DNA of 63,851 nucleotides, counting the filler. It is 4 parts of 4 records of this genome, joined end to end, with 100 filler letters (N's around TTAATTAATTAA, not from the genome) between each part and the next. Parts side by side here need not be neighbours in the genome. Positions count along the whole stretch, not along the records: positions 36,722 to 57,515 come from SRR20825006_435; 3 more parts are not named here. One strand, 5' to 3'. The notes beneath the pieces are model-generated. The model was not told the origin of the DNA, did no database searches, and saw only the letters and a program-made list of their open reading frames with translations. Both the position numbers and the translations under genes were made by a program. Positions 1 through 63,851 of the stretch are shown here, one piece after another (positions within the stretch are counted from its first letter, which is position 1; the number at the start of each line of letters is the position of its first letter).

Positions 1-1921
1 CGGCATCCTGCGCGATGTCTTCACCATGGGCGCGCGCCCGATCGCGCTGGTCAATGCATTGCGCTTCGGCTCCCCGGACCATCCCAAGACCCGCAGCCTC
101 GTGGCGGGCGTGGTCGCGGGCATCGGCGGATACGGAAACTGTGTGGGCGTGCCGACCGTGGCCGGGGAAACCCAGTTCGACGAAGGCTATAATGGCAACA
201 TCCTCGTCAATGCGATGGCCGTCGGCCTCGCCGATCAGGACAAGATTTTCTATGCCCGCGGCGCGACGCCCGGAAATCCGATCTTCTATGTCGGATCGAA
301 GACCGGGCGCGACGGCATCCATGGCGCGACCATGGCGTCTGCCGAATTCTCCGAGGGCGACGAGGAGAAGCGCCCTACCGTGCAGGTTGGCGACCCGTTC
401 ACCGAGAAGCTGCTGATCGAGGCCTGCCTCGAACTGATGGCGACAGACGCCATTCAGGCAATCCAGGACATGGGCGCTGCTGGCCTGACCTCCTCCTCGG
501 TCGAGATGGCCGCCAGCGGCGGCGAGAATGGCGAAGGCATCGGCGTGGTCATGGACCTCGACAAGGTGCCCCAGCGCGAAGAAGGCATGACAGCCTACGA
601 GATCATGCTGTCCGAGAGCCAGGAGCGCATGCTCATGGTGCTCTATCCCGACAAGATCGATGTCGCGAAAGCGGTGTTCGACAAGTATGACCTGTCGGCT
701 GAAGTCATCGGTCACACGACCGATACCGGCCATCTTGTGCTGACGCAGTTTGGCGAGACGGTTTGCGACATCCCCGTCGCTCCACTGGCTGAAGATGCGC
801 CGAATTATGACCGCCCCTGGACAGAGCCGCCGAAGCGCGCGCCTTTGGACATTTCAAAATATCCCGAGCCTGAAGATTACGGCGAAGTGCTGCTCAAGCT
901 GATGTCGTCGCCTGACATGGCGTCAAAGCGCTGGATCTGGGAACAATATGACCGGCACGTCATGGGCGACACGGTGGACAGCTCGCAGTCGCAAGGCGAC
1001 GCAGCCATTGTCCGCATCCACGGCACGAACAAGGCGCTCGCCATCTGTTCCGACTGCAACCCGCATTATGTCGCCGCTGACCCGTATGAAGGCGGCAAGG
1101 CCGCCGTGGCCGAGGCTTACCGAAACCTCTCCGCCGTCGGCGCGACGCCGATTGCAATCACGGACAATCTCAATTTCGGCAACCCGGAAAAGCCGGCCAC
1201 GATGGGCTATATCGTGAAGGCCATCGAAGGCATGGCCGAAGCCTGCCGCGAACTCGATTTCCCGGTCGTGTCGGGCAACGTGTCCCTCTACAATGAGACC
1301 GATGGCATTGCCATTCCGCCGACACCCGTTGTGGGCGGCGTGGGCCTGATTGAGGATTTGTCAAAGGTGGCGACGCTCAACGGCGCGCAGCCCGGGGACA
1401 CCCTGGTTGTAGTCGGCGAAACAAAGGGTCATCTTGGCGCTTCGCTCTACGCTCGGGAATGGCTCGGACTCAAGGGTGACGATCTAGGTACTCCGCCGCA
1501 AGTGAACCTCGCGATTGAAGCAAAGAATGCAGCATTCGTTCGCGAGATGATACGACAAGCGAAAGTCACCTCCGCTCACGACGTGAGCGAGGGTGGTTTG
1601 ATATGTGCCGCCATCGATATGACGCTGGCCACCGGAATTGGAATCATCATTGATCCAACTATTCACAAAGACCTTACGAATTGCACTTGGTTGTTTGGCG
1701 AAGATCAGGCGCGAACCCTCGTTTCCGTCTCCGAGGACTGTTTATCAGATCTAATTGGAAGAGCGGCAGTCGCTGACGTTCACGTAGACGTACTTGGCCA
1801 GCTCACCGAGTCCCCAGACGATGACCTGTTGGTCCTAGGAACATACGGCGTGGTTTCCGTCGGAGAGCTAAGAAAAGCCCATGAGGGGTGGCTGCCGGCC
1901 TATATGAATTCCGTCGACTGA
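1..1921 (+). CDS. purL: Phosphoribosylformylglycinamidine synthase subunit PurL (5'-truncated)
   Basis: Motifs [38 protein letters not shown] and [12 protein letters not shown]; the frame is open at the window start ([13 protein letters not shown]). Confidence 0.97.
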
Positions 1922-1929
1922 ACGAGAAA

Positions 1930-1958
1930 CACCCCTTCTGCATTCTGCAAAAGGGGTG
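1930..1958. terminator. Hairpin between convergent purL and the outer-membrane protein gene
   Basis: CACCCCTTCTGCA-TTC-TGCAAAAGGGGTG inverted repeat. Confidence 0.6.
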
Positions 1959-1983
1959 CTCACTCTGGTGACTTTATGTCAGG

Positions 1984-2601
1984 CTAAAACTTGTACCCAA
2001 CACCCAGCATCACACCATTCGTGTCGGTATCTTCAAACGAATAGTAGGTGTAGTCGCCGCGAAGCTCCCAGTTTTCGGTCAGGTCATAGGTAAGACCTGC
2101 ACCGATGGCCGGGCCTTCCTCGGAATCCTCAACCGTAATCGGCGTACCGCCCGGCGTGGCCAGCGACGCATCAAGATCGATATATGCATAACCGGCGCGA
2201 CCGAAAGCGCTCAGGCGCTCCGTAAGCGGCACATCTGCGCGGCCATACAGACCAACCAGATAGTTCAGGCCGATGTCGCCGGAAGCGCCGATCAAGTCGT
2301 TGAAGTCGCCATCATTGTTGTCGTCGAGATTGAATTCGTCTTCGTCAACATTGTAGTCGAATTCGCCATCATCGATGCCCGAGGCCAGTTCACCTTCAAG
2401 GCTAAAGACATTGTTGAACTTGTAGCCGAGACGCGCGGCGATGCCGTTCGTGTCAACACCCTGCTCTGCACCATCGGGTTCGATTTCCAGGTACTGGTAC
2501 CCGCCATCAAGATAGAAGCCCGTGTCACTCTCATAGGACTGCGCCTGAGCGGACACAGCCAGACCCGTGGCTGCAGATGCGATCAGAAAATACTTAAACA
2601 T
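1984..2601 (-). CDS. Outer-membrane beta-barrel (porin/OmpA-like transmembrane domain) protein
   Basis: Signal peptide MFKYFLIASAATGLAVSAQA, GGAG RBS, amphipathic strands, C-terminal GVGYKF. Confidence 0.85.
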   Translation of the reverse strand: MFKYFLIASAATGLAVSAQAQSYESDTGFYLDGGYQYLEIEPDGAEQGVDTNGIAARLGYKFNNVFSLEGELASGIDDGEFDYNVDEDEFNLDDNNDGDFNDLIGASGDIGLNYLVGLYGRADVPLTERLSAFGRAGYAYIDLDASLATPGGTPITVEDSEEGPAIGAGLTYDLTENWELRGDYTYYSFEDTDTNGVMLGVGYKF

Positions 2602-2880
2602 GTGGTCTCCTTTAAAGACGTGTTCAGCTCCCGCCAGATCGGCGAGACCACAAGAAAACCGTGTCTGAACTGTGTCTGTTCCCATGACAAATCCGCAACC
2701 CTCAGCAGTTGCCGGAAAGTCACATGTTCTTAATGCGGATTAACCACCCTTACCGTAGTTTTATTTATTGAAATACGGTGCTCAGAGACTTTCGTGCAGC
2801 ATTGCAAATTGGTGACGCACAGTGGGTTTGGAACCAACCCGCGGTGCCGACGTTCTCACGCCCCTTCCTCCTTGAAAGGA

Positions 2881-3879
2881 TTAGTTTTCCTGCCGCTTGG
2901 ACGAGATGAGCCAGGCATCCGCCGCCTTCACCGCCATAACAAGCGTGTCGCCCGCCCGCACAAAGAAATCATGTGTCAGATCGCCATAATCATCCGAAGG
3001 GGCGTGATATCCGGGATGGTCTTCGACCCCAAAATACAGAAATGGAATGCCGATCTCGTGAAAGACGGCATGATCGGACTGGTTGGTCCAGTCATCCTGT
3101 CCGAGTTCAGGCGAGTCATGTCCTGTGAGCAGGGTTACCGGCACTTGGGTGGCCAAATCATCAATCATGGGCTTCAGCTGCGGGTAAGGCGTGGTGCCAG
3201 CGACATAGAGTTCTCCCGCGTCGGATCGTCCAACCATGTCGAAATTCATGTTCAATGCGACCCGCCCAAGATCAATCAGCCCAGATTCGACCAGAGCCTT
3301 TGCGCCCTGATAGCCGATTTCTTCGGCGTCCAGCGCGGCAAAGACGATGTCATGCTTGGGAGGATTTCGCTCGAAATATTCTGCGACACCGACAAGCGCG
3401 GCCACACCAGAGGCATTGTCGTCAGCGCCATTATATATTTCTCCGTCAACGATGCCGAGATGGTCGTAATGGGCCGTAACCACGAGCATGGGGCCCCGCC
3501 CCGGCGTCTCCCCGGCGATCCAGCCAACAATATTCACACCGTCTGCCGGTTCCGATAACCCGTCCATTGGCCCCGGCAGGACTGGAAAGGCGTACTCGTA
3601 TGTCCCGTGGAACCTGCGCAGCTCCATCGCCTCGAACCGCTTCAGGATGAATCCCCGTGCTGCGGCATTGCCCGATGATCCCGCAGCACGGCCTTCCAGT
3701 GCGTCCGAGGAAAGCGTTTCCGTCAGGTTCAGCATGGCTGGGCCGTCTACATACATCGCGCGATACTCCGTGAGACGGTCCGCCACGTCGTCATCGCGGT
3801 TCATGTAGAAGAAGACGCCCGCGACAATCATCACAATGAAAAGAACTTCGGCGAGAATGAAGGCGCGCATTCTGGTCAT
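2881..3879 (-). CDS. M28 family metallopeptidase with N-terminal membrane anchor
   Basis: TAHYDHLG, GADDNASG, DAEEIG, NFDMVGR, SDH and YH motifs; start codon uncertain. Confidence 0.9.
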   Translation of the reverse strand: MTRMRAFILAEVLFIVMIVAGVFFYMNRDDDVADRLTEYRAMYVDGPAMLNLTETLSSDALEGRAAGSSGNAAARGFILKRFEAMELRRFHGTYEYAFPVLPGPMDGLSEPADGVNIVGWIAGETPGRGPMLVVTAHYDHLGIVDGEIYNGADDNASGVAALVGVAEYFERNPPKHDIVFAALDAEEIGYQGAKALVESGLIDLGRVALNMNFDMVGRSDAGELYVAGTTPYPQLKPMIDDLATQVPVTLLTGHDSPELGQDDWTNQSDHAVFHEIGIPFLYFGVEDHPGYHAPSDDYGDLTHDFFVRAGDTLVMAVKAADAWLISSKRQEN

Positions 3880-4014
3880 GGGGGCAAATCCAATCATGAT
3901 TTCTGTTATTACCACTTTAGAGTTGCCCTCCTGATGTCACAATCGGTTCAGCCGGATGCTTGACGTCGCAGGTGCTAAACGCCAGTTCTGCCACGCAACT
4001 GGAAGGAACTGCCC

Positions 4015-4251
4015 ATGGCCATGTCACGCGAGACGCTGCTCGGATATCTCACCGACGCTTTCCCGGAAGCCGAGATCACGCTGACCGACCTGGCGGGCGA
4101 CGACAATCACTGGCAGGCCGAGATTGTCAGCAGCCAGTTCGCAGGCATTCCCCGCGTGAAGCAGCACCAATTGGTCTATTCTGCCCTGAAAGGCACGATG
4201 GGGGGCGAACTTCATGCGCTGGCCTTGAAAACGCGGGCACCGGATTCCTGA
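4015..4251 (+). CDS. bolA: BolA family protein
   Basis: DLAGDDNHW, QHQLVY, LHALALKT. Confidence 0.93.
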   Translation: MAMSRETLLGYLTDAFPEAEITLTDLAGDDNHWQAEIVSSQFAGIPRVKQHQLVYSALKGTMGGELHALALKTRAPDS

Positions 4252-4321
4252 ATCTGACGCATTGACGATACGGTCGGTTCGTTATTGTTTCATCCGCAAC
4301 CAAGGATGAGGAAACGACCCC

Positions 4322-6181
4322 ATGAAACGCCTGACCTTAACCACCAGCGCCATCGCGCTGAGCTTCATGATTGCGGCCTGCGCCGCGCCTGAAGCTGTAG
4401 ATGAAACAACTCTCGACACCGCGCCTGAAGTGGTCGCTGAAGTCGATCATTCCGTAGAAATCGCTGAGGCCCGCGCCTTCCTGGAGCGCGCCGAAGCTGA
4501 ACTCGCCGCGCAGAGCCGTATTGCCGCGCAAGCCTACTGGAACCAGGCCACGAACATCACGCCCGAAACCAACGCGCTCGCAGCCGAAGCTGGTGCGGCA
4601 TCGACCATCCTCGCCGTTTCACTCGCGAATGAGTCCAAGCAGTTCGATGTCAGCGTCCTGCCAGCTGATTTGGCGCGCAAGATGACCATGTTGCGTACCG
4701 GGATCACGATCCCTGCCCCGTCGACGCCGGGCGCAGCCGAGGAGCTTTCGCAGATCACCACCAATCTCGACGCGACCTACGGCACCGGGAAATTCACCTA
4801 TAAGGGCGAGGCACTGAACCTCGACCAATTGTCGACGATCATTGAAACCAGCCGCGACCCGGAAGAACTCAAAGCTGTCTGGGAAGGCTGGCGCACGATC
4901 TCCGTGCCGATGAAGGACGATTATGCCCGCATGGTCGAGATCGCCAATGAAGGCGCAAATGAGCTTGGCTTCGAAAGCCTCGATCAGATGTGGCTGTCCG
5001 GCTACGACATGGCACCGGAAGAGATGGAAGCTGAAGTGCAACGTCTGTGGACGCAGGTGGAGCCGCTTTATGAAGAGCTGCACTGCTTCACCCGCGCCAA
5101 ACTGAATGAAGAATACGGCGACGATGTGCAGCCGCGCACCGGCCCAATCCGCGCTGACCTGTTGGGTAATATGTGGGCCCAGCAATGGTCATCCATCTAT
5201 GACGTCGTGAAGCCTGACGTGCCGGGACCAAGCTACGACCTGACCGAACGCCTCAACGAAAAGGGCTATGACGCCATCAAAATGGTCGAGACAGGCGAAA
5301 CCTTCTTCACCTCCCTCGGCCTCGAGCCGCTGCCGGAAACTTTCTGGGAGCGTTCCATGATCGTGCGCCCAGAGGGCCGCGAAGTCGTTTGCCACGCCTC
5401 AGCCTGGGATCTGGACGATGAGGAAGATGTACGCATCAAGATGTGTACCGAAGTGAACTCGGAAGACTTCTATACGGTCCATCACGAACTGGGTCACAAT
5501 TTCTACCAGCGCGCCTACAAGGATCAGGACTACTTGTACAAAACCGGCGCACATGATGGCTTCCATGAGGCCATCGGCGACTTTGTCGGCTTGTCGATCA
5601 CACCGGAATACCTCGAACAGATCAATCTGATCACCGCTGAGGAAAAGCCGGGCGCTGATGCCGACACGGCACTTCTGATGCAGACCGCGCTCGACAAGAT
5701 CGCCTTCCTGCCGTTTGCGCTGACCGTTGATGGCTGGCGCTGGGATGTCCTGTCTGGTGAAACTGCGCCAGAGGCCTACAACACGTCATGGTGGGATCTC
5801 CGCCTGAAAAATCAGGGCCTCGTACCACCGGCCCCGCGCCCGGCAGACGCCTTCGATCCCGGCGCGAAGTACCACATTCCGGGCAACACGCCCTATTTGC
5901 GCTACTTCCTGAGCTACATCCTGCAGTTCCAGTTCCACAAGGCCGCTTGTGAGCAGGCTGGCTGGGAAGGACCGCTGCATCGCTGCTCGATCTATGACAA
6001 CAAGGAAGTGGGCAAACGCTTCAATGCCATGCTGGAAGCTGGCGCGTCACAGCCTTGGCCGGACACGCTGGAAGAATTCACCGGCACTCGCGAAATGGAT
6101 GGCAGCGCGATCATCGAGTATTTCGATCCGCTGATGCTCTATATGAAAGACCAGAACGCCACCGAGAGCTGTGGCTGGTAA
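4322..6181 (+). CDS. M2 family peptidyl-dipeptidase (ACE-like), predicted lipoprotein
   Basis: LLGNMWAQQW, CHASAWD, HHELGH, GFHEAIGD, FDPGAKYHI; lipobox IAAC. Confidence 0.95.
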   Translation: MKRLTLTTSAIALSFMIAACAAPEAVDETTLDTAPEVVAEVDHSVEIAEARAFLERAEAELAAQSRIAAQAYWNQATNITPETNALAAEAGAASTILAVSLANESKQFDVSVLPADLARKMTMLRTGITIPAPSTPGAAEELSQITTNLDATYGTGKFTYKGEALNLDQLSTIIETSRDPEELKAVWEGWRTISVPMKDDYARMVEIANEGANELGFESLDQMWLSGYDMAPEEMEAEVQRLWTQVEPLYEELHCFTRAKLNEEYGDDVQPRTGPIRADLLGNMWAQQWSSIYDVVKPDVPGPSYDLTERLNEKGYDAIKMVETGETFFTSLGLEPLPETFWERSMIVRPEGREVVCHASAWDLDDEEDVRIKMCTEVNSEDFYTVHHELGHNFYQRAYKDQDYLYKTGAHDGFHEAIGDFVGLSITPEYLEQINLITAEEKPGADADTALLMQTALDKIAFLPFALTVDGWRWDVLSGETAPEAYNTSWWDLRLKNQGLVPPAPRPADAFDPGAKYHIPGNTPYLRYFLSYILQFQFHKAACEQAGWEGPLHRCSIYDNKEVGKRFNAMLEAGASQPWPDTLEEFTGTREMDGSAIIEYFDPLMLYMKDQNATESCGW

Positions 6182-6698
6182 ACACCGTTCCCAATTGACG
6201 CGGTCACCCAGACGAATAGTCCTGTGGGTGGCCGCTGTCTTTTTTGTCATCGGTGGCCTTGCTGCCAGCAATCCGTTGAACAGATACCTGCTCTGGCGAA
6301 ACCTAAGCGTAGACAAGCTGGATCGGATGATAGACTCGCATCTTCATGAACGTCATGAAGGTGTAGAATATGCCTGTCTCTACACCGTCACTTGCGCCAG
6401 CGGGCGGGCGCGATTGGAATTGAGGACCAGCCTGTCAGACACTGAACTTGATGACATCAGAGAAGCTATTTGGCGCCGTAAGTTCGAGGACTACTGCCCG
6501 GGCAGAACAACGAATTTGGGGCTTGAATTTCTCACGCCGGACGCCGGTCAGGCACGCCGGGACATTTGGACGTTCGGAGGAGGATTCATGGGCGAACACA
6601 CCCGGTTTAATGGCGGATCCTTTTCACAAGAGGCACCATGGGAACCCTGCACTCTGGAACGCGCCTATTGGCACCGCGAACCGGATTCAGTCCCTTGA
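6171..6698 (+). CDS. Hypothetical membrane-anchored protein
   Basis: 175-aa ORF overlapping the ACE stop; N-terminal hydrophobic segment, four Cys. Confidence 0.6.
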   Translation: MAGKHRSQLTRSPRRIVLWVAAVFFVIGGLAASNPLNRYLLWRNLSVDKLDRMIDSHLHERHEGVEYACLYTVTCASGRARLELRTSLSDTELDDIREAIWRRKFEDYCPGRTTNLGLEFLTPDAGQARRDIWTFGGGFMGEHTRFNGGSFSQEAPWEPCTLERAYWHREPDSVP

Positions 6699-6747
6699 CC
6701 TGAGCAAGCTCCCCACTCACATCTACTGAAACACCGGAGACTTCCCC

Positions 6748-7086
6748 ATGACCGACCAAGCCACCCTTGACGCCATTGACAAAGCCGTCAAAGCCAATGA
6801 CGTCGTACTTTTCATGAAAGGTACACCGACGTTCCCGCAGTGCGGGTTCTCATCAGTTGTGGTGCAGGTTCTGGACTATCTTGGCGTGGACTATGTCTCG
6901 ACGAACGTTCTGGAAGATCAGGCCGTGCGGGAAGGCATCAAGGCCTACTCGGAATGGCCGACCATTCCACAGCTCTATGTAAAGGGCGAATTCGTTGGCG
7001 GCTGTGACATCGTCAAAGAGATGTTTGAAAGCGGCGAACTGCGCGACTTCATGAAGGACAAGGGTGTCGAGCTGGAAGACGCCTGA
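6748..7086 (+). CDS. grxD: Monothiol glutaredoxin Grx4
   Basis: [23 protein letters not shown]. Confidence 0.97.
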
Positions 7087-7089
7087 GGC

Positions 7090-7332
7090 TCAGGCCTGAA
7101 AGAATCCTGTGATGCTGGCCTGGATCATGTGTCCGTCAGCATGCACCAGCGCTGGTGACGCAACAAACATGACGCTGAAGGCTAGCCCGCTCAAATAGCT
7201 CTTACGACGCCTGAACGGCATCGGATGGCAGGCCCGCGCGGCTCGACGCCACTTAATCAGCGTATATATGACCAGATAGATGCCCAGCATGGCCGCCCCC
7301 CAGGCTGCGGTAAGAATCATCAGGTGCGTCAT
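7090..7332 (-). CDS. Small hypothetical membrane protein
   Basis: Two hydrophobic segments; GGGAG RBS. Confidence 0.5.
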
Positions 7333-7505
7333 GGGTCTCCCCTCCCTTAACTACCGGTTCCCAGATTACGCGACCTGCATTTCCGGGTGTCAAACATTTG
7401 CTGGAAATTTGCTCTAGTGAGCGAAAGGGTTTGGTAACCGAAAAAAAACGGCCCGATGTGCGCCCGACCTTTCCAGTTCGCAGCATTCGTTATAGCAGGG
7501 CGACT

Positions 7506-8873
7506 ATGACCACGACATCCCTTGCCCCTGCTCCGATCCGGCCTGCCAAGGCCCCCAAGGTCGGCATCGTTTCCCTCGGCTGCCCGAAAGCCCTGGTCGA
7601 TTCCGAGCGGATCATCACGCGCCTGCGCGCAGAAGGCTACCAGATCGCCCCGGACTATTCCGGCGCAGACCTGGTTCTGGTGAACACGTGCGGATTTCTG
7701 GATTCCGCGCGTGATGAGAGCCTTGAGGCTATCGGTGAAGCGATTGAAGCGAATGGCAAGGTTATCGTTACAGGCTGTCTTGGCGCCGAACCGGACGTGA
7801 TCGAGAAAGCGCATCCCAAAGTGCTCGCGATCACCGGACCTCACCAGTATGAGGCCGTGATGGACGCGGTCCACACGCACCTCACCCCGCCGCACAATCC
7901 ACACACCGATCTGGTGCCTGAAAGTGGCCTGCGCCTGACACCGCGCCATTACGCATATTTGAAGATCTCGGAGGGCTGCAACAATCGGTGCAGCTTCTGC
8001 ATTATTCCGAAACTTCGCGGCGATCTTGCCTCCCGCCCGATCCATCATGTGCTGACCGAAGCCGAACAACTGGTCCGGGCCGGCGTGAAGGAATTGCTCG
8101 TGATCAGTCAGGACACGTCCGCCTATGGACTGGACGTGCGCTACAAGCCGGAAACCTGGCGTGGCACGGAATACCAGACGCGCTTCCTCGAACTGGCCAA
8201 GGGGCTGGGTAGCCTCGGCGTGTGGACGCGGATGCATTATGTTTATCCCTATCCGCATGTGGACCAGGTTATTCCGCTGATGGCCGAAGGCCTGATCACA
8301 CCCTATCTCGACATTCCATTCCAGCACGCCTCCGCGCCGGTGCTAAAGGCCATGAAACGGCCCGCCAAACAGGACCGCGTACTTGAACGCATCCTTCAGT
8401 GGCGCCGGGATGTGCCTGACCTCGCCATCCGCTCAACCTTTATCGTTGGGTTTCCGGGCGAGACCGAAGAGGATTTCGAGATCTTGCTGGACTTCATCCG
8501 CGAAGCGAAGATCGATCGCGCAGGGTGCTTCCAATACGAAAACGTCGCCCATGCTGACAGCCGTGACCTGCCCGGTCATGTGCCAGATGAGGTCAAGGAA
8601 GCGCGCTGGCACCGCTTCATGGAAGTGCAGGCGAAAGTGTCTGCTGATCGCGCCGCTGCGCAGGTCGGAACGGTTCAGGACGTCATAATTGACGGCCCAT
8701 CTGACTCGACCGGCGAAATGATAGGCCGCACCAAGGCTGATGCGCCGGAAGTCGATGCCGTGGTCTATCTGGAAAATGCAAGTCACCTGAAAGCGGGCGA
8801 CATCGTCTCGGCGGCAATCACTGGAGCAGATGATTACGACCTGTTCGGACAGCTTGCCAGCAAGGACGGCTAA
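7506..8873 (+). CDS. rimO: Ribosomal protein S12 methylthiotransferase
   Basis: [17 protein letters not shown], radical-SAM CNNRCSFC, C-terminal TRAM domain with DAPEVD. Confidence 0.97.
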
Positions 8874-9022
8874 CCCCTTAATCGTCGTCAACTTGTCTTC
8901 TGCAATGACGACACCGGATAACAGAGCACACGCACGGGTTTTTTCGTATTATTGAAAAACAATATGTTGACTTATCGTTATTCGATACATCATACTTGCC
9001 TCATCAAATCGGAGGCACCCCC

Positions 9023-9952
9023 ATGAAACGCGCGCTCATATCCCTGTCCGCCCTGTCCATCGCAGCCTTGCCGGCTCTGGCCGAGACTAAGGACTTCCCA
9101 GTCGGCTCCTTCTCCAGCATTGATGTGAAAGGTGGCATCAAGGTCCTGTACGAAACCGGCGCTGAGACCACAGTCATCGTTGAACAGGCCGAAGGCGACT
9201 TTTCAGATATCAGCATCGAAACTGATGATGGAGAGCTGCAAATCGGCCGTGAAAGCCTCGGCTTCCTGAAATCCTTACGGGCCAATCTTCACGTGGATCT
9301 CGTCGAAGGTGACTTGCGCGTGAAAGTGAACGGAAAGCGCAAGCCTTCCTATACGGTGATTGTCACGTCGCCGAGTATTTCCGAACTGGACGTGGCGCAA
9401 TCCTCAATTCTTGAAGCCTCCGGGATCGATGCGGGAGAAATCGAACTGGACGCTTCTTCGAGCGCAAAACTGATCGTTTCCGGTCGCGCCGCTTCAGCCG
9501 ACATGGACGCATCGTCTTCCTCCAGTATCGACGCATCCGACTTCATTGTCGGGGCAATATCGATCGAGGCAACATCGAGCGCGGATGTGATCGCTCATGC
9601 GGTCACCAATAGTCGGGCCAGAATCGACGCTTCCTCCAGCTCTGACGTTAAGCTGGTTCTGGAAAGCACAGCAGATATCGATGTCGATGCCTCATCCAGC
9701 ACCGATATTGTGCTCACCGGAACATGCGACGAGATTACGGTGGATGCATCGTCATCCGCCGACGTTGAAGCCAAGGATCTGTTGTGCAAGTCCGCCGAGA
9801 TCGACGCATCCAGTAGCGCGGACGTGTCCGTCAGCGTGACTGAGGCGCTGGAAGCCAAAGCGTCCAGTGGCGCCGACATCAACGTTCACGGCGCACCGAC
9901 CCAGGTCGATATCACCGAGTCGAGCGGCGGCGATATTTCCATAAAATCCTGA
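9023..9952 (+). CDS. Secreted GIN-domain / DUF2807-type beta-helix protein
   Basis: Signal peptide; repeated DASSS(S/A)D turns. Confidence 0.8.
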   Translation: MKRALISLSALSIAALPALAETKDFPVGSFSSIDVKGGIKVLYETGAETTVIVEQAEGDFSDISIETDDGELQIGRESLGFLKSLRANLHVDLVEGDLRVKVNGKRKPSYTVIVTSPSISELDVAQSSILEASGIDAGEIELDASSSAKLIVSGRAASADMDASSSSSIDASDFIVGAISIEATSSADVIAHAVTNSRARIDASSSSDVKLVLESTADIDVDASSSTDIVLTGTCDEITVDASSSADVEAKDLLCKSAEIDASSSADVSVSVTEALEAKASSGADINVHGAPTQVDITESSGGDISIKS

Positions 9953-9977
9953 CACCGAGCATTATAGGAATCAGACC

Positions 9978-10628
9978 ATGAGAAAATCAGTTATCATCGC
10001 ATCCAGCATTGCTGCGTTTGCTCTATCCGCGTCACTCTACAGCGCATCCGCCGAGACAACCCAAGTGTACAATCTTTCCGGATTTGATGAACTCGATATC
10101 TCCGCCGGTGTCTCCGTCAAATTCGTGCGTGCACCTCAGCATTCGATCACCGCTGACTTTGAACGGGGTGGCCCCGAAGATGTCAAAGTGCGCCTCGATG
10201 GAGACCGCCTGTATCTGTCCCGCAAATCCACAAAGGGGTGGGGTAACAAGGTGCGCGTCAAATTCACTGTGACCGGCCCGGAGCTCAACGAGATCGAAGC
10301 CAGCTCTGGCTCGTCCCTGCTCGCGGAAGGATTGGAGTCCGGCCCTATGGAGATAGACGTTTCCAGCGGCGCAGCGGTTTCCGTCCACGGCGCATGCACA
10401 CGCCTTGAGGTAAAAGCTTCGTCCGGCGGCAGTGCCAACGCAAAAGGGCTCACCTGTGAAACTGTGCAGGCCAAGGCCAGCAGCGGCGGATCAGTCAAGG
10501 CATATGCCAGCGACGCCGCATCGAGCAAGACGTCCAGCGGTGGCAGCGTCGATATCTACGGCAATCCCGAGTCGCGCTCGGCCAACAAGTCCATGAGCGG
10601 CGGATCTACCGCGTTCCATGGCGGCTGA
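9978..10628 (+). CDS. Secreted GIN-domain / DUF2807-type protein (tandem paralogue)
   Basis: Signal peptide; ASSGGS repeats; terminal YGNP. Confidence 0.8.
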   Translation: MRKSVIIASSIAAFALSASLYSASAETTQVYNLSGFDELDISAGVSVKFVRAPQHSITADFERGGPEDVKVRLDGDRLYLSRKSTKGWGNKVRVKFTVTGPELNEIEASSGSSLLAEGLESGPMEIDVSSGAAVSVHGACTRLEVKASSGGSANAKGLTCETVQAKASSGGSVKAYASDAASSKTSSGGSVDIYGNPESRSANKSMSGGSTAFHGG

Positions 10629-10666
10629 TCGAGTTGAGTATCGGAGGGAAACAAGTCCCTCCGGTC

Positions 10667-11494
10667 CTACCCGATGTCGAAGTCTTCCGGGTTAAATCCA
10701 GGATTTGGCCATTCAAGGTTCAAATCTTCCAGCGCGCCACGTACGAGACGGGCGATCATGGCATTTCGACGAGTCCGGCTGTCTGCGGGCACAACATACC
10801 AAGGCGCATGCGGTGTCGAGCATCGCTCAACGGCGGTCTCATAGGCCGACATGAATTTTGCCCAATCCTTGCGATCATCCAGATCCGCCGGATTGAATTT
10901 CCAAAGTTTGTGAGGCTCGACAAGGCGTTCTGCGAGCCGGACGCCTTGTTCCTCATACCCGACATTCAGCATGCATTTGACGATGACGACGCCGTTCTCC
11001 GTCATGTGTTTTTCGAACGCATTGATCTGCTCATACCGCCGTTCCACGTCTTCCGGGCTAGCGAAGTCACGCACTTTCACGACCAGCACGTCTTCATAGT
11101 GCGAACGATCAAAGATGCCGACATTGCCCTTTTTGGGCACGGCATTGTGAACGCGCCAGAGATAGTCGCGGGCCAGTTCGTTCTTGCTTGGCGCCTTGAA
11201 CGCTTTCACCTCCATGCCAAGCGGCGTGGTGTCGGCGAAGACATTGCGAATGGTGCCCGACTTGCCTGCCGTATCCATGCCCTGCAGCACGACAAGCACG
11301 GACTGCTTCTTGTGGGCGTAGAGCATGTCCTTCAATTCGTTGACGACGGCCGCGTCCTTTTTCAGGCTGGTTTTGGCGTCTTCCTTGTCAGCAAAGAGAT
11401 CAGGGTCCCGGGTCGGCCGCGCTGCCAGCGAGAAGGGTTCGCCCGGCTTGGCAATGAGGTGCTGGCGGACTTGCGCGATATCGGGAATGTTCAT
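10667..11494 (-). CDS. ppk2: Polyphosphate kinase 2 family protein
   Basis: LQGMDTAGKSG Walker A, FDRSHYEDVL, KLWKF, PWYVVPAD. Confidence 0.93.
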   Translation of the reverse strand: MNIPDIAQVRQHLIAKPGEPFSLAARPTRDPDLFADKEDAKTSLKKDAAVVNELKDMLYAHKKQSVLVVLQGMDTAGKSGTIRNVFADTTPLGMEVKAFKAPSKNELARDYLWRVHNAVPKKGNVGIFDRSHYEDVLVVKVRDFASPEDVERRYEQINAFEKHMTENGVVIVKCMLNVGYEEQGVRLAERLVEPHKLWKFNPADLDDRKDWAKFMSAYETAVERCSTPHAPWYVVPADSRTRRNAMIARLVRGALEDLNLEWPNPGFNPEDFDIG

Positions 11495-11510
11495 GCGATC
11501 AGATTCTCCA

Positions 11511-11545
11511 AAAAGAAAGGCCGCACCAGTCTGGCGCGGCCTTTT
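11511..11545 (-). terminator. Rho-independent terminator of rpsD
   Basis: AAAGGCCGCACCAG/CTGGCGCGGCCTTT hairpin followed by a T-run on the minus strand. Confidence 0.75.
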
Positions 11546-11570
11546 AGATTGTTCAAGGAATTCAGTCCAC

Positions 11571-12188
11571 TTACGAGGAGTAGAATTCGACCACCTGGGC
11601 TGGTTCCATCTGGACCGGATACGGCACGTCAGACAGTTCAGGCACGCGGACATAAGTCGCGCTCATGGCTTTCGGATCGACGTCCACATATTCCGGGATA
11701 TCGCGCTCAGCGCTGCCGAGAGCTTCCAGAACGAGCGCCATGTTGCGGGACTTCTCGCGGATCTGAACAACGTCGCCCGGCTTCACGCGCGCGGAGCCGA
11801 TGTTACAGCGGCGGCCATTGATCATGACGTGCCCGTGGTTGACGAACTGGCGGGCTGCGAAGATCGTCGGCACGAATTTCGCACGGTAGACGATGGAATC
11901 GAGACGCGATTCCAGCAGGCCGATAAGGTTCTCGGACGTGTTGCCCTTCATGCGGTTCGCTTCTTCATAGATGCGAAGGAACTGCTTTTCCGTGATGTCG
12001 CCGTAGTAGCCTTTCAGCTTCTGCTTCGCCATCAGCTGCAGACCAAAGTCAGAGACCTTGTTGCGGCGGTTCTGGCCGTGCTGACCGGGCTTGTAGTTAC
12101 GCTTGTTGACGGGGGACTTCGGACGGCCCCAGATATTTTCACCGACGCGACGGTCGATCTTGTACTTCGCGCTGTGGCGACGTGACAT
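11571..12188 (-). CDS. rpsD: 30S ribosomal protein S4
   Basis: [29 protein letters not shown]. Confidence 0.98.
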
Positions 12189-12355
12189 GGTAGTACCTCA
12201 TTGTCGACGCAGGTCGGTGGGCGACGCTCATTCGCACCCACGATTTCAACGGCGGCCCTGCACCATCCCGTTTAGAGACGCGGGGTAAACCTCAAAACCA
12301 TTGGCAGGTCAAGCCATTCCACTGCTACATACAATGCAAAAAGCGGGAGGAAAAC

Positions 12356-13174
12356 ATGGGCCAGGTCGACGGCAAAATCGCAATTATAACGGGTGCTGGC
12401 AGCGGTATCGGTCGGGCATGCGCACTCGTGCTTGCTCGGGAAGGTGCCGCCATCATGGCGACCGACATTGATGACGAAGGTCTGAGGGTCACCGAGCGAC
12501 TCGTCACAGATGCCGGAGGGCGCATCATCACCGCGCATCAGGACGTGACGGATGAGAGCATGTGGGAAGCAATCTTCAGCCAAACCGAGAACGCATTCGG
12601 GACACCATCTGTATTGGTCAACAATGCCGGCATCGCCATCGCAGGCGCGATCACGGATTTTACGCTGGATGATTGGCGCAAGCAGATGAGCGTGAATGTC
12701 GACAGCGTGTTTCTCGGAACGCGCGCAGCGATGCGGCACATGGGTTCCAAAGGTGGTTCGATAGTCAACATTTCATCGGTTGCCGGCCTGCGTGGCGCAG
12801 CTGGGGCGAGCGCCTATTGCACATCGAAAGGGGCCGTTCGACTCTTTTCAAAGGCAGCGGCTGTCGAGTGCGCCCAGATGGGTACGGGCATTCGGGTCAA
12901 CTCGGTGCATCCGGGCATCATCGATACGCCGATCTGGCAGAAATCGATCACTCGCATGACCGAAACGATGGATGAAGAACGCGTCGCCGCGCTTACGGCG
13001 CATTCGGGCGCCAATCAGATGGACGTTGAGGCAATTGCGACCCAGTCAAGCCCAATGGGTCGGGCCGGACGGCCAGAGGAAGTCGCAGAATTGGTCCTGT
13101 TCCTGTCCTCGGATGCTTCAAGCTATATCAGCGGGCAGGAGCACGTGGTCGATGGCGCCATGACGGCGCGCTAG
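12356..13174 (+). CDS. SDR family oxidoreductase
   Basis: [21 protein letters not shown]. Confidence 0.95.
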
Positions 13175-13216
13175 CGGCCAGTAGAGATACGCAACCGCGA
13201 AACTGCCCCCAAAAGC

Positions 13217-13756
13217 CTAGTCCGGCTTGACGGTGGTGCGGTACTCGCGGCTCGCATAGATCAGAGAGTTGCCATTGTCGCCGAGCACAGCGTCAACAAC
13301 CTCACCGATGCAGACATGATGCGTGCCGACCTGATTGTGCGAAACCAGTTTGCACTCGAATGCCACGAGCGCTCCTGAGATGACAGGCTGACCAGACCTG
13401 CCCGGCGTCCAGTCTGCCCCATCAAATTTGTCCTTGAATTTGTGGGTCATGCGGCTGGCAAAAACATCTGCCACATCCGCCTGATTGTCCTTCAAGACGT
13501 TCACACAAAACGTGCCATTGCCCAGCAGAACCGGCGTTAGCGACGAGGATTCATTGATGCAGACAAGCAAGGTCGGTTTGGGCGTATCGGCGCTGACTGA
13601 GGACATTGCGGTTGCTGTCGTGCCCGCCCGACCAGCAGCGCCGTCTGTCGTGATGACATTCACGGTCGCTGCAACCAGGCTCATTCCTTCCAGGAAACGC
13701 TGCTTGAGAAGCGCGCGGTCTGTGAGGGGCTGCAAGTCATCTGTCATGGTCATCAC
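13217..13756 (-). CDS. Flavin reductase-like protein
   Basis: VNVITT, TATAMSSVS, FCVNVL, GTHHVCIG. Confidence 0.9.
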   Translation of the reverse strand: MMTMTDDLQPLTDRALLKQRFLEGMSLVAATVNVITTDGAAGRAGTTATAMSSVSADTPKPTLLVCINESSSLTPVLLGNGTFCVNVLKDNQADVADVFASRMTHKFKDKFDGADWTPGRSGQPVISGALVAFECKLVSHNQVGTHHVCIGEVVDAVLGDNGNSLIYASREYRTTVKPD

Positions 13757-14039
13757 TTTCGGTCACATCAGTAGTATGGCGTGGACGGGCGCCGACAAGA
13801 GGTTGCAGCGCATTGATTACACCACAGACGCAGCAAGGGACCGGCAAGATATGGTTGAAGACCAGGCCGCAGCCAAACTCTTTACACGAGACGCACAAAA
13901 TATTCGTCATCAGCCCGGCTGGAAAAAAGAATCGATTGAGGCCCGCACGTGCGGTGAGGCTTGCTTGGTACACAAACAACGCCAACAACACGCTGCGCCC
14001 AGAATGGCGCGCTTGAAACCAGGCTGTCTTGAGAAAAAT

Positions 14040-14066
14040 TGGAGCGGGCGAAGAGATTCGAACTCT
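14040..14066 (-). tRNA. tRNA-Gly 3' fragment (truncated by spacer)
   Basis: Minus strand reads AGAGTTCGAATCTCTTCGCCCGCTCCA: T-arm plus a Gly-type acceptor end; anticodon not visible. Confidence 0.75.
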
Positions 14067-14166
14067 NNNNNNNNNNNNNNNNNNNNNNNNNNNNNNNNNN
14101 NNNNNNNNNNTTAATTAATTAANNNNNNNNNNNNNNNNNNNNNNNNNNNNNNNNNNNNNNNNNNNN
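14067..14166. other. Artificial contig spacer
   Basis: N-run + TTAATTAATTAA (stops in all six frames) + N-run, 100 bp. Confidence 0.98.
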
Positions 14167-14226
14167 TGGTAGAGCAAGCGGCTGTTAACCGCTTGGCCGG
14201 TGGTTCGAATCCGCCCTGGGGAGCCA
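14167..14226 (+). tRNA. tRNA-Asn(GTT), 5'-truncated
   Basis: Anticodon arm AGCGG-CTGTTAA-CCGCT, GGTTCGAATCC T-arm, GCCA end. Confidence 0.92.
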
Positions 14227-14234
14227 ATTTGACG

Positions 14235-14270
14235 AAGGGCTTAGCTGACAACCAGCTAGGCCCTTTTTCT
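14235..14270 (+). terminator. Terminator after tRNA-Asn
   Basis: AAGGGCTTAGCTG...CAGCTAGGCCCTT followed by a T-run. Confidence 0.8.
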
Positions 14271-14569
14271 TTTCGTCAGCCATATATAGTTCCGTGGTCA
14301 AACACACCGCCCCCCAATCCACGTCTTCTAGTCTGATCGGCTAATGGTGCAACTCCATACAACTCGCCTAAATTCTTTATAGCTTCGCGCAAAACGCGAA
14401 CAAGCTATTATGGAAGCGCTTTCGTATCGCCTTGCCGGAGAGGGCCTGAAGCACGCCCGGTGGGCTGTGGATGAGAGGAACAAGGCGAACGACAGCATCG
14501 TGTGGATGGCAGTGAACACTGCCTGTGTAATGGGCAAAATGCCCGAAAGAGTATAGTTGGAGCACCACC

Positions 14570-14989
14570 ATGGAACACCTCTCAAGCCAGCACTTCATCC
14601 TTGACCCGAATTTGAAATCACGGGCTGAACGCGCACAGGCGCTTGAGAACGCCTATGCAGATGCGCTCTCTGAGGCGCTCTGTTACCAGCTTGATGGTGC
14701 AAGCCCCAACCGCATTCACGCCAAGGCCATTGAGCTTAAAGTTACCCGCAAGCTGACGCCAACGCTTATGCTCGCTATGGTGCGGCGCGGTGCCGCGGTG
14801 TTTACGGAAAGTGCCATTGCGCTTTCAACAGGGCGTGCACTGCTGGAGATCCGCGACATGCTGAACGGCGGAGACGCGCAAAACCTTGAAGCCACCCTGC
14901 ATGCAGCAAGCATTGATGGCACGATGCTGCCCGCCTTCATGGCCGCTGTGCAGGAATGTTATGGCAATTGTGCATCGCGCGCGCTTTGA
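14570..14989 (+). CDS. Hypothetical protein
   Basis: 139-aa ORF with GGAG RBS. Confidence 0.55.
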   Translation: MEHLSSQHFILDPNLKSRAERAQALENAYADALSEALCYQLDGASPNRIHAKAIELKVTRKLTPTLMLAMVRRGAAVFTESAIALSTGRALLEIRDMLNGGDAQNLEATLHAASIDGTMLPAFMAAVQECYGNCASRAL

Positions 14990-15219
14990 CCAAACCTGAT
15001 GCCGTTGCCCCGGGCGAGGTTTTGCTCAAATTTTTGCTGTATTTTCATTGCGATACATATGCAACACCTGTGCGGCAGGCTGGCCACAAATTGCCGTAAT
15101 TCGTGGTTAAAATTCTTGTTTCCGCCTTAATTCCCAGCTATTTGATCAATAATTGTTCTTAGTGGCACAATTCTGTGCCGATGGTATAGCCAGACCTCAA
15201 TATTCCGTAGGGTGAAATT

Positions 15220-16332
15220 ATGCGAAAGATACTCCTCCCAATTCTTCTCAGCACCGCATCTACAGTGGCGATGGCTGACGATCACCTGTATGGCGGCTTC
15301 GAGGCCGGCATTAGTTCTTCAACTGACAGCGAACTGAACCGGACGTTGACCGGGCTGAGCCTTGAAGACGAGAAAAAAATGGGCGGCATGGGCGGCCTTT
15401 ATTTCGGTAAAGCCATGGGCCGCTGGCGCATTGAAGGCGAAATGGCCGTGCGCAAAAACCGTTATGAAGGCATTGATGTCGCAAACGGTGGTGCAACATC
15501 GCTCCCACTGGGTGAGCGCGGCGCTTCCGGCAAGATCAACTCCACAGCGCTGATGGGCAACGTCTGGTACCGCCTTGCCGGTACTGAAGAGTGGGGCTTT
15601 TACACCGGTGCCGGTCTTGGTGTCGCGAATATCGATGTCAACAATTACCGCACTGGCTCCAAGGTCATCATCAATGACAGCAGCTGGTCAACCGCTGGTC
15701 AGGTCATGGCGCAGGTGATCAAATCCCTGCCTGGTGGGCTTGAGCTTGGCATCGGCGCGCGGCACTTCCGTGCGCTTGATAATTCCATAAACACATCTGA
15801 CGGCTCCACCGGTTATAAAGTTCGTAATAACGAGCTTTTTGCCCGCCTGAGCTGGAAGTTTGGCGCGGATGAGCCACGGCGCGAGCCTGAGCCAATGCCA
15901 GCGCCTGCACCAAAACCTGCTGCTCAGCCAGAGCCTGTTGCAACGCCAGAGGTTGTTGAACAGCCCGCGCCGAAGCCAGAGCCAAAACCAGTGGCCCTGC
16001 CCGGCCCGTTCATGGTGTTCTTCGACTTTGACAAATCCGACATTACGCCGGATGCAGCCCGCATCATCCGTGAAGCGGCCAAAGCCTTCAAGGAACACAA
16101 GGCTGTCCGTCTTCTCGCCACTGGTCACACCGACCGTGCCGGTTCGGAAGAATATAACGCACGCCTTGCGAAACGCCGTGCCGACGCTGTGAAAGCCGCA
16201 TTGATGGCGGAAGGTGTTGCGGCAAGCAGCATCATCACCGACGCGAAGGGCGAGAGCTCGCCGCTGGTGTCCACAGAAGATGGTGTGCGTGAACCGCAAA
16301 ACCGTCGTGCAGAGATTGTTCTGCGCCGTTAA
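15220..16332 (+). CDS. OmpA family protein (beta-barrel + Pro-rich linker + peptidoglycan-binding domain)
   Basis: Signal peptide, PEP/PAP linker, VFFDFDKS, GHTD, RRADAVK, NRRAEI. Confidence 0.95.
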   Translation: MRKILLPILLSTASTVAMADDHLYGGFEAGISSSTDSELNRTLTGLSLEDEKKMGGMGGLYFGKAMGRWRIEGEMAVRKNRYEGIDVANGGATSLPLGERGASGKINSTALMGNVWYRLAGTEEWGFYTGAGLGVANIDVNNYRTGSKVIINDSSWSTAGQVMAQVIKSLPGGLELGIGARHFRALDNSINTSDGSTGYKVRNNELFARLSWKFGADEPRREPEPMPAPAPKPAAQPEPVATPEVVEQPAPKPEPKPVALPGPFMVFFDFDKSDITPDAARIIREAAKAFKEHKAVRLLATGHTDRAGSEEYNARLAKRRADAVKAALMAEGVAASSIITDAKGESSPLVSTEDGVREPQNRRAEIVLRR

Positions 16333-16356
16333 TCAGCGCAAAACCTGAAATCAGAG

Positions 16357-16387
16357 AGGCCAGTACCCACGGGTGCTGGCCTTTTTT
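16357..16387 (+). terminator. Terminator after OmpA gene
   Basis: AGGCCAGTACCC-AC-GGGTGCTGGCCT-TTTTT. Confidence 0.85.
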
Positions 16388-16435
16388 GTTGCTAATGAGA
16401 GCGGCTACTGTTGGGACAAAAGTGACTGGGAGAGA

Positions 16436-17002
16436 TTAGCGCAGATGCGCCGGGCCGCTGCGGCTTCTGATAAGAGCGGTATCCGCGTCTGCGCAGGTCA
16501 CCTTTGGAGCCTTATAGGCAACGGGCAACAGGTCCATGCCGTCAAGCGGGTTGTGAAGCTCGATGGCAAAGGTCGCAGCAAGCATGGCAGAATGACAGAA
16601 ATCATGCACCTGCGTGCTCTCAAACGAGATCAGATTGGCTTGTCTGGTGGTGTAATGATCCATCGAGCCGATGGAAAGCCGGGTGAGGTAACTTTCAACC
16701 GGTGCGCGGCTGTCCTGTATCTTGCTGCGGTGCGTTAACACAAAGGCGTTATAGAGGCCCGGGAAGCCAGTTCCGCGATTGCGGCACTGCAGGGCGGCAA
16801 CACGGAGCTGCATATCAAGGAAGCGTATCTGGTCGGCCTTCAGCTCAGTGGTGCTGACACACGCCAGCGCATGCCCTGCCGCCACACTTGAGGCGATGGC
16901 AGCCGCCACACCCCGTACGAGGATGTCTTTCCAGGTTTTCCGTTGGAAATGCTGCACTCCAGCCCCTTCCTTGCCCGATTTAACCTCGTCTGGCGCCGCC
17001 AC
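16436..17002 (-). CDS. Hypothetical secreted protein
   Basis: Signal-like AAAIASSVAAGHALAC and LRVAALQC; start codon uncertain. Confidence 0.6.
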   Translation of the reverse strand: MAAPDEVKSGKEGAGVQHFQRKTWKDILVRGVAAAIASSVAAGHALACVSTTELKADQIRFLDMQLRVAALQCRNRGTGFPGLYNAFVLTHRSKIQDSRAPVESYLTRLSIGSMDHYTTRQANLISFESTQVHDFCHSAMLAATFAIELHNPLDGMDLLPVAYKAPKVTCADADTALIRSRSGPAHLR

Positions 17003-17099
17003 AGCCGCGCCACACTTTTAGCCTCACTTTAGCCACACCCTATCACAAATTTCTGAAAGAACAGTGAACAAACCTCCAGAAATTAGGCGAAATTTTCAC

Positions 17100-18617
17100 C
17101 TATTTTGCGGTGATGAACTCCCGGATGTCTTCCGCCACCGCTGTAAGCGACGGGTGGTTCACATACATCATATGCCCGGCTTCATAATAGGTCATGGTAA
17201 CCCGGCTCATGTCGATCCCGTGCCGCCAGAAGGTATATTCAGCATCAAAAAACGGGGTGACCATGTCATAGTAGCCTGAGGCAACCATGACCTTTAAGCT
17301 CTTGTTAAACCTCATGCTTTGCGCAAGATCAGGGGCCGTGTTCACATATTCCGGCTCATAATATCCTTGTGGGTCACGCACCCATTCCCACTCCCGGCCA
17401 ACTTCAGGGCCAGAGATATAATATGGCTCATCCCAGTCGACGCCGAGCTCATTCCGCAGGTAATGATGCAGCGCGGCTGAATAAGCCCCGGAAAACGAGG
17501 CGTCGGCGGCGTCAAAGCGTGGGCCATCGGCGGTATCGTCGATCTCGTCAATCAAGTAGCGGCTATCAAGCCGGCCGGTTACCAAGCCCTTGTCGCGCAA
17601 CAGTTCCTTGATGAAACGGCCGCCCAAAACCCGCAGGTTTGCGCGCTTTACATAGGCAACATCAAGGCCAATATAGCCCGCCAGCTTGGTGGCAATACGG
17701 TCAAATTCCTCGCTTGGAAGGCTTGAGCCCCTGAAGAGCGCAGGCAGATATTCATCCAAGGTGAAAGCTCGCACTTCCTCAAGATACTCCTTAAGGTCGC
17801 GGCTTTTATCCACCTTGCCGTGGTACCATGCTGTTGCAGCCATCGTCGGCAGGAAGGTGACATAGCTCACCAGGTTATCATGCGTTGGCGTACTGCCGGT
17901 GTAATCAAGTGCCTGGGAAATAAGGATTAATCCGTTCACGCGCAGTGGCTCTGGCCCGTCCTCAAGATAGGGCAGTATCGCAGCCGCCCGCGTGGTGCCA
18001 TAGCTTTCGCCCATAATATAGATGGGGGTGTTCCAGCGGTTGTTTTTCCGCGTCCATTCCCGAATGATGTGCGCAACCGTGCGGGCATCTTCCGCAAGGC
18101 CGTAAACATCCTCAGGCTTGCCCTTTCCCGCCAAACGGCTGTAACCGGTGCCTATCGGGTCGATCATCACGATGTCTGAGATATCAAGAAGCGCTTCCGG
18201 GTTGGCTTCCAGCCGGTACGGCGCGTGGCCCGCATCCCCGGCGTCACTTGGCACCACCACCCGTTTTGGTCCTACCAGCCCCATATGCAGCCAAACAGAT
18301 GACGACCCGGGCCCGCCGTTAAATACAAACGTCACCGGCCGGTTTTGGCCTTTGTCTGCGGTATAGGCTGTTGTGACAGCGCTCGCGTAAACATCACCCG
18401 CTTCATTTTTGAGCAGCATGTTGGAAACAACAACCTGATAGTCTATGCGCCGGCCGCCAAAGGTGCCCTTGTGCTGGCTTTCAACCCGCACCGGCTCAGG
18501 GATCGGCAGGTCATCGGTCTCTTCATCATCAGCCGAAACGCCCAGACAGGCGACGAAGAGTGCGACGCTAAAAGCCATACTTTTCAATAGATTACGATGA
18601 TACATCTGGTCCCCCAT
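17100..18617 (-). CDS. S10 family serine carboxypeptidase
   Basis: FNGGPGSSS, DPIGTGYS, GESYG, GYYD, AGHMMY. Confidence 0.95.
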   Translation of the reverse strand: MGDQMYHRNLLKSMAFSVALFVACLGVSADDEETDDLPIPEPVRVESQHKGTFGGRRIDYQVVVSNMLLKNEAGDVYASAVTTAYTADKGQNRPVTFVFNGGPGSSSVWLHMGLVGPKRVVVPSDAGDAGHAPYRLEANPEALLDISDIVMIDPIGTGYSRLAGKGKPEDVYGLAEDARTVAHIIREWTRKNNRWNTPIYIMGESYGTTRAAAILPYLEDGPEPLRVNGLILISQALDYTGSTPTHDNLVSYVTFLPTMAATAWYHGKVDKSRDLKEYLEEVRAFTLDEYLPALFRGSSLPSEEFDRIATKLAGYIGLDVAYVKRANLRVLGGRFIKELLRDKGLVTGRLDSRYLIDEIDDTADGPRFDAADASFSGAYSAALHHYLRNELGVDWDEPYYISGPEVGREWEWVRDPQGYYEPEYVNTAPDLAQSMRFNKSLKVMVASGYYDMVTPFFDAEYTFWRHGIDMSRVTMTYYEAGHMMYVNHPSLTAVAEDIREFITAK

Positions 18618-18812
18618 GCACCTGTGGGTGCGTATAAATTTTCTGCCCCTAAGCTAGCGCAGTTTCATATAAGCGCAAGCAAGAGATTATGCGGGCAAGC
18701 TACGCTCACAAGTCCTCACTTTTTGCGGAATCTATAATTCTTCCTTGCCATGTGGCGAGAATACCTTAAGCCTAGGCGAAAATAATTTGGGCTGTTCTGG
18801 GGAGAAAGAGCC

Positions 18813-20057
18813 ATGTTTTCCGCCTGGTTTAAAATCACACTTTGGAAACGCATCATGGGCATGCTGGTGCTGGGCATTGCCTTTGGCGCCCTGCTGCCAG
18901 ATGCCGCGCAGTCGATTGACTGGATCGGCGATATTTTCCTTCGCCTGATCCGCATGATTGTGGTTCCTCTCGTTTTCATCACGCTAGTGTCCGGCGTTAT
19001 TGCCATGGGCGATCCGAAACGCCTGGGCTCACTAGGTATCAAGACGCTCTCGCTTTATATTGGCACTACCTTGATCGCCATCACCATTGGCCTTACCCTC
19101 GCGGCGATTATACAGCCCGGTGTCGGGGTTGACCTCGCGGGCGCGGAAGCGAAAGGCCTTGCCGAGGCTCAGTCCCTCAAGGACCGCCTGTTGACCATCA
19201 TCCCACTCAACCCGATTGGCGCGCTGGTTGAAGGCAATATGCTGGCGATCATCTTTTTCGCTCTGCTCCTTGGTACCGGTGTGCTGCTGGTTCAGGAAAA
19301 AGGCAAACCTGTCGCTGACATTTTCGATTCCGGCTCGGAGATCATGCTGAAAATCACCCACCTTGTCATGGAGGTAGCACCTTTTGGCGTATTCTCCCTT
19401 ATTTCAGGCATGGTTGGCCAAGGCGGGATTGGGTTGTTGCTGGACGTATTCCCCTTGGTCGCAACCTTCCTGTCAGCATGCCTGATACATGTGATCGTAA
19501 CCCATGGCGGAATCATTAAATTTCTGCTCAGGCTACCTGTAGGCCGCTTCTTCCGTGATATTACCAGTGCGCAACTTGTTGCATTTTCAACCTCGTCGAG
19601 CTCGGGAACCTTGCCCGTTACCATGACAGTTGCTGAAGAAAACCTTGGGGTTAAAAAGTCTGTGGCAAGTTCTGTGCTGCCCCTTGGTGCCACGATCAAT
19701 ATGGATGGTTCCGCCATTTATGTCGGTATTCTTGCCGTGTTTGCGGCCCAAGCGCTTGGCGTGGACATGGGCATTGCGGAATATCTGCTGGTGGCCTTGT
19801 CAGCTACGCTGGTATCCATCGGAACCGCCGCTGTACCTTCGGCATCGTTGTTCCTGCTGGCTACCGTGATGAGTGTTCTGGGCATAGATGACGCGCAAAC
19901 CTTTATCATCGTTGGCTTTGTGTTCCCGTTTGACCGCCCGCTGGATATGGTTCGTACCGTCGTGAATGTGACCGGTGACTTGGCCGTCAGCACTGCAGTA
20001 GCCAAATGGGAAGGCGAACTGGATGAAGAAACCTTCTGCGCTAAACCGGTAGATTAA
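18813..20057 (+). CDS. Dicarboxylate/amino acid:cation symporter (DAACS)
   Basis: AFSTSSSSGTLP, GATINMDG, DMVRTVVNVTGD. Confidence 0.95.
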   Translation: MFSAWFKITLWKRIMGMLVLGIAFGALLPDAAQSIDWIGDIFLRLIRMIVVPLVFITLVSGVIAMGDPKRLGSLGIKTLSLYIGTTLIAITIGLTLAAIIQPGVGVDLAGAEAKGLAEAQSLKDRLLTIIPLNPIGALVEGNMLAIIFFALLLGTGVLLVQEKGKPVADIFDSGSEIMLKITHLVMEVAPFGVFSLISGMVGQGGIGLLLDVFPLVATFLSACLIHVIVTHGGIIKFLLRLPVGRFFRDITSAQLVAFSTSSSSGTLPVTMTVAEENLGVKKSVASSVLPLGATINMDGSAIYVGILAVFAAQALGVDMGIAEYLLVALSATLVSIGTAAVPSASLFLLATVMSVLGIDDAQTFIIVGFVFPFDRPLDMVRTVVNVTGDLAVSTAVAKWEGELDEETFCAKPVD

Positions 20058-20149
20058 GCGAGGCACATCGCTTTCACAGGTTTTTTCTTATCAATCCGAC
20101 TGCCGGGTGCTATAGGGCGCCCGGCAGTTTTGTTTTATAAGAGTAGACT

Positions 20150-20845
20150 ATGACGACGCAGAAAAAAGCAGTGGTGCTCCTCTCCGGCGGGCTTGATAGC
20201 GCGACAGTGATCGCGATCGCCCGCGACCAGGGGTTTGATGTGCACGCGATTTCCTTCCGGTATGGCCAGCGCCACAGTGTGGAGCTTGAAGCCGCAGACC
20301 GGGTGGTGGAACACCTCGGGGTAACAGAGCATAAAATCGCAGAACTGGACCTGCGCCTTTTTGGCGGCAGTGCCTTGACTGCAGATATCGACGTACCGAA
20401 AGACCGTTCGGACGACGATATGAGCCATGATATCCCGATCACCTATGTGCCTGCCCGCAATACGATTTTCCTGTCGTTCGCCCTCGCTTACGCTGAAGTG
20501 ATTGGTGCGAAAGACATCTTCATTGGTGTGAATGCGCTGGATTATTCAGGCTACCCCGATTGCAGGCCAGACTATATCGCCTCCTATGAGACAATGGCCA
20601 ACCTAGCGACAAAAGCCGGGGTAACGGAAGACGAGAAAATCCGCATCCAGACACCGCTGATTGATATGACAAAAGCCGAGATCGTGACGGTCGGCACGCG
20701 CCTGGGTGTTGATTACTCCATGACCATCAGTTGTTATGACCCTGACGCTCAAGGCAAAGCCTGCGGGCACTGCGACAGTTGCCAGCTTCGTCGTAAAGGC
20801 TTTGCCGAGGCCGGGCTTAGCGACCCGACCCGGTATCAGGATTAA
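20150..20845 (+). CDS. queC: 7-cyano-7-deazaguanine synthase
   Basis: SGGLDS, YVPARN, GYPDCR, CGHCDSC. Confidence 0.97.
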
Positions 20846-20852
20846 AAGCATC

Positions 20853-21488
20853 ATGGTCTATACGATCAAGGAAATGTTCTACACGCTGCAGGGAGAAGGC
20901 GCGAACGCCGGTCGCCCCGCTGTGTTTTGCCGCTTTGCTGGTTGCAACCTGTGGAGTGGGCTGGAGCGGGACCGGGCGGGCGCCATTTGCAAATTCTGCG
21001 ATACCGACTTCGTGGGCACAAATGGCGAAGGTGGCGGCAAGTTCAAGACAGCGGACGACCTCGCAGCAGCCGTAAGTGCGCTGTGGCCCGAAAATGCTGG
21101 CGGTGTACCATTTATTGTCTGCACAGGTGGGGAACCGCTGCTGCAGCTTGATGACGCCGCGATCAAAGCGTTTCATGACGCGGGTTTCGAGATTGCGGTT
21201 GAAAGCAATGGCACTATCGAGCCGCCTTTAGGTATCGACTGGCTGTGTATCAGCCCCAAAATTGGCTCCGAAATGATCGTAAAACGAGGTCAGGAGCTAA
21301 AGCTGGTTTACCCGCAAGACGGCGGTGACCCATCACAGTTTGAACACCTGAACTTTGAGAATTTTTATCTGCAACCCATGGACAGCCCCACGCAGGCAGA
21401 AAACACCGTTGCTGCAGTCAACTACTGCAAGGCGCACCCAAAATGGCGCTTAAGCGTGCAAACCCATAAGTTTATCGGGATTCCCTGA
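20853..21488 (+). CDS. queE: 7-carboxy-7-deazaguanine synthase (radical SAM, Cx14CxxC type)
   Basis: FYTLQGEG, RFAGCNLW...CKFCDT, TGGEP, SPK, QTHK. Confidence 0.95.
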   Translation: MVYTIKEMFYTLQGEGANAGRPAVFCRFAGCNLWSGLERDRAGAICKFCDTDFVGTNGEGGGKFKTADDLAAAVSALWPENAGGVPFIVCTGGEPLLQLDDAAIKAFHDAGFEIAVESNGTIEPPLGIDWLCISPKIGSEMIVKRGQELKLVYPQDGGDPSQFEHLNFENFYLQPMDSPTQAENTVAAVNYCKAHPKWRLSVQTHKFIGIP

Positions 21489-21510
21489 GCTACCCCTTTA
21501 TTAGACAGGC

Positions 21511-21690
21511 CTAGTCTTTGGTGCGGCTTAGCGCTACCCCAAACACAATACCCAGCGCTATGCCAAGCGCTATATTGCCAAGTGCGGCACCAACCCCGAC
21601 GCCTATGGCAAGGCCAGCACCAATATATTTGACGCTTCTGCCTGTGCGACCTTTCGCCGCTCCTTCATCTGGTGTTGGGTCGTCTTGCAT
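21511..21690 (-). CDS. Small Gly-rich membrane protein
   Basis: GAGLAIGVGVGAALGNIALGIALG glycine zipper; GGAGG RBS. Confidence 0.6.
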   Translation of the reverse strand: MQDDPTPDEGAAKGRTGRSVKYIGAGLAIGVGVGAALGNIALGIALGIVFGVALSRTKD

Positions 21691-21842
21691 TCGTCCCTCC
21701 GGAAAAGTCTTATGATTATTAATAGATAGGGCCTGGATAGCCCCTTTCCAAGACATCACGGCCCTGACAATACTATTGTTTGACCCCACAACGTTCCCTG
21801 ATATGGTCCCGCCAGATAGCGAAACAGCATAAGAACTATAAA

Positions 21843-22652
21843 ATGACATCTTTTCTTCCTGCCCTCAAAAAGCTCCCTCGTCCTGTACGATATGTTGCCA
21901 TATGCGCTCTTGCCGCCCTTGCTGGCATTTATCTCATTAACAGTCGTTATGACCGCCTGGAAATCGCGGAGCACCATTTCTACGATGATGCTGCTCAAAA
22001 AATATGGGCCCACAGGGGATATGCAAAAAAACACGCTGAAAACACGCTAGAAGCCTTTCAGGATGCCGTAGACCGGGGAGCACCTGGGATAGAAGTTGAT
22101 ATCTTTTACGATCCGGCAACAAAGCATTTTCTGGTTACGGATAGCGAGTCTTCGCACCAAGAGCCGCCGTTACGCTTAAAGGATGTGTTTGTGGCTTTTG
22201 GCGAAAAAACACATTACTGGCTGAACTTCATAAACCTGGCTGATCTGGGATATGCGGATTCCGCTGGCGCCGCCCATCTGATTGCGCGGATGGCCACACG
22301 CTATACCAAACGCCCGCTGGTTATGGTGGAATCGAGCAGCGCATCGCATCTGGCTCCGTTCAAACGCTTCGGTATCCATACCACATTATTGACAACATTC
22401 GCCCCCGGCAGTTCATGGCTGGTCAGGCAATATCAGGCCTTGAAGCTTAAATATCTGCTTGGAACGAACGGTATTACGGGAGCTTCATTTGTCCCTGCTC
22501 AGTTCGATCAAGACCTATCTAACCAACTCACCAATACCGACATATATATCTTGACCGCCAATACGCTTGAAGAAGCCCGCCAGTTTGCAACCTCGCCTAC
22601 TGTCAAAATCATCCTAACGGACGAAGATTTCTATACTCTCGACGATCTGTAA
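21843..22652 (+). CDS. Glycerophosphodiester phosphodiesterase-like protein
   Basis: AHRG, ENTLEAF, GIEVDI; N-terminal transmembrane segment. Confidence 0.75.
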   Translation: MTSFLPALKKLPRPVRYVAICALAALAGIYLINSRYDRLEIAEHHFYDDAAQKIWAHRGYAKKHAENTLEAFQDAVDRGAPGIEVDIFYDPATKHFLVTDSESSHQEPPLRLKDVFVAFGEKTHYWLNFINLADLGYADSAGAAHLIARMATRYTKRPLVMVESSSASHLAPFKRFGIHTTLLTTFAPGSSWLVRQYQALKLKYLLGTNGITGASFVPAQFDQDLSNQLTNTDIYILTANTLEEARQFATSPTVKIILTDEDFYTLDDL

Positions 22653-23515
22653 GGAAGGTTTTGCAGTGCTTCAAATACCTTGGCGCCGAGTTCAGGGCCC
22701 TGTACCGGGTATAAGAAGGGCTCGATAAGCTCCAGTTCCATAAGCATCAAGCCACCGTCTTCACCGCGCAGCATATCAACACGTGCATACAGCGGCACCT
22801 CATCGAGTGCTGATAGCGCTGCGGATGCTGCCGCAATATCGTCGGAGGATGGAGTGACCACCTGTTCCTTGCCGCCATAGCAGCTCTGGATACGGTATTC
22901 ACCCTCCACTGCTGTTTTAAGCAGCGCAAACACATATTGCCCGCCGATGAAGATAAAACTGATCTCACCCTCTTTGAGGATGTTGCTCATGAAGGGCTGA
23001 ATTTTCATGGGATACGGCATGTCAGGCACCGCCTCCCCGCGCTTGATCCTGTGCTGGCCATCTCCTCCGGCGCCAACCTGACGTTTTGCCACCAGCGTAT
23101 CGCAGCCAAACTGCTCAAATGCAGAGGCAATCACCTCTGGTGTCGCTTTATCTGCCCATAGGGTGGGTATTGTTGGCACACCTCGTTTCGCCAGATCTTT
23201 GAGGTAGCGCTTGTGGCAATTCCACTCAACCAGCGCACGGCTGTTGTAAAGCCTTGTTTTTGCTTCTATTTTCAAAAGCACCGCGAGAAACTCATCCAGG
23301 CGGTCGTAATAGTCCCAGGTGGTGCCAATCATGACAGCGTCAAATTGAGCCCAATCCGCAGCCGCGTCATCCCACGATACCGCCGTTACCCTGCCCCCGC
23401 GCGCTTCAAAGGCCGCAGACAAATTTTCCACCATCTGGTCGTGTTCATAAGCGTCAACACGGCGGGTGCTCGAGCCCGGCAAGGTGGCTTGACAAGCCAG
23501 ATAACAAAGGTGCAT
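22631..23515 (-). CDS. ATP-grasp (RimK/glutathione synthetase-like) protein
   Basis: TTWDY, KRYL, IQPF, YARVD, MELELIEP. Confidence 0.85.
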   Translation of the reverse strand: MHLCYLACQATLPGSSTRRVDAYEHDQMVENLSAAFEARGGRVTAVSWDDAAADWAQFDAVMIGTTWDYYDRLDEFLAVLLKIEAKTRLYNSRALVEWNCHKRYLKDLAKRGVPTIPTLWADKATPEVIASAFEQFGCDTLVAKRQVGAGGDGQHRIKRGEAVPDMPYPMKIQPFMSNILKEGEISFIFIGGQYVFALLKTAVEGEYRIQSCYGGKEQVVTPSSDDIAAASAALSALDEVPLYARVDMLRGEDGGLMLMELELIEPFLYPVQGPELGAKVFEALQNLPYRSSRV

Positions 23516-23527
23516 AAGAGGCTCCTG

Positions 23528-23992
23528 CTAACCACGACCGCGATAGCTTGGCACAGCCTGATCGGGTATCCACACGCCTTTTGGTGCTTCGCCGGTCTGG
23601 TAGAACACGTCGATCGGGATACCGCCTCGCGGATACCAGTAGCCGCCGAACCTCAGCCATTTTGGCTTCATTTCCTCAACCAGTCGTTCCGCAATACCAA
23701 CCGTGCAGTCCTCGTGAAAAGCTGCATGGTTTCGGAAGCTTTGCAGGAACAGTTTCAGGCTCTTGCTTTCAACAAGCGTTTCACCCGGCACATAATCGAG
23801 CACCAGATGCGCAAAGTCAGGCTGGCCGGTAACAGGACATAACGATGTAAATTCCGGGCATGTGAAGCGCACCAGATAGTCTGCCTTAGATCGCGGGTTA
23901 GGAACATATTCCAGCACCGCCTCTTCCGGGGTTTGTGGTGCATCAACCTTGGCGCCCAACTGGCCAAGACCTTCGTAAATCTCTTTGCCCAT
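23528..23992 (-). CDS. queF: NADPH-dependent preQ0 reductase
   Basis: [31 protein letters not shown]. Confidence 0.97.
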
Positions 23993-24276
23993 GTCACATA
24001 TCCTGCATGAATTCGTCTTGCCTCTGCCTATGCGGTGCCAGAGTTATTTTGTCAAAGAGTTTCCGGAAAAGGCGCAGAAAACCTGAAGAAATGCCCACAC
24101 CTTAGCCGTTAATCTTTGTAAGATAATTACCAAAACCTTAACGTTATTGAATTTTTAGTTCAGCATTTATTAATGCACGCCAAGTATAGTGGAGAGTAAC
24201 AGGTCAAGAAGTGATCTGGTCGACTCAGGCAACCAACAATGACTGAATAACGAGGTCGACAAGTAGGAGAAGAACA

Positions 24277-24597
24277 ATGGCACAGTTCCACAAAGCTCGT
24301 TTTGCCCCCGGTACGGTTGTTCGCCACCGTCGGTTCGGCTATCGCGGCCTTATATACGATGTGGATGCGGTGTATAGCCAGTCTCCTGAATGGTATGACA
24401 TTATGGCTAGCTCGCACCCGCCAAAAGATCGCCCCTGGTACCATGTACTTGTGGACGGAGAGACACACACAACATATGTGGCGGAAGACAACCTCGATGT
24501 TTGTTCCGAGACCGAAGCATTCGACCACCCGCTCCTCAGCAGGTTGTTCGTAGCACAAGGTAGCGGTGATTTCGCGAGCCGGCACGTTGTAAACTGA
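24277..24597 (+). CDS. hspQ: Heat shock protein HspQ (YccV-like)
   Basis: VVRHRRFGYRGLIYDVD, PWYHVL, TYVAEDNL. Confidence 0.92.
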   Translation: MAQFHKARFAPGTVVRHRRFGYRGLIYDVDAVYSQSPEWYDIMASSHPPKDRPWYHVLVDGETHTTYVAEDNLDVCSETEAFDHPLLSRLFVAQGSGDFASRHVVN

Positions 24598-24852
24598 GTA
24601 AAGGCAACAGCCCCTCAGACAGAGTTTTCGAGCCCCCAGGCCCAGTGATGACCCCAGAGTTTCGGGGATGAGTAGGTAGAGGCGTCTGCACCCCAGCAGG
24701 CGCCTCTATCATGTTTTAGCCCTAAACCTATACCACCAAAGCCCGGCACCTATGCACCTGACGCAAGTCTGCCATGTCAATTGTCCCGTTGCGTATGGTG
24801 GCTTCACCCAATAGTGTCGGTTCTTTCTGACAAGAATCAGGACAATAAAAAG

Positions 24853-25740
24853 ATGATTGCTTCACCACTGGTATCCACGGAATGGCTGGCTTCCCGCCTC
24901 GGCGACCCCGGAACCCAAACTGTGGACGCAACCCTGCTGCCGGTAGACGCGTCATGGCACATGCCAGATAGCAAGCGCAACGCAGCAAAAGAATTTGCCC
25001 AGGCTCATATCCCTGGTGCTGTTTTCTTCGATATCGATGAAAACTCACACAAAGCCTCGCAGCTACCGCACACATTGCAGCGCCTTGACAAATTTCAGGC
25101 GATTGCGGGCAAGCTCGGCATCTCCAACGACACCACCCTCGTTATTTATGACGATAGTGATGTGCGCTCCGCTGCTCGGGTGTGGTGGAACTTCCGTGTC
25201 ATGGGCCACCGAGATGTCTATGTACTTGATGGTGGGCTCCAGAAATGGCGCGCCGAGGGCCGCATGCTCACCGATGTGCCAACAGAAGTTACGCCCACAA
25301 CCTTCAAAGCAACCTTTCAGCCTGAGATCATGCGCTCCGCAGACGATATCCTGATGTTGCTGCAGGCCGACGGTAAAACGGGTGAGCAGATTTTGGACGC
25401 ACGCGCCGCCGCACGCTTTGCAGGCAGCGCGCCGGAACCAAGACCTGGCCTCAGAGCTGGGCACATCCCCGGTGCGCGCAACCTTCCCTTCAGCACGCTG
25501 TTTGATGAAGACAATACACTGCTCACGGGTGATGCACTGCGTGCAAGATTTATCGCAGCAGGTGTCGACCTGGACCGCCCGATCATCACCTCGTGTGGGT
25601 CCGGTGTAACCGCTTGTGTATTGAAGCTCGCGCTCGCAAGCCTTGGCAAACAGGACGTGGCCATTTATGACGGGTCCTGGAGTGAATGGGGCGGCGACAT
25701 CAGCCTGCCGATTGAGACGGGACCCGCGGAGGCAATATGA
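24853..25740 (+). CDS. sseA: 3-mercaptopyruvate sulfurtransferase
   Basis: HIPGAVFFDID, SCGSGVTAC, YDGSWSEWG. Confidence 0.95.
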   Translation: MIASPLVSTEWLASRLGDPGTQTVDATLLPVDASWHMPDSKRNAAKEFAQAHIPGAVFFDIDENSHKASQLPHTLQRLDKFQAIAGKLGISNDTTLVIYDDSDVRSAARVWWNFRVMGHRDVYVLDGGLQKWRAEGRMLTDVPTEVTPTTFKATFQPEIMRSADDILMLLQADGKTGEQILDARAAARFAGSAPEPRPGLRAGHIPGARNLPFSTLFDEDNTLLTGDALRARFIAAGVDLDRPIITSCGSGVTACVLKLALASLGKQDVAIYDGSWSEWGGDISLPIETGPAEAI

Positions 25741-26933
25741 CCGACAACAAGCAGAAAACAGACACCTATCTGGTTACCGGCGGCCGGCGCAAGGAGTGGA
25801 GCCACGGGGTAGTGAACCCACCGGTTTACAGGGCGTCTACATGCTTGTTTGAGACATACGCGGAACTGCGTGAGCGCTCTGCCGATCCATCGGCAAAAAA
25901 ACTGTTTTATGGCCGTAAGGGCACACCAACCCAGTGGTCGCTTGAAGAAGCGCTCACGGAGCTTGAGGGCGGCGAAGGCACCATGCTGTACCCAAGTGGT
26001 ATAGCAGCGATAACGGGGGCTATCCTAGCTTGCGTGCGCGCGGGTGATCATATCCTGATCACCGATAGCGCTTATGAGCCAACCCGCACTTTCGCAAACG
26101 GCCTGCTGCGCCAGATGGGTATCGAGACCACCTATTATGAGCCAATGGTTGGGGCCAGCATTGAAGAGTTGTTTCGCGAGAATACAAGCCTTGTGATTAC
26201 CGAAGCACCGGGCTCGCTGACCTTTGAAGTACAAGACCTGCCCGCGATCATTGGAGCTGCCAAAAAACGCGACCTTTATGTGATCGTCGATAACACCTGG
26301 GCAACGCCGCTTCTCCTCAATCCGCTCAAGATGGGTGCAGATATTTCCGTACATGCCTGCACCAAATATATTGGCGGGCATTCTGATATCATGCTGGGCA
26401 GCGCCACCGCCAACAAGCGGGCGTTCAAGGCCCTTCAGCGCACGGCTTACCAGTTGGGTCAGACCTGTTCCCCGGATGATGCTTTCCTTGCTTCCCGTGG
26501 CTTGCGCACGCTGGGTGTAAGGCTGAAGGCGCACGAGGAAAATGCCCTCAAGGTCGCTGCTTGGCTGCGTGAGCGCCCTGAGGTAGCCATGGTGTTGCAC
26601 CCCGCGTTTGAGGAATGCCCAGGCCATGATATCTGGGCCCGCGATTTTGCTGGCTCAAGCGGTCTTTTCTCGATTGTCCTAAAGGGCGGTGACTATCCGG
26701 ACACCGCAGCACTCGTCGATGAGATGGAGCTTTTTAAAATGGGCTTCAGTTGGGGCGGCTATGAAAGCCTTATCCTGCCTAGCGACCCCAATGGCAGCCG
26801 CAGCGCCACGACGTGGGTTGCTGAAGGGCCCCTCGTTCGCCTGCACATTGGTCTTGAAGATACTGATGATCTGATCGCCGACCTTGAAGCCGGGCTAAAG
26901 CGGTATTCAGCGCACCTCAGCGCTAAAGCCTGA
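25737..26933 (+). CDS. metC: Cystathionine beta-lyase
   Basis: VNPPVYRAST, YGRKGTPT, DNTWATP, TKYIGGHSD, FSWGGYES. Confidence 0.95.
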   Translation: MTDNKQKTDTYLVTGGRRKEWSHGVVNPPVYRASTCLFETYAELRERSADPSAKKLFYGRKGTPTQWSLEEALTELEGGEGTMLYPSGIAAITGAILACVRAGDHILITDSAYEPTRTFANGLLRQMGIETTYYEPMVGASIEELFRENTSLVITEAPGSLTFEVQDLPAIIGAAKKRDLYVIVDNTWATPLLLNPLKMGADISVHACTKYIGGHSDIMLGSATANKRAFKALQRTAYQLGQTCSPDDAFLASRGLRTLGVRLKAHEENALKVAAWLRERPEVAMVLHPAFEECPGHDIWARDFAGSSGLFSIVLKGGDYPDTAALVDEMELFKMGFSWGGYESLILPSDPNGSRSATTWVAEGPLVRLHIGLEDTDDLIADLEAGLKRYSAHLSAKA

Positions 26934-26936
26934 CCA

Positions 26937-28223
26937 TCAGAAGCGTAACCGGTAGCTGACCTGCACAATATCCTGTGTCTGGTCGGCAGCATAGCCAATG
27001 GTTTTGCGCGCAGGGCGCCAACTATCGAGCCGCAGCCATTCCAAAATCAACTGATCATTTGCCCTGAAGTCGCGCGATACGGCAATCGTCCACGCATGGC
27101 CCCACTCGTCATTATTGTCCTCGGCCTTAAAGCTATTATCAGTGGTCTCGAACCAGTCATAGCGCGCGCTCACCCGGTTCTTACCAAACTTATGGCTTGC
27201 AAGAGCAAAAACAGCCTCGAAATCCACATCAACGGAGCGTTTTCCGCCATACTTCAAAAAGCCCATCTTTGTATTGCCGCGCATATACTGGCTGAGAAGC
27301 GTCAGCCCTTTTATAGGTGAGGCCTCAACATAGGCGTTCCAGAACCTGGTATCCCATGCGTATTGTTTGCGCTCCAGCACCTCAGGGTCCCCACGGTTAT
27401 CATAGTAGAAAGCCCCGGCCTTGAAGCGCTTGGCATAGTCCCAGTCAAGCGACAGGTAATATCCGGGCCTGCCATCCACTTCGCTTATGGGGTGAACCCA
27501 GAAAGGCTGATTTGAAAGGAAATCACTATCCGGCCCGATGGAGGGGATATGTGCGAGAGGCAGTTGGCTAAAAGCACCAACCTTATAGTCGTTCAGCGCC
27601 CAGCCCCGAAACGCCAGCAATGTGCCAGCGGGATCGTTAAAACCAAAAAGCGCTGCGGTTAGTGAGAATTTGTGAGCGCCTGTGCGGTATGTTGCTTTAC
27701 CTTCCGCAGCCAAAGCCCTGATTTCTTCGCCCACCCAGCTGTTGATGGCGGAAGGCGTTATGGTATAGGGGCTTGTCCAGGCAACACCGGTATTCTCACG
27801 CGAGATATGGGGGAACATCAGCCCCAAACGGAACTCATAGGCAAGCGCTGAGGTTGGTGCTGGGTGGTACGTTAGATACCCCTCAACCAAATCCAGAGGT
27901 TTATTTTGCTCTGGGTCATATTTTGCATGAACGAAGGCCCCAATGTCCCATGTGATCTCGGCTTTGGCCAGAATGGAAAATTCAGCCAGTCTAAGTTTTT
28001 CTTGGTTCCCGTTACCCCAATGTTCACCGCCATAGCGCCCTTTACCCAACCAGTCGTTAAACCAGCTGGGTTCCCCGTCTGCTATGGAAAGCCTAGTATC
28101 TGCCAGAAAATCAACATCCAGACTGGGAAGACCAGCCGCCGCTTGGGCACTAGATGACGCAAACATCGTAGCAAGCCCTATAGATACAGCTCCTGCCCTC
28201 AGAGCATGGCTAGCGCGAGACAT
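26937..28223 (-). CDS. Putative outer-membrane beta-barrel protein
   Basis: Signal peptide, aromatic-rich strands, C-terminal YRLRF; start overlaps the EAL gene stop. Confidence 0.75.
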   Translation of the reverse strand: MSRASHALRAGAVSIGLATMFASSSAQAAAGLPSLDVDFLADTRLSIADGEPSWFNDWLGKGRYGGEHWGNGNQEKLRLAEFSILAKAEITWDIGAFVHAKYDPEQNKPLDLVEGYLTYHPAPTSALAYEFRLGLMFPHISRENTGVAWTSPYTITPSAINSWVGEEIRALAAEGKATYRTGAHKFSLTAALFGFNDPAGTLLAFRGWALNDYKVGAFSQLPLAHIPSIGPDSDFLSNQPFWVHPISEVDGRPGYYLSLDWDYAKRFKAGAFYYDNRGDPEVLERKQYAWDTRFWNAYVEASPIKGLTLLSQYMRGNTKMGFLKYGGKRSVDVDFEAVFALASHKFGKNRVSARYDWFETTDNSFKAEDNNDEWGHAWTIAVSRDFRANDQLILEWLRLDSWRPARKTIGYAADQTQDIVQVSYRLRF

Positions 28224-30546
28224 ACCCGCCCTCCTCCAGGAATTTTTCAAGCTCCGCAGCCGGTACAGGGCGAGAGATATGATAACCCTGAAGGGTGTCA
28301 CAGCCATATTCCTTCAGGCGCTTGACCGATTCTTCATCCTCCACGCCTTCTGCCGTCACCTTGAGGCCAAGGTTGTGACCGAGCTCAATTGTGGAACGCA
28401 CGAGGATATTGTCCTCATCGTTTTCAGCTAACGTCATAACAAATGACTTATCGATCTTGATTTCACTCACCGGCAGTTTCTTGATGTAGCTGAGAGACGA
28501 GTACCCGGTGCCATAATCATCGATTGAGAGCGTAAGCCCCATCGCGTGTAGCATGTTGAGAACATCAAGCGCGCGGTCCATATCATGCATCACGGCGCTC
28601 TCGGTCACCTCAAGCTTCAGAAAACCCGCAGGCAACTTATATTGTTTCAGCAGTTGTAGTATCTGGCCCGGCAGGCCCTGGTTCATCAGGTCATTGGTGG
28701 ACAAGTTTACCGCAACCGCAAGTTCCAGTCCTTTCCCGCGCCACTCCGCCGCTTGTTTCACGGCGGCATCAAGGCCCCATTCGGTCAGGTGCCGCACGTC
28801 ACCTGTACGCTCAGCATGCGGAATAAATTCATCCGGTGCCACAAAGCCCCGCGTTGGGCTAATCCATCGCACCAAAGCCTCTACAGACGTCACCTTGCCC
28901 GTCGCCAAATCAAGCTTTGGCTGATAGGCGAAGCGGACCTCGCCGTTTTTGAGCCCAACCCGCAATTCACTCATCATGGACAGGCGCTGCATTTGCGACT
29001 TGTCGCTATCGGGGTCGTACCAGGCAAAACCCTTCTGAACCAAGCGGCCTTTATCAAGGGCGGCATAGGCGTGACGCAAGAGCACAGCACTGTCGTCACC
29101 GTCACCGGGGAATTTCACAAGGCCCAATTTGGCACGCGCATCAATGATGATGCTGGCCACGTCAAACGGGGTCATGAAGCTGTTCATCACAAGTGAAGCC
29201 ACGGTGTCAGCTTCGCTCGCATCCTCTAGAATAAAAGCAAAACTTTCAGTGGCGATACGCGCGATCTCCGTATCCGCCAGTTGGTTAATCCGTTCACCAA
29301 CGCAGACCATCAGGTCGTTGATATTTCTGTGGTTCAAAACGCTGCGAAGTTCAGGCACCTGCTGAACCTCAATCACCAGCACCACAAATGAGCTACTTTT
29401 CGCAATCTGTTCCTCAAGCATTTCCTCAAACATCAATCTGTTCGGGAAACCTGTCTCGCTATCATGGAAAGCCTGGAAGCGGATTTTATTCTCACGCTCC
29501 TGTACCGCTCCCACCATCTGGTTGAAGCTCATGGTCAGGTCAGCAACCTCATCGCCCTTAGTGGGGGCATCCACTTCCTGATATTCACCAGCAATAATGC
29601 GTTGCGCTGCTTCCGCAAGGCGCCTGAGAGGGCGCGTCACCCCACGCGAAACCACTACACTGCCGCTGATAAGCAGCAGCAACCCACCAATCAGGATACC
29701 CACCATGGCGACAACGAGCGGATCAAATGGCTCGAGCGCCACATCGACGGAATAATAAAGTAACGCGCTAATCTGTGCAGCATCATCGCTGGCATGTAAC
29801 GGCAAGCGCCAAAACAAGTGATCCTGACCGTTAAAGTCAGCGTCAAACACTGGGGCTTCCGGCAGATTTTGCGTCAAAAATTCCGTCATCACCTGACGCT
29901 CAGACGTCGCGCCCGCTAGCGCGTAACGTCCGTCGTCCTCGCGGTAGATAAAAGCGATCTCAAGATCAATCGGCGACAAAGCTTTGATTTCGAGTGCTGT
30001 TGCTTCATCCAGCTCCATACCAAAGGCGATCCAGGCTGTTGGTATAGGCGCAAGCACAGGCACAACCACCAGCTCATAAACCCGTCCACCGATTTCAACC
30101 ATGCGGGTAGCCACACCGTCGCTTTCAGCCGTGACCTTCATCTCGTCAGGAATGGCAGTAGTTAAGGTTTTCTCATCTCCTGCACCTATTGTCGCAATCA
30201 CCTCGTCGTCGAGGTCGAGGATATATGCCAAGTCAGCACCAAGCCGGGCTCGGTGATTCCTGAGCGCAGACATCACCGTAGCCTGATCATCAGGGTTATT
30301 AATCGCATCGCGGAAGCCATAATCCCGCGCCAGCAATAGGGCATTCGCAGCAAGTTTCTCAACTCGGTCATCAATAATGCGCTCAAACGTGCGCGCGGAC
30401 GACCCAAGTTGCTCCTGAATCTGCTCCCTCACATTCTGGGTAACAGACTGGTAGAAGGCGAGCGCGATCACACTCATGACCACCAGAAACAGGGCCAGAT
30501 AAACGATCGTCAGCTTTGTTTGAAACTTGAAGCGAAACATCTTCAA
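28210..30546 (-). CDS. Membrane sensor (Cache-like/HAMP) + degenerate GGDEF + EAL c-di-GMP phosphodiesterase
   Basis: Two TM segments, HAMP, FHDSETGFPNR, GGDEF site replaced by ATESF, intact YQPK, EALVRW, DDYGTGYSSL, AEGVE, QGY. Confidence 0.93.
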   Translation of the reverse strand: MKMFRFKFQTKLTIVYLALFLVVMSVIALAFYQSVTQNVREQIQEQLGSSARTFERIIDDRVEKLAANALLLARDYGFRDAINNPDDQATVMSALRNHRARLGADLAYILDLDDEVIATIGAGDEKTLTTAIPDEMKVTAESDGVATRMVEIGGRVYELVVVPVLAPIPTAWIAFGMELDEATALEIKALSPIDLEIAFIYREDDGRYALAGATSERQVMTEFLTQNLPEAPVFDADFNGQDHLFWRLPLHASDDAAQISALLYYSVDVALEPFDPLVVAMVGILIGGLLLLISGSVVVSRGVTRPLRRLAEAAQRIIAGEYQEVDAPTKGDEVADLTMSFNQMVGAVQERENKIRFQAFHDSETGFPNRLMFEEMLEEQIAKSSSFVVLVIEVQQVPELRSVLNHRNINDLMVCVGERINQLADTEIARIATESFAFILEDASEADTVASLVMNSFMTPFDVASIIIDARAKLGLVKFPGDGDDSAVLLRHAYAALDKGRLVQKGFAWYDPDSDKSQMQRLSMMSELRVGLKNGEVRFAYQPKLDLATGKVTSVEALVRWISPTRGFVAPDEFIPHAERTGDVRHLTEWGLDAAVKQAAEWRGKGLELAVAVNLSTNDLMNQGLPGQILQLLKQYKLPAGFLKLEVTESAVMHDMDRALDVLNMLHAMGLTLSIDDYGTGYSSLSYIKKLPVSEIKIDKSFVMTLAENDEDNILVRSTIELGHNLGLKVTAEGVEDEESVKRLKEYGCDTLQGYHISRPVPAAELEKFLEEGGYVSR

Positions 30547-31184
30547 TAACTTTCATCGGCCGGAGGTTGTTGCTCACGGCGCACTGAGCGCAAATCAACG
30601 GTCATTGACGTTATGGTTGGTGCTGCTTCATCCAGCATTACGTTCAAAGGTGCAGTCTCGCCGCGTTTTGCATCCGGGTGCCATACATTAAGCTGGTATT
30701 CACCGGCTTGTAGCCCTTCAAAGGTCAGCATGCCATCCGCGTCCGTTTTGCCCACAACCGGCGCTTCGCTTACATAGATGAAGGCGAGCATATTATCATG
30801 AATATTACAGCCAAGCGCTATGATGCCCGGCTTGTCAAAGGTAATCGTATTGGTCGTATCCTGACCATAAAGCCTTAGTTCAAAACGCTTGGGTTTCGAG
30901 AAAGAATAAACCTGGTGGCGAAACTCGTCGAGATTGGGGAACGTGACAGTAGTGCCCACACTGATCGGCAATACAAAAGGCCGGAAAAGTGTGTCCTGCT
31001 GGGTCATGGTAGCCGCAGTTTCAACGTCGGGCAGCACCAAACCGGGCGTTATCGGTGTAACGCTGACAACAGCGTTTTCAGCAACCTGACCGTCTGTGCT
31101 CTGTACCTTCACCTGCAGTGAGGCCGCGCCAACACTCGAGAAAGCACCAAAAACCAAACTACAGATTATGAAAAAACGTATCAC
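30543..31184 (-). CDS. Periplasmic cupredoxin-like ('methylamine utilization'-type) protein
   Basis: Signal peptide; FPNLD..RHQVYSFS and GCNIHDNM copper-ligand-like pattern. Confidence 0.85.
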   Translation of the reverse strand: MIRFFIICSLVFGAFSSVGAASLQVKVQSTDGQVAENAVVSVTPITPGLVLPDVETAATMTQQDTLFRPFVLPISVGTTVTFPNLDEFRHQVYSFSKPKRFELRLYGQDTTNTITFDKPGIIALGCNIHDNMLAFIYVSEAPVVGKTDADGMLTFEGLQAGEYQLNVWHPDAKRGETAPLNVMLDEAAPTITSMTVDLRSVRREQQPPADESY

Positions 31185-31374
31185 CCGTACACCCCCAGTC
31201 GGTCAGTCAAGATATGATAATCATTATAGAATTCTATCCTAACCTACCAATCAATTATTGTTTATAGCAAGTCGTGCGGCAATGCCGTTAGAATGCCGAT
31301 GAACTTTAGTGCATCTTGCGTTTAGCGGCGCTTTTCGCAAAGTTTGAATAACAACAATATGGGAGGATATACCA

Positions 31375-33267
31375 ATGGGGATTACCAAGAAGTTTAAATA
31401 TTCGCTGGTCGCGCTCGCGGCCTCAACAGCTCTTGTCAGCACAGCCATGACGCCTGCGCCTGCATTTGCTCAAGACACCAACCAAAAAATTGAGTGGGAC
31501 CTGGCCGACCTGTACGCCTCAGCCGATGCATGGGACGCGGAACGCCAGCGTATTCTCGACGATATGAAGGGCATTGAGGAATACAAAGGCAAGCTCGGAA
31601 AAGACGCAAAGACCCTGCTGGCGGCGATGGACAAGATATCGTCTGTACAGAAAGAAGCAGTGCGCTTGCTCGTCTATGCCGTACTGGCTGCCGATGAAGA
31701 TCTCCGGGTTTCAGAGAAGCAGGAACGCCGGAGCCTTGCTCAGTCCCTCCTCTCCTCGCTCGGCCAAACCGCAGCCTTTGTCTCACCAGAGCTCATCAAG
31801 GTAGGCAGCAAAAAAATCGAGAAATTTATCGCCAAGGAACCGGGCCTTACGAAACACGCCTTCAACCTGCGCGACACACTCCGGCAGGAAAAATTCACCC
31901 TTGGCGAAGAAGCTGAAGGTGTTCTGGCAAACGCGGGGGACGTATTGTCCGGGCCCGGACAAATTTATGGCCTGATGACCAATGCCAGCCTGCCGTGGCC
32001 AACCGTGACGCTTTCCACTGGTGAAGAGGTGATGTTGAACCAGTCTGCCTACACGCGCTACCGCGCCGTCTCAAACCGCGAGGATCGCAAGCTTGTGTTT
32101 GGCGCCTTCTGGGGGGCCTGGAAAACCTACGAGGCGATGTTTGGCGCAACCTTGGGCACGCATATTCAGGGGCATATTTTTGGCGCCAAATCCCGCGGCT
32201 ATGAAAACGCGCTCGAAAGCGCGGTATCCGGCAGCAACATTCCAACAGATGTTTATCGCACGCTCGTCACGGCCGCCAACGACAACCTCTCAAGCATGCA
32301 CCGATATCTGAAATTGCGGCAGCGGCTGCTTGGGCTGGATGACCTGCATTATTATGACATCTATCCTGAAGTAACTGCGCTTGACCGCACCTTCACAGTT
32401 GATGACGCCAAGGAAATGACGCTTGTTTCGCTTGAGCCCTTTGGTGAAAAGTATCTGAACCACCTCCAGCACGGCTTTGAAGGCCAATGGATGCATGTCT
32501 TCCCGCAGGAAGGTAAACGCCCCGGCGCCTATATGTTCGGCTCCGCTTACGACGTTCACCCTTATGTCCTCCTGAACTTCAACAGCGGCTTTGAAGATGT
32601 TTCAACCTTCAGCCACGAATGGGGCCATGCTGTTCACACAATGCTGAGCCGCGAAAACCAGCCCTATGAGAACTTCAGCTACACCACCTTCACGGCGGAG
32701 CTGGCTTCCACCACCAATGAAGTGTTGTTGCAGGAACACATGCTGGCCAAGGACCTGCCAGATGCAGAGCGGCTCTATTACATTGACCGGGCGCTTGAAG
32801 GCATTCGCGGCACTTTCTTCCGACAAACCATGTTCGCGGAGTTTGAACTGCGTGTTCATGAGATGTCTGAAAAAGGCGAAGCGCTTTCGGGCAAGAAGAT
32901 GACCGAGCTGTATCTGGAGCTTCTCAAGAAATACCACGGCCATGAAGAAGGCGTGATGGAGATTGATGACGCTTACGCCATCGAGTGGGCTTATATCCCG
33001 CACTTCTATCGCAACTTCTATGTCTACCAGTATGCCACCAGCATCTCTGGCGGTACAGCCTTTGCCGAGCGCATGCTTTCCGGCGACGAAACAGCCCGGG
33101 ACGATTATATCAGCGTACTTGAAGCAGGCGGCTCTCGCTATCCATATGAACTGCTGAAAGACGCCAAAATCGACCTAGCGTCAGAAGTGCCATACACCAC
33201 ACTCATCAACCGCATGAACCGGCTGATGGATGAAGCGGAAGCCATTCTGGACCGTATGGGCAAATAA
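31375..33267 (+). CDS. pepF: Oligoendopeptidase F (M3B), exported
   Basis: WDLADLY, GKRPGAY, HPYVLLN, HEWGH, AELAST, FRQTMFAEFE, PHFY; signal peptide. Confidence 0.95.
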   Translation: MGITKKFKYSLVALAASTALVSTAMTPAPAFAQDTNQKIEWDLADLYASADAWDAERQRILDDMKGIEEYKGKLGKDAKTLLAAMDKISSVQKEAVRLLVYAVLAADEDLRVSEKQERRSLAQSLLSSLGQTAAFVSPELIKVGSKKIEKFIAKEPGLTKHAFNLRDTLRQEKFTLGEEAEGVLANAGDVLSGPGQIYGLMTNASLPWPTVTLSTGEEVMLNQSAYTRYRAVSNREDRKLVFGAFWGAWKTYEAMFGATLGTHIQGHIFGAKSRGYENALESAVSGSNIPTDVYRTLVTAANDNLSSMHRYLKLRQRLLGLDDLHYYDIYPEVTALDRTFTVDDAKEMTLVSLEPFGEKYLNHLQHGFEGQWMHVFPQEGKRPGAYMFGSAYDVHPYVLLNFNSGFEDVSTFSHEWGHAVHTMLSRENQPYENFSYTTFTAELASTTNEVLLQEHMLAKDLPDAERLYYIDRALEGIRGTFFRQTMFAEFELRVHEMSEKGEALSGKKMTELYLELLKKYHGHEEGVMEIDDAYAIEWAYIPHFYRNFYVYQYATSISGGTAFAERMLSGDETARDDYISVLEAGGSRYPYELLKDAKIDLASEVPYTTLINRMNRLMDEAEAILDRMGK

Positions 33268-33292
33268 GCTGGTATAAACTTACACCAAAACC

Positions 33293-33318
33293 AAGGCGGG
33301 CATATCTTGCCCGCCTTT
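33293..33318. terminator. Hairpin between convergent pepF and DUF599 genes
   Basis: AAGGCGGGCA-TATCT-TGCCCGCCTT. Confidence 0.65.
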
Positions 33319-33368
33319 CCTGTTTTAGCTCAGGGCCTTTCAGGTAGCGCCCTGACATCATGGTAAGA

Positions 33369-34064
33369 TTAAGGTGTGTGCCGCATGGCATTCAAGGCGC
33401 CGGAGAAAAACTCCCGCCTCACGAGGATCAGTACGACAGACAGGGTGCCCACCATGAAAAGCCAGGGGCTGAAAAACCAGCCCAGCACCGCAAGGCCAAA
33501 AAAATTTGCGCGTAATCCCCTGTTAAAATGATGCCCACATAATGCCGCCAAGCGGGATGCAGCGGCCGCGCGTGCTGCCGCGATATCAGTTCCGCCATCT
33601 TCCGGTTCGCACATGGCACCAACGGTAATCGCACAATAATTGGCGAGCCTTATGGCCCAGGCGAATTTGAAAAATGCATAAACAAAAATCCCCAAAAGCA
33701 GGCTAAGTTTGATAGCCCAGCGGCCCGGTGAAATCGGCTCTGCAAAGGGAATTGAAGAGAAAGCAGTGCTCAGGTCCTCGTTGTAAGCAAGGCCCGCAAT
33801 CAACCCACCAATCACAAAAATATTGGTAGACGCAAAAATGCTGATGCCTGAGACGAGCACCCCAAGTATGGAGCTATCGATCATGCGAAACTCACGAAAC
33901 CGTGCGGCCTGCATCCAATTGTCGCGCTGACGATCCATCGCGGCAGAGATAGACTTCTTCCGAAGCGTGCTATGGTCGGTAATGAGCGTATAAAGACTAA
34001 CGACAACCGCAAAAAACACCAGCGCCCACATGTCTATCGTGCGCATATGATCCAAAATCTGCAT
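33369..34064 (-). CDS. DUF599 family membrane protein
   Basis: FASTNI, YAFFKFAWAIR, HFNRGLRA, RREF. Confidence 0.85.
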   Translation of the reverse strand: MQILDHMRTIDMWALVFFAVVVSLYTLITDHSTLRKKSISAAMDRQRDNWMQAARFREFRMIDSSILGVLVSGISIFASTNIFVIGGLIAGLAYNEDLSTAFSSIPFAEPISPGRWAIKLSLLLGIFVYAFFKFAWAIRLANYCAITVGAMCEPEDGGTDIAAARAAAASRLAALCGHHFNRGLRANFFGLAVLGWFFSPWLFMVGTLSVVLILVRREFFSGALNAMRHTP

Positions 34065-34178
34065 ATTGTTGTTGCCCTGCCTCAGCCATGAAACGATTTG
34101 AACATCACAGCAACACTGTAAATGGTTTCCATTTCAGATGTCATGTGATTTGCTTAAAAACACTGAAGGAGCCGATAG

Positions 34179-34934
34179 ATGCGGCTATTACTGGTTATTG
34201 TTTTTCTCATCAGCGTGCCGAGCTTCGCGCAGGACATCAGCTATTCCTCCATAGAGCGTGGCAGGGAAGTGTTTAAACGCTGCCAGAATTGCCACACCAT
34301 TGATGAAGATGGTTATCACCGCGCAGGCCCTAATCTCTATGGGGTTTTGGGCAGGAAAATAGCGTCGCTGCCAGATTTTGACTATAGCCCTGCCCTCAAG
34401 GAGTACGGCGGGGTCTGGACTACTGAGGCGCTTGATAGCTTTATCGAACGCCCAGGTCATGTGGCTGTGGGAACAGATATGACCTTCCGCGGTATCCGCA
34501 ATAAAGGTGATCGGCAGGCCCTAACCTATTTTCTGGCACTACAGGGCAAAGGTACTGTGAACATCGAGGTAACAGATACGCTCTTGGCTGTTTTGGGTGA
34601 AGGCGATGCAGCCCGCGGCAAACGCCTGTTTCGCCCTTGCCGCACATGCCACAGCTTCAAGAAGGGAGCCAGCCACAAGGTCGGCCCCAACCTCTACGGC
34701 ATTGTCGGTCGTGAGATAGCCTCAGCCCCCGGCTTTGGCTATAGCGAGCAACTTATCCGGCACAAAGGCACATGGACACCTGAGCACTTGAATAGCTTCA
34801 TATTTGAAGAAAAGAAATTCACCCAGGGCACCCATCTGGCATTTCGTCCACTCACCGAACTGTCTGACCGCGCAGACCTGATTGCGTGGCTCAGAACGCT
34901 CTCCCCAGACTATTTGGAGAAAGAGCCGCGCTAG
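34179..34934 (+). CDS. Di-heme cytochrome c (tandem c2-like domains)
   Basis: CQNCH and CRTCH, each followed by GPNLYG. Confidence 0.92.
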   Translation: MRLLLVIVFLISVPSFAQDISYSSIERGREVFKRCQNCHTIDEDGYHRAGPNLYGVLGRKIASLPDFDYSPALKEYGGVWTTEALDSFIERPGHVAVGTDMTFRGIRNKGDRQALTYFLALQGKGTVNIEVTDTLLAVLGEGDAARGKRLFRPCRTCHSFKKGASHKVGPNLYGIVGREIASAPGFGYSEQLIRHKGTWTPEHLNSFIFEEKKFTQGTHLAFRPLTELSDRADLIAWLRTLSPDYLEKEPR

Positions 34935-35218
34935 AACGAGGCGTAAAAGCTGCGCTTCTCTCGGATAATCATCACAATTCTCCTGCGATGAATGAGCTCT
35001 GCACCGTATGAAACGGCCCAATCAATCCGTGGCCCGAAAAGGTCGAAGTGCTCTTTTTCTGTGCCACGATGCTGCAGCCACGCGGGCGCCATACCAATCT
35101 GGTGCGCAAAGGCGGTCAGCTCGAAGGTACCCTCAACGCCAGCGATATCCGAGATCAGGTGGGATGACGGGCCAAACCTGTGGCCCCAATCCGTTGGTGC
35201 GTCAATAAAGATAGCCAT
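34931..35218 (-). CDS. DUF4031 family protein
   Basis: SHLISD, ELTAFA..IG, WLQ, HFDL. Confidence 0.75.
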   Translation of the reverse strand: MAIFIDAPTDWGHRFGPSSHLISDIAGVEGTFELTAFAHQIGMAPAWLQHRGTEKEHFDLFGPRIDWAVSYGAELIHRRRIVMIIREKRSFYASF

Positions 35219-35283
35219 ATGGGCAAGATGCCTAACTTCCGGCTGACCAGCAAGCCTGATCAGCCATAACACTCAGCTGGCGC

Positions 35284-36474
35284 TTAGGCGACGCTTGCTA
35301 TCGCTTTCGCCACATATGGGATATTGGCATCTGTCAGGCCCGCCACATTGATGCGGCCATTCCCCGGGAAATAGATCGACTTCTCGCGTTGCAGCACAGC
35401 AACCTGCTCGGGGCTTAAGTTGAGAAGTGAGAACATCCCTGTTTGCCGTGCAACAGCACCAAACCTATCACCAAGCCCTTCCGCCTCCAGCGCCGCAGCA
35501 AGTGAGCCACGGAGGCCGTTGATACGGTCGCGCATGGCGTTCAGCTCTTCGGCCCAAGCGGCCATTAACCCGGCGTCCTGCATCACGGTGGTGGCCAAGG
35601 CCGCACCGTGTGAAGGCGGCATTGAATAATTAGCCCGGGCAAGCTGCGCAAGGTTTGTCACCAATGCATCACGCATCCCGTCTTTCTCGCCCTTGATGAA
35701 CAAGGCGCCGGTGCGTTCACGGTACAGTCCAAAGTTTTTGGAACAGGAATAGGACAGGAGAGCTTCGGGTAGCGCAGAGAAGATCGAGCGCACGGCGGCT
35801 GCGTCTTCATCAAGGCCAGCGGCAAAGCCCTGATAGGCCATATCAAGGAACGGTACCAAGCCTTTGCGCACCAAAAGAGCTTGCACTTTCGCCCAATCCG
35901 CAGCGCTCAAGTCGGCCCCGGTTGGGTTATGGCAACAGGCATGCAATAGCACAACATCACCGGCTTTTGCCGCCTCTAATGAGGTCAGCATGGCCTCTAT
36001 CTCGATTGTCGACGTTTGACGGTTATAATAGTCGTACACCTTGTGCTTAAGCCCTGCGGCTGCGAGGGTTGGCACATGGTTCGCCCAAGTTGGGTTACTC
36101 ACCCACACGGTGGTTTCAGGGTCGGCGAATGCGATCATTTCAAACGCAAGCCGTAGCGCACCGCAACCGCCGGGAGTTTGGATAGCGCCCAGCTTGTCGC
36201 CCATTTTTTCAACCAAAACATCGCCAAACACCAGGTTGGCGCAACCGTCCGTGAAGCCTGGCCACCCCGTTGGAGAAATATACACCTTACTGCCCTCAGA
36301 CGCGCTTAGGCGATCAAAGGCACTTTGCACTGCACCCAGAATAGGTGTTTTACCGTCGGCTGTTTTATAGACACCGACACCAAGGTCGACTTTGGCCGGG
36401 TTGCTGTCCGCTTTATAGAGCGCGGAAAGGCCGAGAATCGGGTCAGCTGGCAACGGATTTAGGTGCGAAAACAT
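35284..36474 (-). CDS. aspC: Aspartate/aromatic amino acid aminotransferase
   Basis: DPILGL, DLGVGVY, HACCHNPTG, DMAYQGF, SCSKNFGLYRERTG. Confidence 0.93.
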   Translation of the reverse strand: MFSHLNPLPADPILGLSALYKADSNPAKVDLGVGVYKTADGKTPILGAVQSAFDRLSASEGSKVYISPTGWPGFTDGCANLVFGDVLVEKMGDKLGAIQTPGGCGALRLAFEMIAFADPETTVWVSNPTWANHVPTLAAAGLKHKVYDYYNRQTSTIEIEAMLTSLEAAKAGDVVLLHACCHNPTGADLSAADWAKVQALLVRKGLVPFLDMAYQGFAAGLDEDAAAVRSIFSALPEALLSYSCSKNFGLYRERTGALFIKGEKDGMRDALVTNLAQLARANYSMPPSHGAALATTVMQDAGLMAAWAEELNAMRDRINGLRGSLAAALEAEGLGDRFGAVARQTGMFSLLNLSPEQVAVLQREKSIYFPGNGRINVAGLTDANIPYVAKAIASVA

Positions 36475-36580
36475 AAGAAGCCTCGTTTTTGGAAGGTGAT
36501 GAGCGTCGAATATTAGTTACATATGTAACAATTTGTAAAGAGCGAACACCACAAGCGTACAGGGCTAACTTCAGATAAAG

Positions 36581-36621
36581 TGGCGATCCCGCGAGGACTC
36601 GAACCCCGAACCTGCTGATTA
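36581..36621 (-). tRNA. tRNA 3' half, probably tRNA-Arg (YCT)
   Basis: Minus strand reads TAATCAGCAGGTTCGGGGTTCGAGTCCTCGCGGGATCGCCA; anticodon cut by the spacer. Confidence 0.7.
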
Positions 36622-36721
36622 NNNNNNNNNNNNNNNNNNNNNNNNNNNNNNNNNNNNNNNNNNNNTTAATTAATTAANNNNNNNNNNNNNNNNNNNNNNN
36701 NNNNNNNNNNNNNNNNNNNNN
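36622..36721. other. Artificial contig spacer
   Basis: N-run + TTAATTAATTAA + N-run. Confidence 0.98.
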
Positions 36722-36997
36722 AGTGTCGCCGGTATCACCTTTCGGGCCTTGTGGGCCTGCCGGGCCCCTCAGTGCTAGCGGCGTCCAGTTGTCTGAGTTG
36801 CTCGGCAGTACGCCCTTGCAGGGCGTGTCGCATACGTAGCTACTGCCCTGCCAAAACACCACGTCGCCGACAAAGTAGTCGGCATCATTGTTGTAGCCAC
36901 CCCGCCAACGCAGGTTTGCAGCCGCCGCCAATGCCTCTACTGCTTTCGCAGCGACTGCCAGGCTGAGTAGCTCGCCGCGCCGATTAGGCTTTCTCAC
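36722..36997 (-). CDS. Phage protein with carbohydrate-binding-like motif and collagen repeats (3'-truncated)
   Basis: WRGGY...YFVGDVVFWQGSSYVC...W followed by GPAGPQGPKGDTGDT. Confidence 0.7.
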
Positions 36998-38483
36998 TAT
37001 CCATGCCTTTCAGCAATGCCATCGCCGCCTCGACCACCGGATCGTCATCACTATTATCTTGCTGGCGCTGACCGTTGCCCGGCTGACGCGGGTCGGTGTC
37101 GAGAGTGAAGCCTTTTTGGTCGAGCAGATCGATAAGCTTTTTGATTTCATCCATTACCTGCTCGGGGTCGCCGCCACGCGAGCGGATCTGGTCGAACAGG
37201 CTTTCGTAGCCCGCGCGCGCCGCTAGGATCATGGCGGGAATTTCTCGCGTTGGGTCTTGCAGTTCGCGCCGTGGCGGGGTCCAACCCCATTCAACGCCGG
37301 TGGTATCAATGCCTGCCAGCATGGCGGCCTCGCTCCACCATTGGGCTATGCGTCCGCATAGCCGAGGGATTAGCAGGGTGCCGCGCCATTGGTCGATATT
37401 GCGCTGAAATTCCAGCCAGCCGATGCGGCCGCTGGAGTAGTTCACTTGGCGCAGGTTGCCGGTGAGCGATTCATAGCTGACGCCGTAAGCAATGGCGATA
37501 GCGCGCTGTTCTTCGTTTACGTATTCCGCGTGGCCGCTCACAGCGGGTGGGTTGTTAAAGATTACGTCTTGCCCGTAGCCCAGCTCGGGGAACATGCCGG
37601 GCTCTAAGCGCTCTGGCAGCAATCCGCCCTTGGCGTCTTGATCCTCGTTTTTAATCACGCCACCGAAACAGGCCGCGACTTTCATCTGCTCCAGGCGAGC
37701 GTCCTGAAAATCATCGAGCGCCTTCATTCGCATAAAAGCGGCGACACCACGCGGAATACCGCGTACCTGCCCTGGGCGAAGCACTTCAAACAGGTGGATC
37801 ACCTGGTCGGCAGAGGCAAAGCGACTGGTTGCTAGCGCACCGCTGCGCTCGCCGGGGTGCTGGTCAAATAGCCAATAGCCTTTACGTTCACCATCTTTGC
37901 TGAACACGACGCCCTGAATAGTTTGCTCGCCGTTGGCACTGCGCTCATTTTTGTTGTGGTCTAGATAGTCGCCCTCCAGCACACGCAAGCGCAGAGGTAC
38001 ACGCAAACCCGGCGTGCGCTTGAATTGCCGCACAATAAGCGCCTCGCCCGATTCAGCCAGGGTGCGCATGGCCAGTGCTTCCATGCCGTAGAGGGTGTGC
38101 AGGCCGTCGTAGTCGGCTAGGGTATTACTGGCCCACAGGTTCATTTCGCGCTGCGCGGTTTCAACACGCTTTTTTGCATTGCCGGTTGCGTAAGGGCGAA
38201 TGCCGGTACCCACGGTGTTGGTGGTGATCACCCTTACAGCCGCTGACGCGTAGGGGTTGTTGCGCACGAGCTCGCGTGACCGGGCACGCAATAGCGGCAA
38301 GCCAGCGCGAATTTCAGCATTGGCGCTGGTATCGCTGCCACGCGTCCAGGTGTTGCGCCGCCCCTTGCCGGCAGCATCGTAGCCGTTTTGGGCATCCAGC
38401 ATTTTAATCTGGGCACGCGCACGCACCCGACTAAGGGCCCGCTGAGGCGAGAAAACAGCAATGCTCTTATCGAGCAGGTTCAT
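36984..38483 (-). CDS. Phage portal protein, lambda family
   Basis: LRARSRELVRNNPYA, RPGQVRGIP, YESLTGN...VNYSSGR, DPTRE. Confidence 0.95.
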   Translation of the reverse strand: MNLLDKSIAVFSPQRALSRVRARAQIKMLDAQNGYDAAGKGRRNTWTRGSDTSANAEIRAGLPLLRARSRELVRNNPYASAAVRVITTNTVGTGIRPYATGNAKKRVETAQREMNLWASNTLADYDGLHTLYGMEALAMRTLAESGEALIVRQFKRTPGLRVPLRLRVLEGDYLDHNKNERSANGEQTIQGVVFSKDGERKGYWLFDQHPGERSGALATSRFASADQVIHLFEVLRPGQVRGIPRGVAAFMRMKALDDFQDARLEQMKVAACFGGVIKNEDQDAKGGLLPERLEPGMFPELGYGQDVIFNNPPAVSGHAEYVNEEQRAIAIAYGVSYESLTGNLRQVNYSSGRIGWLEFQRNIDQWRGTLLIPRLCGRIAQWWSEAAMLAGIDTTGVEWGWTPPRRELQDPTREIPAMILAARAGYESLFDQIRSRGGDPEQVMDEIKKLIDLLDQKGFTLDTDPRQPGNGQRQQDNSDDDPVVEAAMALLKGMDSEKA

Positions 38484-38692
38484 TACTGGTAACCCTTATC
38501 AAATGTGGGTGCGTAATAACGCGGCGCGCGGCTTTGACTGCTGGCTTGCAGCTCGGCCTCCATCGAACGGAGCACCGAGCGCATTTCGGTTAAGCTGCGA
38601 TATTTCACCGTTTTACCGTTGTGTGTGACTTCGGTGGCACCCAGGGCAATCGCCTCTTTGAGTGCATCGACGTGTTCTTGGGTATATGCCAT
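38483..38692 (-). CDS. Head-tail joining protein (gpW-like)
   Basis: ALKEAIALG, VKYRSLTEM; located between terL and portal. Confidence 0.85.
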   Translation of the reverse strand: MAYTQEHVDALKEAIALGATEVTHNGKTVKYRSLTEMRSVLRSMEAELQASSQSRAPRYYAPTFDKGYQ

Positions 38693-40788
38693 TACCGGTC
38701 CCAGTAGTTTGATTTGCGCCGCGCGGTTGGCTTGGCGTCGTCAATGTCTTTGGCTACTAGCGCGCCAGCCTGGTCAAAGAGATTGGCTTGTAGTAGTTGC
38801 CGCTCCATGTCGTCCCACTGCGATGGCCGCAGCTGGTTGACTCGGCGGGCTCTCGCGGCATGCAGTGCGTAGACTTCGCAGTCCCATGCTTCTACCGGCC
38901 GCCCCGGCTTTTGCTCCCACACTTTGCGACCTTTGAGCCGCCGCGACGGTATCTTTGCTTCACCAGTCATTTGCTCGAAGTAGTCAGCGCGCATTTGCTC
39001 TGGGTTGTAGTAGTGGAAGCGACCGGGGCCACTACCCTCAAAGCCCATACTGGTACTGATCAGGTCTTTCGCTTTGTTGGTGCCAACGAAATACAGCTTC
39101 ACGCCAAGGCGGTCGGCCTTGGTCATTTTGTCGGGGCGCCGGTGATCTAAGCTCTTCGCGCGAGGCTGTGTGAATATCTCTGGGTCAACGCTGGATGACC
39201 CCTTAATCGCCATCAGCAGCACGCTCGGGTATTTCTTGCTGCGACTACGCACCCAATTCAGCACCGCCTCGCTGGTGGTGCCGTCGGATGAGTCAATGGA
39301 GATTGCCGAGGCATAAATGGCCGCGCCGCTCGCATGTTTGAAGGGCCTGAATACCAGGTCATCAAGCGCCGACCAGACCGCATCGGTTTCGTCTGCCGTG
39401 CGACGCTCGGCGGCAATCTCGCCCCAGTACATCAGCCAGCTTTCAGCGTCACGCCCCCATGCACGAATGATTACGGCCAAGCGGTTGTGCTGCACGTCGA
39501 TGCCGATGGTGACGAGCAACCCCTTCTCGGGGCAATGCAGCTCGTCGTGCTGTGAATCGGGGTCCGCCAGCGCACGCTCGCGATATACCTCGGCATCTTC
39601 GCGGCTGTCTTTCAGCTCGTAGGGTTTACCGAGCTTTGAGTTCACAAACACGATCTGCTTGGTGTTGTCGCCAATCGCGGCGTAGTGCTCGGCCTCCAGG
39701 TAGTCTTTAACGAGCTCAACAACACCAACGCCCGGCAAGCAGCTGTACAGCTCGTTGAGATTGCAAAAGCCAGCTACACCGGCGAAGGGCTGCGTCGGCA
39801 CCCAGCCGCAGTAGGGGTCGCCCTCTTCCATGGCCGCCGCCACAGTGTTGCGAATGTTTTCCTTGCGCTGGAAATCGTCCCAGACGCTGCCGCAATGAGG
39901 GCAGCAGTAAACCGCCATATCGGGGCGGTTGTAGGCAAAGATCGGGTGCTTCTCGCCGACGGGATCACTACCAGCCTGCCAACCATGGACGTACTCAAAA
40001 TCAAGCACATGCTTCTCGCCACAGTCGTGGCACGCGACGGGCAGCTCGCGCTTATCCGACAGCTCTATGTATTGCTCAACCTTGCTGAAGCCTTTCAGCG
40101 ACGGTGTACCGCCCAGAATTTTCTTTGGGTACCGAACGCGCTTGGTGCGCTCAAATAGCAGCTTGATCGAGTCGCCCTGGTCGCCTACGTTGTCGGCGGC
40201 GTCATCAGGCTCTTCCACAAACACGAAATCGGCTGTCGTCGACTTCACGTTCCCCGCGGCGTTGGACCCGAACATTTCCAGGAACCCGCCATCGAACTCT
40301 TTGCGCAGCATGCTGCCACCAGACTTGCGACTGCCGGTGAAATTGATACGGCTGGCGATCTCTGGTGTTGCCTTGCCAATGGGGTTGAACTTGGTTTGGC
40401 TAAATTTCTTCGCGGCACTGTCGGTGGCAAACATCCCAAGAATGACCCCTGGGTGCCGACAAATGCGCTTAGCGATGTAACAAATCAGGGCCGTGGTCCA
40501 CAGCACCTGCGCGGCTTTCTGGCAGTAAATCTCCGGTGTTGCTGGGTCATCAATTGCCGCAAAAATGCCGTACAAGTGAGGGCCGTAATACAGGTCAAAC
40601 TCTCGCTGAAGCGCGCCAGTTTCGCGAGGCAGCACAATGTTTTTCTGCGCCCACTGCGCCGTTGGCTCAGGAGGCGGTGGTACCAGTTGCTGTATCGTCT
40701 CCGATAATATCTTGGCCAAGTTCTGCCGCGCGTTTTGCAGCAGACTCAAGGGCAAGTCGGAAGGGAGCCCGGATAAACTCATCGTCAA
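38692..40788 (-). CDS. Terminase large subunit (lambda gpA family)
   Basis: KAAQV Walker-A-like, FVEEPD, GGTP, CxxC pairs, GIDVQ nuclease motif, EAWDCEVYA; start codon uncertain. Confidence 0.93.
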   Translation of the reverse strand: MTMSLSGLPSDLPLSLLQNARQNLAKILSETIQQLVPPPPEPTAQWAQKNIVLPRETGALQREFDLYYGPHLYGIFAAIDDPATPEIYCQKAAQVLWTTALICYIAKRICRHPGVILGMFATDSAAKKFSQTKFNPIGKATPEIASRINFTGSRKSGGSMLRKEFDGGFLEMFGSNAAGNVKSTTADFVFVEEPDDAADNVGDQGDSIKLLFERTKRVRYPKKILGGTPSLKGFSKVEQYIELSDKRELPVACHDCGEKHVLDFEYVHGWQAGSDPVGEKHPIFAYNRPDMAVYCCPHCGSVWDDFQRKENIRNTVAAAMEEGDPYCGWVPTQPFAGVAGFCNLNELYSCLPGVGVVELVKDYLEAEHYAAIGDNTKQIVFVNSKLGKPYELKDSREDAEVYRERALADPDSQHDELHCPEKGLLVTIGIDVQHNRLAVIIRAWGRDAESWLMYWGEIAAERRTADETDAVWSALDDLVFRPFKHASGAAIYASAISIDSSDGTTSEAVLNWVRSRSKKYPSVLLMAIKGSSSVDPEIFTQPRAKSLDHRRPDKMTKADRLGVKLYFVGTNKAKDLISTSMGFEGSGPGRFHYYNPEQMRADYFEQMTGEAKIPSRRLKGRKVWEQKPGRPVEAWDCEVYALHAARARRVNQLRPSQWDDMERQLLQANLFDQAGALVAKDIDDAKPTARRKSNYWDR

Positions 40789-41182
40789 CGTCTAGCTGGT
40801 GCTGCGATCGCAGGCCTTCCAACACCTTACTTTCGGCGTTGCTCACCTGACTGCGCACCGTGCCAAATACCTCGCTTAAAATTCGGGAAACGTCCTCAGC
40901 GATTACCAGCGCACCCTCTCGCTCCAGACGGTCGTATTTCATAGCCAGAGTCTTTTCCCTGGACTCCTCGATTCGCGCTGTCGTCAGCTCACTAGCAGCC
41001 TCGCCCCCACGGCCGGCCGCCTCTTCTCTCAAGAGCTCGCAATAAACCTTCAGCCACTCTGCGTAACTCAAGCCTTTCTTAAAGTCGCCCTTCTCACAGC
41101 GCTTTTGGATCGCCTGCCGGGAAACACCAACCAAGCCAGCGAAGCCAACTTGCGTTGCCTTGTCAGTCAGCGTGATCGACAC
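40667..41182 (-). CDS. Terminase small subunit (Nu1-like)
   Basis: N-terminal HTH (TQVGFAGLVGVSRQAIQK), LREEAAGR, coiled coil; directly upstream of terL. Confidence 0.85.
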   Translation of the reverse strand: MSITLTDKATQVGFAGLVGVSRQAIQKRCEKGDFKKGLSYAEWLKVYCELLREEAAGRGGEAASELTTARIEESREKTLAMKYDRLEREGALVIAEDVSRILSEVFGTVRSQVSNAESKVLEGLRSQHQLDVDDEFIRAPFRLALESAAKRAAELGQDIIGDDTATGTTAS

Positions 41183-41294
41183 CCAAACCCCCTCGCCATG
41201 ACAACCCCCCTTAGGAGCCAGCCATTAATCAAAAAACGCGCCTCTCGCCGTCGAGGGGTGTGCCCCCGCCCGGAAGAACCTATACCCCCCCTGC

Positions 41295-41765
41295 CTACAG
41301 CTCTACACTGAAGACCAGCGCCGCGCCCGCACCGAAATAGGCAAGCGTTGTCGACGCGTTATCGGAGATAGGTAATCGAGCTGTTGCCATTGCCCACGGG
41401 TGTAGCTTTTGCATTAATGGCCAGGCTTTGCCGAACTGGCCTGCGAGCGCCGGGTTGACGATGTTGCTCAAGCTCGGCAGCTTCTCCCGGTACCCAGTTA
41501 CCAGCCCAACCTCTCCACCCAGCGCAACAGGCCCAACCGTCACACCGTGCAAATACCGCGTGAGCAAGAAGCTGTCCCAACTGTGTGAATTGCGCATGTA
41601 ACGCAGATTCCACTTGCTACCAGCAATACCCTCGCAGCCAATCAACGGGCCGTTTTCGTTGTAATCACCAGACTCAAAGTGAGTCACCAGCATGCCCACG
41701 TTCACCCGGTCACAGGCGAGCGTTGGCCCCGCTATTAAAAGCGCGCAAAGAATGAGATATCGCAT
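41295..41765 (-). CDS. Secreted/outer-membrane protein (small beta-barrel-like)
   Basis: Signal peptide; H...YNEN, YMRNS, GLVTGY pattern. Confidence 0.6.
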   Translation of the reverse strand: MRYLILCALLIAGPTLACDRVNVGMLVTHFESGDYNENGPLIGCEGIAGSKWNLRYMRNSHSWDSFLLTRYLHGVTVGPVALGGEVGLVTGYREKLPSLSNIVNPALAGQFGKAWPLMQKLHPWAMATARLPISDNASTTLAYFGAGAALVFSVEL

Positions 41766-41809
41766 GGTTGTGCCTCCGGCAAAATACCGTGAGTGATTAG
41801 AACGATTGT

Positions 41810-42109
41810 TCAGTGATTTAGGATTAAGCCGCTGGCTGCCCCTGGTGTAGACTCCGCCGGGCTAACGTTAAGTAGCTCATAGCCCTGCTCTATCTTCAGG
41901 TCTGCAGCATTAAGTGCTTCGAGCATATCGACTGAGCTTGGCGAGGCGTCGAGCGACACCTCGATGCCATGATCAAGAACGCCAATCACTGCAGAATCCA
42001 TTAGCACTGGCACTACCGAAACCTGCGCTATGGCAGAGCAGGCAATAAGCAAGCAGACTAGGCCGATCACGATGGTCGATCGATGCAACACACGCAGCGC
42101 GTTGTTCAT
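41810..42109 (-). CDS. Hypothetical membrane-anchored protein in lysis region
   Basis: N-terminal TM segment; 4-bp overlap with the upstream gene. Confidence 0.55.
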   Translation of the reverse strand: MNNALRVLHRSTIVIGLVCLLIACSAIAQVSVVPVLMDSAVIGVLDHGIEVSLDASPSSVDMLEALNAADLKIEQGYELLNVSPAESTPGAASGLILNH

Positions 42110-42405
42110 GGAATCCTCGCCTCAACTCGGTCAACATCACGGCGCAACGACTTAGTCTCGGTTTTCAGTGAAGAAATATCCGCCTCATGAGTGCCGGACT
42201 TGTCCACCAGCCGCCGAGTAACCTCCCCATAAATACGCACGCCATTCTCGATGTTCAGAACGGCCTGCGCGTTCTTGGCGATCTCGGCAGCCGCCCTTGC
42301 CTCTTTCGCCGCGCGCTCATCTCGCTTGGCATCCCAATGCAGATACAGCGGAATCACCAAGCCGACTATCGCAACCAACAGGCCAACCTCAACCTTTCGC
42401 GCCAT
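42106..42405 (-). CDS. TM + coiled-coil protein in lysis cassette
   Basis: MARKVEVGLLVAIVGLVIPLY followed by a heptad-like region. Confidence 0.6.
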   Translation of the reverse strand: MARKVEVGLLVAIVGLVIPLYLHWDAKRDERAAKEARAAAEIAKNAQAVLNIENGVRIYGEVTRRLVDKSGTHEADISSLKTETKSLRRDVDRVEARIP

Positions 42406-42413
42406 TGCAGTAC

Positions 42414-42902
42414 TCAAGACATCAGCCTCGTCTTCTCCGCACTGGATCGCGTCGTCCCAATCCAATACACAACGCTTGCCACCCACAGAGCAATCAGCTG
42501 ACCACCGAAGTAATTCACCATATCGCGGTTCGCATCTGGCACATCCACCTGAAACAACGCCAGGCCATACACCAGCGCCATCAGGGTCATCACCAACGTA
42601 ATCACCGCAGGCATTGGGCTGTGCTTATGATTCGCCCGTGCATTCTGCACATCCGCAATCTCAGCCTTTGCCAGCTCTACTGCCATCTGCTCAAGTTCGG
42701 CGCGATGATCCGCCTCAATTTGCTTGAGCTTAGCCACCGCATCAGGCCCACCAAGAGCCTTTGCGACAGACTCAGAACCGCCATCAACACCAAGGCCAGC
42801 AGCAACAAGAGCACCAACAGTGCCGCCAGCAGGCCCAGCCAATACCGATCCCAGCAGGGGCGCCACCTTGCCAATATCTTTTGCAATGCTCGACCAGCTC
42901 AT
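42414..42902 (-). CDS. Putative holin (3-TM family)
   Basis: APLLGSVLAGPAGG N-terminus, two C-terminal TM segments, YWIG..RSS. Confidence 0.7.
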   Translation of the reverse strand: MSWSSIAKDIGKVAPLLGSVLAGPAGGTVGALVAAGLGVDGGSESVAKALGGPDAVAKLKQIEADHRAELEQMAVELAKAEIADVQNARANHKHSPMPAVITLVMTLMALVYGLALFQVDVPDANRDMVNYFGGQLIALWVASVVYWIGTTRSSAEKTRLMS

Positions 42903-43363
42903 GCCGCTGCCGCCCCCATATCTAAATCAACAAACGCAATCGTCAGATCGCCCTCAAACGCCGCGCCCACAACCATCCGATACAAACGCGTGTAGGCACT
43001 AACACTGGCCACCAGCCGCATTGCACCGTGCGTGGTCACCACATCATCACCCACCAGCAAGCACCCAGCTGTGTCCGCATCTGTGTTGCCGCAGTGGATC
43101 AAAATAAACTCAAAGCCAGGCACACCCTGCACATGCAACATGCCCTGATGAAACGCAGAAAAGCGCTTCGCATACCGGGCATGAAAACCGCCCATCGTTC
43201 GCAGCCCAACCGAATAAACACCAGCAGGAATACGCGTCTCGCCTGCCACCTTCACATCGCGCCGCTCATCCTCAAGGCCAAAGCACACCCGCTCGCCATC
43301 CACAAGCACCTCAGACGCCGTCGAATCACCATCCGACAAAAAGCGCTCTACGCGAATATGCAT
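42899..43363 (-). CDS. DUF5675-family protein, putative endolysin
   Basis: GLED, TRIPAGVY, ILIHCGNT..DTAGCLLVG; adjacent to the holin. Confidence 0.75.
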   Translation of the reverse strand: MHIRVERFLSDGDSTASEVLVDGERVCFGLEDERRDVKVAGETRIPAGVYSVGLRTMGGFHARYAKRFSAFHQGMLHVQGVPGFEFILIHCGNTDADTAGCLLVGDDVVTTHGAMRLVASVSAYTRLYRMVVGAAFEGDLTIAFVDLDMGAAAA

Positions 43364-43388
43364 GGCAAAGCCTCAACACAGCACAAAT

Positions 43389-43475
43389 AAAAAAGCCCTC
43401 ACGAAGAGGGCAATGGGGTCACACTGACAGACAGAGACGTTACAAACAAAAAAGCCCGACAAGATGGCCGGGCTT
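43389..43475 (-). terminator. Tandem terminators in the late leader (tR'-like)
   Basis: Hairpins GCCCGG..CGGGC and GCCCTCTTCGTGAGGGC, each followed by T6 on the minus strand, between the Q-like gene and lysis genes. Confidence 0.7.
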
Positions 43476-43607
43476 CAATCACAACTCTTGCGAGCGTGCC
43501 TAAAAACTATCGTCTGATTCTCACATTCTCAACAGACAAAATGTCCGAAACTGTGGATAAGCAAGCTAAACCACTGAGTAACAAAGAAGAAAAAAAACCG
43601 ACTTTTT

Positions 43608-44135
43608 TCATAAACATCGCGAATTAGCCACTTTACACCGGCTCAACTTGTCCTCCAGTGCAGCCAGCTCAGCATCCACACTCAACTCAGCGCTAGGCCG
43701 CAGAAGCCTCTCCAAGCGCTCATGAACCACATCCAACCGCCTGTACATTGTCGCCAGCGACACACCCAGCAAACCCGCTTTTTCCTCTGGCGAGTGGTAA
43801 TTATCCACGTACACAACCTCAAGCAATCGTCGCCAGTCAGCCCCGAGGTCAGCACAAATCACCTGATCAAGCCGCTGCACATCCGCCGGCATCACCACCT
43901 TGCTTACCCCCTTACCAGGGCGCGTAGCCACCCCGTGCGCCGTTACCCCGCCAGACAAACCAGCACGCAACACCGCCGCACGCTTGCGATCATTCCCGCG
44001 CCTTCGCGCCCGGCTTGGCTCCATCACCACCACCTGCGCGCTGCCACTTGGGTACCCCAAGCCAGCCAAATCACACCCACCTAAGCGATACGCCTCTGCC
44101 CAGCGCACCAACAACCGATCAATCCACGCGATCAT
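43608..44135 (-). CDS. Late antiterminator Q-like protein
   Basis: IDRLLVRWA, LGYP, C-terminal HTH (KAGLLGVSLATMYRRLD); position upstream of lysis genes. Confidence 0.7.
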   Translation of the reverse strand: MIAWIDRLLVRWAEAYRLGGCDLAGLGYPSGSAQVVVMEPSRARRRGNDRKRAAVLRAGLSGGVTAHGVATRPGKGVSKVVMPADVQRLDQVICADLGADWRRLLEVVYVDNYHSPEEKAGLLGVSLATMYRRLDVVHERLERLLRPSAELSVDAELAALEDKLSRCKVANSRCL

Positions 44136-44144
44136 GCCTCACCC

Positions 44145-44336
44145 CTATGCAGCAATAGCGGCCAGCAAGCGCGCCTTCGCGCCCGCCGCCACACACTCAA
44201 ACACCGACCACTCAGCATCAGTCATCACCAAGCCGTCATCAATCGCACGCTCCACAAGGTCCATCGCCACGCTCAACTCCTCTGAAGACCGCACCTTACT
44301 GACCAACAAACACAGCACCTCAAAACCCATCATCAC
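44145..44336 (-). CDS. Hypothetical phage protein
   Basis: Translationally coupled 63-aa ORF. Confidence 0.55.
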   Translation of the reverse strand: MMMGFEVLCLLVSKVRSSEELSVAMDLVERAIDDGLVMTDAEWSVFECVAAGAKARLLAAIAA

Positions 44337-44899
44337 AAACCACTCCGCATAGCCTTGATTACCGAATCACGCGCCGCTTTCGCCCGCGCCCTTGCCTTGC
44401 CATCAGTTAGCCGCAAACGACGCTCAGCCAGCTCCGCATCCAGCTCAGCACTGCGCTTAGCCATTACCCGCTGCTGCCAGCCAGCATCGTTGCCCTTGCC
44501 ATCAACATTCCGCGGATCATTGCCCAGGCACAGCGCCCTAAACTCAATGGCTCCTGGCGGCCACTGTGGGTAACACTCGGCGCACCGCCGCAAACCCTCA
44601 GCCAACTGCTCGCCACTCAACCCAGCCAGCGAGCCAATCCACACATCGTTAGGCTCATCGCCAAACTGGCTGGCAAATTTATACCCGTAAGCCTGACTCA
44701 TCTTCGGCCACAACTTCGCCGCCAATAGCTCCGCTCTCTGCCTCGCTGGCGGCATGGCGTCGTCGCAACCACTCTTCGGACTTGCGCTCAACTCGGTCAA
44801 CAAGGCTTTCTCGCCCTTTGCCGCCACCTGATCGAACCTTGCTTGCTTCATTGCCAACCTCCTGCTTCCACTGCCAGCCATAGCGTCGCCACTGACCAA
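44333..44899 (-). CDS. Replication protein P-like
   Basis: LWPKMSQAYGYKFASQFG...W...WPPGAIEFRALC; true start probably downstream of 44899. Confidence 0.65.
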   Translation of the reverse strand: MVSGDAMAGSGSRRLAMKQARFDQVAAKGEKALLTELSASPKSGCDDAMPPARQRAELLAAKLWPKMSQAYGYKFASQFGDEPNDVWIGSLAGLSGEQLAEGLRRCAECYPQWPPGAIEFRALCLGNDPRNVDGKGNDAGWQQRVMAKRSAELDAELAERRLRLTDGKARARAKAARDSVIKAMRSGL

Positions 44900-45653
44900 T
44901 CACGTAATTCACAAAATGCGAAGACCACGAATGCCGAACCTCGCCTCGGTCCCGCCAATAAATTCGATAGCTCGGCAACTTCTCCTGAGCAAACACCGGG
45001 TCAACGCCCTGCGCTCGCAGAATGTCCCACGTCTCAGAACAAGGCTCCCACTGATCAACCGATGTTTTTCCATGAACAGGCGCACCCAAACCCGAGGGCG
45101 AAGCCTCGCGCGCGTTATTATTATTACTTAACGGATATACGGAGGTATGGGGTTCATCCACCGGATTTGGTGCGGCGTCATCTATGGCGCTGCCGACGCT
45201 GCAAGATGCGCTAAAAGCCCTGTTTTGCTGGCTTTTATTTGATTTTTGCTTTGCTGTTGCGTTTGGGGTTCCACCTATGGGGTTCATATGGGGTTCCTCA
45301 TTTAGGCGGAGCTTGGCATCGCAATCAGCAAGCGGCAGCTTGAATACCAGCGGATCATTGCGCCTCTTTTTAGGCAGGCGTAAAAGTAGTCCCGACCTCA
45401 CTAGACGCTCCACCTCATTGCGAACCTCATCCTTGGTTGGCGTGTAGCGCGCACCTAAGCGGCTCCCCCTGTCAGGCTCATATTCCAGAAGCTCGCGAAA
45501 ACCTTGCAAAGATATTCGGCGGCGCACGCCAACAACTCCGCTGGCGTAATCCATGTAGGGGCGCAGGCCTAACATGTAAAGCACACGGGCAGAGCTAGGC
45601 ATGCCATTTAGCGCCTCCTGCTCTGCCTCAGTAAGCCGTATGTGCAACGTCAT
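44679..45653 (-). CDS. Phage replication initiator with DnaT-like ssDNA-binding domain
   Basis: N-terminal wHTH-like region; WEP...YRIYW....WSSHFV DnaT-like motif. Confidence 0.7.
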   Translation of the reverse strand: MTLHIRLTEAEQEALNGMPSSARVLYMLGLRPYMDYASGVVGVRRRISLQGFRELLEYEPDRGSRLGARYTPTKDEVRNEVERLVRSGLLLRLPKKRRNDPLVFKLPLADCDAKLRLNEEPHMNPIGGTPNATAKQKSNKSQQNRAFSASCSVGSAIDDAAPNPVDEPHTSVYPLSNNNNAREASPSGLGAPVHGKTSVDQWEPCSETWDILRAQGVDPVFAQEKLPSYRIYWRDRGEVRHSWSSHFVNYVIGQWRRYGWQWKQEVGNEASKVRSGGGKGRESLVDRVERKSEEWLRRRHAASEAESGAIGGEVVAEDESGLRV

Positions 45654-45934
45654 GCGCTCACCTCGGCGTCATTAAAACAGCCGGAATCTTGCGCTATACA
45701 CAATATGCAGCTGCGCGCATCAAGCGACCGGCTGCGAATCACCTCCAGGGCATACCGCAACTCTTCCTGCTGCCAGGCATACTGAATGCCGCTCTCGAGC
45801 CGCAGCGCTACCAAACTGGCTAGCGCCGCAACCTGCAAAAAGCCTTCTTGAGCAAGGCCGTTAACGTCGCGAATAGCCTCATAAAGAGCTTTGGTTTCGG
45901 TTAATCCGGACGGATTTAGGGTGGGGTTTTCCAT
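45650..45934 (-). CDS. Hypothetical protein downstream of c4-like RNA
   Basis: ATG at 45934 with a GAGG RBS overlapping the a2 target site; coupled to the replication gene. Confidence 0.65.
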   Translation of the reverse strand: MENPTLNPSGLTETKALYEAIRDVNGLAQEGFLQVAALASLVALRLESGIQYAWQQEELRYALEVIRSRSLDARSCILCIAQDSGCFNDAEVSA

Positions 45935-45987
45935 AGTGACGACCTCGTACTTTCCGAAGAATCCGCCACCATTGAGACCAATCAATA

Positions 45988-46063
45988 GGGTGGCGGGCTG
46001 AACAGAGTTGGTCTTACCGGTACGAGAACGGCGCGCCGAAGCGCCTCTGAGCAACCCGCCATA
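45988..46063 (-). ncRNA. c4-type antisense RNA (P1 c4 / P4 CI family; overlaps an 'ash'-like ORF)
   Basis: TGGCGGG...CCCGCCA closing stem with GCGC-TTCG-GCGC arm; segments CTCGTAC and AGACCAA are complementary to flanking GTACGAG and TTGGTCT copies on both sides. Confidence 0.85.
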
Positions 46064-46157
46064 AATCGCAGGCACAAAAAAAGCGCTTCGAATGAGCGCC
46101 TTTGCGCTCGTACTAGGGAGACCAATCCCTGAGCCAGATTTTGCTGGCACAGGCGCA

Positions 46158-46186
46158 AACTTACGATAATTATTCGCGCTTGGCAA
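46158..46186 (-). promoter_or_regulatory. Putative sigma70 promoter for the c4 module
   Basis: TTGCCA-17 bp-TAAGTT on the minus strand. Confidence 0.5.
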
Positions 46187-46191
46187 CTTTG

Positions 46192-46458
46192 CTAAGCGCA
46201 CAACCGCACCTCCGCATCCGTCTCTAGCAGCAGCATGGACTTCTCCACACTGCCCATCAGCAGCTGCACCTCAAGCGCACTCAGCCCATTCGCCGACGCC
46301 GCCTTACCCAGGGCGTCGTACACCACCTCGAGCCGGTTCATCGCCACAGTCTTGTACAACTGATAGGCCAGCCGCTCTTTATCCAACTGCGCCTGCAAGG
46401 CCTCCACCGTATTCAGCGCGCCCTCAAGCACGCGCGGGTCACTCTCTTCAACACTCAC
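46192..46458 (-). CDS. Hypothetical phage protein
   Basis: Coupled ORF in the cro operon. Confidence 0.6.
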   Translation of the reverse strand: MSVEESDPRVLEGALNTVEALQAQLDKERLAYQLYKTVAMNRLEVVYDALGKAASANGLSALEVQLLMGSVEKSMLLLETDAEVRLCA

Positions 46459-46789
46459 TGGCAGCCTCCAAACGCTTCACGCTTCGACGCAAATCCTCTG
46501 CACCATGCCGTCGCACCGCCGCCTCGGTAATCGCCTGCGCCGCTCGCTCAGTGAGCGCCGCCGCCTCCGCATCGAGGGTGTCAGCCAATTCAGTGATTGC
46601 CGCCAACGCCGGATCGCTATCTTCGTCGATCACCCGCGCATCACCGTACTGAACGAAGTTCACCGCACCACTGGGCTCTCGGCTCCGATACTCACCGCCG
46701 GCATCGCCCAGGAATGGCACGGCCTGCCCTACTAACTCGGCATACCACCGCATTGGGTCGACGCACTGCGTAATTAGCAGCCGCATCAA
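46448..46789 (-). CDS. Hypothetical phage protein
   Basis: LLITQC.DP.RWYA..VG; C-terminal coiled coil. Confidence 0.65.
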   Translation of the reverse strand: MMRLLITQCVDPMRWYAELVGQAVPFLGDAGGEYRSREPSGAVNFVQYGDARVIDEDSDPALAAITELADTLDAEAAALTERAAQAITEAAVRRHGAEDLRRSVKRLEAASEC

Positions 46790-46989
46790 AACACCCCGCG
46801 CCGCTTCGCCGTATCCATGGCATCCTCAACAGCCTGAATGCGCTCGTTTTGCCTTGCCCACGCCAATGTTCGCGCCGCATGCCCTGTTGCCTGCAAATCC
46901 GGCCAAAGCGAAATATCATGTAACGCCGCAAGCGACCTCGCGCACGTCGCCGCGGAGGCCCTAAGTGGTTTTTTCGCCAGGTTTGTCAT
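46786..46989 (-). CDS. Hypothetical phage protein
   Basis: 4-bp overlaps with both neighbours. Confidence 0.55.
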   Translation of the reverse strand: MTNLAKKPLRASAATCARSLAALHDISLWPDLQATGHAARTLAWARQNERIQAVEDAMDTAKRRGVF

Positions 46990-47273
46990 ACGGCCTCCGC
47001 CATCAATTCAACCGCGCAATACACCTCAGCAGGCTCGCTGCCGTGCGCCTTCCGCTCCGGGTCCAAACAGCTACCTACATGCTTTGCAAGCCCCTTTCGA
47101 CAAAGCTGCCGAATGGCGTTCTGCACCGTGCCGTTGTGAACATTGCCGCCCAGCCCCATTCGCACCTCGTAAGGCGTAGCGCCCTCCGGGTATTTCAATA
47201 GCTGCCGATACACCCGCCGCTGTGCGGGAGTAGTAAGTTGAGACGTCGTCATGCGCCCTCCTTGGTTGTCCAA
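46986..47273 (-). CDS. Winged-helix DNA-binding protein (cII position)
   Basis: LTTPAQRRVY...TPYEV...TVQNAIRQLCRKGL; start probably at MTTSQ. Confidence 0.6.
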   Translation of the reverse strand: MDNQGGRMTTSQLTTPAQRRVYRQLLKYPEGATPYEVRMGLGGNVHNGTVQNAIRQLCRKGLAKHVGSCLDPERKAHGSEPAEVYCAVELMAEAV

Positions 47274-47355
47274 AAATACGTAGAAACGCCACCACGAATT
47301 AGCGAACCGCTATTCAGGGACTGACGAAATTCGGTGGGATTGGGGTAAAGTAGAC

Positions 47356-47580
47356 TCATGCTGCTTCATCGGGTGATGACGAAGCCGGTACGGTTTTAAC
47401 TGCTGACAGCAACCGGGGCAAAGCTATTCCCGTGTCCACGCTGATTTCGGCAACTAAGGCCCTAGGGATGCCCCGCGATCGCCAGTTGTAAACACCCATT
47501 GGCTGCTGATAACCAAAGCGCTCTTGCACGCCTTTAACGCCGCCATAGCACGAGATAACTTCGTCAATTATTTCATTCAT
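47356..47580 (-). CDS. cro: Cro-like repressor
   Basis: YGGVKGVQERFG...VYNWRSRGIP; divergent from the cI-like gene. Confidence 0.8.
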   Translation of the reverse strand: MNEIIDEVISCYGGVKGVQERFGYQQPMGVYNWRSRGIPRALVAEISVDTGIALPRLLSAVKTVPASSSPDEAA

Positions 47581-47588
47581 TCAAAAAG

Positions 47589-47646
47589 TAAAACACGATG
47601 TTTTACTTAATGCAACACATTGTTTTAAGTAAAACCTGATGTTTTA
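47589..47646. promoter_or_regulatory. OR-like triple operator
   Basis: 17-bp sites TAAAACACGATGTTTTA (47589), TGCAACACATTGTTTTA (47611), TAAAACCTGATGTTTTA (47630). Confidence 0.85.
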
Positions 47647-47661
47647 TGTGAAAATCATGCG

Positions 47662-48051
47662 ATGAAAAAAGATAGAATCAGCCGAATAGAAGAATGGCGA
47701 CAGGATCAGGGCTTTAGCAAAGCTGATCTTGCGCGCTATTTTGGTGTTGATAGCCAGACGTACAACAACTGGACCTACCGCAACAGCCTTCCGAAAGAGT
47801 ATTACGACAGGGCTGAGCAAATTCTCTCTGGCAATGTCTCCGCTACCCGAGAAGGCAGAAAAACAATCTTAGCCGCCAAGCCACTAGAAGTAAGAGAAAG
47901 CTCTTGGACTTATGGCAACAATAAACAAAAATTTGACCTCAGCTCCCTCGACGAGCAAGAACTTGCAGAAGTAATGATCGCGGCGCTGTCTTCCCTCTCC
48001 CCTGCTGGTCGAAAGGCAATTCTTCAGGCGCTGATTGACGAGCTTCTATAA
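47662..48051 (+). CDS. CI-like XRE HTH repressor (no S24 peptidase domain)
   Basis: SKADLARYFGVDSQTYNNW HTH; 129 aa. Confidence 0.8.
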   Translation: MKKDRISRIEEWRQDQGFSKADLARYFGVDSQTYNNWTYRNSLPKEYYDRAEQILSGNVSATREGRKTILAAKPLEVRESSWTYGNNKQKFDLSSLDEQELAEVMIAALSSLSPAGRKAILQALIDELL

Positions 48052-48420
48052 ACTCCTCCGCAAAGCGCGACAAAACCTTTTTATCTTCATCAGAAAGCTG
48101 CTCAATGGCCTTATGAAGAGCTGATTCCATTCGTTTTTTCATCTTAATACCTTACCCAAGCGGTTTCCGCGCCACGCTCGTTTTAATCACCCAGGTCGCG
48201 CCATAAAAATACTGTATAAATATCAGGGGTGACAAGCACCATAATCAGAACCGACGTTCAAATCTAATAATTCGCAAAAATAGTCAGAGCCAACAACGTA
48301 ACCCAACCACCAGAGCGCGCAAGTATGGCGGCAGAATTCATTCTACCCACCGCGAGTCGTCGTAATTGCCCGCTGAAATAGCCATATTCACCACTTCAGC
48401 GCCTTAGCTCACATCACCAC

Positions 48421-49182
48421 TTGTGGTATAAGATCAGCAAAAAGGAAAAAACAGGTCGAGGAATGACGATATTTAGAGAGGCCGCTGACACAAAGCAGGC
48501 AAAAAGGCGCCACCGGGTTTCAATGGCAGTAAACTGTGCTTTGCTAACCGCATGGCTGACTGCCTGTGCATCTCCCCAGTACAACTACAGCCCCAACCTA
48601 GAGAACTTCAGCATTCCCGCAGTGGGGTCAATCAATACTGTTGCCGTGGGTGAAAACCTTTTAGCACAAGGAGTCAGCGCTACATCCGAGGCGATCTTTG
48701 TAGCCAAAGAAATAAGCATTGACCACCTGCACCGAATACCTGCAGGGCATTACCTGAAAACTGGCTCCGACAAAAAATACGAAACCTTCCACCCCCTCCC
48801 CGTGGAGCACAATCACAGATATAACAATAAGATTTTCGCGCTGCTGGCACCGATCAACTCGCCAAAGCTCTGCGCCGCGAACTCACTAGGGGCAATGCGC
48901 TGCAAGAAGACAAGCGAGATAACACGCAAGTACATAACCATTGATACCGAAAAGACCTTTCAGCAAACGCTTATTTACAATGGGCGCATAAACAACGAGA
49001 TAAAAATCTCGTACCGGGAAAGCGCCAAAGGATTCGCCAGACCAGCCTTTGGCAACGATGCAACCTACGACACAACCATTTCGCCCATCATTGCCTACAA
49101 GGGCGCACGAATCGAAGTCATCCAAGCCGACAACGAAAAGATCACATACAAGGTGCTCAGTAATTTTGTAGAACCCTACTAG
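48421..49182 (+). CDS. Putative lipoprotein (moron)
   Basis: Lipobox LTAC; FQQTLIYNG, YRE, ARPAF, YKGARIEVI; start probably near MAVNC. Confidence 0.7.
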   Translation: MWYKISKKEKTGRGMTIFREAADTKQAKRRHRVSMAVNCALLTAWLTACASPQYNYSPNLENFSIPAVGSINTVAVGENLLAQGVSATSEAIFVAKEISIDHLHRIPAGHYLKTGSDKKYETFHPLPVEHNHRYNNKIFALLAPINSPKLCAANSLGAMRCKKTSEITRKYITIDTEKTFQQTLIYNGRINNEIKISYRESAKGFARPAFGNDATYDTTISPIIAYKGARIEVIQADNEKITYKVLSNFVEPY

Positions 49183-49221
49183 CACCCATAATTACACCAC
49201 CTCACTCAAGGAAGAGAGATC

Positions 49222-49869
49222 ATGCAGAGCAACCCAACGGTTCACGCAAGAATAAACGCCGCAGTGCGCCAAACCCGCGACATTAGCGAGCTCATCGGTG
49301 TCTGCAAAGGCGTGTTAGCAGATGGTATAGTGAATTTTGCGGAAGCCGCGTTCATGCTTCAGTGGCTGGAAATGCACAAAGAGTGCCTTGATATTTGGCC
49401 CGCATCGGAGCTCTACACCACGCTAGATACGCTGATAGAAGACGGCCGGCTAAGTAACGACGAAGAGCGCCAACTACTCAGCACACTAATCGGTATTACC
49501 GGCGTGCAAGTAGACCTCAGCACCAATGACACCGAACCGCAGTACGCGCAGACCAGCAGCGAGCTCCCACTCCACGAACCAACTGACGGCCTCATCTTTC
49601 AAGACCGCAACTTCTGCCTGACCGGCACCTTTGAATACGGCACGCGCGCCCAATGCGAAAAACTGGTGGCTGAGCGTGGTGGACTCACACAGAAAGCCCC
49701 TACCAAAAAAACGCATTACCTGGTCATTGGCAACATAGGCAGCCGCGACTGGGCGCACAGTAGCTTTGGCAGGAAAATTCAAAAGGCGGCGGAAATGCGC
49801 CGCGACGACCACGATATTTACATCGTGAGCGAAACATTTTTTACCTCACAGTTAACGGTGTCGCGATGA
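49222..49869 (+). CDS. BRCT-domain protein with N-terminal helical domain
   Basis: ELIGVCKGVLADG..N..EA; FCLTGTF..GTR, THYLVIG, WAHSSFGRKI.KA. Confidence 0.85.
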   Translation: MQSNPTVHARINAAVRQTRDISELIGVCKGVLADGIVNFAEAAFMLQWLEMHKECLDIWPASELYTTLDTLIEDGRLSNDEERQLLSTLIGITGVQVDLSTNDTEPQYAQTSSELPLHEPTDGLIFQDRNFCLTGTFEYGTRAQCEKLVAERGGLTQKAPTKKTHYLVIGNIGSRDWAHSSFGRKIQKAAEMRRDDHDIYIVSETFFTSQLTVSR

Positions 49870-50315
49870 ATGAGATAACCCACTTAAAGAAAATGTGGAA
49901 ACCGCGAGCCAAAAGATCGGCGAAGACCATTGCAGACCCAGTCAGCTTGAAGGGCCTTGAGGGTTCACTGAGCAACGATCATTGGGCGTTTAATGTGACA
50001 TACGCCTTCCGTGATGCACTCGACATTCGCTATGACATGCGGGTCATCAACAAAAGAAAGACCCCGCTATGGACGCAAGGCCCCCTTATAGGCTTCAAAG
50101 ATGGAGATTTAATTCACACAAGGGACAAGCATCGCACGGTTCAAGTTAGATTCGCCCAACCCATGGGCTGGGACAGAGACAAAAACTGCATGTATACCGG
50201 CAGCGTCGTCTTTACCGAATTCAATATTCAAGAAGGTAGGCCAACGGAAATCGCACAGCACACCTGTACCCAGATGGAGTTCCTTGAACTCTTAATATCA
50301 GGTCAGATGCCATAG
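49866..50315 (+). CDS. Hypothetical protein
   Basis: ATGA-coupled to the BRCT gene. Confidence 0.65.
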   Translation: MNEITHLKKMWKPRAKRSAKTIADPVSLKGLEGSLSNDHWAFNVTYAFRDALDIRYDMRVINKRKTPLWTQGPLIGFKDGDLIHTRDKHRTVQVRFAQPMGWDRDKNCMYTGSVVFTEFNIQEGRPTEIAQHTCTQMEFLELLISGQMP

Positions 50316-50332
50316 CGGCACAATAACCCCAT

Positions 50333-50360
50333 AAAACCGCCCACCGAGGCGGTTTTTTTA
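50333..50360 (+). terminator. Terminator ending the immunity/moron transcript
   Basis: AAAACCGCC-CACCGA-GGCGGTTTTTTT. Confidence 0.85.
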
Positions 50361-50388
50361 TGCCCTCTTATCACCACCCCACAAAAAA

Positions 50389-50430
50389 TAAAACATTTTG
50401 TGTTTACTTTATTAAAACACCGTGTTTTAC
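50389..50430. promoter_or_regulatory. OL-like operator(s) / pL region
   Basis: TAAAACACCGTGTTTTA at 50413-50429 matches the OR consensus; weaker TAAAACA half-site at 50389. Confidence 0.8.
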
Positions 50431-50617
50431 TCTAGTCATTCCAGCAACCCGCACCCATGGCAGATGGGGCGCAGCAGGCAACCAGCGCAGAGCCGCACCC
50501 CTTTTGCGGCGTTTTAACGGCTGGCCAGGCCAATAATCTGCAAGCCGGAATTGAAGTTTTCCATAGCCGGTAGCCCCGCCGGTGGCGACAGAGGGGCAAA
50601 ACTTAAGGAGGAGTTTT

Positions 50618-51040
50618 ATGCACGAGCACACAGAGCAACACCTCAACTACCAGCCAGGCTATCGGCTGGCACCGCGAGAAGGCGAAGCGCTGGTATTAGG
50701 CGCCATCGGCAAAACCACCAAAGAAGCCGCAAAAATCATGAACGTAGCGCCGGCCACCGTGAAGGCCTACCAAGACCGCGCCCGAGAAAAGCTTGGCGCC
50801 AAGAACATTGCCCACGCTGTGAGCATCGCCTGGGAAAAAGGCCTGCTTACCGCAAAGCACCTAATGGTTAGCGCGCTGATCCTGTCAGCCGCCTTCGCAC
50901 CGCTCGACGACAACAGCGACGACCTCCGCAGCAATGGCCGCGTAGTGCGCACGCAGCGCCAAGGCCGCAGCGGCCGCCGTCGCGAGAGAACATTCGACTT
51001 CTTGCCACCCGAAATTCAGCCAGAGGAATTGCCAGCATGA
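50618..51040 (+). CDS. LuxR-type HTH protein with Arg-rich C-terminus
   Basis: LAPREGEAL...GKTTKEAAKIMNVAPATVKAY...KLGAKN; AGGAG RBS. Confidence 0.85.
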   Translation: MHEHTEQHLNYQPGYRLAPREGEALVLGAIGKTTKEAAKIMNVAPATVKAYQDRAREKLGAKNIAHAVSIAWEKGLLTAKHLMVSALILSAAFAPLDDNSDDLRSNGRVVRTQRQGRSGRRRERTFDFLPPEIQPEELPA

Positions 51041-51225
51041 ACCGCTCTCCCCTTACCCGAGGCACCACCAAGAAGCTAGTGGGCAACAGCATCAGCGTTG
51101 AGCGCCAGCTGGCGCACCTGGAGCAACAGCAGAAGCTAATGGGCGCGGTATATGTTCGACGCCCCGGCGACCGCGTCAGCATTGTGTACGCCGAAGTGGC
51201 CAGCCACGGAGCCGCCCACAATTGA
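51037..51225 (+). CDS. Hypothetical phage protein
   Basis: Coupled 62-aa ORF. Confidence 0.55.
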   Translation: MNRSPLTRGTTKKLVGNSISVERQLAHLEQQQKLMGAVYVRRPGDRVSIVYAEVASHGAAHN

Positions 51226-51443
51226 ACCCAGAGCTACAAAGAGTGCTTAGCCTGCTGCATACAACCGCAGAGCGCATGGAAGCCATCGAGCGACGAATGG
51301 GCAGCCTGGAGCGCGGCCTAAGCCGCAACAAACTAACAAGCAAAAGCGCCGAGAAAGAAGTAATGACACTGCGCCAGCAAGTCGCGCACAACAGCGAAAT
51401 GATAACCCTGATTACCAAGGCAACAACGGAGCAAAAACCATGA
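51222..51443 (+). CDS. Coiled-coil phage protein
   Basis: Coupled 73-aa ORF. Confidence 0.55.
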   Translation: MNPELQRVLSLLHTTAERMEAIERRMGSLERGLSRNKLTSKSAEKEVMTLRQQVAHNSEMITLITKATTEQKP

Positions 51444-51754
51444 ACGCAGCACCGTTACCCCTACTGAAATACGTGTGCGAAATGCACAACCTACGCCACC
51501 GCGCAGTGGTAAACCGGCTTAAAAAATCAGGCTACCTCAAAACTGGCGAATTTGGCTTGGTGCCCGACTACGCCAACAGCGCCACCAGCGACCATTTCAT
51601 CACCCGAACCGAGAATTACTGGATCCCCATGCCCGGGGGCAACCGCAAAAACTGCGAGCGCACCGTGATTGCCTGCACACCCGCGGGCCAAGAGCTGGTC
51701 GCCAAACTCTGCGCTGACCTCACCAAGCCAGACCAAAGCAGCGAATGCGCATAG
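51440..51754 (+). CDS. Antirepressor KilAC-like domain protein
   Basis: LKKSGYL....P.....HF......T..TPAGQELV pattern. Confidence 0.6.
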   Translation: MNAAPLPLLKYVCEMHNLRHRAVVNRLKKSGYLKTGEFGLVPDYANSATSDHFITRTENYWIPMPGGNRKNCERTVIACTPAGQELVAKLCADLTKPDQSSECA

Positions 51755-51762
51755 GGGTACGC

Positions 51763-52044
51763 ATGTCACAACACGCACCCAGTACAACCCAAAAAGCCCT
51801 GATCAAAGCGCTAGAGCGCGCCGGCACCGCTACGCAAGCCCAGCTCTGCCAGGCCGTAAACCGGCGCCCCGCCACCGTGTCCGCAGCCATGACCCAGCTA
51901 GAACAAGCGGGGCTCGTTAACGCCACATGGCAAGGCCGCCCACGCGAAAAACATTACCGACTACCCCAAGCCAAGAACGCGCGCCGCATCGCTCGCGGCC
52001 CTTGGATCAACCCTCAATGGATGGAGAAACCGCAATGGCTTTGA
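51763..52044 (+). CDS. MarR-like winged-helix protein
   Basis: [36 protein letters not shown]. Confidence 0.75.
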
Positions 52045-52223
52045 TACTCACCCGCCGCATTGGCGAAACCCTAATGGTCGGCGACGACGTCACCGTCACC
52101 GTGCTAGGCACCAAAGGCAACCAGGTGCGCCTGGGCGTAAACGCACCCAAGCACATCGCCGTGCACCGCGAGGAAATTTACGAGCGCGTGCAAGCAAACA
52201 CCAACAAGGACACCGCAGCATGA
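52035..52223 (+). CDS. csrA: Carbon storage regulator CsrA/RsmA homologue (phage-encoded)
   Basis: [52 protein letters not shown]. Confidence 0.95.
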
Positions 52224-52332
52224 TTCGCTGCGAGCCGGAAGAAAAGGGGCTAGCGCCCAGGTGGATCGATAACCGTAATAAAGCGGCAGCAGTGTTTTAC
52301 CCGCCTCGCCCATTAATTTGAGAGTAATTGTC

Positions 52333-52470
52333 ATGAACGAGCACTCCTTGCATCTAAAAGCGTCCTTGAAATGGCGCCCATACATGGCCGCCAAGCTTGC
52401 GTCAGCTGCGTTAATTCTACTGCTTTTTGGTGAAGTGACCATCGCTTTCGACCGAGAGCAAACCCAATGA
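52333..52470 (+). CDS. Small membrane peptide (45 aa)
   Basis: MNEHSL...LASAALILLLFG; ATGA overlap with the next gene; below the ORF-track cutoff. Confidence 0.4.
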   Translation: MNEHSLHLKASLKWRPYMAAKLASAALILLLFGEVTIAFDREQTQ

Positions 52471-52748
52471 AACCCATCGCCGTCTACCGGGGCACCACCA
52501 ACCACGATGGCAAATTCGTCGGCCCCATCCAGCACCCGGGTAAGCGCCGGTACCGCTACCGCGTAGACCTTTGGATAAAAACCGGCAACAGCGCCCTGCT
52601 GCGCGACGAAATCAGCACCAAAGAGCCCGTGCGCCTAAACGACCTGCTCCAAGACCAAGTGCTACCCAACATCGACAGCCTCATTGCCGAAGCCGACCAA
52701 GAAGGCGGCACCCAGCAATACGGCTTTGAAATTTATAAGTGGGGATAA
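52467..52748 (+). CDS. Hypothetical phage protein
   Basis: 93-aa ORF in the early operon. Confidence 0.6.
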   Translation: MKPIAVYRGTTNHDGKFVGPIQHPGKRRYRYRVDLWIKTGNSALLRDEISTKEPVRLNDLLQDQVLPNIDSLIAEADQEGGTQQYGFEIYKWG

Positions 52749-52749
52749 A

Positions 52750-53004
52750 ATGAGCCGCCTCGTGCCCGCCAGCAAATGGATAAACGAAACCTTTGAAGCC
52801 GGTGTATCCACCAAAACCGTCTACAACTGGGTAGCCAATCGCGTCATACCCGGCGTCATCCTCGACGGCAAACCCTTTGTAGACGCCGACAAAGCCGCCG
52901 TACTGCTGGATACCCACACCATCATCACCGCACCCAGCGCCACACCCGTCGACGGCGGCAACGCCACCGTTGCGCAGCTGGTGCAAGGCGGGCTAACCCA
53001 ATGA
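52750..53004 (+). CDS. Excisionase-like HTH protein
   Basis: WINETF..GVSTKTVYNWVANRVIPG...GKPFVD. Confidence 0.7.
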   Translation: MSRLVPASKWINETFEAGVSTKTVYNWVANRVIPGVILDGKPFVDADKAAVLLDTHTIITAPSATPVDGGNATVAQLVQGGLTQ

Positions 53005-53366
53005 CACACCACAACCGCATGCGATGCAGCGCCGAGACCTACCACCAAGCCATGAGCGACGCCCTGCAAAACACACGTGGCACAGATGACGTCTCATGGA
53101 ATAAAGATTTTAAGGCCTCGCTCATTCAGCGCGGCCTATGGCTCACCACCCAGCCTCCGGCGCGCAACACCGCCCTATACCCCAACGGAATGCCCTACCT
53201 AGCACCCCGTTGCTATGGCGCAAAAAACGGCTGGCCGCAAATTACCTATGTTGTATGGATGGTAGACGCCAGCAAAGCATCGCCGCCAACCTGGGTAACA
53301 GCGACACGAATAGGCTGCGCAGCGCTGCTGCTGGTAGCACTGGCTGCGCATTACCTTTTCAGTTGA
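53001..53366 (+). CDS. Hypothetical protein with C-terminal TM segment
   Basis: ATGA-coupled ORF. Confidence 0.6.
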   Translation: MTHHNRMRCSAETYHQAMSDALQNTRGTDDVSWNKDFKASLIQRGLWLTTQPPARNTALYPNGMPYLAPRCYGAKNGWPQITYVVWMVDASKASPPTWVTATRIGCAALLLVALAAHYLFS

Positions 53367-53394
53367 TGTGCATAATCTTGCCGAGGAATAGCTA

Positions 53395-53754
53395 ATGAAG
53401 GACGAATTTCTGGAGCAGTTGGCTGCACTATGCGAGCAATACAGCGCCACTTTTCGATACACCACCAATGACGACGGAATTCATATCGACGTTGGCGGCG
53501 AAGAGGTGTTCGCAGGATTCATGCTGACCGGCAAAGCAGCCGCAAGTGAGCTTCGTGCAGCAAAAAGGGATTTCGCCCGGAGAGCAGGCGACAACAAAGC
53601 AACCGATCAAATGATTGACCGGCTTATGCCGGACCCAGATGGAATATGCTGCCCTCTTTGCCACTATGACGGATGCTGGGACGGCACACCCAAAAGCGAA
53701 AGAAGAGGCGCAATCAGGGAGCTTCTAGAAAAAGCCTTTCGCGAGGAACCCTGA
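53395..53754 (+). CDS. Hypothetical protein; stop codon lies inside the distal attC
   Basis: GAGG RBS; CCPLC..C motif; TGA at 53752-53754. Confidence 0.65.
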   Translation: MKDEFLEQLAALCEQYSATFRYTTNDDGIHIDVGGEEVFAGFMLTGKAAASELRAAKRDFARRAGDNKATDQMIDRLMPDPDGICCPLCHYDGCWDGTPKSERRGAIRELLEKAFREEP

Positions 53755-53834
53755 ACACACGGGCAGGCAAAACGCGCAGCGGTTTGACTGTCCGACGGAG
53801 CGCAGCGGAGTGAACGTGCTGTGATTTGTTAAAA
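53743..53834 (-). repeat. attC site 4 (distal, 92 bp)
   Basis: Minus: TTTTAAC-AAATC-ACA(G)CACG ... CGTGTGT-TCAGG-GTTCCTC; extra base at L'' position 4. Confidence 0.85.
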
Positions 53835-53854
53835 CGCCGGATAAGGACTTGATT

Positions 53855-54055
53855 ATGAGTATTTGTAAGCACGGTACAGATTTAGATGATTACGACTGCA
53901 TGAACTGCGAAAACGAAGACGACCTGATAGCTGAAGCTGCTGGAGATATTCACCACCTGTACATGAATTGCGACGGCGGAGAGGTTCCGCAAATAGAGGA
54001 CATTACTAGAGTGCTGAATTCGCTCGTTGATAATTTGAGTGAAGAGGCGTTTTAA
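53855..54055 (+). CDS. Cassette A gene: small acidic Cys/His protein
   Basis: AAGGA RBS; CKH...CMNC; flanked by GTTAAAACGCC / GGCGTTTTAAC. Confidence 0.75.
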   Translation: MSICKHGTDLDDYDCMNCENEDDLIAEAAGDIHHLYMNCDGGEVPQIEDITRVLNSLVDNLSEEAF

Positions 54056-54121
54056 CCCGCAGGACAGCGGTGAGGAACGAAGCGCAGCGTAGAGACGATC
54101 CGCTGCTACTGATTGTTAAAT
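54050..54121 (-). repeat. attC site 3 (72 bp)
   Basis: Minus: ATTTAAC-AATCA-GTA(G)CAGCGG ... CCGCTGTCC-TGCGG-GTTAAAA. Confidence 0.85.
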
Positions 54122-54134
54122 GCAGGAATTTAAA

Positions 54135-54416
54135 ATGAAGAAACAAAGTAATCCGGCGCCACCGAAAAGCGTGAAGAGGCCGCCGCCCCCACCGGCACCG
54201 CCTCCGCCACGAAGCCCGACCGGGAAGGGAGCGAGCAGACGGCCCGAATTTGATGCTTACAGCAAAATGCTGGCCTGCATACCAACAACGTGGCTTGACC
54301 CGTTGCTGACAGGCCCACACAAGGTTTTGCCTGATGGATATAGCTACAGCCCAAAGGATGTTGAGCGACTGCTGCAGGCGATACGGCACCGCATGGAAAA
54401 AGCTGCGGGCATTTAA
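54135..54416 (+). CDS. Cassette B gene: protein with Pro-rich N-terminus
   Basis: AGGA RBS; RPPPPPAPPPPR; flanked by GTTAAATGC / GCATTTAAC. Confidence 0.7.
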   Translation: MKKQSNPAPPKSVKRPPPPPAPPPPRSPTGKGASRRPEFDAYSKMLACIPTTWLDPLLTGPHKVLPDGYSYSPKDVERLLQAIRHRMEKAAGI

Positions 54417-54536
54417 CCCTGAGTTTTGCGGCCTGCGGAAACGAACACACTGGAGACGATGATGAAGAACGAAACTACCGAGATTGAAACCGATGCGCCG
54501 ACCCAGCAGGTCGCGCCCAACAACGAGTTGTTATCG
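54411..54536 (-). repeat. attC site 2 (126 bp; contains start of cassette C gene)
   Basis: Minus: CGATAAC-AACTC-GTT(G)TTG..GCGACCTGC ... GCAGGCCGCAAAAC-TCAGG-GTTAAAT. Confidence 0.8.
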
Positions 54537-54749
54537 GGCTTTGCGACTGCCGAGGAATTGATTGGCTATTGCGAAATCCACTGCACTACAGAAAGAGCGC
54601 TGTTCAGCGGCAAGCAAATAATCGACATGTTGGTGCTCGCTGGCTACCGCGAGGACACTACGAGTCAGATCGATACGCAAGAGTGGATGTCGGTTCATGG
54701 CGACATGTCCCGCCTCTGCCGAATGGCTCGGGCACGGATGGCCCGATAA
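54459..54749 (+). CDS. Cassette C gene: hypothetical protein
   Basis: GGAG RBS at 54452 inside attC2; core pair GTTATCGGGC / GCCCGATAAC. Confidence 0.75.
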   Translation: MMKNETTEIETDAPTQQVAPNNELLSGFATAEELIGYCEIHCTTERALFSGKQIIDMLVLAGYREDTTSQIDTQEWMSVHGDMSRLCRMARARMAR

Positions 54750-54869
54750 CGACAAAGCTCAGGTGCGGCCAAAAGCCAGTCCTCTAACGAAGACTAGGAG
54801 ATTAAAGCTATGAAGAACTTTACGAAACCCGCGTTGCTTTTGGCCGTCGCCTGGAGCGCCTTGTTAGCG
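54744..54869 (-). repeat. attC site 1 (proximal, 126 bp; encodes signal peptide of cassette D gene)
   Basis: Minus: CGCTAAC-AAGGC-GCT(C)CAGG-CG(A)CGGCCAAAAGC ... GCTTTTGGCCGCA-CCTGAGC-TTTGTC-GTTATCG; canonical box spacing and extrahelical bases. Confidence 0.92.
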
Positions 54870-55073
54870 GGATGCACGAATGCAAATGACGCTCACAGGG
54901 CCCTGACCAATGCCGGGTATACAAACATCCAGACGGGCGGATATGACTGGTTTGCCTGCGGGAATGAAGATTTCTATGCGACAAAATTCAAGGCCACTAA
55001 CCCGGCAGGGAAGCAAGTAAGCGGTGTTGTTTGCTCTGGGCTGCTGTTCAAAAGTGCGACTATCAGGTTTTGA
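54810..55073 (+). CDS. Cassette D gene: small lipoprotein
   Basis: AGGAG RBS; lipobox LLAGC; GYDWFAC...VSGVVCSG; core pair GTTAGCGG / CCGCTAAC. Confidence 0.85.
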   Translation: MKNFTKPALLLAVAWSALLAGCTNANDAHRALTNAGYTNIQTGGYDWFACGNEDFYATKFKATNPAGKQVSGVVCSGLLFKSATIRF

Positions 55074-55110
55074 CCGCTAACCAGTGACTATCAAGCCAAA
55101 GGTCAGTTAA
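55074..55110 (-). other. Putative attI site (crossover G|TT at 55081/55080)
   Basis: GTTAGCG core on the minus strand 45 bp upstream of intI, with no attC hairpin behind it; extent of the site is a guess. Confidence 0.7.
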
Positions 55111-55125
55111 CGCCGGGAGGCAGCT

Positions 55126-56094
55126 ATGAAAGGCAAGGATTTACTACAACAATCAGACCATAAAATGCGGTTTCTTGGGTACTCAAGAGCCACCCGCCGT
55201 AGCTACCTTGGCTGGCTGGCGCAGTATTTCCGTTGGTGCCTGGAAAACCCGACCGGCACAAGCGAGGAAAAAGCCCAGCGCTTTCTGACCCATTTGGCTG
55301 TTGCCCGCACCGTTAGCAGATCAACTCAGCACCAGGCGCTATGTGCCGTGGCATGGTTTTACAAACACATGGCCGCCCAGCCCCTTGGCAACATTGGTCA
55401 ATTCGTCAATACCGCTCGAGGCAGCAAGCTACCCGCCGTGCTATCACAAGACGAGATGCGCCGTTTGCTGGCCGCAATGCGTGGGCAAAACTGGCTCATT
55501 GCTTCCGTGATGTACGGCGGTGGATTGCGACTCACCGAAGCCCTTTCGCTGCGCGTCAAAGACGTAGACGTTGGTCGCCAGCAGGTAACCGTGCGCCAGG
55601 GCAAGGGAAACAAGGATCGCACCACCACCCTATCCAGCTCGATTAGCCAGCAAATTTTGGCCCAGGTAGAGCGCGTTGAACACCAGCATCAACAAGACAT
55701 CGCGGCCGGCTTTGGCGAAGTCTACCTGCCCAATGCCATCGCAAAAAAATACCCCAACGCCCACCGACAAACCGCATGGCAGTACCTTTTCCCCGCCAGC
55801 AAGATCGGAGCATGCCCCGATACCGGCGCACTGCGTCGCCACCACGTGCACCCTACCGCCTTCACCAAAGCGCTAAGGGCCGCAAAAAAGGCGGCGAAGA
55901 TCAACAAACACTTCACCGCCCACGCCCTTCGCCATAGCTTCGCCACACACATGCTGGAGAACGGCGCCGATATCCGCACCGTGCAAGAGCTACTAGGTCA
56001 CAAAGACGTATCGACCACAATGATCTACACGCACGTGATGCAAAAGCACCACGTGCGCAGCCCACTGGAGGCTATAAGCGCCTGCGCAAGTTGA
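55126..56094 (+). CDS. intI: Integron integrase
   Basis: YSRATRRSY, FLTHLA, STQHQAL, LPAVLS, YGGGLR, GKGNKDR, IntI-specific insert EVYLPNAIAKKYPNA..WQYLFPA..RRHH, HALRHSFATH, LLGH, TMIYTHV. Confidence 0.95.
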   Translation: MKGKDLLQQSDHKMRFLGYSRATRRSYLGWLAQYFRWCLENPTGTSEEKAQRFLTHLAVARTVSRSTQHQALCAVAWFYKHMAAQPLGNIGQFVNTARGSKLPAVLSQDEMRRLLAAMRGQNWLIASVMYGGGLRLTEALSLRVKDVDVGRQQVTVRQGKGNKDRTTTLSSSISQQILAQVERVEHQHQQDIAAGFGEVYLPNAIAKKYPNAHRQTAWQYLFPASKIGACPDTGALRRHHVHPTAFTKALRAAKKAAKINKHFTAHALRHSFATHMLENGADIRTVQELLGHKDVSTTMIYTHVMQKHHVRSPLEAISACAS

Positions 56095-56154
56095 CAGCAC
56101 GCCGCCCCACTGACCACTATAAATCCACCACCACACAGCACGGATACCCACGGA

Positions 56155-57393
56155 ATGGCCAGGAAACGCATCGTAGACGGGCTGGAGCTGCCCGAAAACC
56201 TCTACCAGACCCCGCGCAAGGAACCCGGCAAATGGCGCTACAAACGCCCCGATGGCAGCTTCTACACCTTCACCGCGACCACGCAAGACGCCATCGCCGC
56301 CGCGCAAGGCCTCAATGCACAGTTCGCCGCGGGCGCCAAAGTCACCCCAGCCACCAATCCGCAGTACGGCCGCCTCAGCATTCGCCGGCACGTCGAAGAC
56401 TTTATCGACGAGCGCGAGAAGCGCGAACCCAGCCTGCGCAACAAAACCAGCTGGGGCAATCGCAAAGCCTACCTGCGCAGCTACGCCACCCTAAATGCTG
56501 GAAAATCCGTCTCGCAAATCACCTTGCTCGACGTGCAAGCCTGGTGGGACACCCTCACCGGCCACGCCCAGCGCAGCCGACAACCCGAATTTCGCCGGTT
56601 CTTCAACCACCTGCTGGCACGCGGCCTTTGCCCAAAACTTGATGCCAACCCCTTCAGCAGCAGCGACGCCGCACCACGAGTGGAAATGTCAGCCAAGCCA
56701 GCCAAACAGCGCCTGCGCCTCTCTCAAGAGCAATTCTGGCTTATCTACAACCAGGCAGGGGAAAAATACCCATTCCTGCAGATCGCCATGGCCATTAGCC
56801 TCATCACCACCCTACGCCGAGGCGATATCTGCGACCTACAATTCGACGAACATGTGGTCGGCAATCTGCTCAGAAAGCAGATCAACAAAAGCCACGCCCA
56901 GCTCAGCAAAGAATTTGAGCGCCGAGGCGGCAAGGCCGACCCAGCCAACCTAAGCTGGGACCTCAACAAACACCCCCTACTGCGCCAAGTCATCAACCGC
57001 GCCCGCGAACTCAGCCTCAGCCACCAGCGCTGCCCCAGCCTACTCAGCCACAAATACAAACGCCGCTACAAAAGCCAACATCGCAGCCACCCTTACCAGG
57101 TACTACCAAAATTCCTGAGCGACGCCTTCGCCGAGATCCGCGACGAAACCACAGACACAAACGGCAAGAAGCTCTTCGCCGACGTCCAACCAAAGCACCG
57201 CCCCACCTTCCACGAAGTCCGAAGCCTCGCTGGCGACATCTACGCCAACGCAGGCTACACCAAAGCCCAAATCCGAGAGCTCTACGCCCACACAGACGAA
57301 AGCACCACCGAGCGATACCTCAGCGGACACAGTGAAAAATGGCAGGAAATGGACCTCATCATGCCCACAGACGCACTAAGCGGACAATTCTGA
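56155..57393 (+). CDS. int: Prophage tyrosine integrase
   Basis: N-terminal arm-binding region (LPENLY..WRYKRPDG), LRRGDI, PTFHEVRSLA, HT...TERY; adjacent to a tRNA end. Confidence 0.9.
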   Translation: MARKRIVDGLELPENLYQTPRKEPGKWRYKRPDGSFYTFTATTQDAIAAAQGLNAQFAAGAKVTPATNPQYGRLSIRRHVEDFIDEREKREPSLRNKTSWGNRKAYLRSYATLNAGKSVSQITLLDVQAWWDTLTGHAQRSRQPEFRRFFNHLLARGLCPKLDANPFSSSDAAPRVEMSAKPAKQRLRLSQEQFWLIYNQAGEKYPFLQIAMAISLITTLRRGDICDLQFDEHVVGNLLRKQINKSHAQLSKEFERRGGKADPANLSWDLNKHPLLRQVINRARELSLSHQRCPSLLSHKYKRRYKSQHRSHPYQVLPKFLSDAFAEIRDETTDTNGKKLFADVQPKHRPTFHEVRSLAGDIYANAGYTKAQIRELYAHTDESTTERYLSGHSEKWQEMDLIMPTDALSGQF

Positions 57394-57489
57394 CCAAAAA
57401 AAGGGTTTTGTTCAAAACGCGAAAATCAGTGTTCACTTTTGTTCATCGCCATAGCGGGCGCTCGCAACACACTGATTTAAAAAGAGAAT

Positions 57490-57515
57490 TGGTACGACCG
57501 AGTGGATTCGAACCA
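57490..57515 (-). tRNA. tRNA 3' end (Val-like), probable prophage att core
   Basis: Minus strand reads TGGTTCGAATCCACTCGGTCGTACCA, resembling the 3' end of tRNA-Val(GAC); anticodon not visible. Confidence 0.7.
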
Positions 57516-57615
57516 NNNNNNNNNNNNNNNNNNNNNNNNNNNNNNNNNNNNNNNNNNNNTTAATTAATTAANNNNNNNNNNNNNNNNNNNNNNNNNNNNN
57601 NNNNNNNNNNNNNNN
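57516..57615. other. Artificial contig spacer
   Basis: N-run + TTAATTAATTAA + N-run. Confidence 0.98.
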
Positions 57616-57733
57616 CGACCGCACCATCGACAGCCACATCAAGCGCCTGCGCAAGAAGTTCAAGGCGACCGATGACGACTTCGAGATGATCGAAACGCTC
57701 TATGGCGTCGGTTATCGCTTCAAGGAGCAGTAA
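57616..57733 (+). CDS. chvI: Response regulator ChvI, C-terminal fragment
   Basis: [38 protein letters not shown]. Confidence 0.92.
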
Positions 57734-57741
57734 GGACCTTC

Positions 57742-59529
57742 GTGGCCACGCTCGATCCGCATGCTGGCGAAACGGGGCCCCATCCGGTCCCCGCTTCGGA
57801 CGAGAACGCACAGCGTTCCGGCCGGCGGAGATGGCGCGTTCTGCTCTTGCCGCTGTTCAAGCTAACCGACGCGATCCGGCGCTTTGTCGACTTCACCATT
57901 TTCTCCAGCCTCACCCGGCGCATCGTCGTGCTCAACATGGCCGGGCTGCTGGTGCTGGTGGTGGGCATTCTCTATCTCAATCAGTGGCGCGCCGGGCTGA
58001 TCGATGCGCGGGTGCAATCGCTCCGGGTGCAGGGCGAGATCATTTCGGCCGCCATCGCCGCCTCGGCCACGGTCGATAGCGACATCATCTCGATCGATCC
58101 TGATCGTCTGCTCGATGCGCAGGCGGGCAATATCTCGCCGTTATCCTATTTCGATCCAACCCTCGAATTTCCGATCAATCCCGAGCGGGTCGCGCCGCTA
58201 TTGCGCAATCTGATCACCCCCACCCGGACCCGGGCCCGCATCTATGACGGGCAGGGCCTGCTCATTCTGGACAGCGAAAACATCTACGCGCGCGGCGAGG
58301 TGCTGCGGCAGGCCATCGACACGTCCGGGACTGGCAGCTTTTTCCTTGTGGACTGGTGGAATGCGCTGATTTCCTGGTCGCCGGGCGGCAATTACCCGAC
58401 CTATCAGGAATATCAGGCCGACGAGGGGACCCGCTATCCCGAGGTCGCTTCGGCCCTCAACGGTGCCCCGGCCGATTTCGTGCGGGTCGATGCCCAGAAC
58501 CAGCTCGTGGTTTCGGTGGCCGTGCCGGTGCAGCGCCTGCGCGCCATTGTCGGAGCCATCCTGCTCTCCACCGAGCCGGGCGATATCGACTCGGTCGTCG
58601 CCCAGGAGCGCAGCAGCATTCTGCGCATTGCCGGCATCGCCGCCGGGGTGCAGATCGTGCTGTCGCTCTTGATGGCGGGCACCATCGCCGGGCCGATGCG
58701 CCGCCTGTCGGCGGCCGCCGAGCGAGTGCAGACGGCCGGCAATGCCCGCGCCGAAATTCCCGACCTGACCGACCGGCCCGACGAAATCGGCCACCTTTCC
58801 GACGCGCTGCGGCGCATGACCGACGCCCTTTACAACCGCATCGAAGCCATTGAGCGCTTTGCCGCCGATGTCGCCCATGAGCTCAAGAACCCGCTGACCT
58901 CGCTGCGCTCGGCCGTCGAGACCCTGCCGTTGGCCAAAAAGGCGGAGGACCGTGAGCGGCTGACCAATATCATCCAGCATGACGTGCGGCGCCTCGACCG
59001 TCTGATCACCGACATTTCCAGCGCCAGCCGGCTTGATGCCGAACTGGCGCGGGAAAGCGCGGAACGGGTCGATGTCGAAAAGCTCGCCGAGGCCATGGTG
59101 TCGATCCAGAAGGACGTGGCGGCGGGCCGCAATGTCGATGTGGTGCTGGGCAAGCGGGTTGGACGCGGCACGACCCAGGTCAATGGCCATGAGACCAGGC
59201 TCGCGCAGGTCTTTGCCAATCTGGTGGACAATGCTGTGTCATTTTCCCCGCCTGGCGGCATTGTGACGGTGGCCATCTCTACCGAGGGCGAGGCCATCAG
59301 GGTCAGCGTGACCGACGAGGGGCCGGGCATTACCGGCGATGTCACCCGTATCTTCCAGCGATTCTATACCGACCGGCCCGAAACCGAGAGCTTCGGCAAT
59401 CATTCCGGCCTGGGTCTGTCCATCTCCAAGCAGATCATCGAGGCCCACAAAGGCAGTATCAGGGCCGAAAACCGAACCGATCGGTCCGGCGCGATTTTTA
59501 CAATTGTGCTGCCGCGGGCCCGCAAATAG
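57742..59529 (+). CDS. chvG: Sensor histidine kinase ChvG/ExoS
   Basis: SSLTRRIVVLN, LEFPINPERVAP, HELKNPLTS, NLVDNA, FYTDRP..FGNHSGLGL. Confidence 0.96.
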   Translation: MATLDPHAGETGPHPVPASDENAQRSGRRRWRVLLLPLFKLTDAIRRFVDFTIFSSLTRRIVVLNMAGLLVLVVGILYLNQWRAGLIDARVQSLRVQGEIISAAIAASATVDSDIISIDPDRLLDAQAGNISPLSYFDPTLEFPINPERVAPLLRNLITPTRTRARIYDGQGLLILDSENIYARGEVLRQAIDTSGTGSFFLVDWWNALISWSPGGNYPTYQEYQADEGTRYPEVASALNGAPADFVRVDAQNQLVVSVAVPVQRLRAIVGAILLSTEPGDIDSVVAQERSSILRIAGIAAGVQIVLSLLMAGTIAGPMRRLSAAAERVQTAGNARAEIPDLTDRPDEIGHLSDALRRMTDALYNRIEAIERFAADVAHELKNPLTSLRSAVETLPLAKKAEDRERLTNIIQHDVRRLDRLITDISSASRLDAELARESAERVDVEKLAEAMVSIQKDVAAGRNVDVVLGKRVGRGTTQVNGHETRLAQVFANLVDNAVSFSPPGGIVTVAISTEGEAIRVSVTDEGPGITGDVTRIFQRFYTDRPETESFGNHSGLGLSISKQIIEAHKGSIRAENRTDRSGAIFTIVLPRARK

Positions 59530-59539
59530 ACTCTGCGGC

Positions 59540-60007
59540 ATGAACAAGCCAGTCAACGTGCATGGGACGGGTCTCGTCCTGGGGGAATTGGGCGTTTTGC
59601 TGCGCGGGCCGTCCGGCGCCGGCAAATCGGTGCTGTCCATGGCGCTGCTCGACCGTTGGGAGGGGCGCGGGCAGCCCGCTTTCCTGGTGGCCGACGACCG
59701 TGTCGATATTGCCGATGAAGGCAGCCGCCTCGTCATGCTCGCGCCACCGCAACTGGCGGGCCTGATCGAATTGCGCGGCCGGGGCATTGTTTCACGCCCG
59801 CATCGCGAATGGGCGCAATTGCATCTGGTGATTGATCTGGTGCCCGATTTGACGCGCATGGTCGAGGAAGAGGATCTGCAGACCGAGATGTTCGGCCATA
59901 CCCTGCCGCGCGCCCCGGTGCCCCAGGCTGGCGTGGTGGGTCTGGGCCATCAGATGCTGCTCGTGGCGGAAGCTGCCGCACAAGCTGTTCAACAAGCCGC
60001 ACCGTGA
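59540..60007 (+). CDS. hprK: HPr kinase/phosphorylase (short alphaproteobacterial form)
   Basis: GPSGAGKS, LVADDRV, GLIELRGRGI. Confidence 0.9.
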   Translation: MNKPVNVHGTGLVLGELGVLLRGPSGAGKSVLSMALLDRWEGRGQPAFLVADDRVDIADEGSRLVMLAPPQLAGLIELRGRGIVSRPHREWAQLHLVIDLVPDLTRMVEEEDLQTEMFGHTLPRAPVPQAGVVGLGHQMLLVAEAAAQAVQQAAP

Positions 60008-60143
60008 CAAATTATCCCTTGCAACCATTTGGGATGGGGACAAGACTGTGCCCCGTTTGCGGGGTGGCACCAGGCGTCCCGGAAAATGGGGGGCTCAAGA
60101 GCTGTCGCGGTGAAGTTCTGCGGCGGCCGTTTGGGGAAAGTGC

Positions 60144-60542
60144 ATGATTGGATTGGTTCTGGTGACCCACGGCGCGCTGGCCGATGAGTTCAAGCTGGCG
60201 ATGGAGCATGTGGTCGGTCCACAGGAATATGTGGAAACCATCGCCATTGGCCCCGAAGACAATGCTGAAAGCCGGCGCGACGACATTCTGGCCGCGCTCG
60301 GGCGGGCCGATACCGGCGACGGCGTCATCATCCTCACCGACATGTTCGGCGGTACCCCGTCCAATCTCGCCATTTCGGTGATGCAGAACCACAAGGTGGA
60401 AGTGATCGCCGGGGTGAACCTGCCCATGCTGGTCAAGCTCGGCCGCATTCGCGGCGAAATGACCATGGAAGAGGCTGTCGCCATGGCTCAGGAAGCGGGC
60501 AAGAAATATATCACCGTCGCCAATACCATCCTGGGTAGCTGA
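60144..60542 (+). CDS. manX: PTS EIIA, mannose type
   Basis: LVTHG, DMFGGTPSN, GVNLPML. Confidence 0.92.
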   Translation: MIGLVLVTHGALADEFKLAMEHVVGPQEYVETIAIGPEDNAESRRDDILAALGRADTGDGVIILTDMFGGTPSNLAISVMQNHKVEVIAGVNLPMLVKLGRIRGEMTMEEAVAMAQEAGKKYITVANTILGS

Positions 60543-60546
60543 GCTG

Positions 60547-60846
60547 ATGGATGCCGACAGGGCGGTCGCCCAGCAATTGACCATCGTCAATACCAAGGGT
60601 TTGCATGCCCGCGCTTCGGCGCGCTTCGTGCGCACTGCCGAATGCTTCGACGCCACCATTGCCGTGGTCAAGGACGGCACCTCGGTGGCCGGCAATTCCA
60701 TCATGGGCCTGATGATGCTCGGCGCCGGTCCCGGTTCGACCATTCTGGTGCAGGCCAGCGGCAAGCAGGCCCGCGAAGCGCTCGAGGCCATTGTCGAATT
60801 GGTCAATAATGGCTTTGACGAGGATGTGGACGGGGCCGAGGTTTGA
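60547..60846 (+). CDS. ptsH: Phosphocarrier protein HPr/NPr
   Basis: GLHARAS, SIMGLMML. Confidence 0.93.
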   Translation: MDADRAVAQQLTIVNTKGLHARASARFVRTAECFDATIAVVKDGTSVAGNSIMGLMMLGAGPGSTILVQASGKQAREALEAIVELVNNGFDEDVDGAEV

Positions 60847-61376
60847 GCGAGGCGGTTGCCCTCTCCGATTATGATCCGGCCTGGGCCACTTCATTCTCCG
60901 ATGAGCGTGTCCAGCTTCACGCCTGCCTGGCCGAAACGCCTCTTGCCATTGAGCATATTGGCTCGACCGCAATTCCGGGTCTCTGTTCCAAGCCAATCAT
61001 CGACATTTTGATCCATGTCGAAAACAGGGCGCGCGCCGAAGCCGCCATACCGGCGCTGGAAGCGCTCGGCTACCTCAATGTGCCCAACTATGTTGATCCA
61101 AATCGTCTGGTGCTGATCAAGCGTCGGGCTGATGGAGTACGCAGCCATCACCTTCATGTGCACAGCGATGCTGACGAAGTCCGGCGCCACCTGATGTTCA
61201 GGGACCGGCTGCGCGATGATGCAGGCGTCCGCGAGGCCTATGCTGCACTCAAGAAAGATCTGGCAGTGCGCTTCCGGGATGACCGCGCCGCCTATTCCAA
61301 ACACAAGACGGCGTTTGTCGATGAGATCGTCCTTGGCATGGGCGGTCCCGCGCGTAAGACACCTTGGAACCCCTGA
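60843..61376 (+). CDS. GrpB / UPF0157 family protein
   Basis: YDPAW, EHIGSTAIPGL.SKPIIDI, HHLHV, FRDRLR, YAALK. Confidence 0.9.
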   Translation: MSEAVALSDYDPAWATSFSDERVQLHACLAETPLAIEHIGSTAIPGLCSKPIIDILIHVENRARAEAAIPALEALGYLNVPNYVDPNRLVLIKRRADGVRSHHLHVHSDADEVRRHLMFRDRLRDDAGVREAYAALKKDLAVRFRDDRAAYSKHKTAFVDEIVLGMGGPARKTPWNP

Positions 61377-61432
61377 CTCTTTTCTGCCATTTCAACTGGG
61401 CATAAAGCAGTGTCAGGCATGAGGGGGCAGAT

Positions 61433-61933
61433 GTGCTCAGACGATTGATCGCCGGTATTGGCGGCCTGGCTCTGGCCACCACGCTCAGCCAGTTTCCCGA
61501 ATATGCCCAGCAATATACCCAGCGCCTTGGCGGCGCGGTGGATGAGTTGCGCGTCATCACCGAGGAGTTTGACCGCGCCGCCGAGGCGGGCGGGCTCGAC
61601 CGGCAAGCGGCGCTGGCGCGCTACAATGCGTCCAATGACGATTTTCTGGCCGGGCGCGGCAATTCGATGACGGCGACCTTCCAGCGCTATGACATGCTCT
61701 CGTCCACGCTGGACCGCATCGAAGGCGCGGGGCCGGTGGAGCGGCTGCAATCCCTGCCGGCCTATCTCGACACCGATATCGGCCGCCGCACGCTTGAAAA
61801 CTACAAGCCCGCCATCCCCGTCACCATGGAGGGCGTGCTCTATGCCGGCGGCGGTTTCATCCTGGGCTATCTTATCCTGTCGGGTCTGGCCCGGCTCCTC
61901 GGCATGCCATTCCGGCGACGGGGACGCATCTGA
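61433..61933 (+). CDS. DUF2937 family protein
   Basis: SQFPEYAQQYTQRLGGAVDEL. Confidence 0.85.
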   Translation: MLRRLIAGIGGLALATTLSQFPEYAQQYTQRLGGAVDELRVITEEFDRAAEAGGLDRQAALARYNASNDDFLAGRGNSMTATFQRYDMLSSTLDRIEGAGPVERLQSLPAYLDTDIGRRTLENYKPAIPVTMEGVLYAGGGFILGYLILSGLARLLGMPFRRRGRI

Positions 61934-61958
61934 CAATGTCGATTCTATAAGGTTTTGG

Positions 61959-62945
61959 TCATGTGTGGATCTTCGTCAGTTTGTGCTTCGTTTCAAAATG
62001 CCGCTTTAAAGTAGCGAAATACTCAGGCGGTGGTGGCGTGCGCTCTACTACTTTACAAATTTCAGCGCCGACCCCGGTCAAAAGGAGGCCGGCGATCCGA
62101 ATATCCCTTTGACCGTTTGGTGCCTCAATTGGCATGAACTTAACAAACCGGGCGCCGACAAAGCCAGGCGCCTGCGTGAAAACGATCTCTGCGATTGTCC
62201 GGTTGGTGTTCAGATCGTGATTGAGAAATCCGCATTGCTGAAGTCGGGAGAGGTTGTCGTAGTTTAGACCGAAATTTGCTAGCCCATTGCTTCCCGGAGA
62301 GAGACCCGCAGTAAAAAGCTGAGGTGACAACACTTCGAAATGTGATGCGAAGGCCATTGAGACGTAAATAGAGATCAGTTTGGCTTCCGCCGCGCTTAGT
62401 GTGGTCAGAGCTCTTAGTGTAGCCGGTGAGAAAGTTCCCGGTTTCAATATTTCTCCAGACAGAATGCGCGCAAATGTATGCTTCATACGTTCTGAAGAAA
62501 ATCCTTTTGCTGCGTGCTCGAATTGGTAAAGCCAGTCATCCTCCAGTGCCCCCGATTCGAAGTCACTATCAGTTTTCGTGCTCAAATCTTCGGTCACGAT
62601 TTCAGCAATGGCATCCAGGTTGGATTGTTCTTTTAGCAGTCGATCCGCTTCCCGTCGAAAAACTCTTTCGAATTCTGGATCTGCGGCGGCGATACCGTCC
62701 GATATTCTGTTTGCGACAGCGGCAGAAATAGTATCTTTGGCACGATTTTCTATAATGGTTTGAGATAGATTGTTCGAGTACTTTGATGCCTTGCCTACAA
62801 TGTGCCCGACGCCTTTTATTAGACGGGTGGCATTTTGTGGATTAAGAGCGGCAAGCCATCCACTGTTCTGCTGCTCCTTTCGCGCTATTGGCGAAGGAAG
62901 GTTATTGTCACCAGCTTTGTCACTATTGTTTTCGGTCAATTTCAA
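61959..62945 (-). CDS. DUF2806-like protein
   Basis: EQSNL, DDWL..F, FARILSGEILKPGTFS..TL..L..LS..EA. Confidence 0.75.
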   Translation of the reverse strand: MKLTENNSDKAGDNNLPSPIARKEQQNSGWLAALNPQNATRLIKGVGHIVGKASKYSNNLSQTIIENRAKDTISAAVANRISDGIAAADPEFERVFRREADRLLKEQSNLDAIAEIVTEDLSTKTDSDFESGALEDDWLYQFEHAAKGFSSERMKHTFARILSGEILKPGTFSPATLRALTTLSAAEAKLISIYVSMAFASHFEVLSPQLFTAGLSPGSNGLANFGLNYDNLSRLQQCGFLNHDLNTNRTIAEIVFTQAPGFVGARFVKFMPIEAPNGQRDIRIAGLLLTGVGAEICKVVERTPPPPEYFATLKRHFETKHKLTKIHT

Positions 62946-63089
62946 AGCACCTTAGGATTGTACGGGGCGATTCGAATTGCAATTTTGCAGCACCTTTTGG
63001 CCAAGAAGCATAGCTCTTGAGGTGCTTTAGTCGTGGCAACCATATCACCAAGAATCATCCACTCGGTCATATTCGCCCTTTCGACCATC

Positions 63090-63109
63090 ATATAAACAAA
63101 TCTTTATGT
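63090..63109. promoter_or_regulatory. SahR-like operator upstream of ahcY
   Basis: ATATAAACAAATCTTTATGT, an imperfect palindrome resembling ATATAAAG-N4-CTTTATAT. Confidence 0.65.
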
Positions 63110-63179
63110 CCGTCATTGATCGGTAACACCCCCTCCCGTATAGGAGAGCCAAGACATTGATCCATTCTGGAGCCGACCC

Positions 63180-63851
63180 ATGACCAAGAGCCCGACCGAT
63201 TACGCGGTCCGAGACATTTCCCTGGCCGATTACGGCCGCAAGGAAATCAGCATCGCCGAAATCGAAATGCCGGGCCTGATGGCCATCCGCGAGGAATATG
63301 CCGCCGCCCAGCCCTTGAAGGGCGCGCGCATTGCCGGCTCGCTGCATATGACCATCCAGACGGCCGTTCTGATCGAGACGCTGGTGGCGCTGGGCGCCGA
63401 CGTGCGCTGGGTCAGCTGCAATATCTTTTCGACCCAGGACCATGCCGCTGCGGCCATTGCCGCCGCCGGCATCCCGGTCTTTGCCCATAAGGGCGAGAGC
63501 CTGGAAGAATACTGGGCCTTCACCGACCGCATGATGGAATGGGGCGATGGCGGCACGCCCAACCTCATTCTCGACGATGGCGGCGACGCCACCATGCTGG
63601 TTCTTACGGGCGCCAAGGCCGAGACCGATCCGTCCATTCTCGACAAGCCGGGCAATGAGGAAGAGGAAATCTTCTTTGCTACCATCAAGAAGCGCCTGGC
63701 CACGCACCCCAATTTCTATTCGACCATTCGCGCTGCCATCCGCGGTGTATCGGAGGAAACCACCACGGGCGTGATGCGCCTTTATCAGCTCCACGCCAAG
63801 GGCGAGCTGCCCTTCCCGGCCATCAACGTCAATGACTCGGTGACCAAGTCG
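63180..63851 (+). CDS. ahcY: Adenosylhomocysteinase (3'-truncated)
   Basis: [55 protein letters not shown]. Confidence 0.97.

Follow-up and report, generated by a model that had tools for sequence, protein, structure and literature searches.

Of 10,705 phage genomes surveyed, three carried complete integrons and one an In0, according to the portions of Qi et al. 2023 (PMC9892861) that deal with phage-borne integrons. The integron of the Shewanella prophage vB_SspM_M16-3 (MZ568829) is complete (intI, attI and attC array) and lies in a temperate phage. Because those portions report that its IntI is 95% identical to the host chromosomal IntI and that the prophage is thought to be cryptic, this integron looks like a capture and not like a phage-adapted lineage. 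The same text describes the integron of Vibrio anguillarum phage Va_90-11-286_p16 as a piece of the host sedentary chromosomal integron taken on excision, and those of a P1 isolate as transposon-borne class 1 integrons; both place an integron integrase gene on a temperate-phage record and, by that description, neither is embedded in a phage operon. CALINs, attC clusters without an integrase, are also described there as bringing attC-bounded small accessory genes into phages, and the passages on orientation make no mention of bottom-strand-coded genes.

The window studied here, the whole stretch of 63,851 nucleotides of DNA that was analysed, is a concatenate of pieces joined via N-linkers. One piece, a partial temperate-phage genome, carries what we consider, at a probability of roughly 85%, to be a complete integron resident in a temperate lambda-like phage and recently active on an evolutionary timescale (Table 1). 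The first-pass annotation had proposed a complete integron within a temperate phage early operon at 53743–56094, and all elements are present there. Its accompanying remark, that it knew of no well-characterised phage-resident system of such a layout, needs trimming: phage-borne integrons have been published, going by the portions of PMC9892861 cited above, and the novelty is smaller to that extent, while the exclusively bottom-strand genes do set the locus apart from the M16-3 integron.

As in the published phage-borne integrons, the components lie inside a phage genome, with portal, TerL and int on the same piece. The M16-3 array shares the attC L-box geometry and has its attC top strand opposite intI; in contrast, its IntI is just 42.9% identical to that of the window, its annotation puts the cassette genes on the top strand and divergent from intI, the distance from intI to its first cassette border is ~300 nt rather than 45 nt, and its record has an annotated LexA site. 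Identity of the window IntI to the Va_90-11-286_p16 and P1-isolate integrases is 37.9% and 38.8%, respectively. Unlike the phage CALINs, as far as the cited portions describe them, the locus has an integrase and a candidate attI, kept across relatives. With classical integrons (VchIntIA, VCR sites) it shares the integrase family, attC architecture, crossover at AAC, a putative attI beside the intI 5' end and cassette-specific core pairs. In classical integrons, however, Pc drives genes carried on the top strand, whereas here, at the same attC polarity, the bottom strand carries all four genes and intI runs in their direction. Two other assignments were considered and rejected, namely the mobile integron classes 1–5 (38.8% identity to IntI1 records; phage context) and a sedentary chromosomal integron (four cassettes, dissimilar attCs of 72–126 nt, phage genes on both sides).

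Table 1. Features of the integron-carrying piece (window coordinates; the strand of a cassette is that of its attC top strand).
Feature	Coordinates	Strand	Basis or remarks
Integron-carrying N-free piece, 20.8 kb	36723–57516		linkers at ends
Portal	36984–38483	-	PHROG 21, E 5e-88
TerL	38692–40788	-	PHROG 15, E 4e-152
Co-directional operon, ending with phage int	46838–57393	+	
Three phage early genes 5' of the array	52684–53004, 53001–53366, 53395–53754	+	ORF calling
Cassette 4, 307 bp	53749–54055	-	attC 53743–53834; 11-nt core pair, covariance model, L-box
Cassette 4 ORF, 66 aa	53855–54055	+	
Core pair, cassette 4	GTTAAAACGCC 53828 / GGCGTTTTAAC 54046		
Cassette 3, 361 bp	54056–54416	-	attC 54050–54121; core pair, covariance model, L-box
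Cassette 3 ORF, 93 aa	54135–54416	+	proline-rich
Core pair, cassette 3	GTTAAATGC 54115 / GCATTTAAC 54409		
Cassette 2, 333 bp	54417–54749	-	attC 54411–54536; 10-nt core pair, L-box, weak covariance model
Cassette 2 ORF, 96 aa from ATG	54459–54749	+	start inside attC
Core pair, cassette 2	GTTATCGGGC 54530 / GCCCGATAAC 54741		
Cassette 1, 331 bp	54750–55080	-	attC 54744–54869; core pair, covariance model, L-box
Cassette 1 ORF, 87 aa	54810–55073	+	start inside attC loop; phrog_902, E 6e-25
Core pair, cassette 1	GTTAGCGG 54863 / CCGCTAAC 55074		
attI-like stretch, 45 nt	55081–55125	-	first cassette border to intI start codon; 8-locus alignment
intI, integron integrase, 322 aa	55126–56094	+	TIGR02249; 2a3v alignment
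Phage tyrosine integrase (int), 412 aa	56155–57393	+	Pfam Phage_integrase, 28.1 bits; phrog_1 integrase, E 4.2e-22
tRNA gene, 3' part, at piece end	57490–57516	-	read from sequence

The recombinase encoded beside the array belongs to the integron integrase family. It matches NCBIfam TIGR02249 ('integron integrase') with 367 bits against a cut-off of 265 and over the full length of the profile (protein residues 7–316 on positions 2–314 of 315). Alignment to VchIntIA (IntI4, PDB 2a3v) extends over residues 14–314 on 13–317 (E 3.1e-70), without a gap over 116–217, the IntI-specific segment included, and with a single two-residue gap close to the C-terminus over 218–314; a 322-aa tyrosine recombinase with the IntI-specific insertion, as initially described, is thus what the gene encodes. 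The reading frame is open, a Shine-Dalgarno-like GGGAGG lies 7 nt 5' of the start, and R135, K160, H266, R269, H292 and Y301, which we take to be the tyrosine-recombinase catalytic positions, are unchanged across 14 aligned relatives. IntI is presumably catalytically active.

Each of the four units of the array has its own perfect GTTA../..TAAC core pair (8, 9, 10 and 11 nt in length), such that the 5' end of every cassette is complementary to its own R'', the signature of a circle junction. We searched the region 53700–55130 for GTT-led perfect pairs of ≥8 nt, 120–600 nt apart. Four were observed; among 2000 dinucleotide-preserving shuffles, 1794 yielded none, 196 one, 10 two and 0 more. When the unit borders are set at the A|C of each ..AAC, the resulting units agree to the nucleotide with the lengths and positions given in the first-pass annotation, which had also reported the cassette-specific pairs. 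For the leftmost border, at 53749, support comes both from the L-box register and from a 307-nt deletion joint found in nature.

All four attC sites have the minus strand as their top strand. On that strand they read AAC, a 5-nt spacer, an 8-nt L'' with an extra base at position 4, a 7-nt L', a 5–6 nt spacer and GTT, with 7, 6, 6 and 7 of 7 L-box Watson-Crick pairs in cassettes 1–4, respectively. This L-box test, for which the null pass rate is 0.7% per site, is passed by 4/4 window sites with minus as top and by 0/4 with plus as top, by 16/19 versus 1/19 sites across the lineage, and by 11/11 sites of the published Shewanella phage M16-3 array versus 0/11 on the opposite strand. The four hairpins with R''-L''-L'-R' spacing and an extra base at L'' position 4 that had been noted at the outset are therefore borne out by the test. 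The usual extra L'' base on the attC bottom strand is G; here it is G only in cassette 1 and C in the other three sites. The four sites are dissimilar in sequence and 72–126 nt long.

A covariance-model check was run on the whole window with filters off, using a model (R1) trained on 44 attCs that came from 12 unrelated integron loci. The sites of cassettes 1, 4 and 3 ranked first to third (26.4 bits, E 3.6e-4; 19.9 bits, E 0.014; 17.3 bits, E 0.06), and that of cassette 2 was weak at rank 8 (9.3 bits, E 5.3), yet fell exactly at its predicted borders; all four matches were on the minus strand and at predicted borders, and no attC match was obtained in the upstream phage genes (52684–53754). 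Some results weigh against the attC reading. In minimum-free-energy folds of the array form, an end-to-end hairpin was convincing in only one of the four sites (54737–54876, z -2.8, -3.6), and the fold of the cassette 2 site was weak (z -0.4 for the array form and -1.3 for a circular model). A strict motif scanner found 1/4 sites, and its 11 window-wide matches compared with 7–22 in shuffles are at chance level.

The attI-like stretch, which separates the start codon of intI from the border of cassette 1, also contains the ribosome-binding site of this gene and, on sequence grounds, probably works as attI. In an 8-locus alignment, similarity starts exactly to the right of the ..TAAC at this candidate site and resolves into two conserved types, one in the window, L107 and L187 and the other in L108, L109, L111 and L112. 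Because this stretch measures only 45 nt including the ribosome-binding site, divergent Pint and Pc promoters could not fit into it.

Arrays vary next to the conserved attI-intI. L107, with an IntI 77% identical and the same attI type, holds three other cassettes, and L111 holds four other cassettes beside another intI allele; the two have an upstream gene in common (its first 126 nt) and homologous genes downstream of intI. One cassette is common to L187 and L108, where it sits at two different attI types, and differs between them by 7, 2 and 28 changes at codon positions 1, 2 and 3 (24 synonymous and 10 non-synonymous codon changes). An invariant gene set beside close IntI homologues, which would have spoken against cassette exchange, is thus not what L107, L111, L108 and L187 display. 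Metagenomic evidence came from Logan contigs of four runs (X1–X4) in three studies, which are short, of depth 5–17, and have some joints marked 'between: not known'. In X1 and X2 a joint 53746->54054 skips 307 nt, that is, cassette 4; X1 record 6 carries 54053–54419 (cassette 3) at 0 differences, between flanks that do not match; and in contigs of X3 and X4, attI-intI is present rightward of 55078 and is preceded by different sequence. Within a 5-nt ambiguity, the positions of these contig joints coincide with the predicted A|C crossover.

Such variation might instead be the product of ordinary phage mosaicism, that is, homologous or illegitimate recombination at gene borders, around an integron that was captured once and whose IntI no longer moves cassettes. 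Phage mosaic breaks do occur at ordinary gene borders close by, where there are loose ends at 53002 and 53367 and one record breaks at 52753/52754, and one attC is weak in the covariance model. We nevertheless regard this explanation as improbable, given joints that remove exactly one cassette at the predicted crossover, the recurrence of an unchanged cassette 3 between unlike flanks, a single cassette found at both attI types, and an intI frame that is open with invariant catalytic-type residues. The variable arrays and border joints instead support the earlier proposal that the phage swaps accessory genes through its integron.

Phage genes identified with Pfam and PHROG flank the integron on both sides within one N-free piece. 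The phage int has a weak Arm-DNA-bind_1 match (lambda arm-binding domain; 19.1 bits against a cut-off of 22). IntI had been placed between a xis-like gene and the phage int; the int is where it was expected, but the xis-like label is less secure, as the gene at 52684–53004 shows only a sub-threshold HTH_17 match (15.2 bits against a cut-off of 27) and no family was assigned to it in a PHROG profile search, and its product is possibly an excisionase-type HTH protein. At the right end, the tRNA fragment is likely, from its sequence, to be the core of the phage attachment site; ARAGORN detected no complete tRNA at this position. The piece stops at an N-linker right after 57516 and is joined to no host chromosome inside the window, and because the window is an N-linked concatenate, the sequence to the right of 57516 is not the true neighbour of the phage.

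The composite nature of the window also bears on a second and very improbable alternative, an assembly or binning artefact in which phage DNA was wrongly joined to an integron of a bacterial chromosome, or in which that integron merely lies beside a prophage. Besides the N-linkers, it could draw on the piece at 14167–36621, which is 100% identical over 19,834 nt tested to a genome without the integron piece, and on IMG/VR prophage calls, which may take in host flanks. However, the integron lies within a single N-free piece between phage genes, and contigs of other studies run from the upstream gene into the cassette array (X1, X2) and, in X3 record 22 (55743–56166), from intI into int. The layout moreover recurs in L108, L111, L187, L189 and L191: L108 has the order Erf, RecE, SSB, HNH, one cassette, intI, excisionase, int, and in L187, L189 and L191 intI is followed by the phage integrase. 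In L190 and L192, intI is followed by TerL.

A point missing from the first-pass annotation is that the cassette ORFs are inverted relative to those of classical cassettes. All four lie on the attC bottom (plus) strand, co-directional with intI and the phage operon, so that, read along the operon, every unit has its attC ahead of its gene. The longest minus-strand ORFs in the four units are 36, 0, 25 and 54 aa, and none of the four cassettes shows the classical arrangement of promoterless genes on the attC top strand, divergent from intI and read from Pc. In 11/11 exactly delimited units (four in the window, three in L107, four in L111), the plus-strand ORF fills the unit and stops at its border. 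Coding on this strand is also favoured by the codon-position pattern of the cassette common to L187 and L108 and by the phrog_902 match of the cassette 1 ORF. The layout is thus classical in that the putative attI abuts the intI 5' end and the attC top strand lies opposite intI, and unusual in its bottom-strand genes, its 45-nt attI-like stretch and its single co-directional string of cassettes, intI and int.

The strand assignment itself could be wrong, with plus as the attC top strand, the ORFs as classical cassette genes and intI downstream of the array. As happens in many classical cassettes, stop codons do fall within the ..TAAC boxes or immediately ahead of them, and the core-pair signature is symmetric and gives no polarity alone. 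We give this reading hardly any weight: the L-box and extra-base test with plus as top fails throughout the window and in all but one lineage site, all four covariance-model matches have minus as top, two ORFs would be interrupted by the crossovers at 54530 and 54863, a conserved attI-like sequence lies between array and intI, and the natural 307-nt deletion fits the minus-top borders. In 'inverted-integrase' integrons (Treponema/Chlorobium type), the array lies downstream of intI and the attC top strand is on the intI strand. The integron of the window was not assigned to that type, its array being upstream of the intI 5' end and its attC top strand opposite intI; the inverted-integrase layout is present in L022, L059 and L080.

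Equally hard to credit is the proposal that the hairpins are terminators or RNA elements of phage morons and that the IntI-like protein is otherwise used (dimer resolution, second integrase), for although the attC sites lie on the mRNA strand 5' of each ORF and could fold as RNA, and two phage recombinases side by side are unusual, there is no plus-strand terminator-like site within the array (the only one lies inside intI, 55338–55352), every unit has its own core complementarity, the sites fit a model built from bona fide attCs, and IntI is a full-length member of the integron integrase family.

Returning to a recently active, phage-resident integron, lambdoid early-left operons offer a precedent for its location: their moron regions, between the recombination genes and xis/int, hold small, variable, non-essential genes on an early transcript. 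The locus appears to match these regions in genomic position and kind of cargo, but here a dedicated site-specific recombinase would move the genes as attC-bounded units, in place of mosaic recombination alone. The cassettes, intI and phage int sit at the end of the early-left (PL-like) operon of the phage and are probably transcribed together and early. Cargo in the lineage comprises a phrog_902 protein with a lipoprotein-like N-terminus, a Lar restriction-alleviation protein, small zinc-ribbon proteins and an RHH protein; the cassette 1 product is a predicted lipoprotein, from its N-terminus read by eye, and the cargo functions appear to be of phage type.

Upon infection or induction, an early transcript would express cargo and IntI together; IntI could then excise cassettes by attC x attC recombination and insert cassette circles at attI, and related phages may thereby swap small accessory genes. 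Cleavage of attC occurs within the 5'-AAC-3' of the bottom strand, and extrahelical bases lie on the opposite arm, according to the relevant part of Nivina et al. 2016 (PMC5027507). With the attC top strand lying opposite intI, it is the plus strand of the window that serves as the recombinogenic bottom strand. Because bottom-strand selectivity fixes insertion orientation, only bottom-strand-coded cassettes would be expressed in the operon and hence kept. More tentatively, and with somewhat less than even confidence, we suggest that the locus may represent a phage-adapted integron branch, with an IntI found so far only on viral or prophage contigs and located inside phage operons beside int or TerL, a minimal attI fused to the intI ribosome-binding site, and a 'mirror' cassette pool coded on the attC bottom strand. 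In such a branch, early transcription would both express cargo and IntI and leave the recombinogenic strand as single-stranded non-template, coupling shuffling to infection or induction, and the cargo would be phage weaponry (anti-restriction, exclusion).

Integrons have been viewed as bacterial devices, and the few published phage cases look like accidental captures. The present case differs in that integrase, insertion site and cassettes are wired into the phage early operon, related phages hold other cassettes at the same spot, environmental contigs show gain and loss of cassettes exactly at the recombination points, and the strand that is non-coding in classical integrons is here the one that carries every gene. 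Bottom-strand coding bears on how cassettes are made and on how insertion orientation is selected. Should the pattern prove general, phages would own a separate cassette pool and a fast exchange route for counter-defence and exclusion genes.

The window is non-contiguous genome sequence: its four pieces are joined at three N-runs that carry a TTAATTAATTAA stop-linker (14111, 36666 and 57560), and each piece has a tRNA fragment at its end. The tested part of the piece at 14167-36621 (window 14167-34000, 19,834 nt) was 100% identical to the complete genome G001, the outer pieces reached only 65-76% identity to it, and the integron piece (36723-57516; 20.8 kb, without N) had no match in this nearest genome. 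Islands or contigs bounded by tRNAs seem to have been concatenated here, and they may stem from more than one organism. As the pieces are joined and the integron piece is absent from G001, the phage does not adjoin the histidine-kinase region that lies right of 57616, nor does the window reveal the phage's host.

The integron piece is phage DNA (see table). At its end lies the 3' portion of a tRNA gene; ARAGORN reported no tRNA. The named relatives of its TerL, at 56-62% identity, belong to Pseudomaricurvus, Teredinibacter, Thalassocella and Exilibacterium (marine Cellvibrionales-type Gammaproteobacteria), and among named phages Pseudomonas phage KT1 (45%) and Marinobacter phage PS3 (41%) come closest; from this we infer a marine gammaproteobacterial host. 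The early operon also encodes a BRCT-domain protein (49222-49869, plus; phrog_3989, with weak ligase-like matches), a GerE/LuxR-type regulator (50582-51040, plus; 'sigma factor' in PHROG) and, two genes before the xis-like gene, a CsrA-like regulator (52035-52223, plus; phrog_9500, E 1.5e-30).

Coordinates of joints, phage genes and attC sites in the window. R1 is a covariance model of attC.
Feature	Position	Strand	Remarks
N-runs around the TTAATTAATTAA linker	14067-14166, 36622-36722, 57517-57615		Joints between unrelated pieces
Portal	Integron piece	minus	PHROG 21, E 5e-88
Large terminase (TerL)	Integron piece	minus	PHROG 15, E 4e-152
Plus-strand gene string	From about 46.8 kb	plus	GerE/LuxR-type regulator, CsrA-like regulator, integron, tyrosine integrase
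Tyrosine integrase (int)	56155-57393	plus	In plus-strand gene string
attC of cassette 1	54744-54869	minus	R1 rank 1, 26.4 bits, E 3.6e-4
attC of cassette 2	54411-54536		R1 rank 8 of 9 matches, 9.3 bits, E 5.3
attC of cassette 3	54050-54121	minus	R1 rank 3, 17.3 bits, E 0.06
attC of cassette 4	53743-53834	minus	R1 rank 2, 19.9 bits, E 0.014

The first-pass annotation had read the 322-aa open reading frame beside the array (55126-56094) as an integron integrase with the IntI-specific insertion. Both points were confirmed: the protein scored 367 bits with NCBIfam TIGR02249 (cut-off 265) over profile positions 2-314 of 315, and its residues 14-314 aligned with the solved Vibrio cholerae integron integrase 2a3v (E 3.1e-70), without gaps through the IntI-specific segment. 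Aligned with 13 relatives, the protein shows no variation at R135, K160, H266, R269, H292 or Y301. The four core pairs held up as perfect across 8, 9, 10 and 11 nt, and four GTT-led pairs within 1.4 kb compare with a maximum of two in 2000 dinucleotide-preserving shuffles. The unit borders proposed earlier are exactly those given by crossover between A and C of each ..AAC.

Minimum free energy folding in array form gave end-to-end closure at only one of the four sites (54737-54876, z -2.8 and -3.6). Circle-type folding with the cassette's own 5' end gave good folds for three of the four (z -3.4 to -4.2), and the site at 54411-54536, folded as a circular junction, did not fold well (z -1.3). 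A strict attC motif scanner, run window-wide, was unspecific, with 11 matches compared to 7-22 in 20 shuffles, and caught one of the four sites. Since the scanner performed no better than chance and folding was only partly convincing, the L-box test was limited to hairpins defined by core pairs alone, with controls. In order, the register comprised AAC, a spacer of 4-6 nt, L'' (8 nt, its extra base at position 4), L' (7 nt), a spacer of 5-6 nt and GTT; at least six of seven Watson-Crick pairs constituted a pass. With minus as the top strand, 4/4 window sites and 16/19 sites in the window plus nine related loci passed, compared to 0/4 and 1/19 with plus as the top strand, counts that carry a small bias from the AAC of the outermost hairpin in each array having been picked by eye among few candidates. 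Shuffled hairpin interiors passed at a rate of 0.7% per site, and the published, IntegronFinder-validated array of Shewanella prophage M16-3 gave 11/11 versus 0/11 by strand. According to Nivina et al. 2016 (PMC5027507), IntI cuts the bottom strand within 5'-AAC-3' and the extrahelical bases sit on the opposite arm; applied to the window, this rule makes plus the attC bottom strand.

R1 was trained on 44 attC sites from 12 integron loci unrelated to the window lineage, with at most five sites per locus and a box spacing of up to 95 nt; these sites were chosen by core pairs and the L-box test, so that their fit to the structure holds by construction. Searched against the entire window on both strands with filters off, the model returned as its top three matches three of the predicted attC sites, on the minus strand and with the predicted borders.

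The polarity of the platform is classical, as attI adjoins the 5' end of intI and the attC top strand is opposite to intI. Unlike in classical gene placement, all four cassette ORFs lie on the plus strand, that is, the attC bottom strand. Each spans its unit, with the stop codon at the border or a few bases before it, and the longest minus-strand ORFs in the four units are 36, 0, 25 and 54 aa. By a crude longest-ORF comparison, the units of 12 canonical control arrays fell on the top strand in 68 of 89 cases, on the bottom in 20 and on neither in one. Plus-strand coding of cassette 1 is backed by a phrog_902 match (E 6e-25). The cassette common to the related loci L187 and L108 also supports the plus strand as coding: first, second and third codon positions differ 7, 2 and 28 times, respectively, and 24 synonymous changes stand against 10 non-synonymous ones.

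The start codons of cassettes 1 (54810) and 2 (54459), with their Shine-Dalgarno sequences, fall in the loop of the respective 126-nt attC (54744-54869 and 54411-54536), and the first 18-26 codons form its 3' arm. This stretch is thus under two constraints, one from recombination and one from protein coding. The attC-overlapping codons of cassette 1 specify a signal-peptide-like N-terminus. Pfam, NCBIfam and PHROGs held nothing for three of the four cassette proteins, save a marginal phrog_13182 match (E 0.0019), and the cassette 3 ORF (54135-54416) had no relative in IMG/VR. Twenty viral contigs of IMG/VR (L267-L286), some of them 170-235 kb long, encode relatives of the cassette-1 protein at 43-62% identity. 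No attC was found at E<=1 near these homologues of ORF 54810-55073 (20 IMG/VR loci, 95,448 nt); therefore, this gene family is not cassette-borne elsewhere, and it is common phage cargo outside integrons.

The first cassette and the start codon of intI are 45 nt apart, a gap that leaves no room for divergent promoters; the distance is 45-48 nt among six relatives, compared to about 300 nt in Shewanella phage M16-3. A weak consensus scan of 52400-57500 returned no plus-strand promoter-like site, and its only plus-strand terminator-like match lies inside intI; the scan is uninformative by its totals, with 1 promoter-like site where 2.3 were expected and 10 terminator-like sites where 8.9 were. 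Given the plus-strand ORFs and the 45-nt gap, the cassettes, intI and int are most likely carried on the early-left transcript of the phage.

Public sequencing data provided a view of variation at the locus. Eighteen runs have words in common with 53300-56400, each holding at most 27% of them. Logan contigs from four runs (X1-X4; three studies) were compared with 51000-57500; being short and of low depth, they show presence, not absence, and only joints were used, with stretches without contig cover, such as 53821-54037 and 54472-54905, left out of the evidence. The joint 53746->54054, found in X1 and X2 (one study), omits 307 nt with a 5-nt ambiguity and is a precise loss of cassette 4. Record 6 of X1 contains cassette 3 (54053-54419) with 0 differences, between flanks unlike those of the window (75 nt on the left, 225 nt on the right), and contigs of X3 and X4 match attI and intI from 55078 on, with other sequence leftward. 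The X2 joint 55136->56086, marked 'between: not known', would fit a swap of intI for a divergent allele. Contigs of X1 and X2 bridge the upstream gene to the array, and record 22 of X3 bridges intI to int.

The closest IntI proteins (P0001-P0008) are 60-77% identical to that of the window; a scan of genome contigs gave none above 52% local identity (46% full-length), and no close isolate, among the matches listed. The 2.6-kb metagenome contig L107 (IntI 77%) has the attI type of the window and, in place of its cassettes, three different small genes on the plus strand, all of them with core pairs of their own. A second contig of that metagenome, L111, has in common with L107 an upstream phage gene, its first 126 nt identical, and homologous genes downstream of intI (L111, 2200-3912; L107, 1990-2590), followed farther downstream in L111 by an excisionase-like gene and a phage integrase. 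Its four cassettes are all unlike those of L107, its attI is of a different type, and its intI is a different allele, 53% identical to that of the window. From this comparison, the whole integron module appears to have been exchanged on one phage backbone. L108, the end of a 164-kb contig, encodes Erf, a RecE-like exonuclease, SSB, endonucleases, one cassette and intI, then an excisionase-domain protein and a phage integrase; it carries the same cassette as L187 with a different attI type. When the intI-proximal junctions of eight loci are aligned, ..TAAC marks the exact start of similarity, and two conserved attI types are apparent.

In IMG/VR, at least 514 of at least 569 candidate stretches encode a relative, the best 80 of which were kept. 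Across 982 kb from 94 viral or metagenome loci, R1 gave 117 matches at E<=1, 114 of them on the strand opposite intI; judged by a crude ORF comparison, plus-strand genes are probably present in most of these arrays too. Among the recognisable cargo of relatives are a Lar restriction-alleviation protein (42.1 bits, cut-off 28.6) and an RHH protein (24.2 bits, cut-off 20.5). A phage integrase comes after intI in L187, L189 and L191; in L190 (1991-4869) and L192 (7001-9854), both from IMG/VR, TerL takes that place, directly after intI and overlapping or abutting it. The location of the integron, beside int in some phages and beside TerL in others, thus differs between phage types. Three loci in Acidobacteriota and Planctomycetota MAGs (L022, L059, L080) have arrays downstream of intI, an 'inverted-integrase' layout, and pass the L-box test on the intI strand. 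A quick IntI tree of 47 rows (one dropped for a short ORF; array labels from the crude strand call) placed the window in a 16-row group composed entirely of viral or metagenome contigs, with 0 canonical arrays and an SH-aLRT support of 90, under the 95 mark.

As reported in Qi et al. 2023 (PMC9892861), a screen of 10,705 phage genomes yielded three complete integrons and one In0. By that account they comprise part of a chromosomal integron from Vibrio, class 1 integrons carried by a P1 isolate, and the Shewanella M16-3 prophage, which is probably cryptic and whose IntI is 95% identical to a host IntI. A phage-borne integron as such is therefore not new. New in this case are an integron embedded in an operon, a minimal attI, cassettes coded consistently on the bottom strand, and arrays that differ on a single phage backbone; the main texts of open-access papers yielded no account of any of these, phage integrons with bottom-strand-coded cassettes included.

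Together, all elements described in the first-pass annotation are present, and the data support the reading of the window as a complete integron in a temperate phage, recently active on an evolutionary scale. The integron would be competent for recombination, its cassettes would supply the phage with cargo of putative function, and it looks like a member of a phage-adapted lineage.

Follow-up and report, generated by a model that had tools for sequence, protein, structure and literature searches.

On which strand do the genes of this cassette array lie relative to their attC sites, and from where could they be transcribed? In the textbook integron, strand choice at attC places promoterless genes in sense to Pc. 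The initial annotation of the array proposed the reverse, namely four genes turned against their attC sites and expressed from a phage promoter. The stretch of DNA analysed (the window) has 63,851 nt and consists of four joined records; positions 36,722-57,515 come from SRR20825006_435, and the cassette array lies inside that part.

The integron and its phage setting

Four cassettes fill positions 53749-55080 of a prophage integron, attI (55075-55125) adjoins them, and intI (55126-56094, + strand) follows. The intI gene encodes a full-length integron integrase of 322 aa, which scores 367 bits against TIGR02249 (cutoff 265) over profile positions 2-314 of 315. An alignment with IntI1 (39% identity) runs from one end of the protein to the other; the additional domain specific to IntI is present in it as an insertion, and by eye we recognised the catalytic residues R, K, H-x-x-R, H and Y. 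Directly 3' of intI lies a phage tyrosine integrase of the lambda type (56155-57393, +; PF00589, phrog_1). The same order of intI and int is found in the related locus L107, whose Int is 66% identical.

The core of attI is CGCTAAC at 55075-55081 with the crossover at 55080|55081, reading TAA|C on the + strand and G|TT on the - strand. In eight related arrays, with L021, L022 and L106-L110 among them, attI is constant on the right-hand side of TAA|C, while the sequence on its left varies, and contigs of X3, X4 and X5 all regain homology at 55078. The attI site thus adjoins intI on its 5' side, and G|TT is the point at which cassettes are inserted. As intI is 45 nt from the boundary of the last cassette, the locus is not a CALIN.

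Upstream, a divergent regulatory pair occupies 47356-48051, with a cro-like gene (47356-47580, -) and a repressor-like gene (47662-48051, +); the pair matches phrog_8008 and phrog_4, both weakly. By ORF maps and PHROGs every credible gene from approximately 47.7 kb to 57.4 kb, through int, is on the + strand, and the cassette genes and intI are co-directional with the phage genes. Genes Y and Z (53001-53754, +) precede the array in a zone that varies between related prophages, which diverge from the window at 53002. These two genes are without an attC of their own and gave no match in Pfam, NCBIfam or PHROGs, and a lone GGCTAAC at 52991-52997 has no GTT within about 140 nt downstream. Gene Z stops at a TGA inside the spacer of the neighbouring attC, as does the cassette gene L021a in a relative. 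The integron is complete, apparently active and prophage-borne, with the last genes of the early operon on one side and the phage int on the other.

Strand of the attC sites and of the cassette genes

The R' cores had been reported as GAGGAAC (53743-53749), TTTTAAC (54050-54056), ATTTAAC (54411-54417) and CGATAAC (54744-54750), and an index check found all four at these positions. We compared the sites with the top-strand pattern of class 1 attC, which is AAC, 5 nt, an 8-nt L'' with the extra base, a 7-nt L', 6 nt and GTT. A scan for this geometry, calibrated on the three class 1 attC sites of L101, detected all three on the gene strand and none on the other strand. Over 69 IntI loci, the hits upstream of intI numbered 66 with the top strand opposite intI and 8 on the other strand, and those downstream of intI 12 and 9. 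Of 68 calibrator sites, 10 are 55-80 nt long, and the rest come from a few homogeneous arrays. Within the array the scan returned three hits (sites 1-3), all with the top strand on - and none on +. Outside the array the window gives a background of 0.088 hits per kb and strand, hence about 0.12 hits would be expected in 1.4 kb.

Site 0 (53743-53834, -; 92 nt; R' 53743-53749, R'' 53828-53834) belongs to cassette A (53749-54055). It carries a 32-nt insertion compared with its relatives, and aligns as a homologue of L021 1601-1660 and of sites in L106. Its geometry is ambiguous (5 versus 5.5), hence we placed it by this homology and by the contig that is without exactly cassette A. Site 1 (54050-54121, -; 72 nt) of cassette B (54056-54416) has an L box of 6/7 and spacers of 5/5. 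Its extra base is on the GTT arm of the + strand, where T, 6 bp and the extra base were read by eye, and a similar attC is present in X3 and X4 contigs, flanked by different genes.

Site 2 (54411-54536, -; 126 nt) of cassette C (54417-54749) also has an L box of 6/7 and spacers of 5/5, and within it ORF C has its ribosome-binding site, its start and about 26 of its codons. The same family occurs at L107 417-547 and L021 1237-1370, where two of the changes in the L box compensate each other, and an X5 contig shares exactly 54414-54533 with the window and nothing on either side. Site 3 (54744-54869, -; 126 nt) of cassette D (54750-55080) combines an L box of 7/7 and an R box of 3/4 with the canonical 5/6 spacers, and within it ORF D has its ribosome-binding site, its start and its signal-peptide codons (about 20 codons). 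It folds into a single long hairpin closed by AAC/GTT (z -3.03; 1 of 200 shuffles as stable). A repeat search missed the gapped attC arms of the array, except for an 11-nt perfect inverted repeat in site 3 (54766-76 / 54836-46). An attC is expected to have R''/L''/L'/R' boxes, an extra base in L'' and a length of 57-141 nt; three of the four sites pass the scan for this geometry, and the lengths of all four are within the range. On the + strand each cassette begins with its attC, and its own gene follows. The initial view that the sites are confined to the gaps between the genes had to be given up, as sites 2 and 3 run into ORFs C and D. Folding the short gaps alone yielded no AAC/GTT hairpins for these two sites, which is misleading because both are 126 nt long and extend into the genes.

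Natural junctions were used to position the crossover. The DNA of cassette gene L021a is identical in L021, L109 and L108 up to AAC and differs in all three beyond it. Further, an X1 contig joins 53746 to 54054 and skips 307 nt, which is exactly cassette A; the junction evidence from the sequencing runs (X1 and the others) consists of single assembled metagenome contigs. Geometry, shared cassette and prophage-contig junctions are independent of one another, and all of them put every crossover at the AA|C on the left (+ strand), which reads G|TT on -. Since R', where the crossover takes place, is the end of each cassette farther from intI, - is the top strand of attC and + is the bottom strand, which is the recombinogenic one. 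On this combined evidence we conclude that the attC top strands are on -, canonical relative to intI, with all four ORFs on +, which upholds the orientation proposed for the sites.

If the strand had been misassigned, the sites would be + oriented, each gene would have its own attC behind it as in classical cassettes, and the real attI would be found at the far left, beyond the cassettes. Such an arrangement would fit the TAAC core that directly follows each gene on +, as in many classical cassettes, and the right-hand core of site 1, GTTAAAT on +, matches GTTRRRY perfectly. However, it predicts a deletion of 287 nt between right-hand cores where the X1 contig has lost the length between left-hand cores, and the attC to the right of L021a differs in the three arrays that share this gene. 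The conserved attI of L022 and L106-L110 is also without GTT at its right end, and the extra base sits on the GTT arm of the + strand; the text of Nivina et al. 2016 (PMC5027507) assigns the extrahelical bases of the top strand to the AAC arm, and those of the bottom strand to the other arm. We regard a misassigned strand as most improbable. A second strand test was weakly favourable to the top strands being on -, as + folds more stably in 13 of 17 sites (mean 0.9 kcal/mol) and is G-rich in 12 of 17. The extra base of the bottom strand is more commonly C than the textbook G, and the same is seen in environmental calibrators.

ORF calls placed all four genes on +, in agreement with the initial annotation, each with a Shine-Dalgarno-like motif (by eye). 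ORF A (53855-54055; 66 aa), ORF B (54135-54416; 93 aa, with a proline-rich N-terminus) and ORF C (54459-54749; 96 aa) end in TAA codons (54053-55, 54414-16 and 54747-49) that are the TAA of TAA|C in the next R' core, which for ORF B is that of site 2; the claim that the crossover core forms these stops thus holds. ORF D (54810-55073; 87 aa) was said to stop just before its own core. The stop is indeed at 55071-73, but the core behind it is that of attI and not of an attC.

ORF A had no match in Pfam, NCBIfam or PHROGs. The same three collections gave none for ORF B, which also had no usable ESM Atlas hit and no relative on viral contigs. ORF C likewise had no match in the three collections and no usable hit in the ESM Atlas; its residues 30-96 correspond to a phage protein, and the N-terminal extension is encoded by attC. 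Homologues on two viral contigs align only from residue 30-32 onward, and their own starts are 5-12 residues ahead of the shared motif. ORF D is a predicted lipoprotein (lipobox by eye) that matches phrog_902 (E 6e-25). Its relatives were found on 20 viral contigs, none of which has an attC-like hit abutting the gene, hence they provide no further junctions. On the opposite strand the long ORFs (54006-54389, 54130-54450 and 54531-54755) span cassette boundaries, and only two shorter ones, of 54 and 50 aa (54820-54984 and 54864-55016), lie wholly within cassette D. We consider the + strand ORFs to be real, given that D belongs to phrog_902, that the core of C has phage homologues and that the long - strand ORFs cross the boundaries.

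Cassette exchange and the inverted class

Prophages that differ at 5-11 of 303 nt in the left flank and at 37-40 of 1123 nt in attI and intI carry different arrays between 53002 and 55078. In these near-identical prophages the whole array has been exchanged, with the boundary exactly at attI. An identical cassette also occurs in arrays whose IntIs are approximately 52-54% identical to that of the window. The sequence evidence for mobile cassettes is hence threefold, as a shared cassette breaks at AAC, cassette A is absent from one contig and entire arrays have been replaced. From these comparisons the integron appears to have been active recently.

Further we wanted to see whether the inverted layout extends beyond the window. 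The clade was defined as the 8 IntIs at least 52% identical to that of the window, and the 7 arrays with upstream sequence were curated by eye. In a tally of ORF against attC orientation across these homologous arrays, the ORF was antisense to the attC top strand in 17 of 17 complete cassettes, though kin are not independent in this count. The IntIs of the clade form one group in a quick tree (SH-aLRT 99). A second IntI clade, which includes six IMG/VR viral contigs, has the same inverted layout. At the other IntI loci 84 were scored as sense, 6 as inverted and 30 as unclear, and 15 were skipped, with some contigs counted twice. Cassette genes on the attC top strand, as in the classical definition, were found in 0 of 4 cases here and in 0 of 17 in the clade. 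These counts support the proposal that the inverted prophage cassettes are a distinct cassette class. The cargo of the relatives includes Lar (PF14354, 42.1 bits) and Dam (PF05869, 42.6 bits), which are anti-restriction proteins.

The locus might instead be a frozen relic of a single capture that no longer works, with the orientation an accident of one inversion or capture. Consistent with that, 61 genomes of host-genus relatives contained no IntI (the best match was at the level of Xer, E 2.5e-24), one X1 contig is missing intI (55137-56085), and the minimum-energy fold of site 2 is weak (z -0.92). Against it stand the intact IntI, the different arrays bounded at attI in near-identical prophages, the precise loss of cassette A, the identical cassette in arrays with much diverged IntIs, and a layout common to the whole clade and to a second one. 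We find the relic improbable, and keep to a recently active integron.

It seems that a phage-carried integron lineage uniformly breaks the rule of genes in sense to Pc. As the orientation of cassettes would then not be a fixed property, integron finders may assign phage cassettes wrongly if they assume that each gene is upstream of its attC. Phages appear to own exchangeable gene sets, which in the relatives include Lar and Dam. Further, the two attC sites that encode the N-terminus of their gene offer a testable case for cassette birth.

Expression and comparison with known integrons

Our preferred reading, which we hold to be probable, is a complete and recently active integron of a temperate phage with its cassettes read as the tail of the phage + strand operon. 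The cassettes would be without promoters of their own and would be transcribed along with intI and int at the end of this long operon, hence cargo and integrase would be made on infection or induction, while a classical Pc pointing away from intI would have no role. Such cassettes may then constitute a pool that is exchanged among phages, and the integrase would be tied to the lytic/lysogenic switch of the phage. An upstream phage promoter driving the cassettes, as was initially suggested, is consistent with the sequence; the usual expression gradient would then be reversed, with the newest cassette farthest from the promoter. By the same logic ordinary host cassettes would be silent here, and the present ones would be silent under a host Pc. 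Of the 22 terminator-like sites between 45.5 and 57.6 kb, the + strand has a single one, which is weak. Promoter scans found no conserved Pc-like or + strand site, but they also missed the class 1 control Pc, hence the blank result says nothing.

With the layout unchanged, each cassette could also be autonomous and carry its own promoter, like toxin-antitoxin cassettes or phage morons, in which case the lysogen would express its gene without any need of the phage operon. Inverted cassettes of chromosomal integrons usually have promoters of their own, as exemplified in the text of Qi et al. 2023 (PMC9892861) by the toxin-antitoxin cassette in a Vibrio phage array. ORF D, moreover, is a lipoprotein of a phage family whose relatives elsewhere are ordinary genes followed by terminator-like hairpins. 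On the other hand, no sigma-70-like + strand site was detected in 53.7-55.1 kb by the weak scan that missed the control Pc, the gaps of 42-100 nt ahead of the cassette genes are occupied by attC, and there are no + strand terminators between the cassettes. We regard autonomous cassettes as rather unlikely, and transcription from the phage operon as the better account.

More tentatively, we speculate that phage integrons might be a separate exchange system with its own cassette pool on the bottom strand, in which early transcription expresses cargo and intI and at the same time frees the attC bottom strand; this we see as possible but doubtful. Were it true, infection or induction, rather than LexA, would control when shuffling starts, and the bottom strand would be the free, non-template strand during early transcription of the phage. 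The cargo would serve phages as counter-defence genes that they trade with one another, and the attC RNA hairpin around the start codon would set the translation of each gene.

The locus shares with classical integrons (class 1 mobile integrons and sedentary chromosomal ones, e.g. in Vibrio cholerae) the IntI insertion, an attI that adjoins intI on its upstream side, attC sites composed of R''/L''/L'/R' boxes, the extra base in L'' and the G|TT crossover, attC top strands opposite intI, and cassettes that move between arrays. It differs from them in that every gene is on the attC bottom strand and points to intI, that attC is ahead of the gene and may encode its start, and that intI is co-directional with the cassettes inside a phage operon. 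Neither a Pc, by the scan that also missed the control, nor a LexA box (CTGT-N8-ACAG) was found ahead of intI here.

Integrase and attC cassettes within a phage genome are also reported for the phage integrons and CALINs of Qi et al. 2023 (PMC9892861), with DNA methyltransferases among the phage-borne cassettes. Genes antisense to attC go unmentioned in the text of that paper, and our literature search found no description of uniformly inverted cassettes; the figures and supplementary tables of Qi et al., which were outside both checks, may show the orientation of phage CALINs. In the same text the IntI of the Shewanella prophage M16-3 is of the host type and shares 95.3% identity with the S. 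oneidensis MR-1 integrase. Unlike the present locus, M16-3 follows the classical layout, as its cassette genes diverge from intI, and it also has a LexA site.

Single inverted chromosomal cassettes (e.g. toxin-antitoxin) are likewise antisense to their attC, but they are a minority and have own promoters, whereas here the whole array and the entire IntI clade are inverted. The inverted integron-integrase group (Treponema and others), as described in the text of Cury et al. 2016 (PMC4889954), resembles the present integron in that intI and the cassette genes are co-directional. The window does not belong to that group, since its intI (+) is opposite the attC top strands (-); here it is the genes that are turned, and not the integrase.

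Right end of the prophage and its cassette genes

At the right-hand end of the prophage present in the window, a run of small genes is followed by the small cassette ORFs A (53855-54055), B (54135-54416), C (54459-54749) and D (54810-55073), by the integrase gene intI (55126-56094) and, as the next gene, by int (56155-57393), which encodes a phage integrase of lambda type; all are on the + strand. Judged by its profile match, the 322-aa tyrosine recombinase encoded by intI is an integron integrase. It scored 367 bits against TIGR02249 (cutoff 265) with the whole profile covered, and its alignment with IntI1 runs from one end to the other (39% identity); read by eye, this alignment shows both the integron-specific insertion and the catalytic residues.

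The initial annotation had placed all four ORFs on the plus strand, and this is substantiated by their relatives and by the layout of the opposite strand. ORF D matches phrog_902 (E 6e-25), with relatives encoded on 20 viral contigs, and residues 30-96 of ORF C match proteins in two viral contigs. The viral relatives of C start just 5-12 residues ahead of the shared motif, hence about 25 N-terminal residues of C are an extension encoded by its attC, site 2. No relatives were found for ORFs A and B. Of the ORFs on the - strand of the array, the long ones (127, 106 and 74 aa) span cassette boundaries, and the only two lying wholly within a cassette are short (54 and 50 aa) and both in cassette D. 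GC by codon position gave no clear separation of the strands in the array and was given no weight. On this sequence evidence we regard the cassette genes as real and on the + strand.

From a divergent pair of cro-like and repressor-like genes at 47.4-48.1 kb as far as int, all credible genes are on the + strand, and between 45.5 and 57.6 kb only one of 22 terminator-like sites, a weak one, is on that strand. The promoter of the run was not located by a scan which also missed the known class 1 Pc in the control locus, and no canonical LexA box (CTGT-N8-ACAG) was found in front of intI. The simplest interpretation would make the cassettes, intI and int the tail of the phage operon. A phage gene for a CsrA-like regulator (52035-52223; phrog_9500, E 1.5e-30) precedes the array by a few genes. 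Between intI and int (56082-56126) TTGACA and TATAAA lie 21 nt apart, overlapped by a near-LexA-box, CTGC-N8-ACAG; this pair may give int a regulated promoter of its own. One contig from the metagenome run X1 keeps attI and the start of int and lacks 949 nt (55137-56085), nearly all of intI. Just past int a run of masked bases (N, about 57540-57600) occupies the place at which the end of the prophage or its attachment site is expected, and no tRNA genes were found in the window.

Strand of the attC sites

The attC pattern was taken from three class 1 sites on the gene strand of the control locus L101, namely the attCs of dfrA12, of aadA2 and of the unannotated cassette between them. All three share RYYYAAC, 5 nt, an 8-nt L'' with the fourth base as the extra one, a 7-nt L', 6 nt and GTTRRRY. 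Applied to L101, the geometry scanner picked out exactly these sites on that strand, and the complementary strand gave no match. Upstream of intI in 69 loci encoding IntI relatives, 66 matches had a top strand opposite to intI and 8 had the other polarity; downstream of intI in the same loci the numbers were 12 and 9, which is background. The class 1 control along with the upstream skew therefore indicates that attC geometry reports strand. In the treatment of extrahelical bases by Nivina et al. 2016 (PMC5027507) these are placed in the AAC arm of the top strand and in the opposite arm of the recombined bottom strand, which agrees with our reading.

In the window array the scanner gave three matches, every one with its top strand on the - strand: site 1 (54050-54121) and site 2 (54411-54536), each with 6/7 L-box pairs and 5/5 spacers, and site 3 (54744-54869), with 7/7 pairs and canonical 5/6 spacers. 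These settings, which are relaxed, gave 14 matches in the whole 63.8-kb window and, outside the array, a rate of 0.088 per kb and strand; three matches on one strand within 1.4 kb are well above chance. Site 3 folds as one long hairpin (z -3.0) with AAC and GTT closing its stem, and gene D has its ribosome-binding site and start in the loop. Site 2 alone folds poorly (z -0.9). With L107 417-547 and L021 1237-1370, in loci of IntI relatives, it makes up a family of sites 126-134 nt long that are conserved at their ends and in which two L-box pairs show changes in both partners (G-C to A-T, T-A to C-G). The geometry of site 0 is ambiguous as to strand; this site is clearly homologous to sites of L021 and L106 and carries a 32-nt insertion. 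In a fold-stability test after Nivina et al. the + strand was more stable at 13 of 17 sites of the clade around the window IntI, by a mean of 0.9 kcal/mol, and it was G-rich at 12 of 17, weakly favouring + as the recombined strand.

Long attCs occur at 54411-54536 and 54744-54869, and also at L107 417-547, L021 1237-1370 and L109 392-480; such sites carry within them the ribosome-binding site and start codon of the gene they belong to, and as many as about 26 of its codons. In one long-attC family, three unrelated proteins have an N-N-[D/E]-L-L-like stretch that is dictated by the R''/L'' arm. Another X1 contig repeats 54053-54118 in tandem.

Junctions and cassette limits

Evidence independent of attC geometry comes from junctions. 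The gene at 729-998 of L021 is also present in L109 and L108, their IntIs being 52-53% identical to that of the window; over the ~120-130 nt compared, the L108 DNA is identical and L109 has one difference just before AAC. The copies agree through AAC and diverge at the next base, with both the attC and the next gene different. Since identity ends at AAC, the attC to the right of the gene does not travel with it, and the cassette is therefore an attC followed by its gene, as read on the + strand. Eight arrays with an IntI at least 52% identical to that of the window are conserved right of TAA|C and different in each left of it; a GTT at the right end of the conserved part is absent in six of the eight, thus we take this part to be attI and not attC.

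Contigs from four public metagenome runs (X1, X3, X4 and X5) were compared over 52700-56200, each junction being seen, as the main caveat, in single assembled contigs. The X3 and X5 prophages differ from the window at 5-11 of 303 bases in the left flank and at 37-40 of 1123 over attI and intI, and their content between 53002 and 55078 is entirely different, apart from a site-1-like attC (54052-54118) in X3 and a site-2-like attC, R' to R'' (54414-54533), in X5. Homology resumes at 55078 in X4 as in these two. One X1 contig joins 53746 to 54054 with 5 ambiguous bases, and the 307 nt skipped are exactly cassette A, left-hand core to left-hand core. Were the attC sites + oriented, with each gene followed by its own attC, a deletion between right-hand cores would remove 287 nt; the 307 nt missing contradict this polarity. 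The - strand orientation of the attC sites, as initially annotated, is borne out by the geometry of sites 1-3, the homology of site 0 and the junctions.

Genes Y and Z (53001-53754), left of cassette A, lie in the zone differing between near-identical prophages, which diverge from 53002. Neither has its own attC, and the ORF before them overlaps at its end with a lone GGCTAAC core (52991-52997); they may be a cassette with a lost site or mark the outer limit of the integron's insertion. A gene without a stop at TAA|C borrows one from the neighbouring cassette. A TGA in the spacer (CCTGA) is the stop in L021 (986-998), L108 (115-126) and gene Z (53749-53754), reading of the L021 gene in its L109 copy (125-181) continues for 19 more codons, and the last gene of L108 reads through attI as far as the intI start.

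The inverted layout among related integrons

The tally of ORF against attC orientation across homologous arrays, proposed earlier as a check, gave an inverted, + strand gene in 17 of 17 complete clade cassettes, curated by our own reading and with kin, which are not independent, included: four each in the window, L021 and L109, two in L107 and one each in L108, L106 and L022. L105 (a duplicate of L021) and L110 (too little upstream sequence) were omitted. Clade members were picked by identity to the query. In a quick IQ-TREE search of 67 rows, 7 of 74 having been dropped for stops in the translated range, their eight IntIs group together (SH-aLRT 99). A second IntI clade (the viral contigs L001-L006, along with L061, L139 and L152) has attI conserved right of AA|C, upstream genes on the + strand and backwards cassettes as in the window. 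Six of the seven + strand ORFs in L061 terminate in TAA|C, and the top strand of two attC matches there is on -. A TATCAACCC-like motif is common to the attI of this clade and the L022/L106-L110 arrays. An automatic tally of 93 other IntI loci, 58 with a match, counted 84 cassettes whose gene is on the attC top strand, a figure too high by at least 8 as at least three locus pairs are the same contig twice, 6 inverted, 30 unclear and 15 skipped.

In the literature searched we found no description of arrays with every gene antisense to its attC. Phage-borne integrons are already published, and the complete example of Qi et al. 2023 (PMC9892861), Shewanella prophage M16-3, has the classical divergent layout and a LexA site. 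In the "inverted integrase" group, as outlined by Cury et al. 2016 (PMC4889954), intI is turned and the genes are not. Among the cassettes of related arrays, one has a gene for Lar restriction alleviation (PF14354, 42.1 bits) and another a gene for a Dam methyltransferase (PF05869, 42.6 bits); methyltransferases among phage-borne cassettes are noted by Qi et al. The IntI match of L103 (Vibrio phage Va_90-11-286_p16) adjoins rplT, rpmI, infC and thrS, genes that usually flank the Vibrio integron on the chromosome, and is described by Qi et al. as a host chromosomal integron fragment carried by the phage.

Follow-up and report, generated by a model that had tools for sequence, protein, structure and literature searches.

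Canonical integron cassettes, in class 1 mobile integrons as in sedentary chromosomal ones, carry a gene followed by its attC site in the sense direction, recombine at the R' crossover and end in complementary cores. The boxes of attC sites are named here R', R'', L' and L'', and their spacers counted, as is usual for integrons. The phage locus described below shares with these systems the integrase IntI, a divergent layout of putative attI and attC, the R' crossover, the complementary cores at the cassette ends and the order R''-L''-loop-L'-R' with an extra base. However, its genes are inverted, its attC sites lie 5' of the genes, and its long sites hold the Shine-Dalgarno sequence (SD), the start codon and a leader.

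Other described systems resemble parts of this arrangement. The available part of the study of phage integrons and CALINs by Qi et al. 2023 (PMC9892861) reports, as here, phage-borne intI genes and recombination-competent attC sites, but the complete integrons it describes are fragments of host integrons or of class 1 ones, unlike the present one, and inverted genes or starts inside attC are not mentioned in that part. For attI1 ORF-11 and the fused gcuF1-blaOXA-28 genes, as presented in an excerpt of PMC8876359, the site or the upstream cassette likewise provides initiation and N-terminal residues. In that case the platform or a neighbouring cassette is the donor, which varies with position, whereas the start described here lies inside the cassette's own attC and moves along with the cassette. 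In the same way, the synthetic peptide-encoding attC sites of Nivina et al. 2020 (PMC7439510, in extract) use one DNA as attC and as code for an unstructured peptide. Those sites are engineered and shuffled inside a protein by normal recombination, whereas the present ones are natural, have their R' crossover at the gene boundary and are crossed by the reading frame at R''. Finally, the R'' top-strand recombination treated in the accessible sections of Nivina et al. 2016 (PMC5027507) names a reaction able to swap leaders at the point where hairpin and gene body meet, but this reaction is rare and inverts a cassette in attI, and those sections do not describe hairpin exchange between bodies.

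No description of inverted phage cassettes or of starts inside attC was found in the literature searched, with few subscription journals within reach. The integron cassette variant reported here, whose long attC carries the probable translation start of its gene, is new: it joins recombination site and translation start in one natural attC, within a complete phage integron whose rearrangements are visible at the predicted cores. Assigning each attC to its upstream gene mispairs such cassettes, and in-site starts explain why a class of small phage proteins bears odd N-terminal extensions, either acidic or rich in proline. To our knowledge, how genes acquire their attC is a long-standing open question. 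Since attC is here attached to the 5' end of the gene and has to be in frame with it, laboratory selection for the R'' seam becomes possible: a start-less reporter would light up only when joined in frame to a hairpin.

The phage integron and its inverted cassettes

The window, that is the whole stretch of DNA analysed (63,851 nucleotides, filler included), consists of four contigs with N linkers between them, and the site under study lies on the contig at 36722-57515. This contig carries portal and terminase genes as well as a phage integrase gene (56155-57393). Four small genes (A to D), each headed by an attC-like hairpin, lie upstream of intI, with the phage integrase just beyond (Table 1). 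The stretch 57490-57515, adjoining the phage integrase, resembles a tRNA 3' end on the minus strand and is a possible attachment site; ARAGORN finds no whole tRNA there. The phage gene upstream of the array (53395-53754) terminates inside attC0, crossing its left core.

Table 1. Features of the integron and of its cassettes (positions in the window)
Feature	Position	Strand	Basis or remark
attC0, 92 bp, heads cassette A	53743-53834	-	read by eye
Cassette A, 307 bp	53749-54055		read by eye; an X1 joint skipping exactly 307 bases
attC1, 72 bp, non-coding, heads cassette B (54056-54416)	54050-54121	-	core positions and other runs
attC2, 126 bp	54411-54536	-	L-box arm comparison; top strand is the window's minus strand
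R' core of attC2, ATTTAAC on +	54411-54417	-	crossover between AA and C at 54416/54417; cassette B/C boundary
Cassette C, putative mobile unit (attC2 hairpin and gene C), 333 bp	54417-54749	-	core positions and observed A and B units
SD-like GGAG in attC2 loop	54452-54455	+	sequence
attC2-encoded leader, 24 codons (23 from ATG 54462, the favoured start)	54459-54530	+	shared with P0001 and P0002
Gene C, 96 aa, body about residues 26-96	54459-54749	+	small uncharacterised phage protein domain
R'' core of attC2, GTTATCG on +	54530-54536	-	crossed in frame; seam of hairpin and gene body
attC3, 126 bp; encodes SD, start and signal-peptide-like leader of gene D	54744-54869	-	
Gene D	54810-55073	+	phrog_902
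attI-like site, uncertain limits	55075-55110	-	core CGCTAAC (55075-55081) closes cassette D; between array and intI
intI, integron integrase	55126-56094	+	TIGR02249, 367 bits (cut-off 265)

The locus belongs to the integrons by its IntI, whose catalytic residues R135, K160, H266, R269, H292 and Y301 are invariant in alignment A2, and by a cassette array rearranged at R' cores (cassette B in other contexts, the 307-bp skip, complementary ends in 4/4 cassettes). It is not a CALIN, since an intact intI lies 45 nt from the last core of the array. A TAAC..TATC motif similar to that of the attI-like site was seen by eye ahead of intI in six survey loci (L001-L006). The genes of the array face intI, so the integron promoter Pc could not express them. 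A sigma-70 scan of 50300-55300 returned one site, which is distant, with 2.3 expected by chance; Rfam gave no match at E<=1 within 53000-55300, and nothing in 53000-57400 is matched by the nearest genome (G001). The SDs of genes A and B are located outside their attC sites, which are the shorter, non-coding ones, as the earlier note on this DNA had stated.

The orientation of the sites follows from the extra base of the L box, which lies in the right arm of attC1, attC2 and attC3 and, read by eye, of attC0; the top strand is consequently the minus strand and R' the left core. On the bottom strand, the extra base is a C in attC0, attC1 and attC2 and the usual G in attC3; in the survey presented below (best 80 loci per scan), the usual base is found in 197 of 238 sites and the attC2-type C in 21.

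Ownership of the hairpin was read from rearranged copies. Four of ten listed sequencing runs, from four studies (X1, X3, X5 and X7), were compared over 53400-55400, their matches excluding the body of gene C, gene D and intI. Cassette B (54052/3-54416/9) shows no difference in X1, X3 and X5, and is covered by X7 over 54213-54419. X1 and X3 turn to unrelated DNA behind 54418-54419. In X1, furthermore, 53400-53746 is unchanged and is followed by an attC1-like hairpin, exactly 307 bp of cassette A being absent. Gene B is found with attC1 and without the attC2 hairpin, and therefore attC2 heads cassette C: attC2 is cassette C's own site, as already claimed in the earlier note, the genes are inverted, and each hairpin moves with the gene to its right. 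Cassette B is letter-identical across three studies. Attention may also be drawn to attC1-like hairpins (4-6 differences) that head other bodies in X1, X3 and X7.

The attC2 site and the start of gene C

attC2 has the R'', L'', L' and R' boxes, an extra-helical base and a stem, the latter being weak and the extra base non-canonical. Its L'' box reads GTT[G]TTGG and matches L' at 6/7 positions, with spacers of 5 and 5. The earlier note had recognised the 126-bp site but carried its end 3 nt too far, to 54539 instead of 54536. The R' core is the exact reverse complement of GTTAAAT at the other end of cassette B, and the R'' core that of CGATAAC at 54744-54750; exactly complementary 7-mer cores flank all four genes, a pattern that does not in itself tell which side owns a hairpin. 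In the survey presented below (best 80 loci per scan), complementary cores flank 124/161 bodies, vs 27/261 for core pairs of the same site. The bottom, recombining strand is the sense strand of gene C. IntI would recombine it as a folded single strand, with which the natural seam positions agree. The predicted fold is weak, at -9.5 kcal/mol with the cores paired and -14.6 when free: among the 27 sites of 110-135 bp, just 2 fold more weakly, and the detector score of attC2 (12.0) is just below the survey cut-off of 12.5. With such a fold and its non-canonical extra base, attC2 may now be a poor recombination substrate.

All sequence facts initially reported for the loop hold, namely GGAG at 54452, ATGATG at 54459-54464 and a frame running through GTTATCG. 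From ATG 54459, this frame reads MMKNETTEIETDAPTQQVAPNNEL, codon 24 (TTG) ending on the G of GTTATCG, and is open through the R'' core to TAA 54747-54749, within the next R' core. The anti-SD duplex reaches -8.6 kcal/mol for ATG 54462 and -6.4 for ATG 54459, and the SD is predicted to be only 43% unpaired in the mRNA. attC3 is likewise 126 bp long, starts MKN and crosses its core as TTG TTA. This likeness was seen correctly by the earlier note, but the MKN start is not conserved, being present in 1 of 44 survey leaders (best 80 loci per scan), and 126 bp is no special length (2 of 238 survey sites, best 80 loci per scan). The global identity of attC2 and attC3 is 0.43, for a mean of 0.38 and a 95th percentile of 0.56 among 39 long sites; their local score is reached by 29 of 1000 shuffles, which ignore shared architecture. 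From these comparisons, the two sites are not demonstrably homologous. Gene D matches phrog_902 from residue 9, its LAGC motif starting at the core, and the family profile thus spans a part coded within attC3.

Gene C belongs to a family with 461 representatives at E<=0.001 in a profile search, has no Pfam or NCBIfam match and matches phrog_13182 weakly (E 0.0025). Its fold is predicted confidently and matches uncharacterised phage proteins only, with no usable Atlas match and a best solved-structure Z of 4.0; for this predicted model, a new fold is not shown by these structure searches. The leader is predicted to be unstructured (pLDDT 64 and 52 for residues 1-20) ahead of a confident small domain. 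Sequence searches returned seven relatives, of which two close ones (P0001 and P0002) share the leader and five start with their own Met at the domain; the relatives of attC2 itself start MNE and MINE. A leader-centred search among proteins of 52-168 aa retrieved P0001 and P0002 only, and a degenerate pattern for the right arm of attC2 was found in 0 viral contigs. Residues 13-25, coded by the arm, are identical at 13/13 positions in both proteins, loop-coded residues at 5/10 and 6/10, and the body at 61/71 and 48/71. The leaders of P0001 and P0002, known as peptides, probably also lie within an attC, and the conserved half of the leader would reflect the constraint on the DNA hairpin arm, not a function of the peptide.

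That homologues might lack the extension had been given as a reason for doubt. It is indeed short in most of them, with at most 10 residues before the domain in 118 of 157 family proteins (gene-caller starts), but those proteins own a Met, whereas in gene C neither ATG nor GTG precedes the conserved domain on the stretch behind the core, the domain beginning about four codons past the core. The start at MLVLAG (M57, ATG 54627), whose use would have refuted the earlier note, is very unlikely because an SD is lacking there (-1.7 kcal/mol) and because M57 follows the invariant block (residues 35-49), so that the domain would be halved. At TTG 54558 (L34), a GAGG pairs with -5.9 kcal/mol but is only 2 nt upstream. 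The loop GGAG and ATG would thus be the only credible start of gene C. The family is present in eight metagenome loci, in two of which (L096 and L097) the gene forms a cassette behind a different, 72-bp attC whose arm supplies the SD, the gene's own Met lying 3 nt after the core; in the other six, no such attC site was found at the gene.

Long attC sites as probable translation-start modules

Three viral scans gave 281, 574 and 316 matches, of which the best 80 loci per scan were taken; 223 of 235 loci matched intI, and 135 distinct intI loci were left. The best 80 of 588 matches in bacterial genomes served as control. The box-and-stem detector (cut-off 12.5) missed attC0 and attC1 of the window, so survey counts are lower bounds. 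Of the sites that it returned upstream of intI in the viral loci, at least 244 are oriented as in the window and 8 the other way; the same DNA, once shuffled, gave 3. After removal of 3 of the 244 for short flanks and of 3 of the remaining 241 as near-duplicates, 238 non-redundant sites were retained. One hit, L011, was rejected as false.

Among these 238 sites (best 80 loci per scan), the start lies solely inside attC in 1/115 sites of 50-75 bp and in 0/4 of the next length class, then in 12/57 of 85-99 bp, 10/37 of 100-115 bp, 15/21 of 116-135 bp and 0/4 beyond. Upstream of intI, an in-site SD and ATG followed by 40 or more open codons beyond the core is seen in 40/122 viral sites of at least 85 bp vs 0/122 shorter ones (best 80 per scan), and in 1/29 long and 0/59 short sites of bacterial genome loci (best 80 of 588). 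In 44 viral sites, an SD and ATG are open to the core, and the body is open in that frame in 40 of them; permutation gave a mean of 26.6 and a maximum of 35 in 2000 trials. These comparisons indicate that long attC sites supplying translation starts are a real and common design, as had been proposed from the two sites of the window. Purines make up 0.57 of the loop in long sites and 0.48 in short ones (best 80 loci per scan). According to the available part of PMC5027507, bottom strands of attC are purine-rich; in the present array the mRNA has the sequence of this strand, which would be raw material for SD and ATG.

The inverted orientation of the genes is also widespread in viral loci. SD and start are found on the plus strand at 166/231 viral sites vs 5/231 on the minus strand (best 80 loci per scan), and at 5/80 and 24/80 bacterial ones, respectively (best 80 of 588). 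By this test, 61/70 viral loci and 2/27 genome loci are inverted (best 80 per scan), 20/27 of the latter, bacterial control loci (best 80 of 588), having the canonical orientation. It replaced a weaker test by the longest open reading frame (70/159 viral cassettes inverted vs 4/48 genome ones), which was set aside because antisense frames presumably run long in GC-rich DNA. Five loci (L041, L048, L057, L086 and L089) have attC-like sites downstream of intI, in both orientations in L041 and L048.

Reassortment of hairpins and gene bodies at the R'' core

In the earlier note, the frame shared by attC2 and attC3 was seen as a design enabling swaps of N-termini between bodies. This does not agree with the survey (best 80 loci per scan), where all three frames are used: in the 44 leader sites, the core is crossed as GTT in 28, as G/TTA in 14 and as GT/T in 2, so that two sites are expected to agree about 0.51 of the time. 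The window's frame is that of the minority of 14, and frames are mixed in 6 of the 11 loci where at least two sites bear leaders.

Nevertheless, reassortment itself, which the earlier note had held possible, is seen in nature. Among 261 survey sites (best 80 loci per scan), 26 pairs have hairpins at least 90% alike on unrelated bodies, 16 of them between loci. As far as GTT, they agree at 0.92-1.0; behind it the values are 0.77, 0.85, 0.58, 0.62 and 0.46, for a background of 0.33-0.54, so that the drop comes within 0-4 nt of GTT. In 3/3 leader-bearing pairs, the two bodies are both in frame. Likewise, X5 has an attC2-like hairpin (17 differences and 4 gaps over 54423-54533, none listed in 54498-54533), in which ATG 54462 is retained and one deletion is made up for by one insertion, so that the frame persists; its SD is unreadable. 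This hairpin departs from the window right behind GTTA (54533) into a different body, seen on a single contig at depth 3.1 and without stop in the same frame over the 30 letters shown (10 codons). Conversely, one body can follow another hairpin: the alignment of L321/L325 is confined to the stretch between -9 and the far core, while those of L153/L168 and L317/L320 begin at -16 and -17, respectively. The suggestion that one body might bear different attC-encoded N-termini is borne out by L099/L102, which align from -29 and have different leaders, while the hairpins of L157/L159 and L320/L322 (2 of 6 pairs with hairpin identity <0.7) proved alignable, and these two were rejected as clean replacements. 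Compared in this way, natural sequences indicate that reassortment of hairpins and bodies is an outcome with its seam at the R'' core. This seam may come from top-strand recombination by IntI, from repeated cassette creation with one attC family, or from homologous exchange.

The arrangement could still be read as a canonical array, in which attC2 belongs to gene B and the start of gene C depends on the upstream cassette. Complementary 7-mer cores alone do not separate the two units, and L096/L097, which lie outside the 261-site set, fit this reading: they have an upstream gene and the next hairpin in common and differ behind the core, a pattern unpredicted by a unit cut at R' only. It is however extremely unlikely, being contradicted by the extra base in the right arm and by cassette B, which moves with attC1 and without the attC2 hairpin. 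In the survey (best 80 loci per scan), among 110 site pairs sharing flank words, 8 share the upstream gene end only, while upstream end and hairpin are shared with another body in 0 pairs among the 261 sites. The in-frame ATG might also be incidental, gene C starting at TTG 54558 or at MLVLAG, or being untranslated. The absence of a long extension from most family members, the purine-rich loop, which raises the chance of an SD and ATG, and the predicted accessibility of TTG 54558 go in this direction. Against them stand the frame match of 40/44, which exceeds all 2000 permutations, P0001 and P0002, which keep the leader in frame while their bodies have diverged from that of gene C, the compensating indels that preserve the frame in X5, and the loss of the invariant block from M57; this explanation is most improbable.

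A more dynamic reading, in which IntI actively recombines the top strand at R'' (between G and TT) and swaps leaders, including signal peptides, among same-frame cassettes, draws on the 26 like-hairpin pairs, the 3/3 pairs in frame, X5, and L321/L325 and L099/L102; furthermore, such recombination exists for some sites according to the accessible part of PMC5027507. The same part gives it as several orders of magnitude rarer, there is no common frame (28:14:2), two of the six same-body pairs had alignable hairpins, no upstream-plus-hairpin pair with another body occurs among the 261 sites (best 80 loci per scan), and X5 is a single contig at low depth. In addition, about 30 nt are shared behind the core in L316-L326, enough for homologous exchange. 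Ordinary cassette creation also puts one attC family on many genes, as in Vibrio repeats, and would produce the same picture. Active shuffling of N-termini thus appears unlikely.

The best explanation, which is very probably correct, is that attC2 is the site of cassette C in a phage integron with backward-facing genes, the start in its loop being a portable module. IntI-type rearrangement cuts the left cores (R'), each hairpin accompanying the gene on its right. The array would be transcribed with the phage early genes on the plus strand, and ribosomes would load in the attC2 loop, most likely at ATG 54462, giving an unstructured leader of 23-24 residues fused to the body of gene C. A long attC would then be a translation-start module that is portable: even a gene whose 5' end was lost at capture could be expressed if joined in frame, in any of the open frames, and hairpins and bodies would be re-paired over time at the R'' core. 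A further proposal, possible but doubtful, is that cassettes of phage integrons are made and remade when the 5' end of a gene is joined at R'' (between G and TT) to a hairpin with a leader, probably via IntI. If so, long attC sites would be interchangeable start-plus-leader modules, some with signal peptides, reassorting with bodies; in-frame seams would record the step where a gene gains its attC, and would favour site-specific joining at the DNA level over attachment at the mRNA 3' end.

Several other arrangements were encountered in the survey loci and among the relatives of gene C. The stretch of about 30 nt directly behind the core in L316-L326, common to cassettes with different genes and hairpins, is possibly a third module between attC and gene. 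L006 has a long attC-like site (3777-3900) where, by eye, an ATG frame crosses the core and its stop overlaps the start of the next gene, which suggests translational coupling instead of fusion. In L010, the 15 nt at 3984-3998 are the same as those around the SD and double ATG of the window (54452-54466); the gene is a non-cassette relative of gene C, with a protein 48% identical, and the match may be due to chance or be a trace of origin. Two further family members, P0024 and P0066, have N-termini resembling attC-coded leaders. At L096:588-656 and L097:646-714, a gene C relative without stop reads through the entire next hairpin; this 65-bp hairpin is shared by the two loci, which diverge directly behind its GTTA core, one of them continuing as a promoter-like stretch.

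Follow-up and report, generated by a model that had tools for sequence, protein, structure and literature searches.

How can a protein-coding gene begin inside a recombination site? The question is raised by a 126-bp element at positions 54744–54869 of the window (i.e., the whole stretch of DNA that was analysed, 63,851 bases in length), which has the appearance of an integron attC site and takes in the first 20 codons, start codon included, of a small lipoprotein gene together with its RBS. An integron integrase gene (intI) begins 257 bases downstream of the element. Judging from its sequence, the element, henceforth called attC1, is probably the recombination site of the first cassette in a four-cassette integron within a prophage-like island, with the gene lying reversed in its cassette.

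Architecture and covariance models of attC1

The top strand of attC1 is on the − strand and its recombinogenic bottom strand on the + strand, on which all boxes are given in the following. The site begins with the R' box of the bottom strand, CGATAAC (54744–54750), which overlaps the TAA stop codon (54747–54749) of the upstream cassette ORF, and continues with a non-coding 5' arm (54751–54776) composed of an unpaired spacer (54751–54756), the L' box (54757–54763), TG (54764–54765), and an 11-bp stem arm (54766–54776). The variable terminal structure of 59 nt (54777–54835) contains the RBS, the ATG, and codons 1–9. The coding 3' arm (54836–54869) comprises the second stem arm (54836–54846, a perfect 11-nt inverted repeat of 54766–54776), an extrahelical T (54847), CG (54848–54849), the L'' box (54850–54857), a spacer (54858–54862), and the R'' box GTTAGCG (54863–54869).

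Bottom strands of attC sites are described as having R'/R'' boxes, an L box, unpaired spacers of 5–6 nt, and a length of 57–141 bp, as well as extrahelical bases opposite the AAC, namely a G at about position 16 and a T at position 23 or 24 with a 6-bp stem in between (PMC5027507). In attC1, the R' and R'' boxes pair, an L box is present, and the spacers measure 6 and 5 nt at a total length of 126 bp. Counted from the 3' end of the + strand, the extrahelical G in L'' is at position 16/17 (54853 or 54854, inside a Trp codon) and the extrahelical T at position 23, the two being six stem positions apart, one of which is a G:T pair. On the + strand, the AAC thus sits in the 5' arm and the extra bases in the 3' arm, i.e., these are the features of a bottom strand. 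Six of the seven positions of R' and R'' pair, and imperfect pairing is to be expected because R' in an array derives partly from the neighbouring cassette; the end of cassette 1 itself, CCGCTAA, matches R'' perfectly. Bottom strands are cut within the AAC of R' (PMC5027507), and cleavage and crossover in attC1 are predicted between A54749 and C54750 (CGATAA|C). Elsewhere in this array, a deletion variant ends on both sides in AAC boxes equivalent to the R' box of attC1.

Two covariance models were applied. Model R1 was built from eight related attC sites with attC1 left out; for model R2, training drew on 46 attC sites from 26 other integron loci, with the window and its near relatives excluded. 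Aligning the attC sites by MAFFT gave structurally inconsistent results, and an alignment with a hand-written structure was used instead. In the R2 training alignment, 93.3% of the cells pair compared to 72% in shuffles (0/500 as high), and pairing drops to 26–40% if the partner is slid. When R2 was run with filters off on both strands of all 63,851 bases, 54744–54869 on the − strand was the sole strong match in the window (55.3 bits, E-value 3.2e-12), with runners-up of 11.8 and 9 bits. R2 is not fully independent, as its training sites were selected by R1, which itself derives from this clade. R1 scored attC1 at 27.2 bits with filters off and missed it at default filters. The fold statistics of attC1 are by themselves modest, and it is the models that are decisive: the DNA fold of the + strand reaches −23.2 kcal/mol (z −2.56, 4/200 shuffles equally good), that of the − strand a z of −2.40 (6/200 shuffles equally good), and the RNA fold −43.6 kcal/mol (z −2.51). 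A strict scan for R and L boxes returned four places in the window compared to a mean of 0.8 in 20 shuffles; the matches at 47588–47647 were identified as repeated operator-like palindromes before a repressor-like gene and rejected as attC sites, as was a match at 55242–55362, which is inside intI.

By its boxes and model scores, 54744–54869 is a genuine-looking integron attC site. The inverted repeat could instead be a chance or regulatory palindrome (an attenuator or operator of translation) within the leader of an ordinary phage lipoprotein gene, a reading in keeping with the modest z-scores of the folds and with the fact that 34 of 37 lipoprotein loci have no flanking core-site repeat and a phage-like operon setting. 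It is nevertheless highly improbable in view of the R2 E-value, the short distance to intI, the position of attC1 in register with three other attC sites, and the core-site complements that flank every cassette body of the array; furthermore, an Rfam search of 53500–55300 gave no family match. A regulatory role of the palindrome can coexist with its role as attC.

A lipoprotein gene starting within attC1

The ORF at 54810–55073 (+ strand, 87 aa) opens with MKNFTKPALLLAVAWSALLAGC. AGGAG (54796–54800) and the ATG (54810) are 9 nt apart on the + strand, and the reading frame is intact. Lipoprotein signals consist of a positive N-region, a hydrophobic h-region, and a lipobox [LVI][ASTVI][GAS]C within about 35 residues. 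This Sec/SPII pattern is found here as MKNFTK / PALLLAVAWSAL / LAG|C, with the predicted signal peptide spanning residues 1–21 and the lipobox cysteine, Cys22, encoded at 54873–54875. The coding 3' arm of attC1 (54836–54869, + strand) encodes LLLAVAWSALLA, and its R'' box reads (tt)G TTA GCG, i.e., the L-L-A of LLAGC. From residue 9 to 87 the protein matches phrog_902, a family of small phage lipoproteins, at an E-value of 6e-25, and searches of Pfam and NCBIfam gave no match. Eleven columns are invariant among the homologues; Cys22 is conserved in 29/29 of them, every one of which has a hydrophobic N-terminus. The fold model of the lipoprotein (pLDDT 81.4) had no match in the PDB at E ≤ 0.001.

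An initial annotation of this DNA had placed the AGGAG, the ATG, the coding arm, and the overlap of LLAGC with the core as given here, and all of these statements are true. Its proposal that a single element serves as recombination hairpin, initiation region, and export signal was likewise supported, in that the 126 bp combine a putative hairpin of the attC type with a translation-initiation region and the greater part of a lipoprotein signal peptide.

The overlap has a counterpart in the homologue L086 (66% aa identity), whose 124-bp attC (R2 24.4 bits; extra bases G16, T20, and T24) also contains the RBS, ATG, and signal peptide of its gene, and in whose L box, as read from the sequences, five of seven pairs differ from those of the window with pairing kept. 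In L085, the closest homologue (71%), start codon and signal peptide are both lacking and the attC is short (64 bp), and hence the overlap of attC and gene is not kept everywhere. This copy without a start could be taken to mean that the ORF in the window is not expressed as annotated, either because translation starts elsewhere or because the gene is a relic. Such a case is extremely improbable given the intact frame, the spacing of the RBS, and a signal peptide and Cys that are typical for the family; moreover, no in-frame ATG, GTG, or TTG occurs between the lipobox and the GVVC motif, i.e., no alternative start is available ahead of the conserved domain.

If attC1 is read as both hairpin and gene start, its parts would share the work as follows. 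The non-coding 5' arm would form the 5' UTR of the lipoprotein gene, the 59-nt variable loop would supply both initiation signals (RBS and ATG) along with the charged N-region, and the 3' arm (stem, L'', spacer, and R'') would encode the signal peptide's hydrophobic core and, of the lipobox, the L-A. Being tolerant in sequence, the h-region could accommodate the demands of pairing, with compensation by the free non-coding arm. In the predicted mRNA fold, a long helix encloses the RBS in a large loop, as the initial annotation had suggested, and encloses the AUG too; the 59-nt terminal structure is largely unpaired and includes a small hairpin of 5 bp whose loop holds the AUG. From this fold, the helix may modulate translation.

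Cassette array and orientation of its genes

Cassette 1 (331 bp, 54750–55080, − strand) comprises attC1 and the whole lipoprotein gene on the bottom strand. The mature coding part is flanked by an 8-nt perfect complement (GTTAGCGG at 54863–54870 with CCGCTAAC at 55074–55081), and core-site complements flank every cassette body of the array. Altogether, four attC sites are found on the − strand within 1.2 kb near intI. The second, attC2 (126 bp, 54411–54536, core-site complementarity 12/13, R1 9.8 bits), belongs to cassette 2 (54417–54749) and contains the start of the ORF at 54459–54749 together with its first 26 codons, i.e., cassette 2 shows the same overlap of attC and gene start. The third, attC3 (72 bp, 54050–54121), scores 33.3 bits with R1, in whose training set it was included, and 11.8 bits with R2; its cassette 3 (54056–54416) carries an ORF at 54135–54416 (+ strand). 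For attC4 (93 bp, 53743–53835) of cassette 4 (53749–54055, ORF 53855–54055 on the + strand), R1 gave 13.3 bits. Neither attC2 nor attC4 was detected by R2 at E ≤ 5 in the whole window.

The attI region (55081–55125, − strand) extends from the crossover 55080|55081 to the start codon of intI, and its boundary with cassette 1 is confirmed by relatives as well as by public contigs. It is conserved in the locus L001 and weakly in L002, beside different cassettes; L001, whose IntI is 77% identical, shares the sequence between intI and the core site and has a different adjoining cassette. A 40-bp CGCTAAC...GTTAACG element at 55075–55114 was considered as a short attC and assigned to attI. The intI gene itself (55126–56094, + strand) is full-length, encoding 322 aa with Phage_integrase and Phage_int_SAM_4 domains, and matches TIGR02249 at 367 bits (cut-off 265) over residues 7–316 of 322. 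The platform has the canonical layout, in which the attC top strands are opposite to intI and the array begins at the intI 5' end. Further downstream, a phage-type tyrosine integrase gene (56155–57393, + strand) adjoins a truncated tRNA 3' end (~57490–57516) at the contig joint and marks the end of the prophage-like island; ARAGORN returned no tRNA in the window.

In a canonical cassette, the ORF is co-oriented with the top strand of its attC, has this attC at its 3' end, and is expressed from Pc. Here, the lipoprotein gene and three other cassette genes with family matches are on the bottom strand, and attC1 overlaps the gene start because the gene lies backwards in the cassette, with its 5' end abutting its own attC. 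Cassette genes so placed each have their own attC at the 5' end and read towards attI and intI. Family matches were obtained for 4/13 bottom-strand cassette ORFs compared to 0/10 top-strand ORFs, and the cassette-gene families are those of phages (phrog_902, crAss001_48, gp49/66, and Dam). ORF length by itself leaves the coding strand of this clade ambiguous, as the + strand has the longer ORF in 6/11 intervals and the − strand in 5/11; for other integrons, 20/22 inter-attC intervals have their longest ORF on the top strand. The matches of R1 in 78 other IntI loci were without exception opposite to the intI strand and upstream of intI (52/52), as in the window. A scan for sigma-70-like promoters on the + strand of 51500–56200 found none. 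Transcription of the cassette genes may start in the island operon upstream and yield a + strand polycistron.

The initial annotation had taken the + strand as top strand and GTTAGCG as the crossover core, with the gene starting in the preceding attC and the overprinting being caused by genome-size pressure. As they do in ordinary cassettes, the ORFs stop within or next to xxxTAAC boxes of the + strand, and cassettes 3 and 4 are readable either way. This orientation is nonetheless very improbable. The extra bases opposite the AAC mark the + strand as the bottom strand, making GTTAGCG the R'' box, and both models match the − strand only; in addition, the last attC on the + strand would measure only 40 bp and is actually the conserved attI. 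It would also spread the lipoprotein gene over two cassettes. One public contig (from run X1) skips 307 bases of the array, from 53746 to 54054 with 5 letters of slack, which corresponds to the predicted cassette 4, and the ends of this deletion lie in the AAC boxes of attC4 and attC3, whereas GTT boxes would give a loss of 286 bases; the deletion fits only a whole-gene cassette at 54750–55080. Genome-size pressure is unsupported, since the nearest available genome (G001) has 4.2 Mb and the overlap follows from the reversed gene. This genome has no match to 53300–56100.

As a rival to the preferred reading, the site could be a fossil that descends from an attC and has kept its shape but is no longer recombined by IntI; its present role would then be confined to that of 5' UTR and leader for a lipoprotein gene fixed in place. 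Points in favour are the large loop of 59 nt, the weak scores of the neighbours attC2 and attC4, the R'/R'' pairing of only 6/7 in the array, and the contigs, in which no movement of cassette 1 is seen: among the public contigs searched, none has cassette 1 excised or relocated. The stretch 54616–54991 is covered by none of the four public runs examined, and of the contigs, those bridging it with other letters are taken as evidence here. On the other side, attC1 has the top attC score of the array with all published bottom-strand features intact, intI is full-length, and the imperfect R'/R'' pairing is expected and is restored to a perfect match by CCGCTAA. Cassettes also vary beside the same attI, as contigs of runs X3, X4, and X5 match the window from 55078 rightwards and continue leftwards with 816, 577, and 521 other letters, respectively, and one cassette has been lost precisely. 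A fossil site is hence unlikely, and we infer that IntI probably still recombines attC1.

Relation to known integrons and attC sites

Like canonical attC sites (class 1 mobile-integron sites and Vibrio VCRs), attC1 has R'/R'' boxes with AAC/GTT, L boxes, spacers of 5–6 nt, extrahelical G16 and T23, a length within 57–141 bp, and a top strand opposite to intI; unlike them, it has the gene on the bottom strand and lies at the gene's 5' end, with RBS, start, and 20 codons included. Some promoter-bearing toxin-antitoxin cassettes lie reversed. Toxin-antitoxin cassettes of chromosomal integrons have their own promoters (PMC11023631), and like these, the cassette genes of the present array would be independent of Pc; unlike in these, no own promoter was detected here, every cassette with an assignable gene in the clade has it reversed, and the 5' end of the gene falls within the attC. 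A second resemblance is to the reverse ("inverted integrase") integrons known, for example, from Treponema. There, intI is read in the direction of attI and shares its strand with the attC sites, and intI and cassette genes are co-directional as they are here (PMC3607928, PMC4889954, PMC6557892). The platform in the window differs in that attI abuts the intI 5' end, with intI reading away and opposite to the attC top strands; co-direction results here from the reversed placement of the genes within the cassettes. An integron in a phage-related element with phage-family genes has parallels in the integrons and attC clusters of phage genomes (Qi et al. 2023, PMC9892861), for which the orientation of genes relative to attC and an overlap with coding sequence are not known to have been described. 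In the synthetic coding attC sites of Nivina et al. (2020, PMC7439510), structural and protein-coding constraints are also satisfied by means of a tolerant peptide, which is a linker there and a signal-peptide h-region here; those sites were designed in silico, whereas attC1 is natural, includes a translation-initiation region, and has one coding arm. In full-text searches of the open literature, no description of a natural attC with a start codon or signal peptide, or of arrays of bottom-strand genes, was found.

The selectivity for the bottom strand has been explained as ensuring that genes without a promoter point away from Pc and attI (PMC11023631, PMC5027507). The attC sites of the window are canonical, yet the assignable genes face the opposite way and start inside their own attC. 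If attC1 is active, a natural recombination hairpin can serve as translation start and export signal too, an integron can be built into a phage-like element as the tail of an operon, and the join of attC and gene body at R'' bears on how cassettes arise. To our knowledge, a recombination hairpin doubling as a coding and initiation element has so far been known only from designed sites. Pipelines that expect the gene to be followed by its attC would mis-assign cassettes with reversed genes.

Tentatively, and at somewhat less than even chance, the array may represent a phage-associated integron lineage with bottom-strand genes, in which the attC is a portable 5' module (RBS, start, and leader), the gene body is fused at R'', and the array is read as the tail of a phage operon and not from Pc. 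This would amount to a third integron topology and offer a natural view of cassette making. Under this same joint reading, the leader would be the lipoprotein signal peptide in cassette 1 and a 28-residue extension in cassette 2. The 28 attC-encoded residues of the cassette 2 ORF are absent from 5/7 homologues, and an attC2-like copy adjoins other DNA in run X5.

Core sites and strand of the array

Boxes ending in AAC were located on the + strand at 53743, 54050, 54411, 54744, and 55075, and boxes starting with GTT at 53829, 54115, 54530, 54863, and 55108, each GTT box being complementary to the next AAC box 200–300 nt further on (e.g., 12 of 13 letters for 54527–54539 with 54741–54753, and 10 of 11 for 54860–54870 with 55074–55084). 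Chained complements of GTT and AAC boxes are a known cassette signature, which does not assign the top strand because it is symmetric.

According to PMC5027507, the bottom strand of attC carries the AAC in R′ on the 5′ arm and extrahelical bases on the other arm near L″, most often G16 together with T23 or T24, separated by a 6-bp stem; spacers measure 5–6 nt and whole sites 57–141 bp. Every bottom-strand feature stated there was found on the + strand of 54744–54869 (attC1), i.e., R′ (54744–54750), a 6-nt spacer (54751–54756), L′ (54757–54763), an extrahelical T at position 23 (54847), L″ (54850–54857) including an extra G (position 16/17), a 5-nt spacer (54858–54862), and R″ (54863–54869); of the six stem pairs that separate this G from the T, one is G:T. 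In the related locus L001, a Porticoccaceae MAG with 77% identical IntI, about 45 bases from the intI start to the core site are common with the window and the adjoining cassette is different; L002, a Porticoccus MAG (IntI 53% identical), is similar to L001 in this sharing. A shared stretch beside different cassettes identifies 55081–55125 as the predicted attI, where the array begins. The covariance model R1 was trained on 8 short attC sites, which came from L001, L002, the related locus L085, and the window itself (attC3). It matched the window on the − strand only; in 78 other IntI loci, all 52 of its matches at E ≤ 0.05 lay upstream of intI, on the opposite strand. Last, in a contig of the public sequencing run X1, position 53746 is followed directly by 54054, so that 307 bases are absent; AACCC stands at either end of the gap and leaves 5 letters of slack in its placement. 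Cassette 4 as predicted, with the cut in each AAC box falling between A and C, occupies 53749–54055 and likewise measures 307 bases, whereas cutting at the GTT boxes would take out 286. As published description, relatives, models, and the X1 variant all agree, the + strand is the predicted recombinogenic bottom strand, with the attC1 crossover at 54749|54750. The initial annotation had the strands reversed, taking GTTAGCG (54863–54869) as the core; under the fourfold strand evidence this is R″, and it was rejected as crossover site.

Covariance models and fold of attC1

A second model, R2, was derived from an alignment of 46 R1 matches from 26 other integron loci, excluding the window, L001, L002, and L085; it is not wholly independent because its training sites were picked by R1. 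In the R2 alignment, 93.3% of cells pair, a share that none of 500 shuffles reached (72.0%), two-sided changes occur in 192 cells vs. 57.6 in shuffles, and slid partners pair in 26–40%, the alignment having been fitted to its model in a way that favours the pairing figures. Searching the entire window with R2 on both strands with filters off (E ≤ 5) gave three matches, namely 54744–54869 (−; 55.3 bits, E 3.2e-12), attC3 (11.8 bits), and a place at 31262 (9 bits). R1 scored attC1 at 27.2 bits with filters off and did not detect it with default filters; its scores for attC2 and attC4 were weak (9.8 and 13.3 bits), and R2 detected neither in the whole window at E ≤ 5. The fold by itself is only moderately unusual: z was −2.56 and −2.40 for the two DNA strands and −2.51 for the RNA (−43.6 kcal/mol, equally good in 4 of 200 shuffles), and the site includes a perfect 11-nt inverted repeat (54766–54776 / 54836–54846). 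By every feature tested, 54744–54869 belongs to the attC class, and its recombination is predicted.

A crude box scan of the window returned four places vs. 0.8 in shuffles, attC1 being one of the four. The place inside intI was not counted as attC, and matches on both strands at 47588–47647 were set aside as operator-like; two palindromes built on GTAAAAC / GTTTTAC lie there, just upstream of a repressor-like ORF (47662–48051).

A lipoprotein gene with a predicted start within attC1

The sequence elements first reported for 54744–54875 were all recovered: AGGAG as RBS (54796–54800, +), an ATG (54810, +) opening an 87-aa ORF (54810–55073, +) that begins MKNFTKPALLLAVAWSALLAGC, and GTTAGCG, whose first G completes a Leu codon and whose remaining letters read TTA (Leu) and GCG (Ala), followed by GGA and by TGC for Cys22 (54873–54875). 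The protein matched phrog_902, a family of small phage lipoproteins (E 6e-25), with 29 homologues in a large protein collection, 4 loci in genomes, and 35 in metagenomes; an alignment of the 29 sequences showed an invariant lipobox Cys and a hydrophobic N-terminus in every member. As the ORF has no in-frame start between lipobox and conserved domain, translation must begin upstream, and 54810, with AGGAG 9 nt ahead, is evidently the predicted start. The structure model was confident (pLDDT 81.4), but nothing in the PDB matched it at E ≤ 0.001; as for other small phage lipoproteins, one might guess at a role at the surface or in exclusion. A 9-base start context, AGCTATGAA, is common to the lipoprotein gene (54806–54814) and intI (55122–55130), possibly by chance.

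The lipoprotein gene and its RBS lie wholly within cassette 1 (54750–55080), in reversed orientation: the bottom strand carries the coding sequence, so that the attC of the cassette comes at the 5′ end of the gene. It is because of this reversal that attC1 overlaps the gene start. The earlier observation of one element as attC, translation start, and signal-peptide coding region therefore stands at the level of sequence; the genome-size pressure proposed as its cause is unneeded for the overlap and found no support. On the + strand, the leader corresponds to the non-coding 5′ arm (54751–54776); RBS, ATG, and codons 1–9 lie in the 59-nt variable loop between the stem arms; and the 3′ arm codes for LLLAVAWSALLA, with a Trp codon that includes the extrahelical G. 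Coding constraint would act on one arm only, which encodes the most sequence-tolerant part of the protein, and the non-coding arm would be free to compensate for changes in it. The likeliest mechanism, which we hold with considerable confidence, is that in a phage-borne integron a canonical attC also serves a reversed cassette gene as its 5′ leader and as the coding region for its signal peptide. A promoter scan found no promoter-like site on the + strand; transcription would have to come from the island operon upstream, cross the array, and continue into intI.

Cassette 1 does not match a canonical gene cassette because its gene sits on the bottom strand. The element differs as well from reverse integrons, described in PMC3607928, PMC4889954, and PMC6557892 as having intI transcribed towards attI and on the same strand as the attC sites; that direction and that attC strand are absent here. 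Sites designed within coding sequence (PMC7439510) and integrons in phages (PMC9892861) are on record. Full-text searches of openly accessible papers found neither a natural attC that includes a start codon and a signal peptide nor an array whose genes lie on the bottom strand.

Recurrence, variation, and setting

The ORF of cassette 2 (54417–54749) spans 54459–54749 and starts within the 126-bp attC2; five of its seven homologues start about 28 residues later, right at the attC2 end, and the extension is common to the two closest of the seven. Run X5 contains an attC2-like copy (54414–54533; 15 other letters, 4 gaps) that is flanked left and right by unrelated DNA. In the metagenome contig L086 (lipoprotein 66% identical), the mature coding part is flanked by core-site complements, and its 124-bp attC (2349–2472; R2 24.4 bits, E 1e-4; R1 15.7 bits) contains RBS, ATG, and signal peptide; read by eye, its extra bases are at 16 (G), 20 (T), and 24 (T), and five of seven L box pairs differ from the window with pairing retained. 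A 124-bp attC of L085 (783–906; R2 42.3 bits) contains an ORF start. Judged from these sites, the predicted overlap of attC and gene start is not a one-off. All family-matched cassette genes of the clade are on the bottom strand (lipoprotein in the window, crAss001_48 and Phage_gp49_66 in L085, Dam in L002), i.e., 4 of 13 bottom-strand ORFs vs. 0 of 10 top-strand ORFs. The longest ORF is on the top strand in 20 of 22 inter-attC intervals of other integrons, and this crude measure gave 6 against 5 in the window's clade.

Long attC sites of different cassettes (window 54459–54480; L001 1268–1285; L085 852–866) have ATG-(codon)-AAC-GAA-AC (M-x-N-E-T) as a common motif at the start, with a looser version in attC1 (54810–54830). 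The common motif is a hint that the start region may belong to an attC family and not to individual genes.

Flanking core-site complements occur in only 3 of 37 lipoprotein loci (window, L085, and L086), and the remaining loci resemble ordinary phage operons. The mature part in L085 (71% identical) follows a short 64-bp attC without start or workable signal peptide, and its near relative P0003 has a full signal peptide, so the overlap can be lost. Near-identical 64-bp attC sites of L085 (1046–1109 and 1788–1851) belong to two different cassettes (a crAss001_48-like gene and the lipoprotein body), their identity stopping right after GTTAGC of R″. Cassette 1 was not seen moved or excised in any public contig. 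Contigs of runs X3, X4, and X5 have the same attI and intI as the window (36–38 other letters in 1023 for X3 and X5) and, left of 55078, 816 (X3), 577 (X4), and 521 (X5) other letters; this comparison shows variation in the first array positions and is not evidence of attC1 activity. Downstream of intI in L002 (5179–6393), weak attC-model matches on the − strand lie between small + strand ORFs (R1: 5179–5250, 5729–5796, 6089–6137; R2: 6089–6137, 6335–6393); the integrase of this locus could be internal to an array or could neighbour a second array. IntI relatives of 42–45% identity at the end of co-directional phage-like operons in viral contigs of IMG/VR (L121–L125, ~3000–5000) have at most one attC-model match each, all opposite the intI strand and upstream of intI.

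The gene at 55126–56094 (+) is an integron integrase (TIGR02249, 367 bits at a cut-off of 265; domains Phage_integrase and Phage_int_SAM_4), followed downstream by a lambda-type integrase (56155–57393). Phage family matches were obtained for genes upstream of the array (47.6–52.2 kb; repressor-like, phrog_1353, phrog_3989, sigma factor, CsrA-like), which puts the integron terminally in a prophage-like island; the region is absent from the nearest genome compared (4.2 Mb). The sigma-factor-like gene lies at 50582–51040 and the CsrA-like regulator (phrog_9500, E 1.5e-30) at 51927–52223. 3′ of the lambda-type integrase, a tRNA gene 3′ end is followed by an artificial contig joint (57490–57620), consisting of two N runs with a 12-base linker of stops in all frames between them; the tRNA end is on the − strand and cut off there, and ARAGORN found no tRNA in the window. 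Right of 57616 is a separate contig of 64% GC with two-component system genes.
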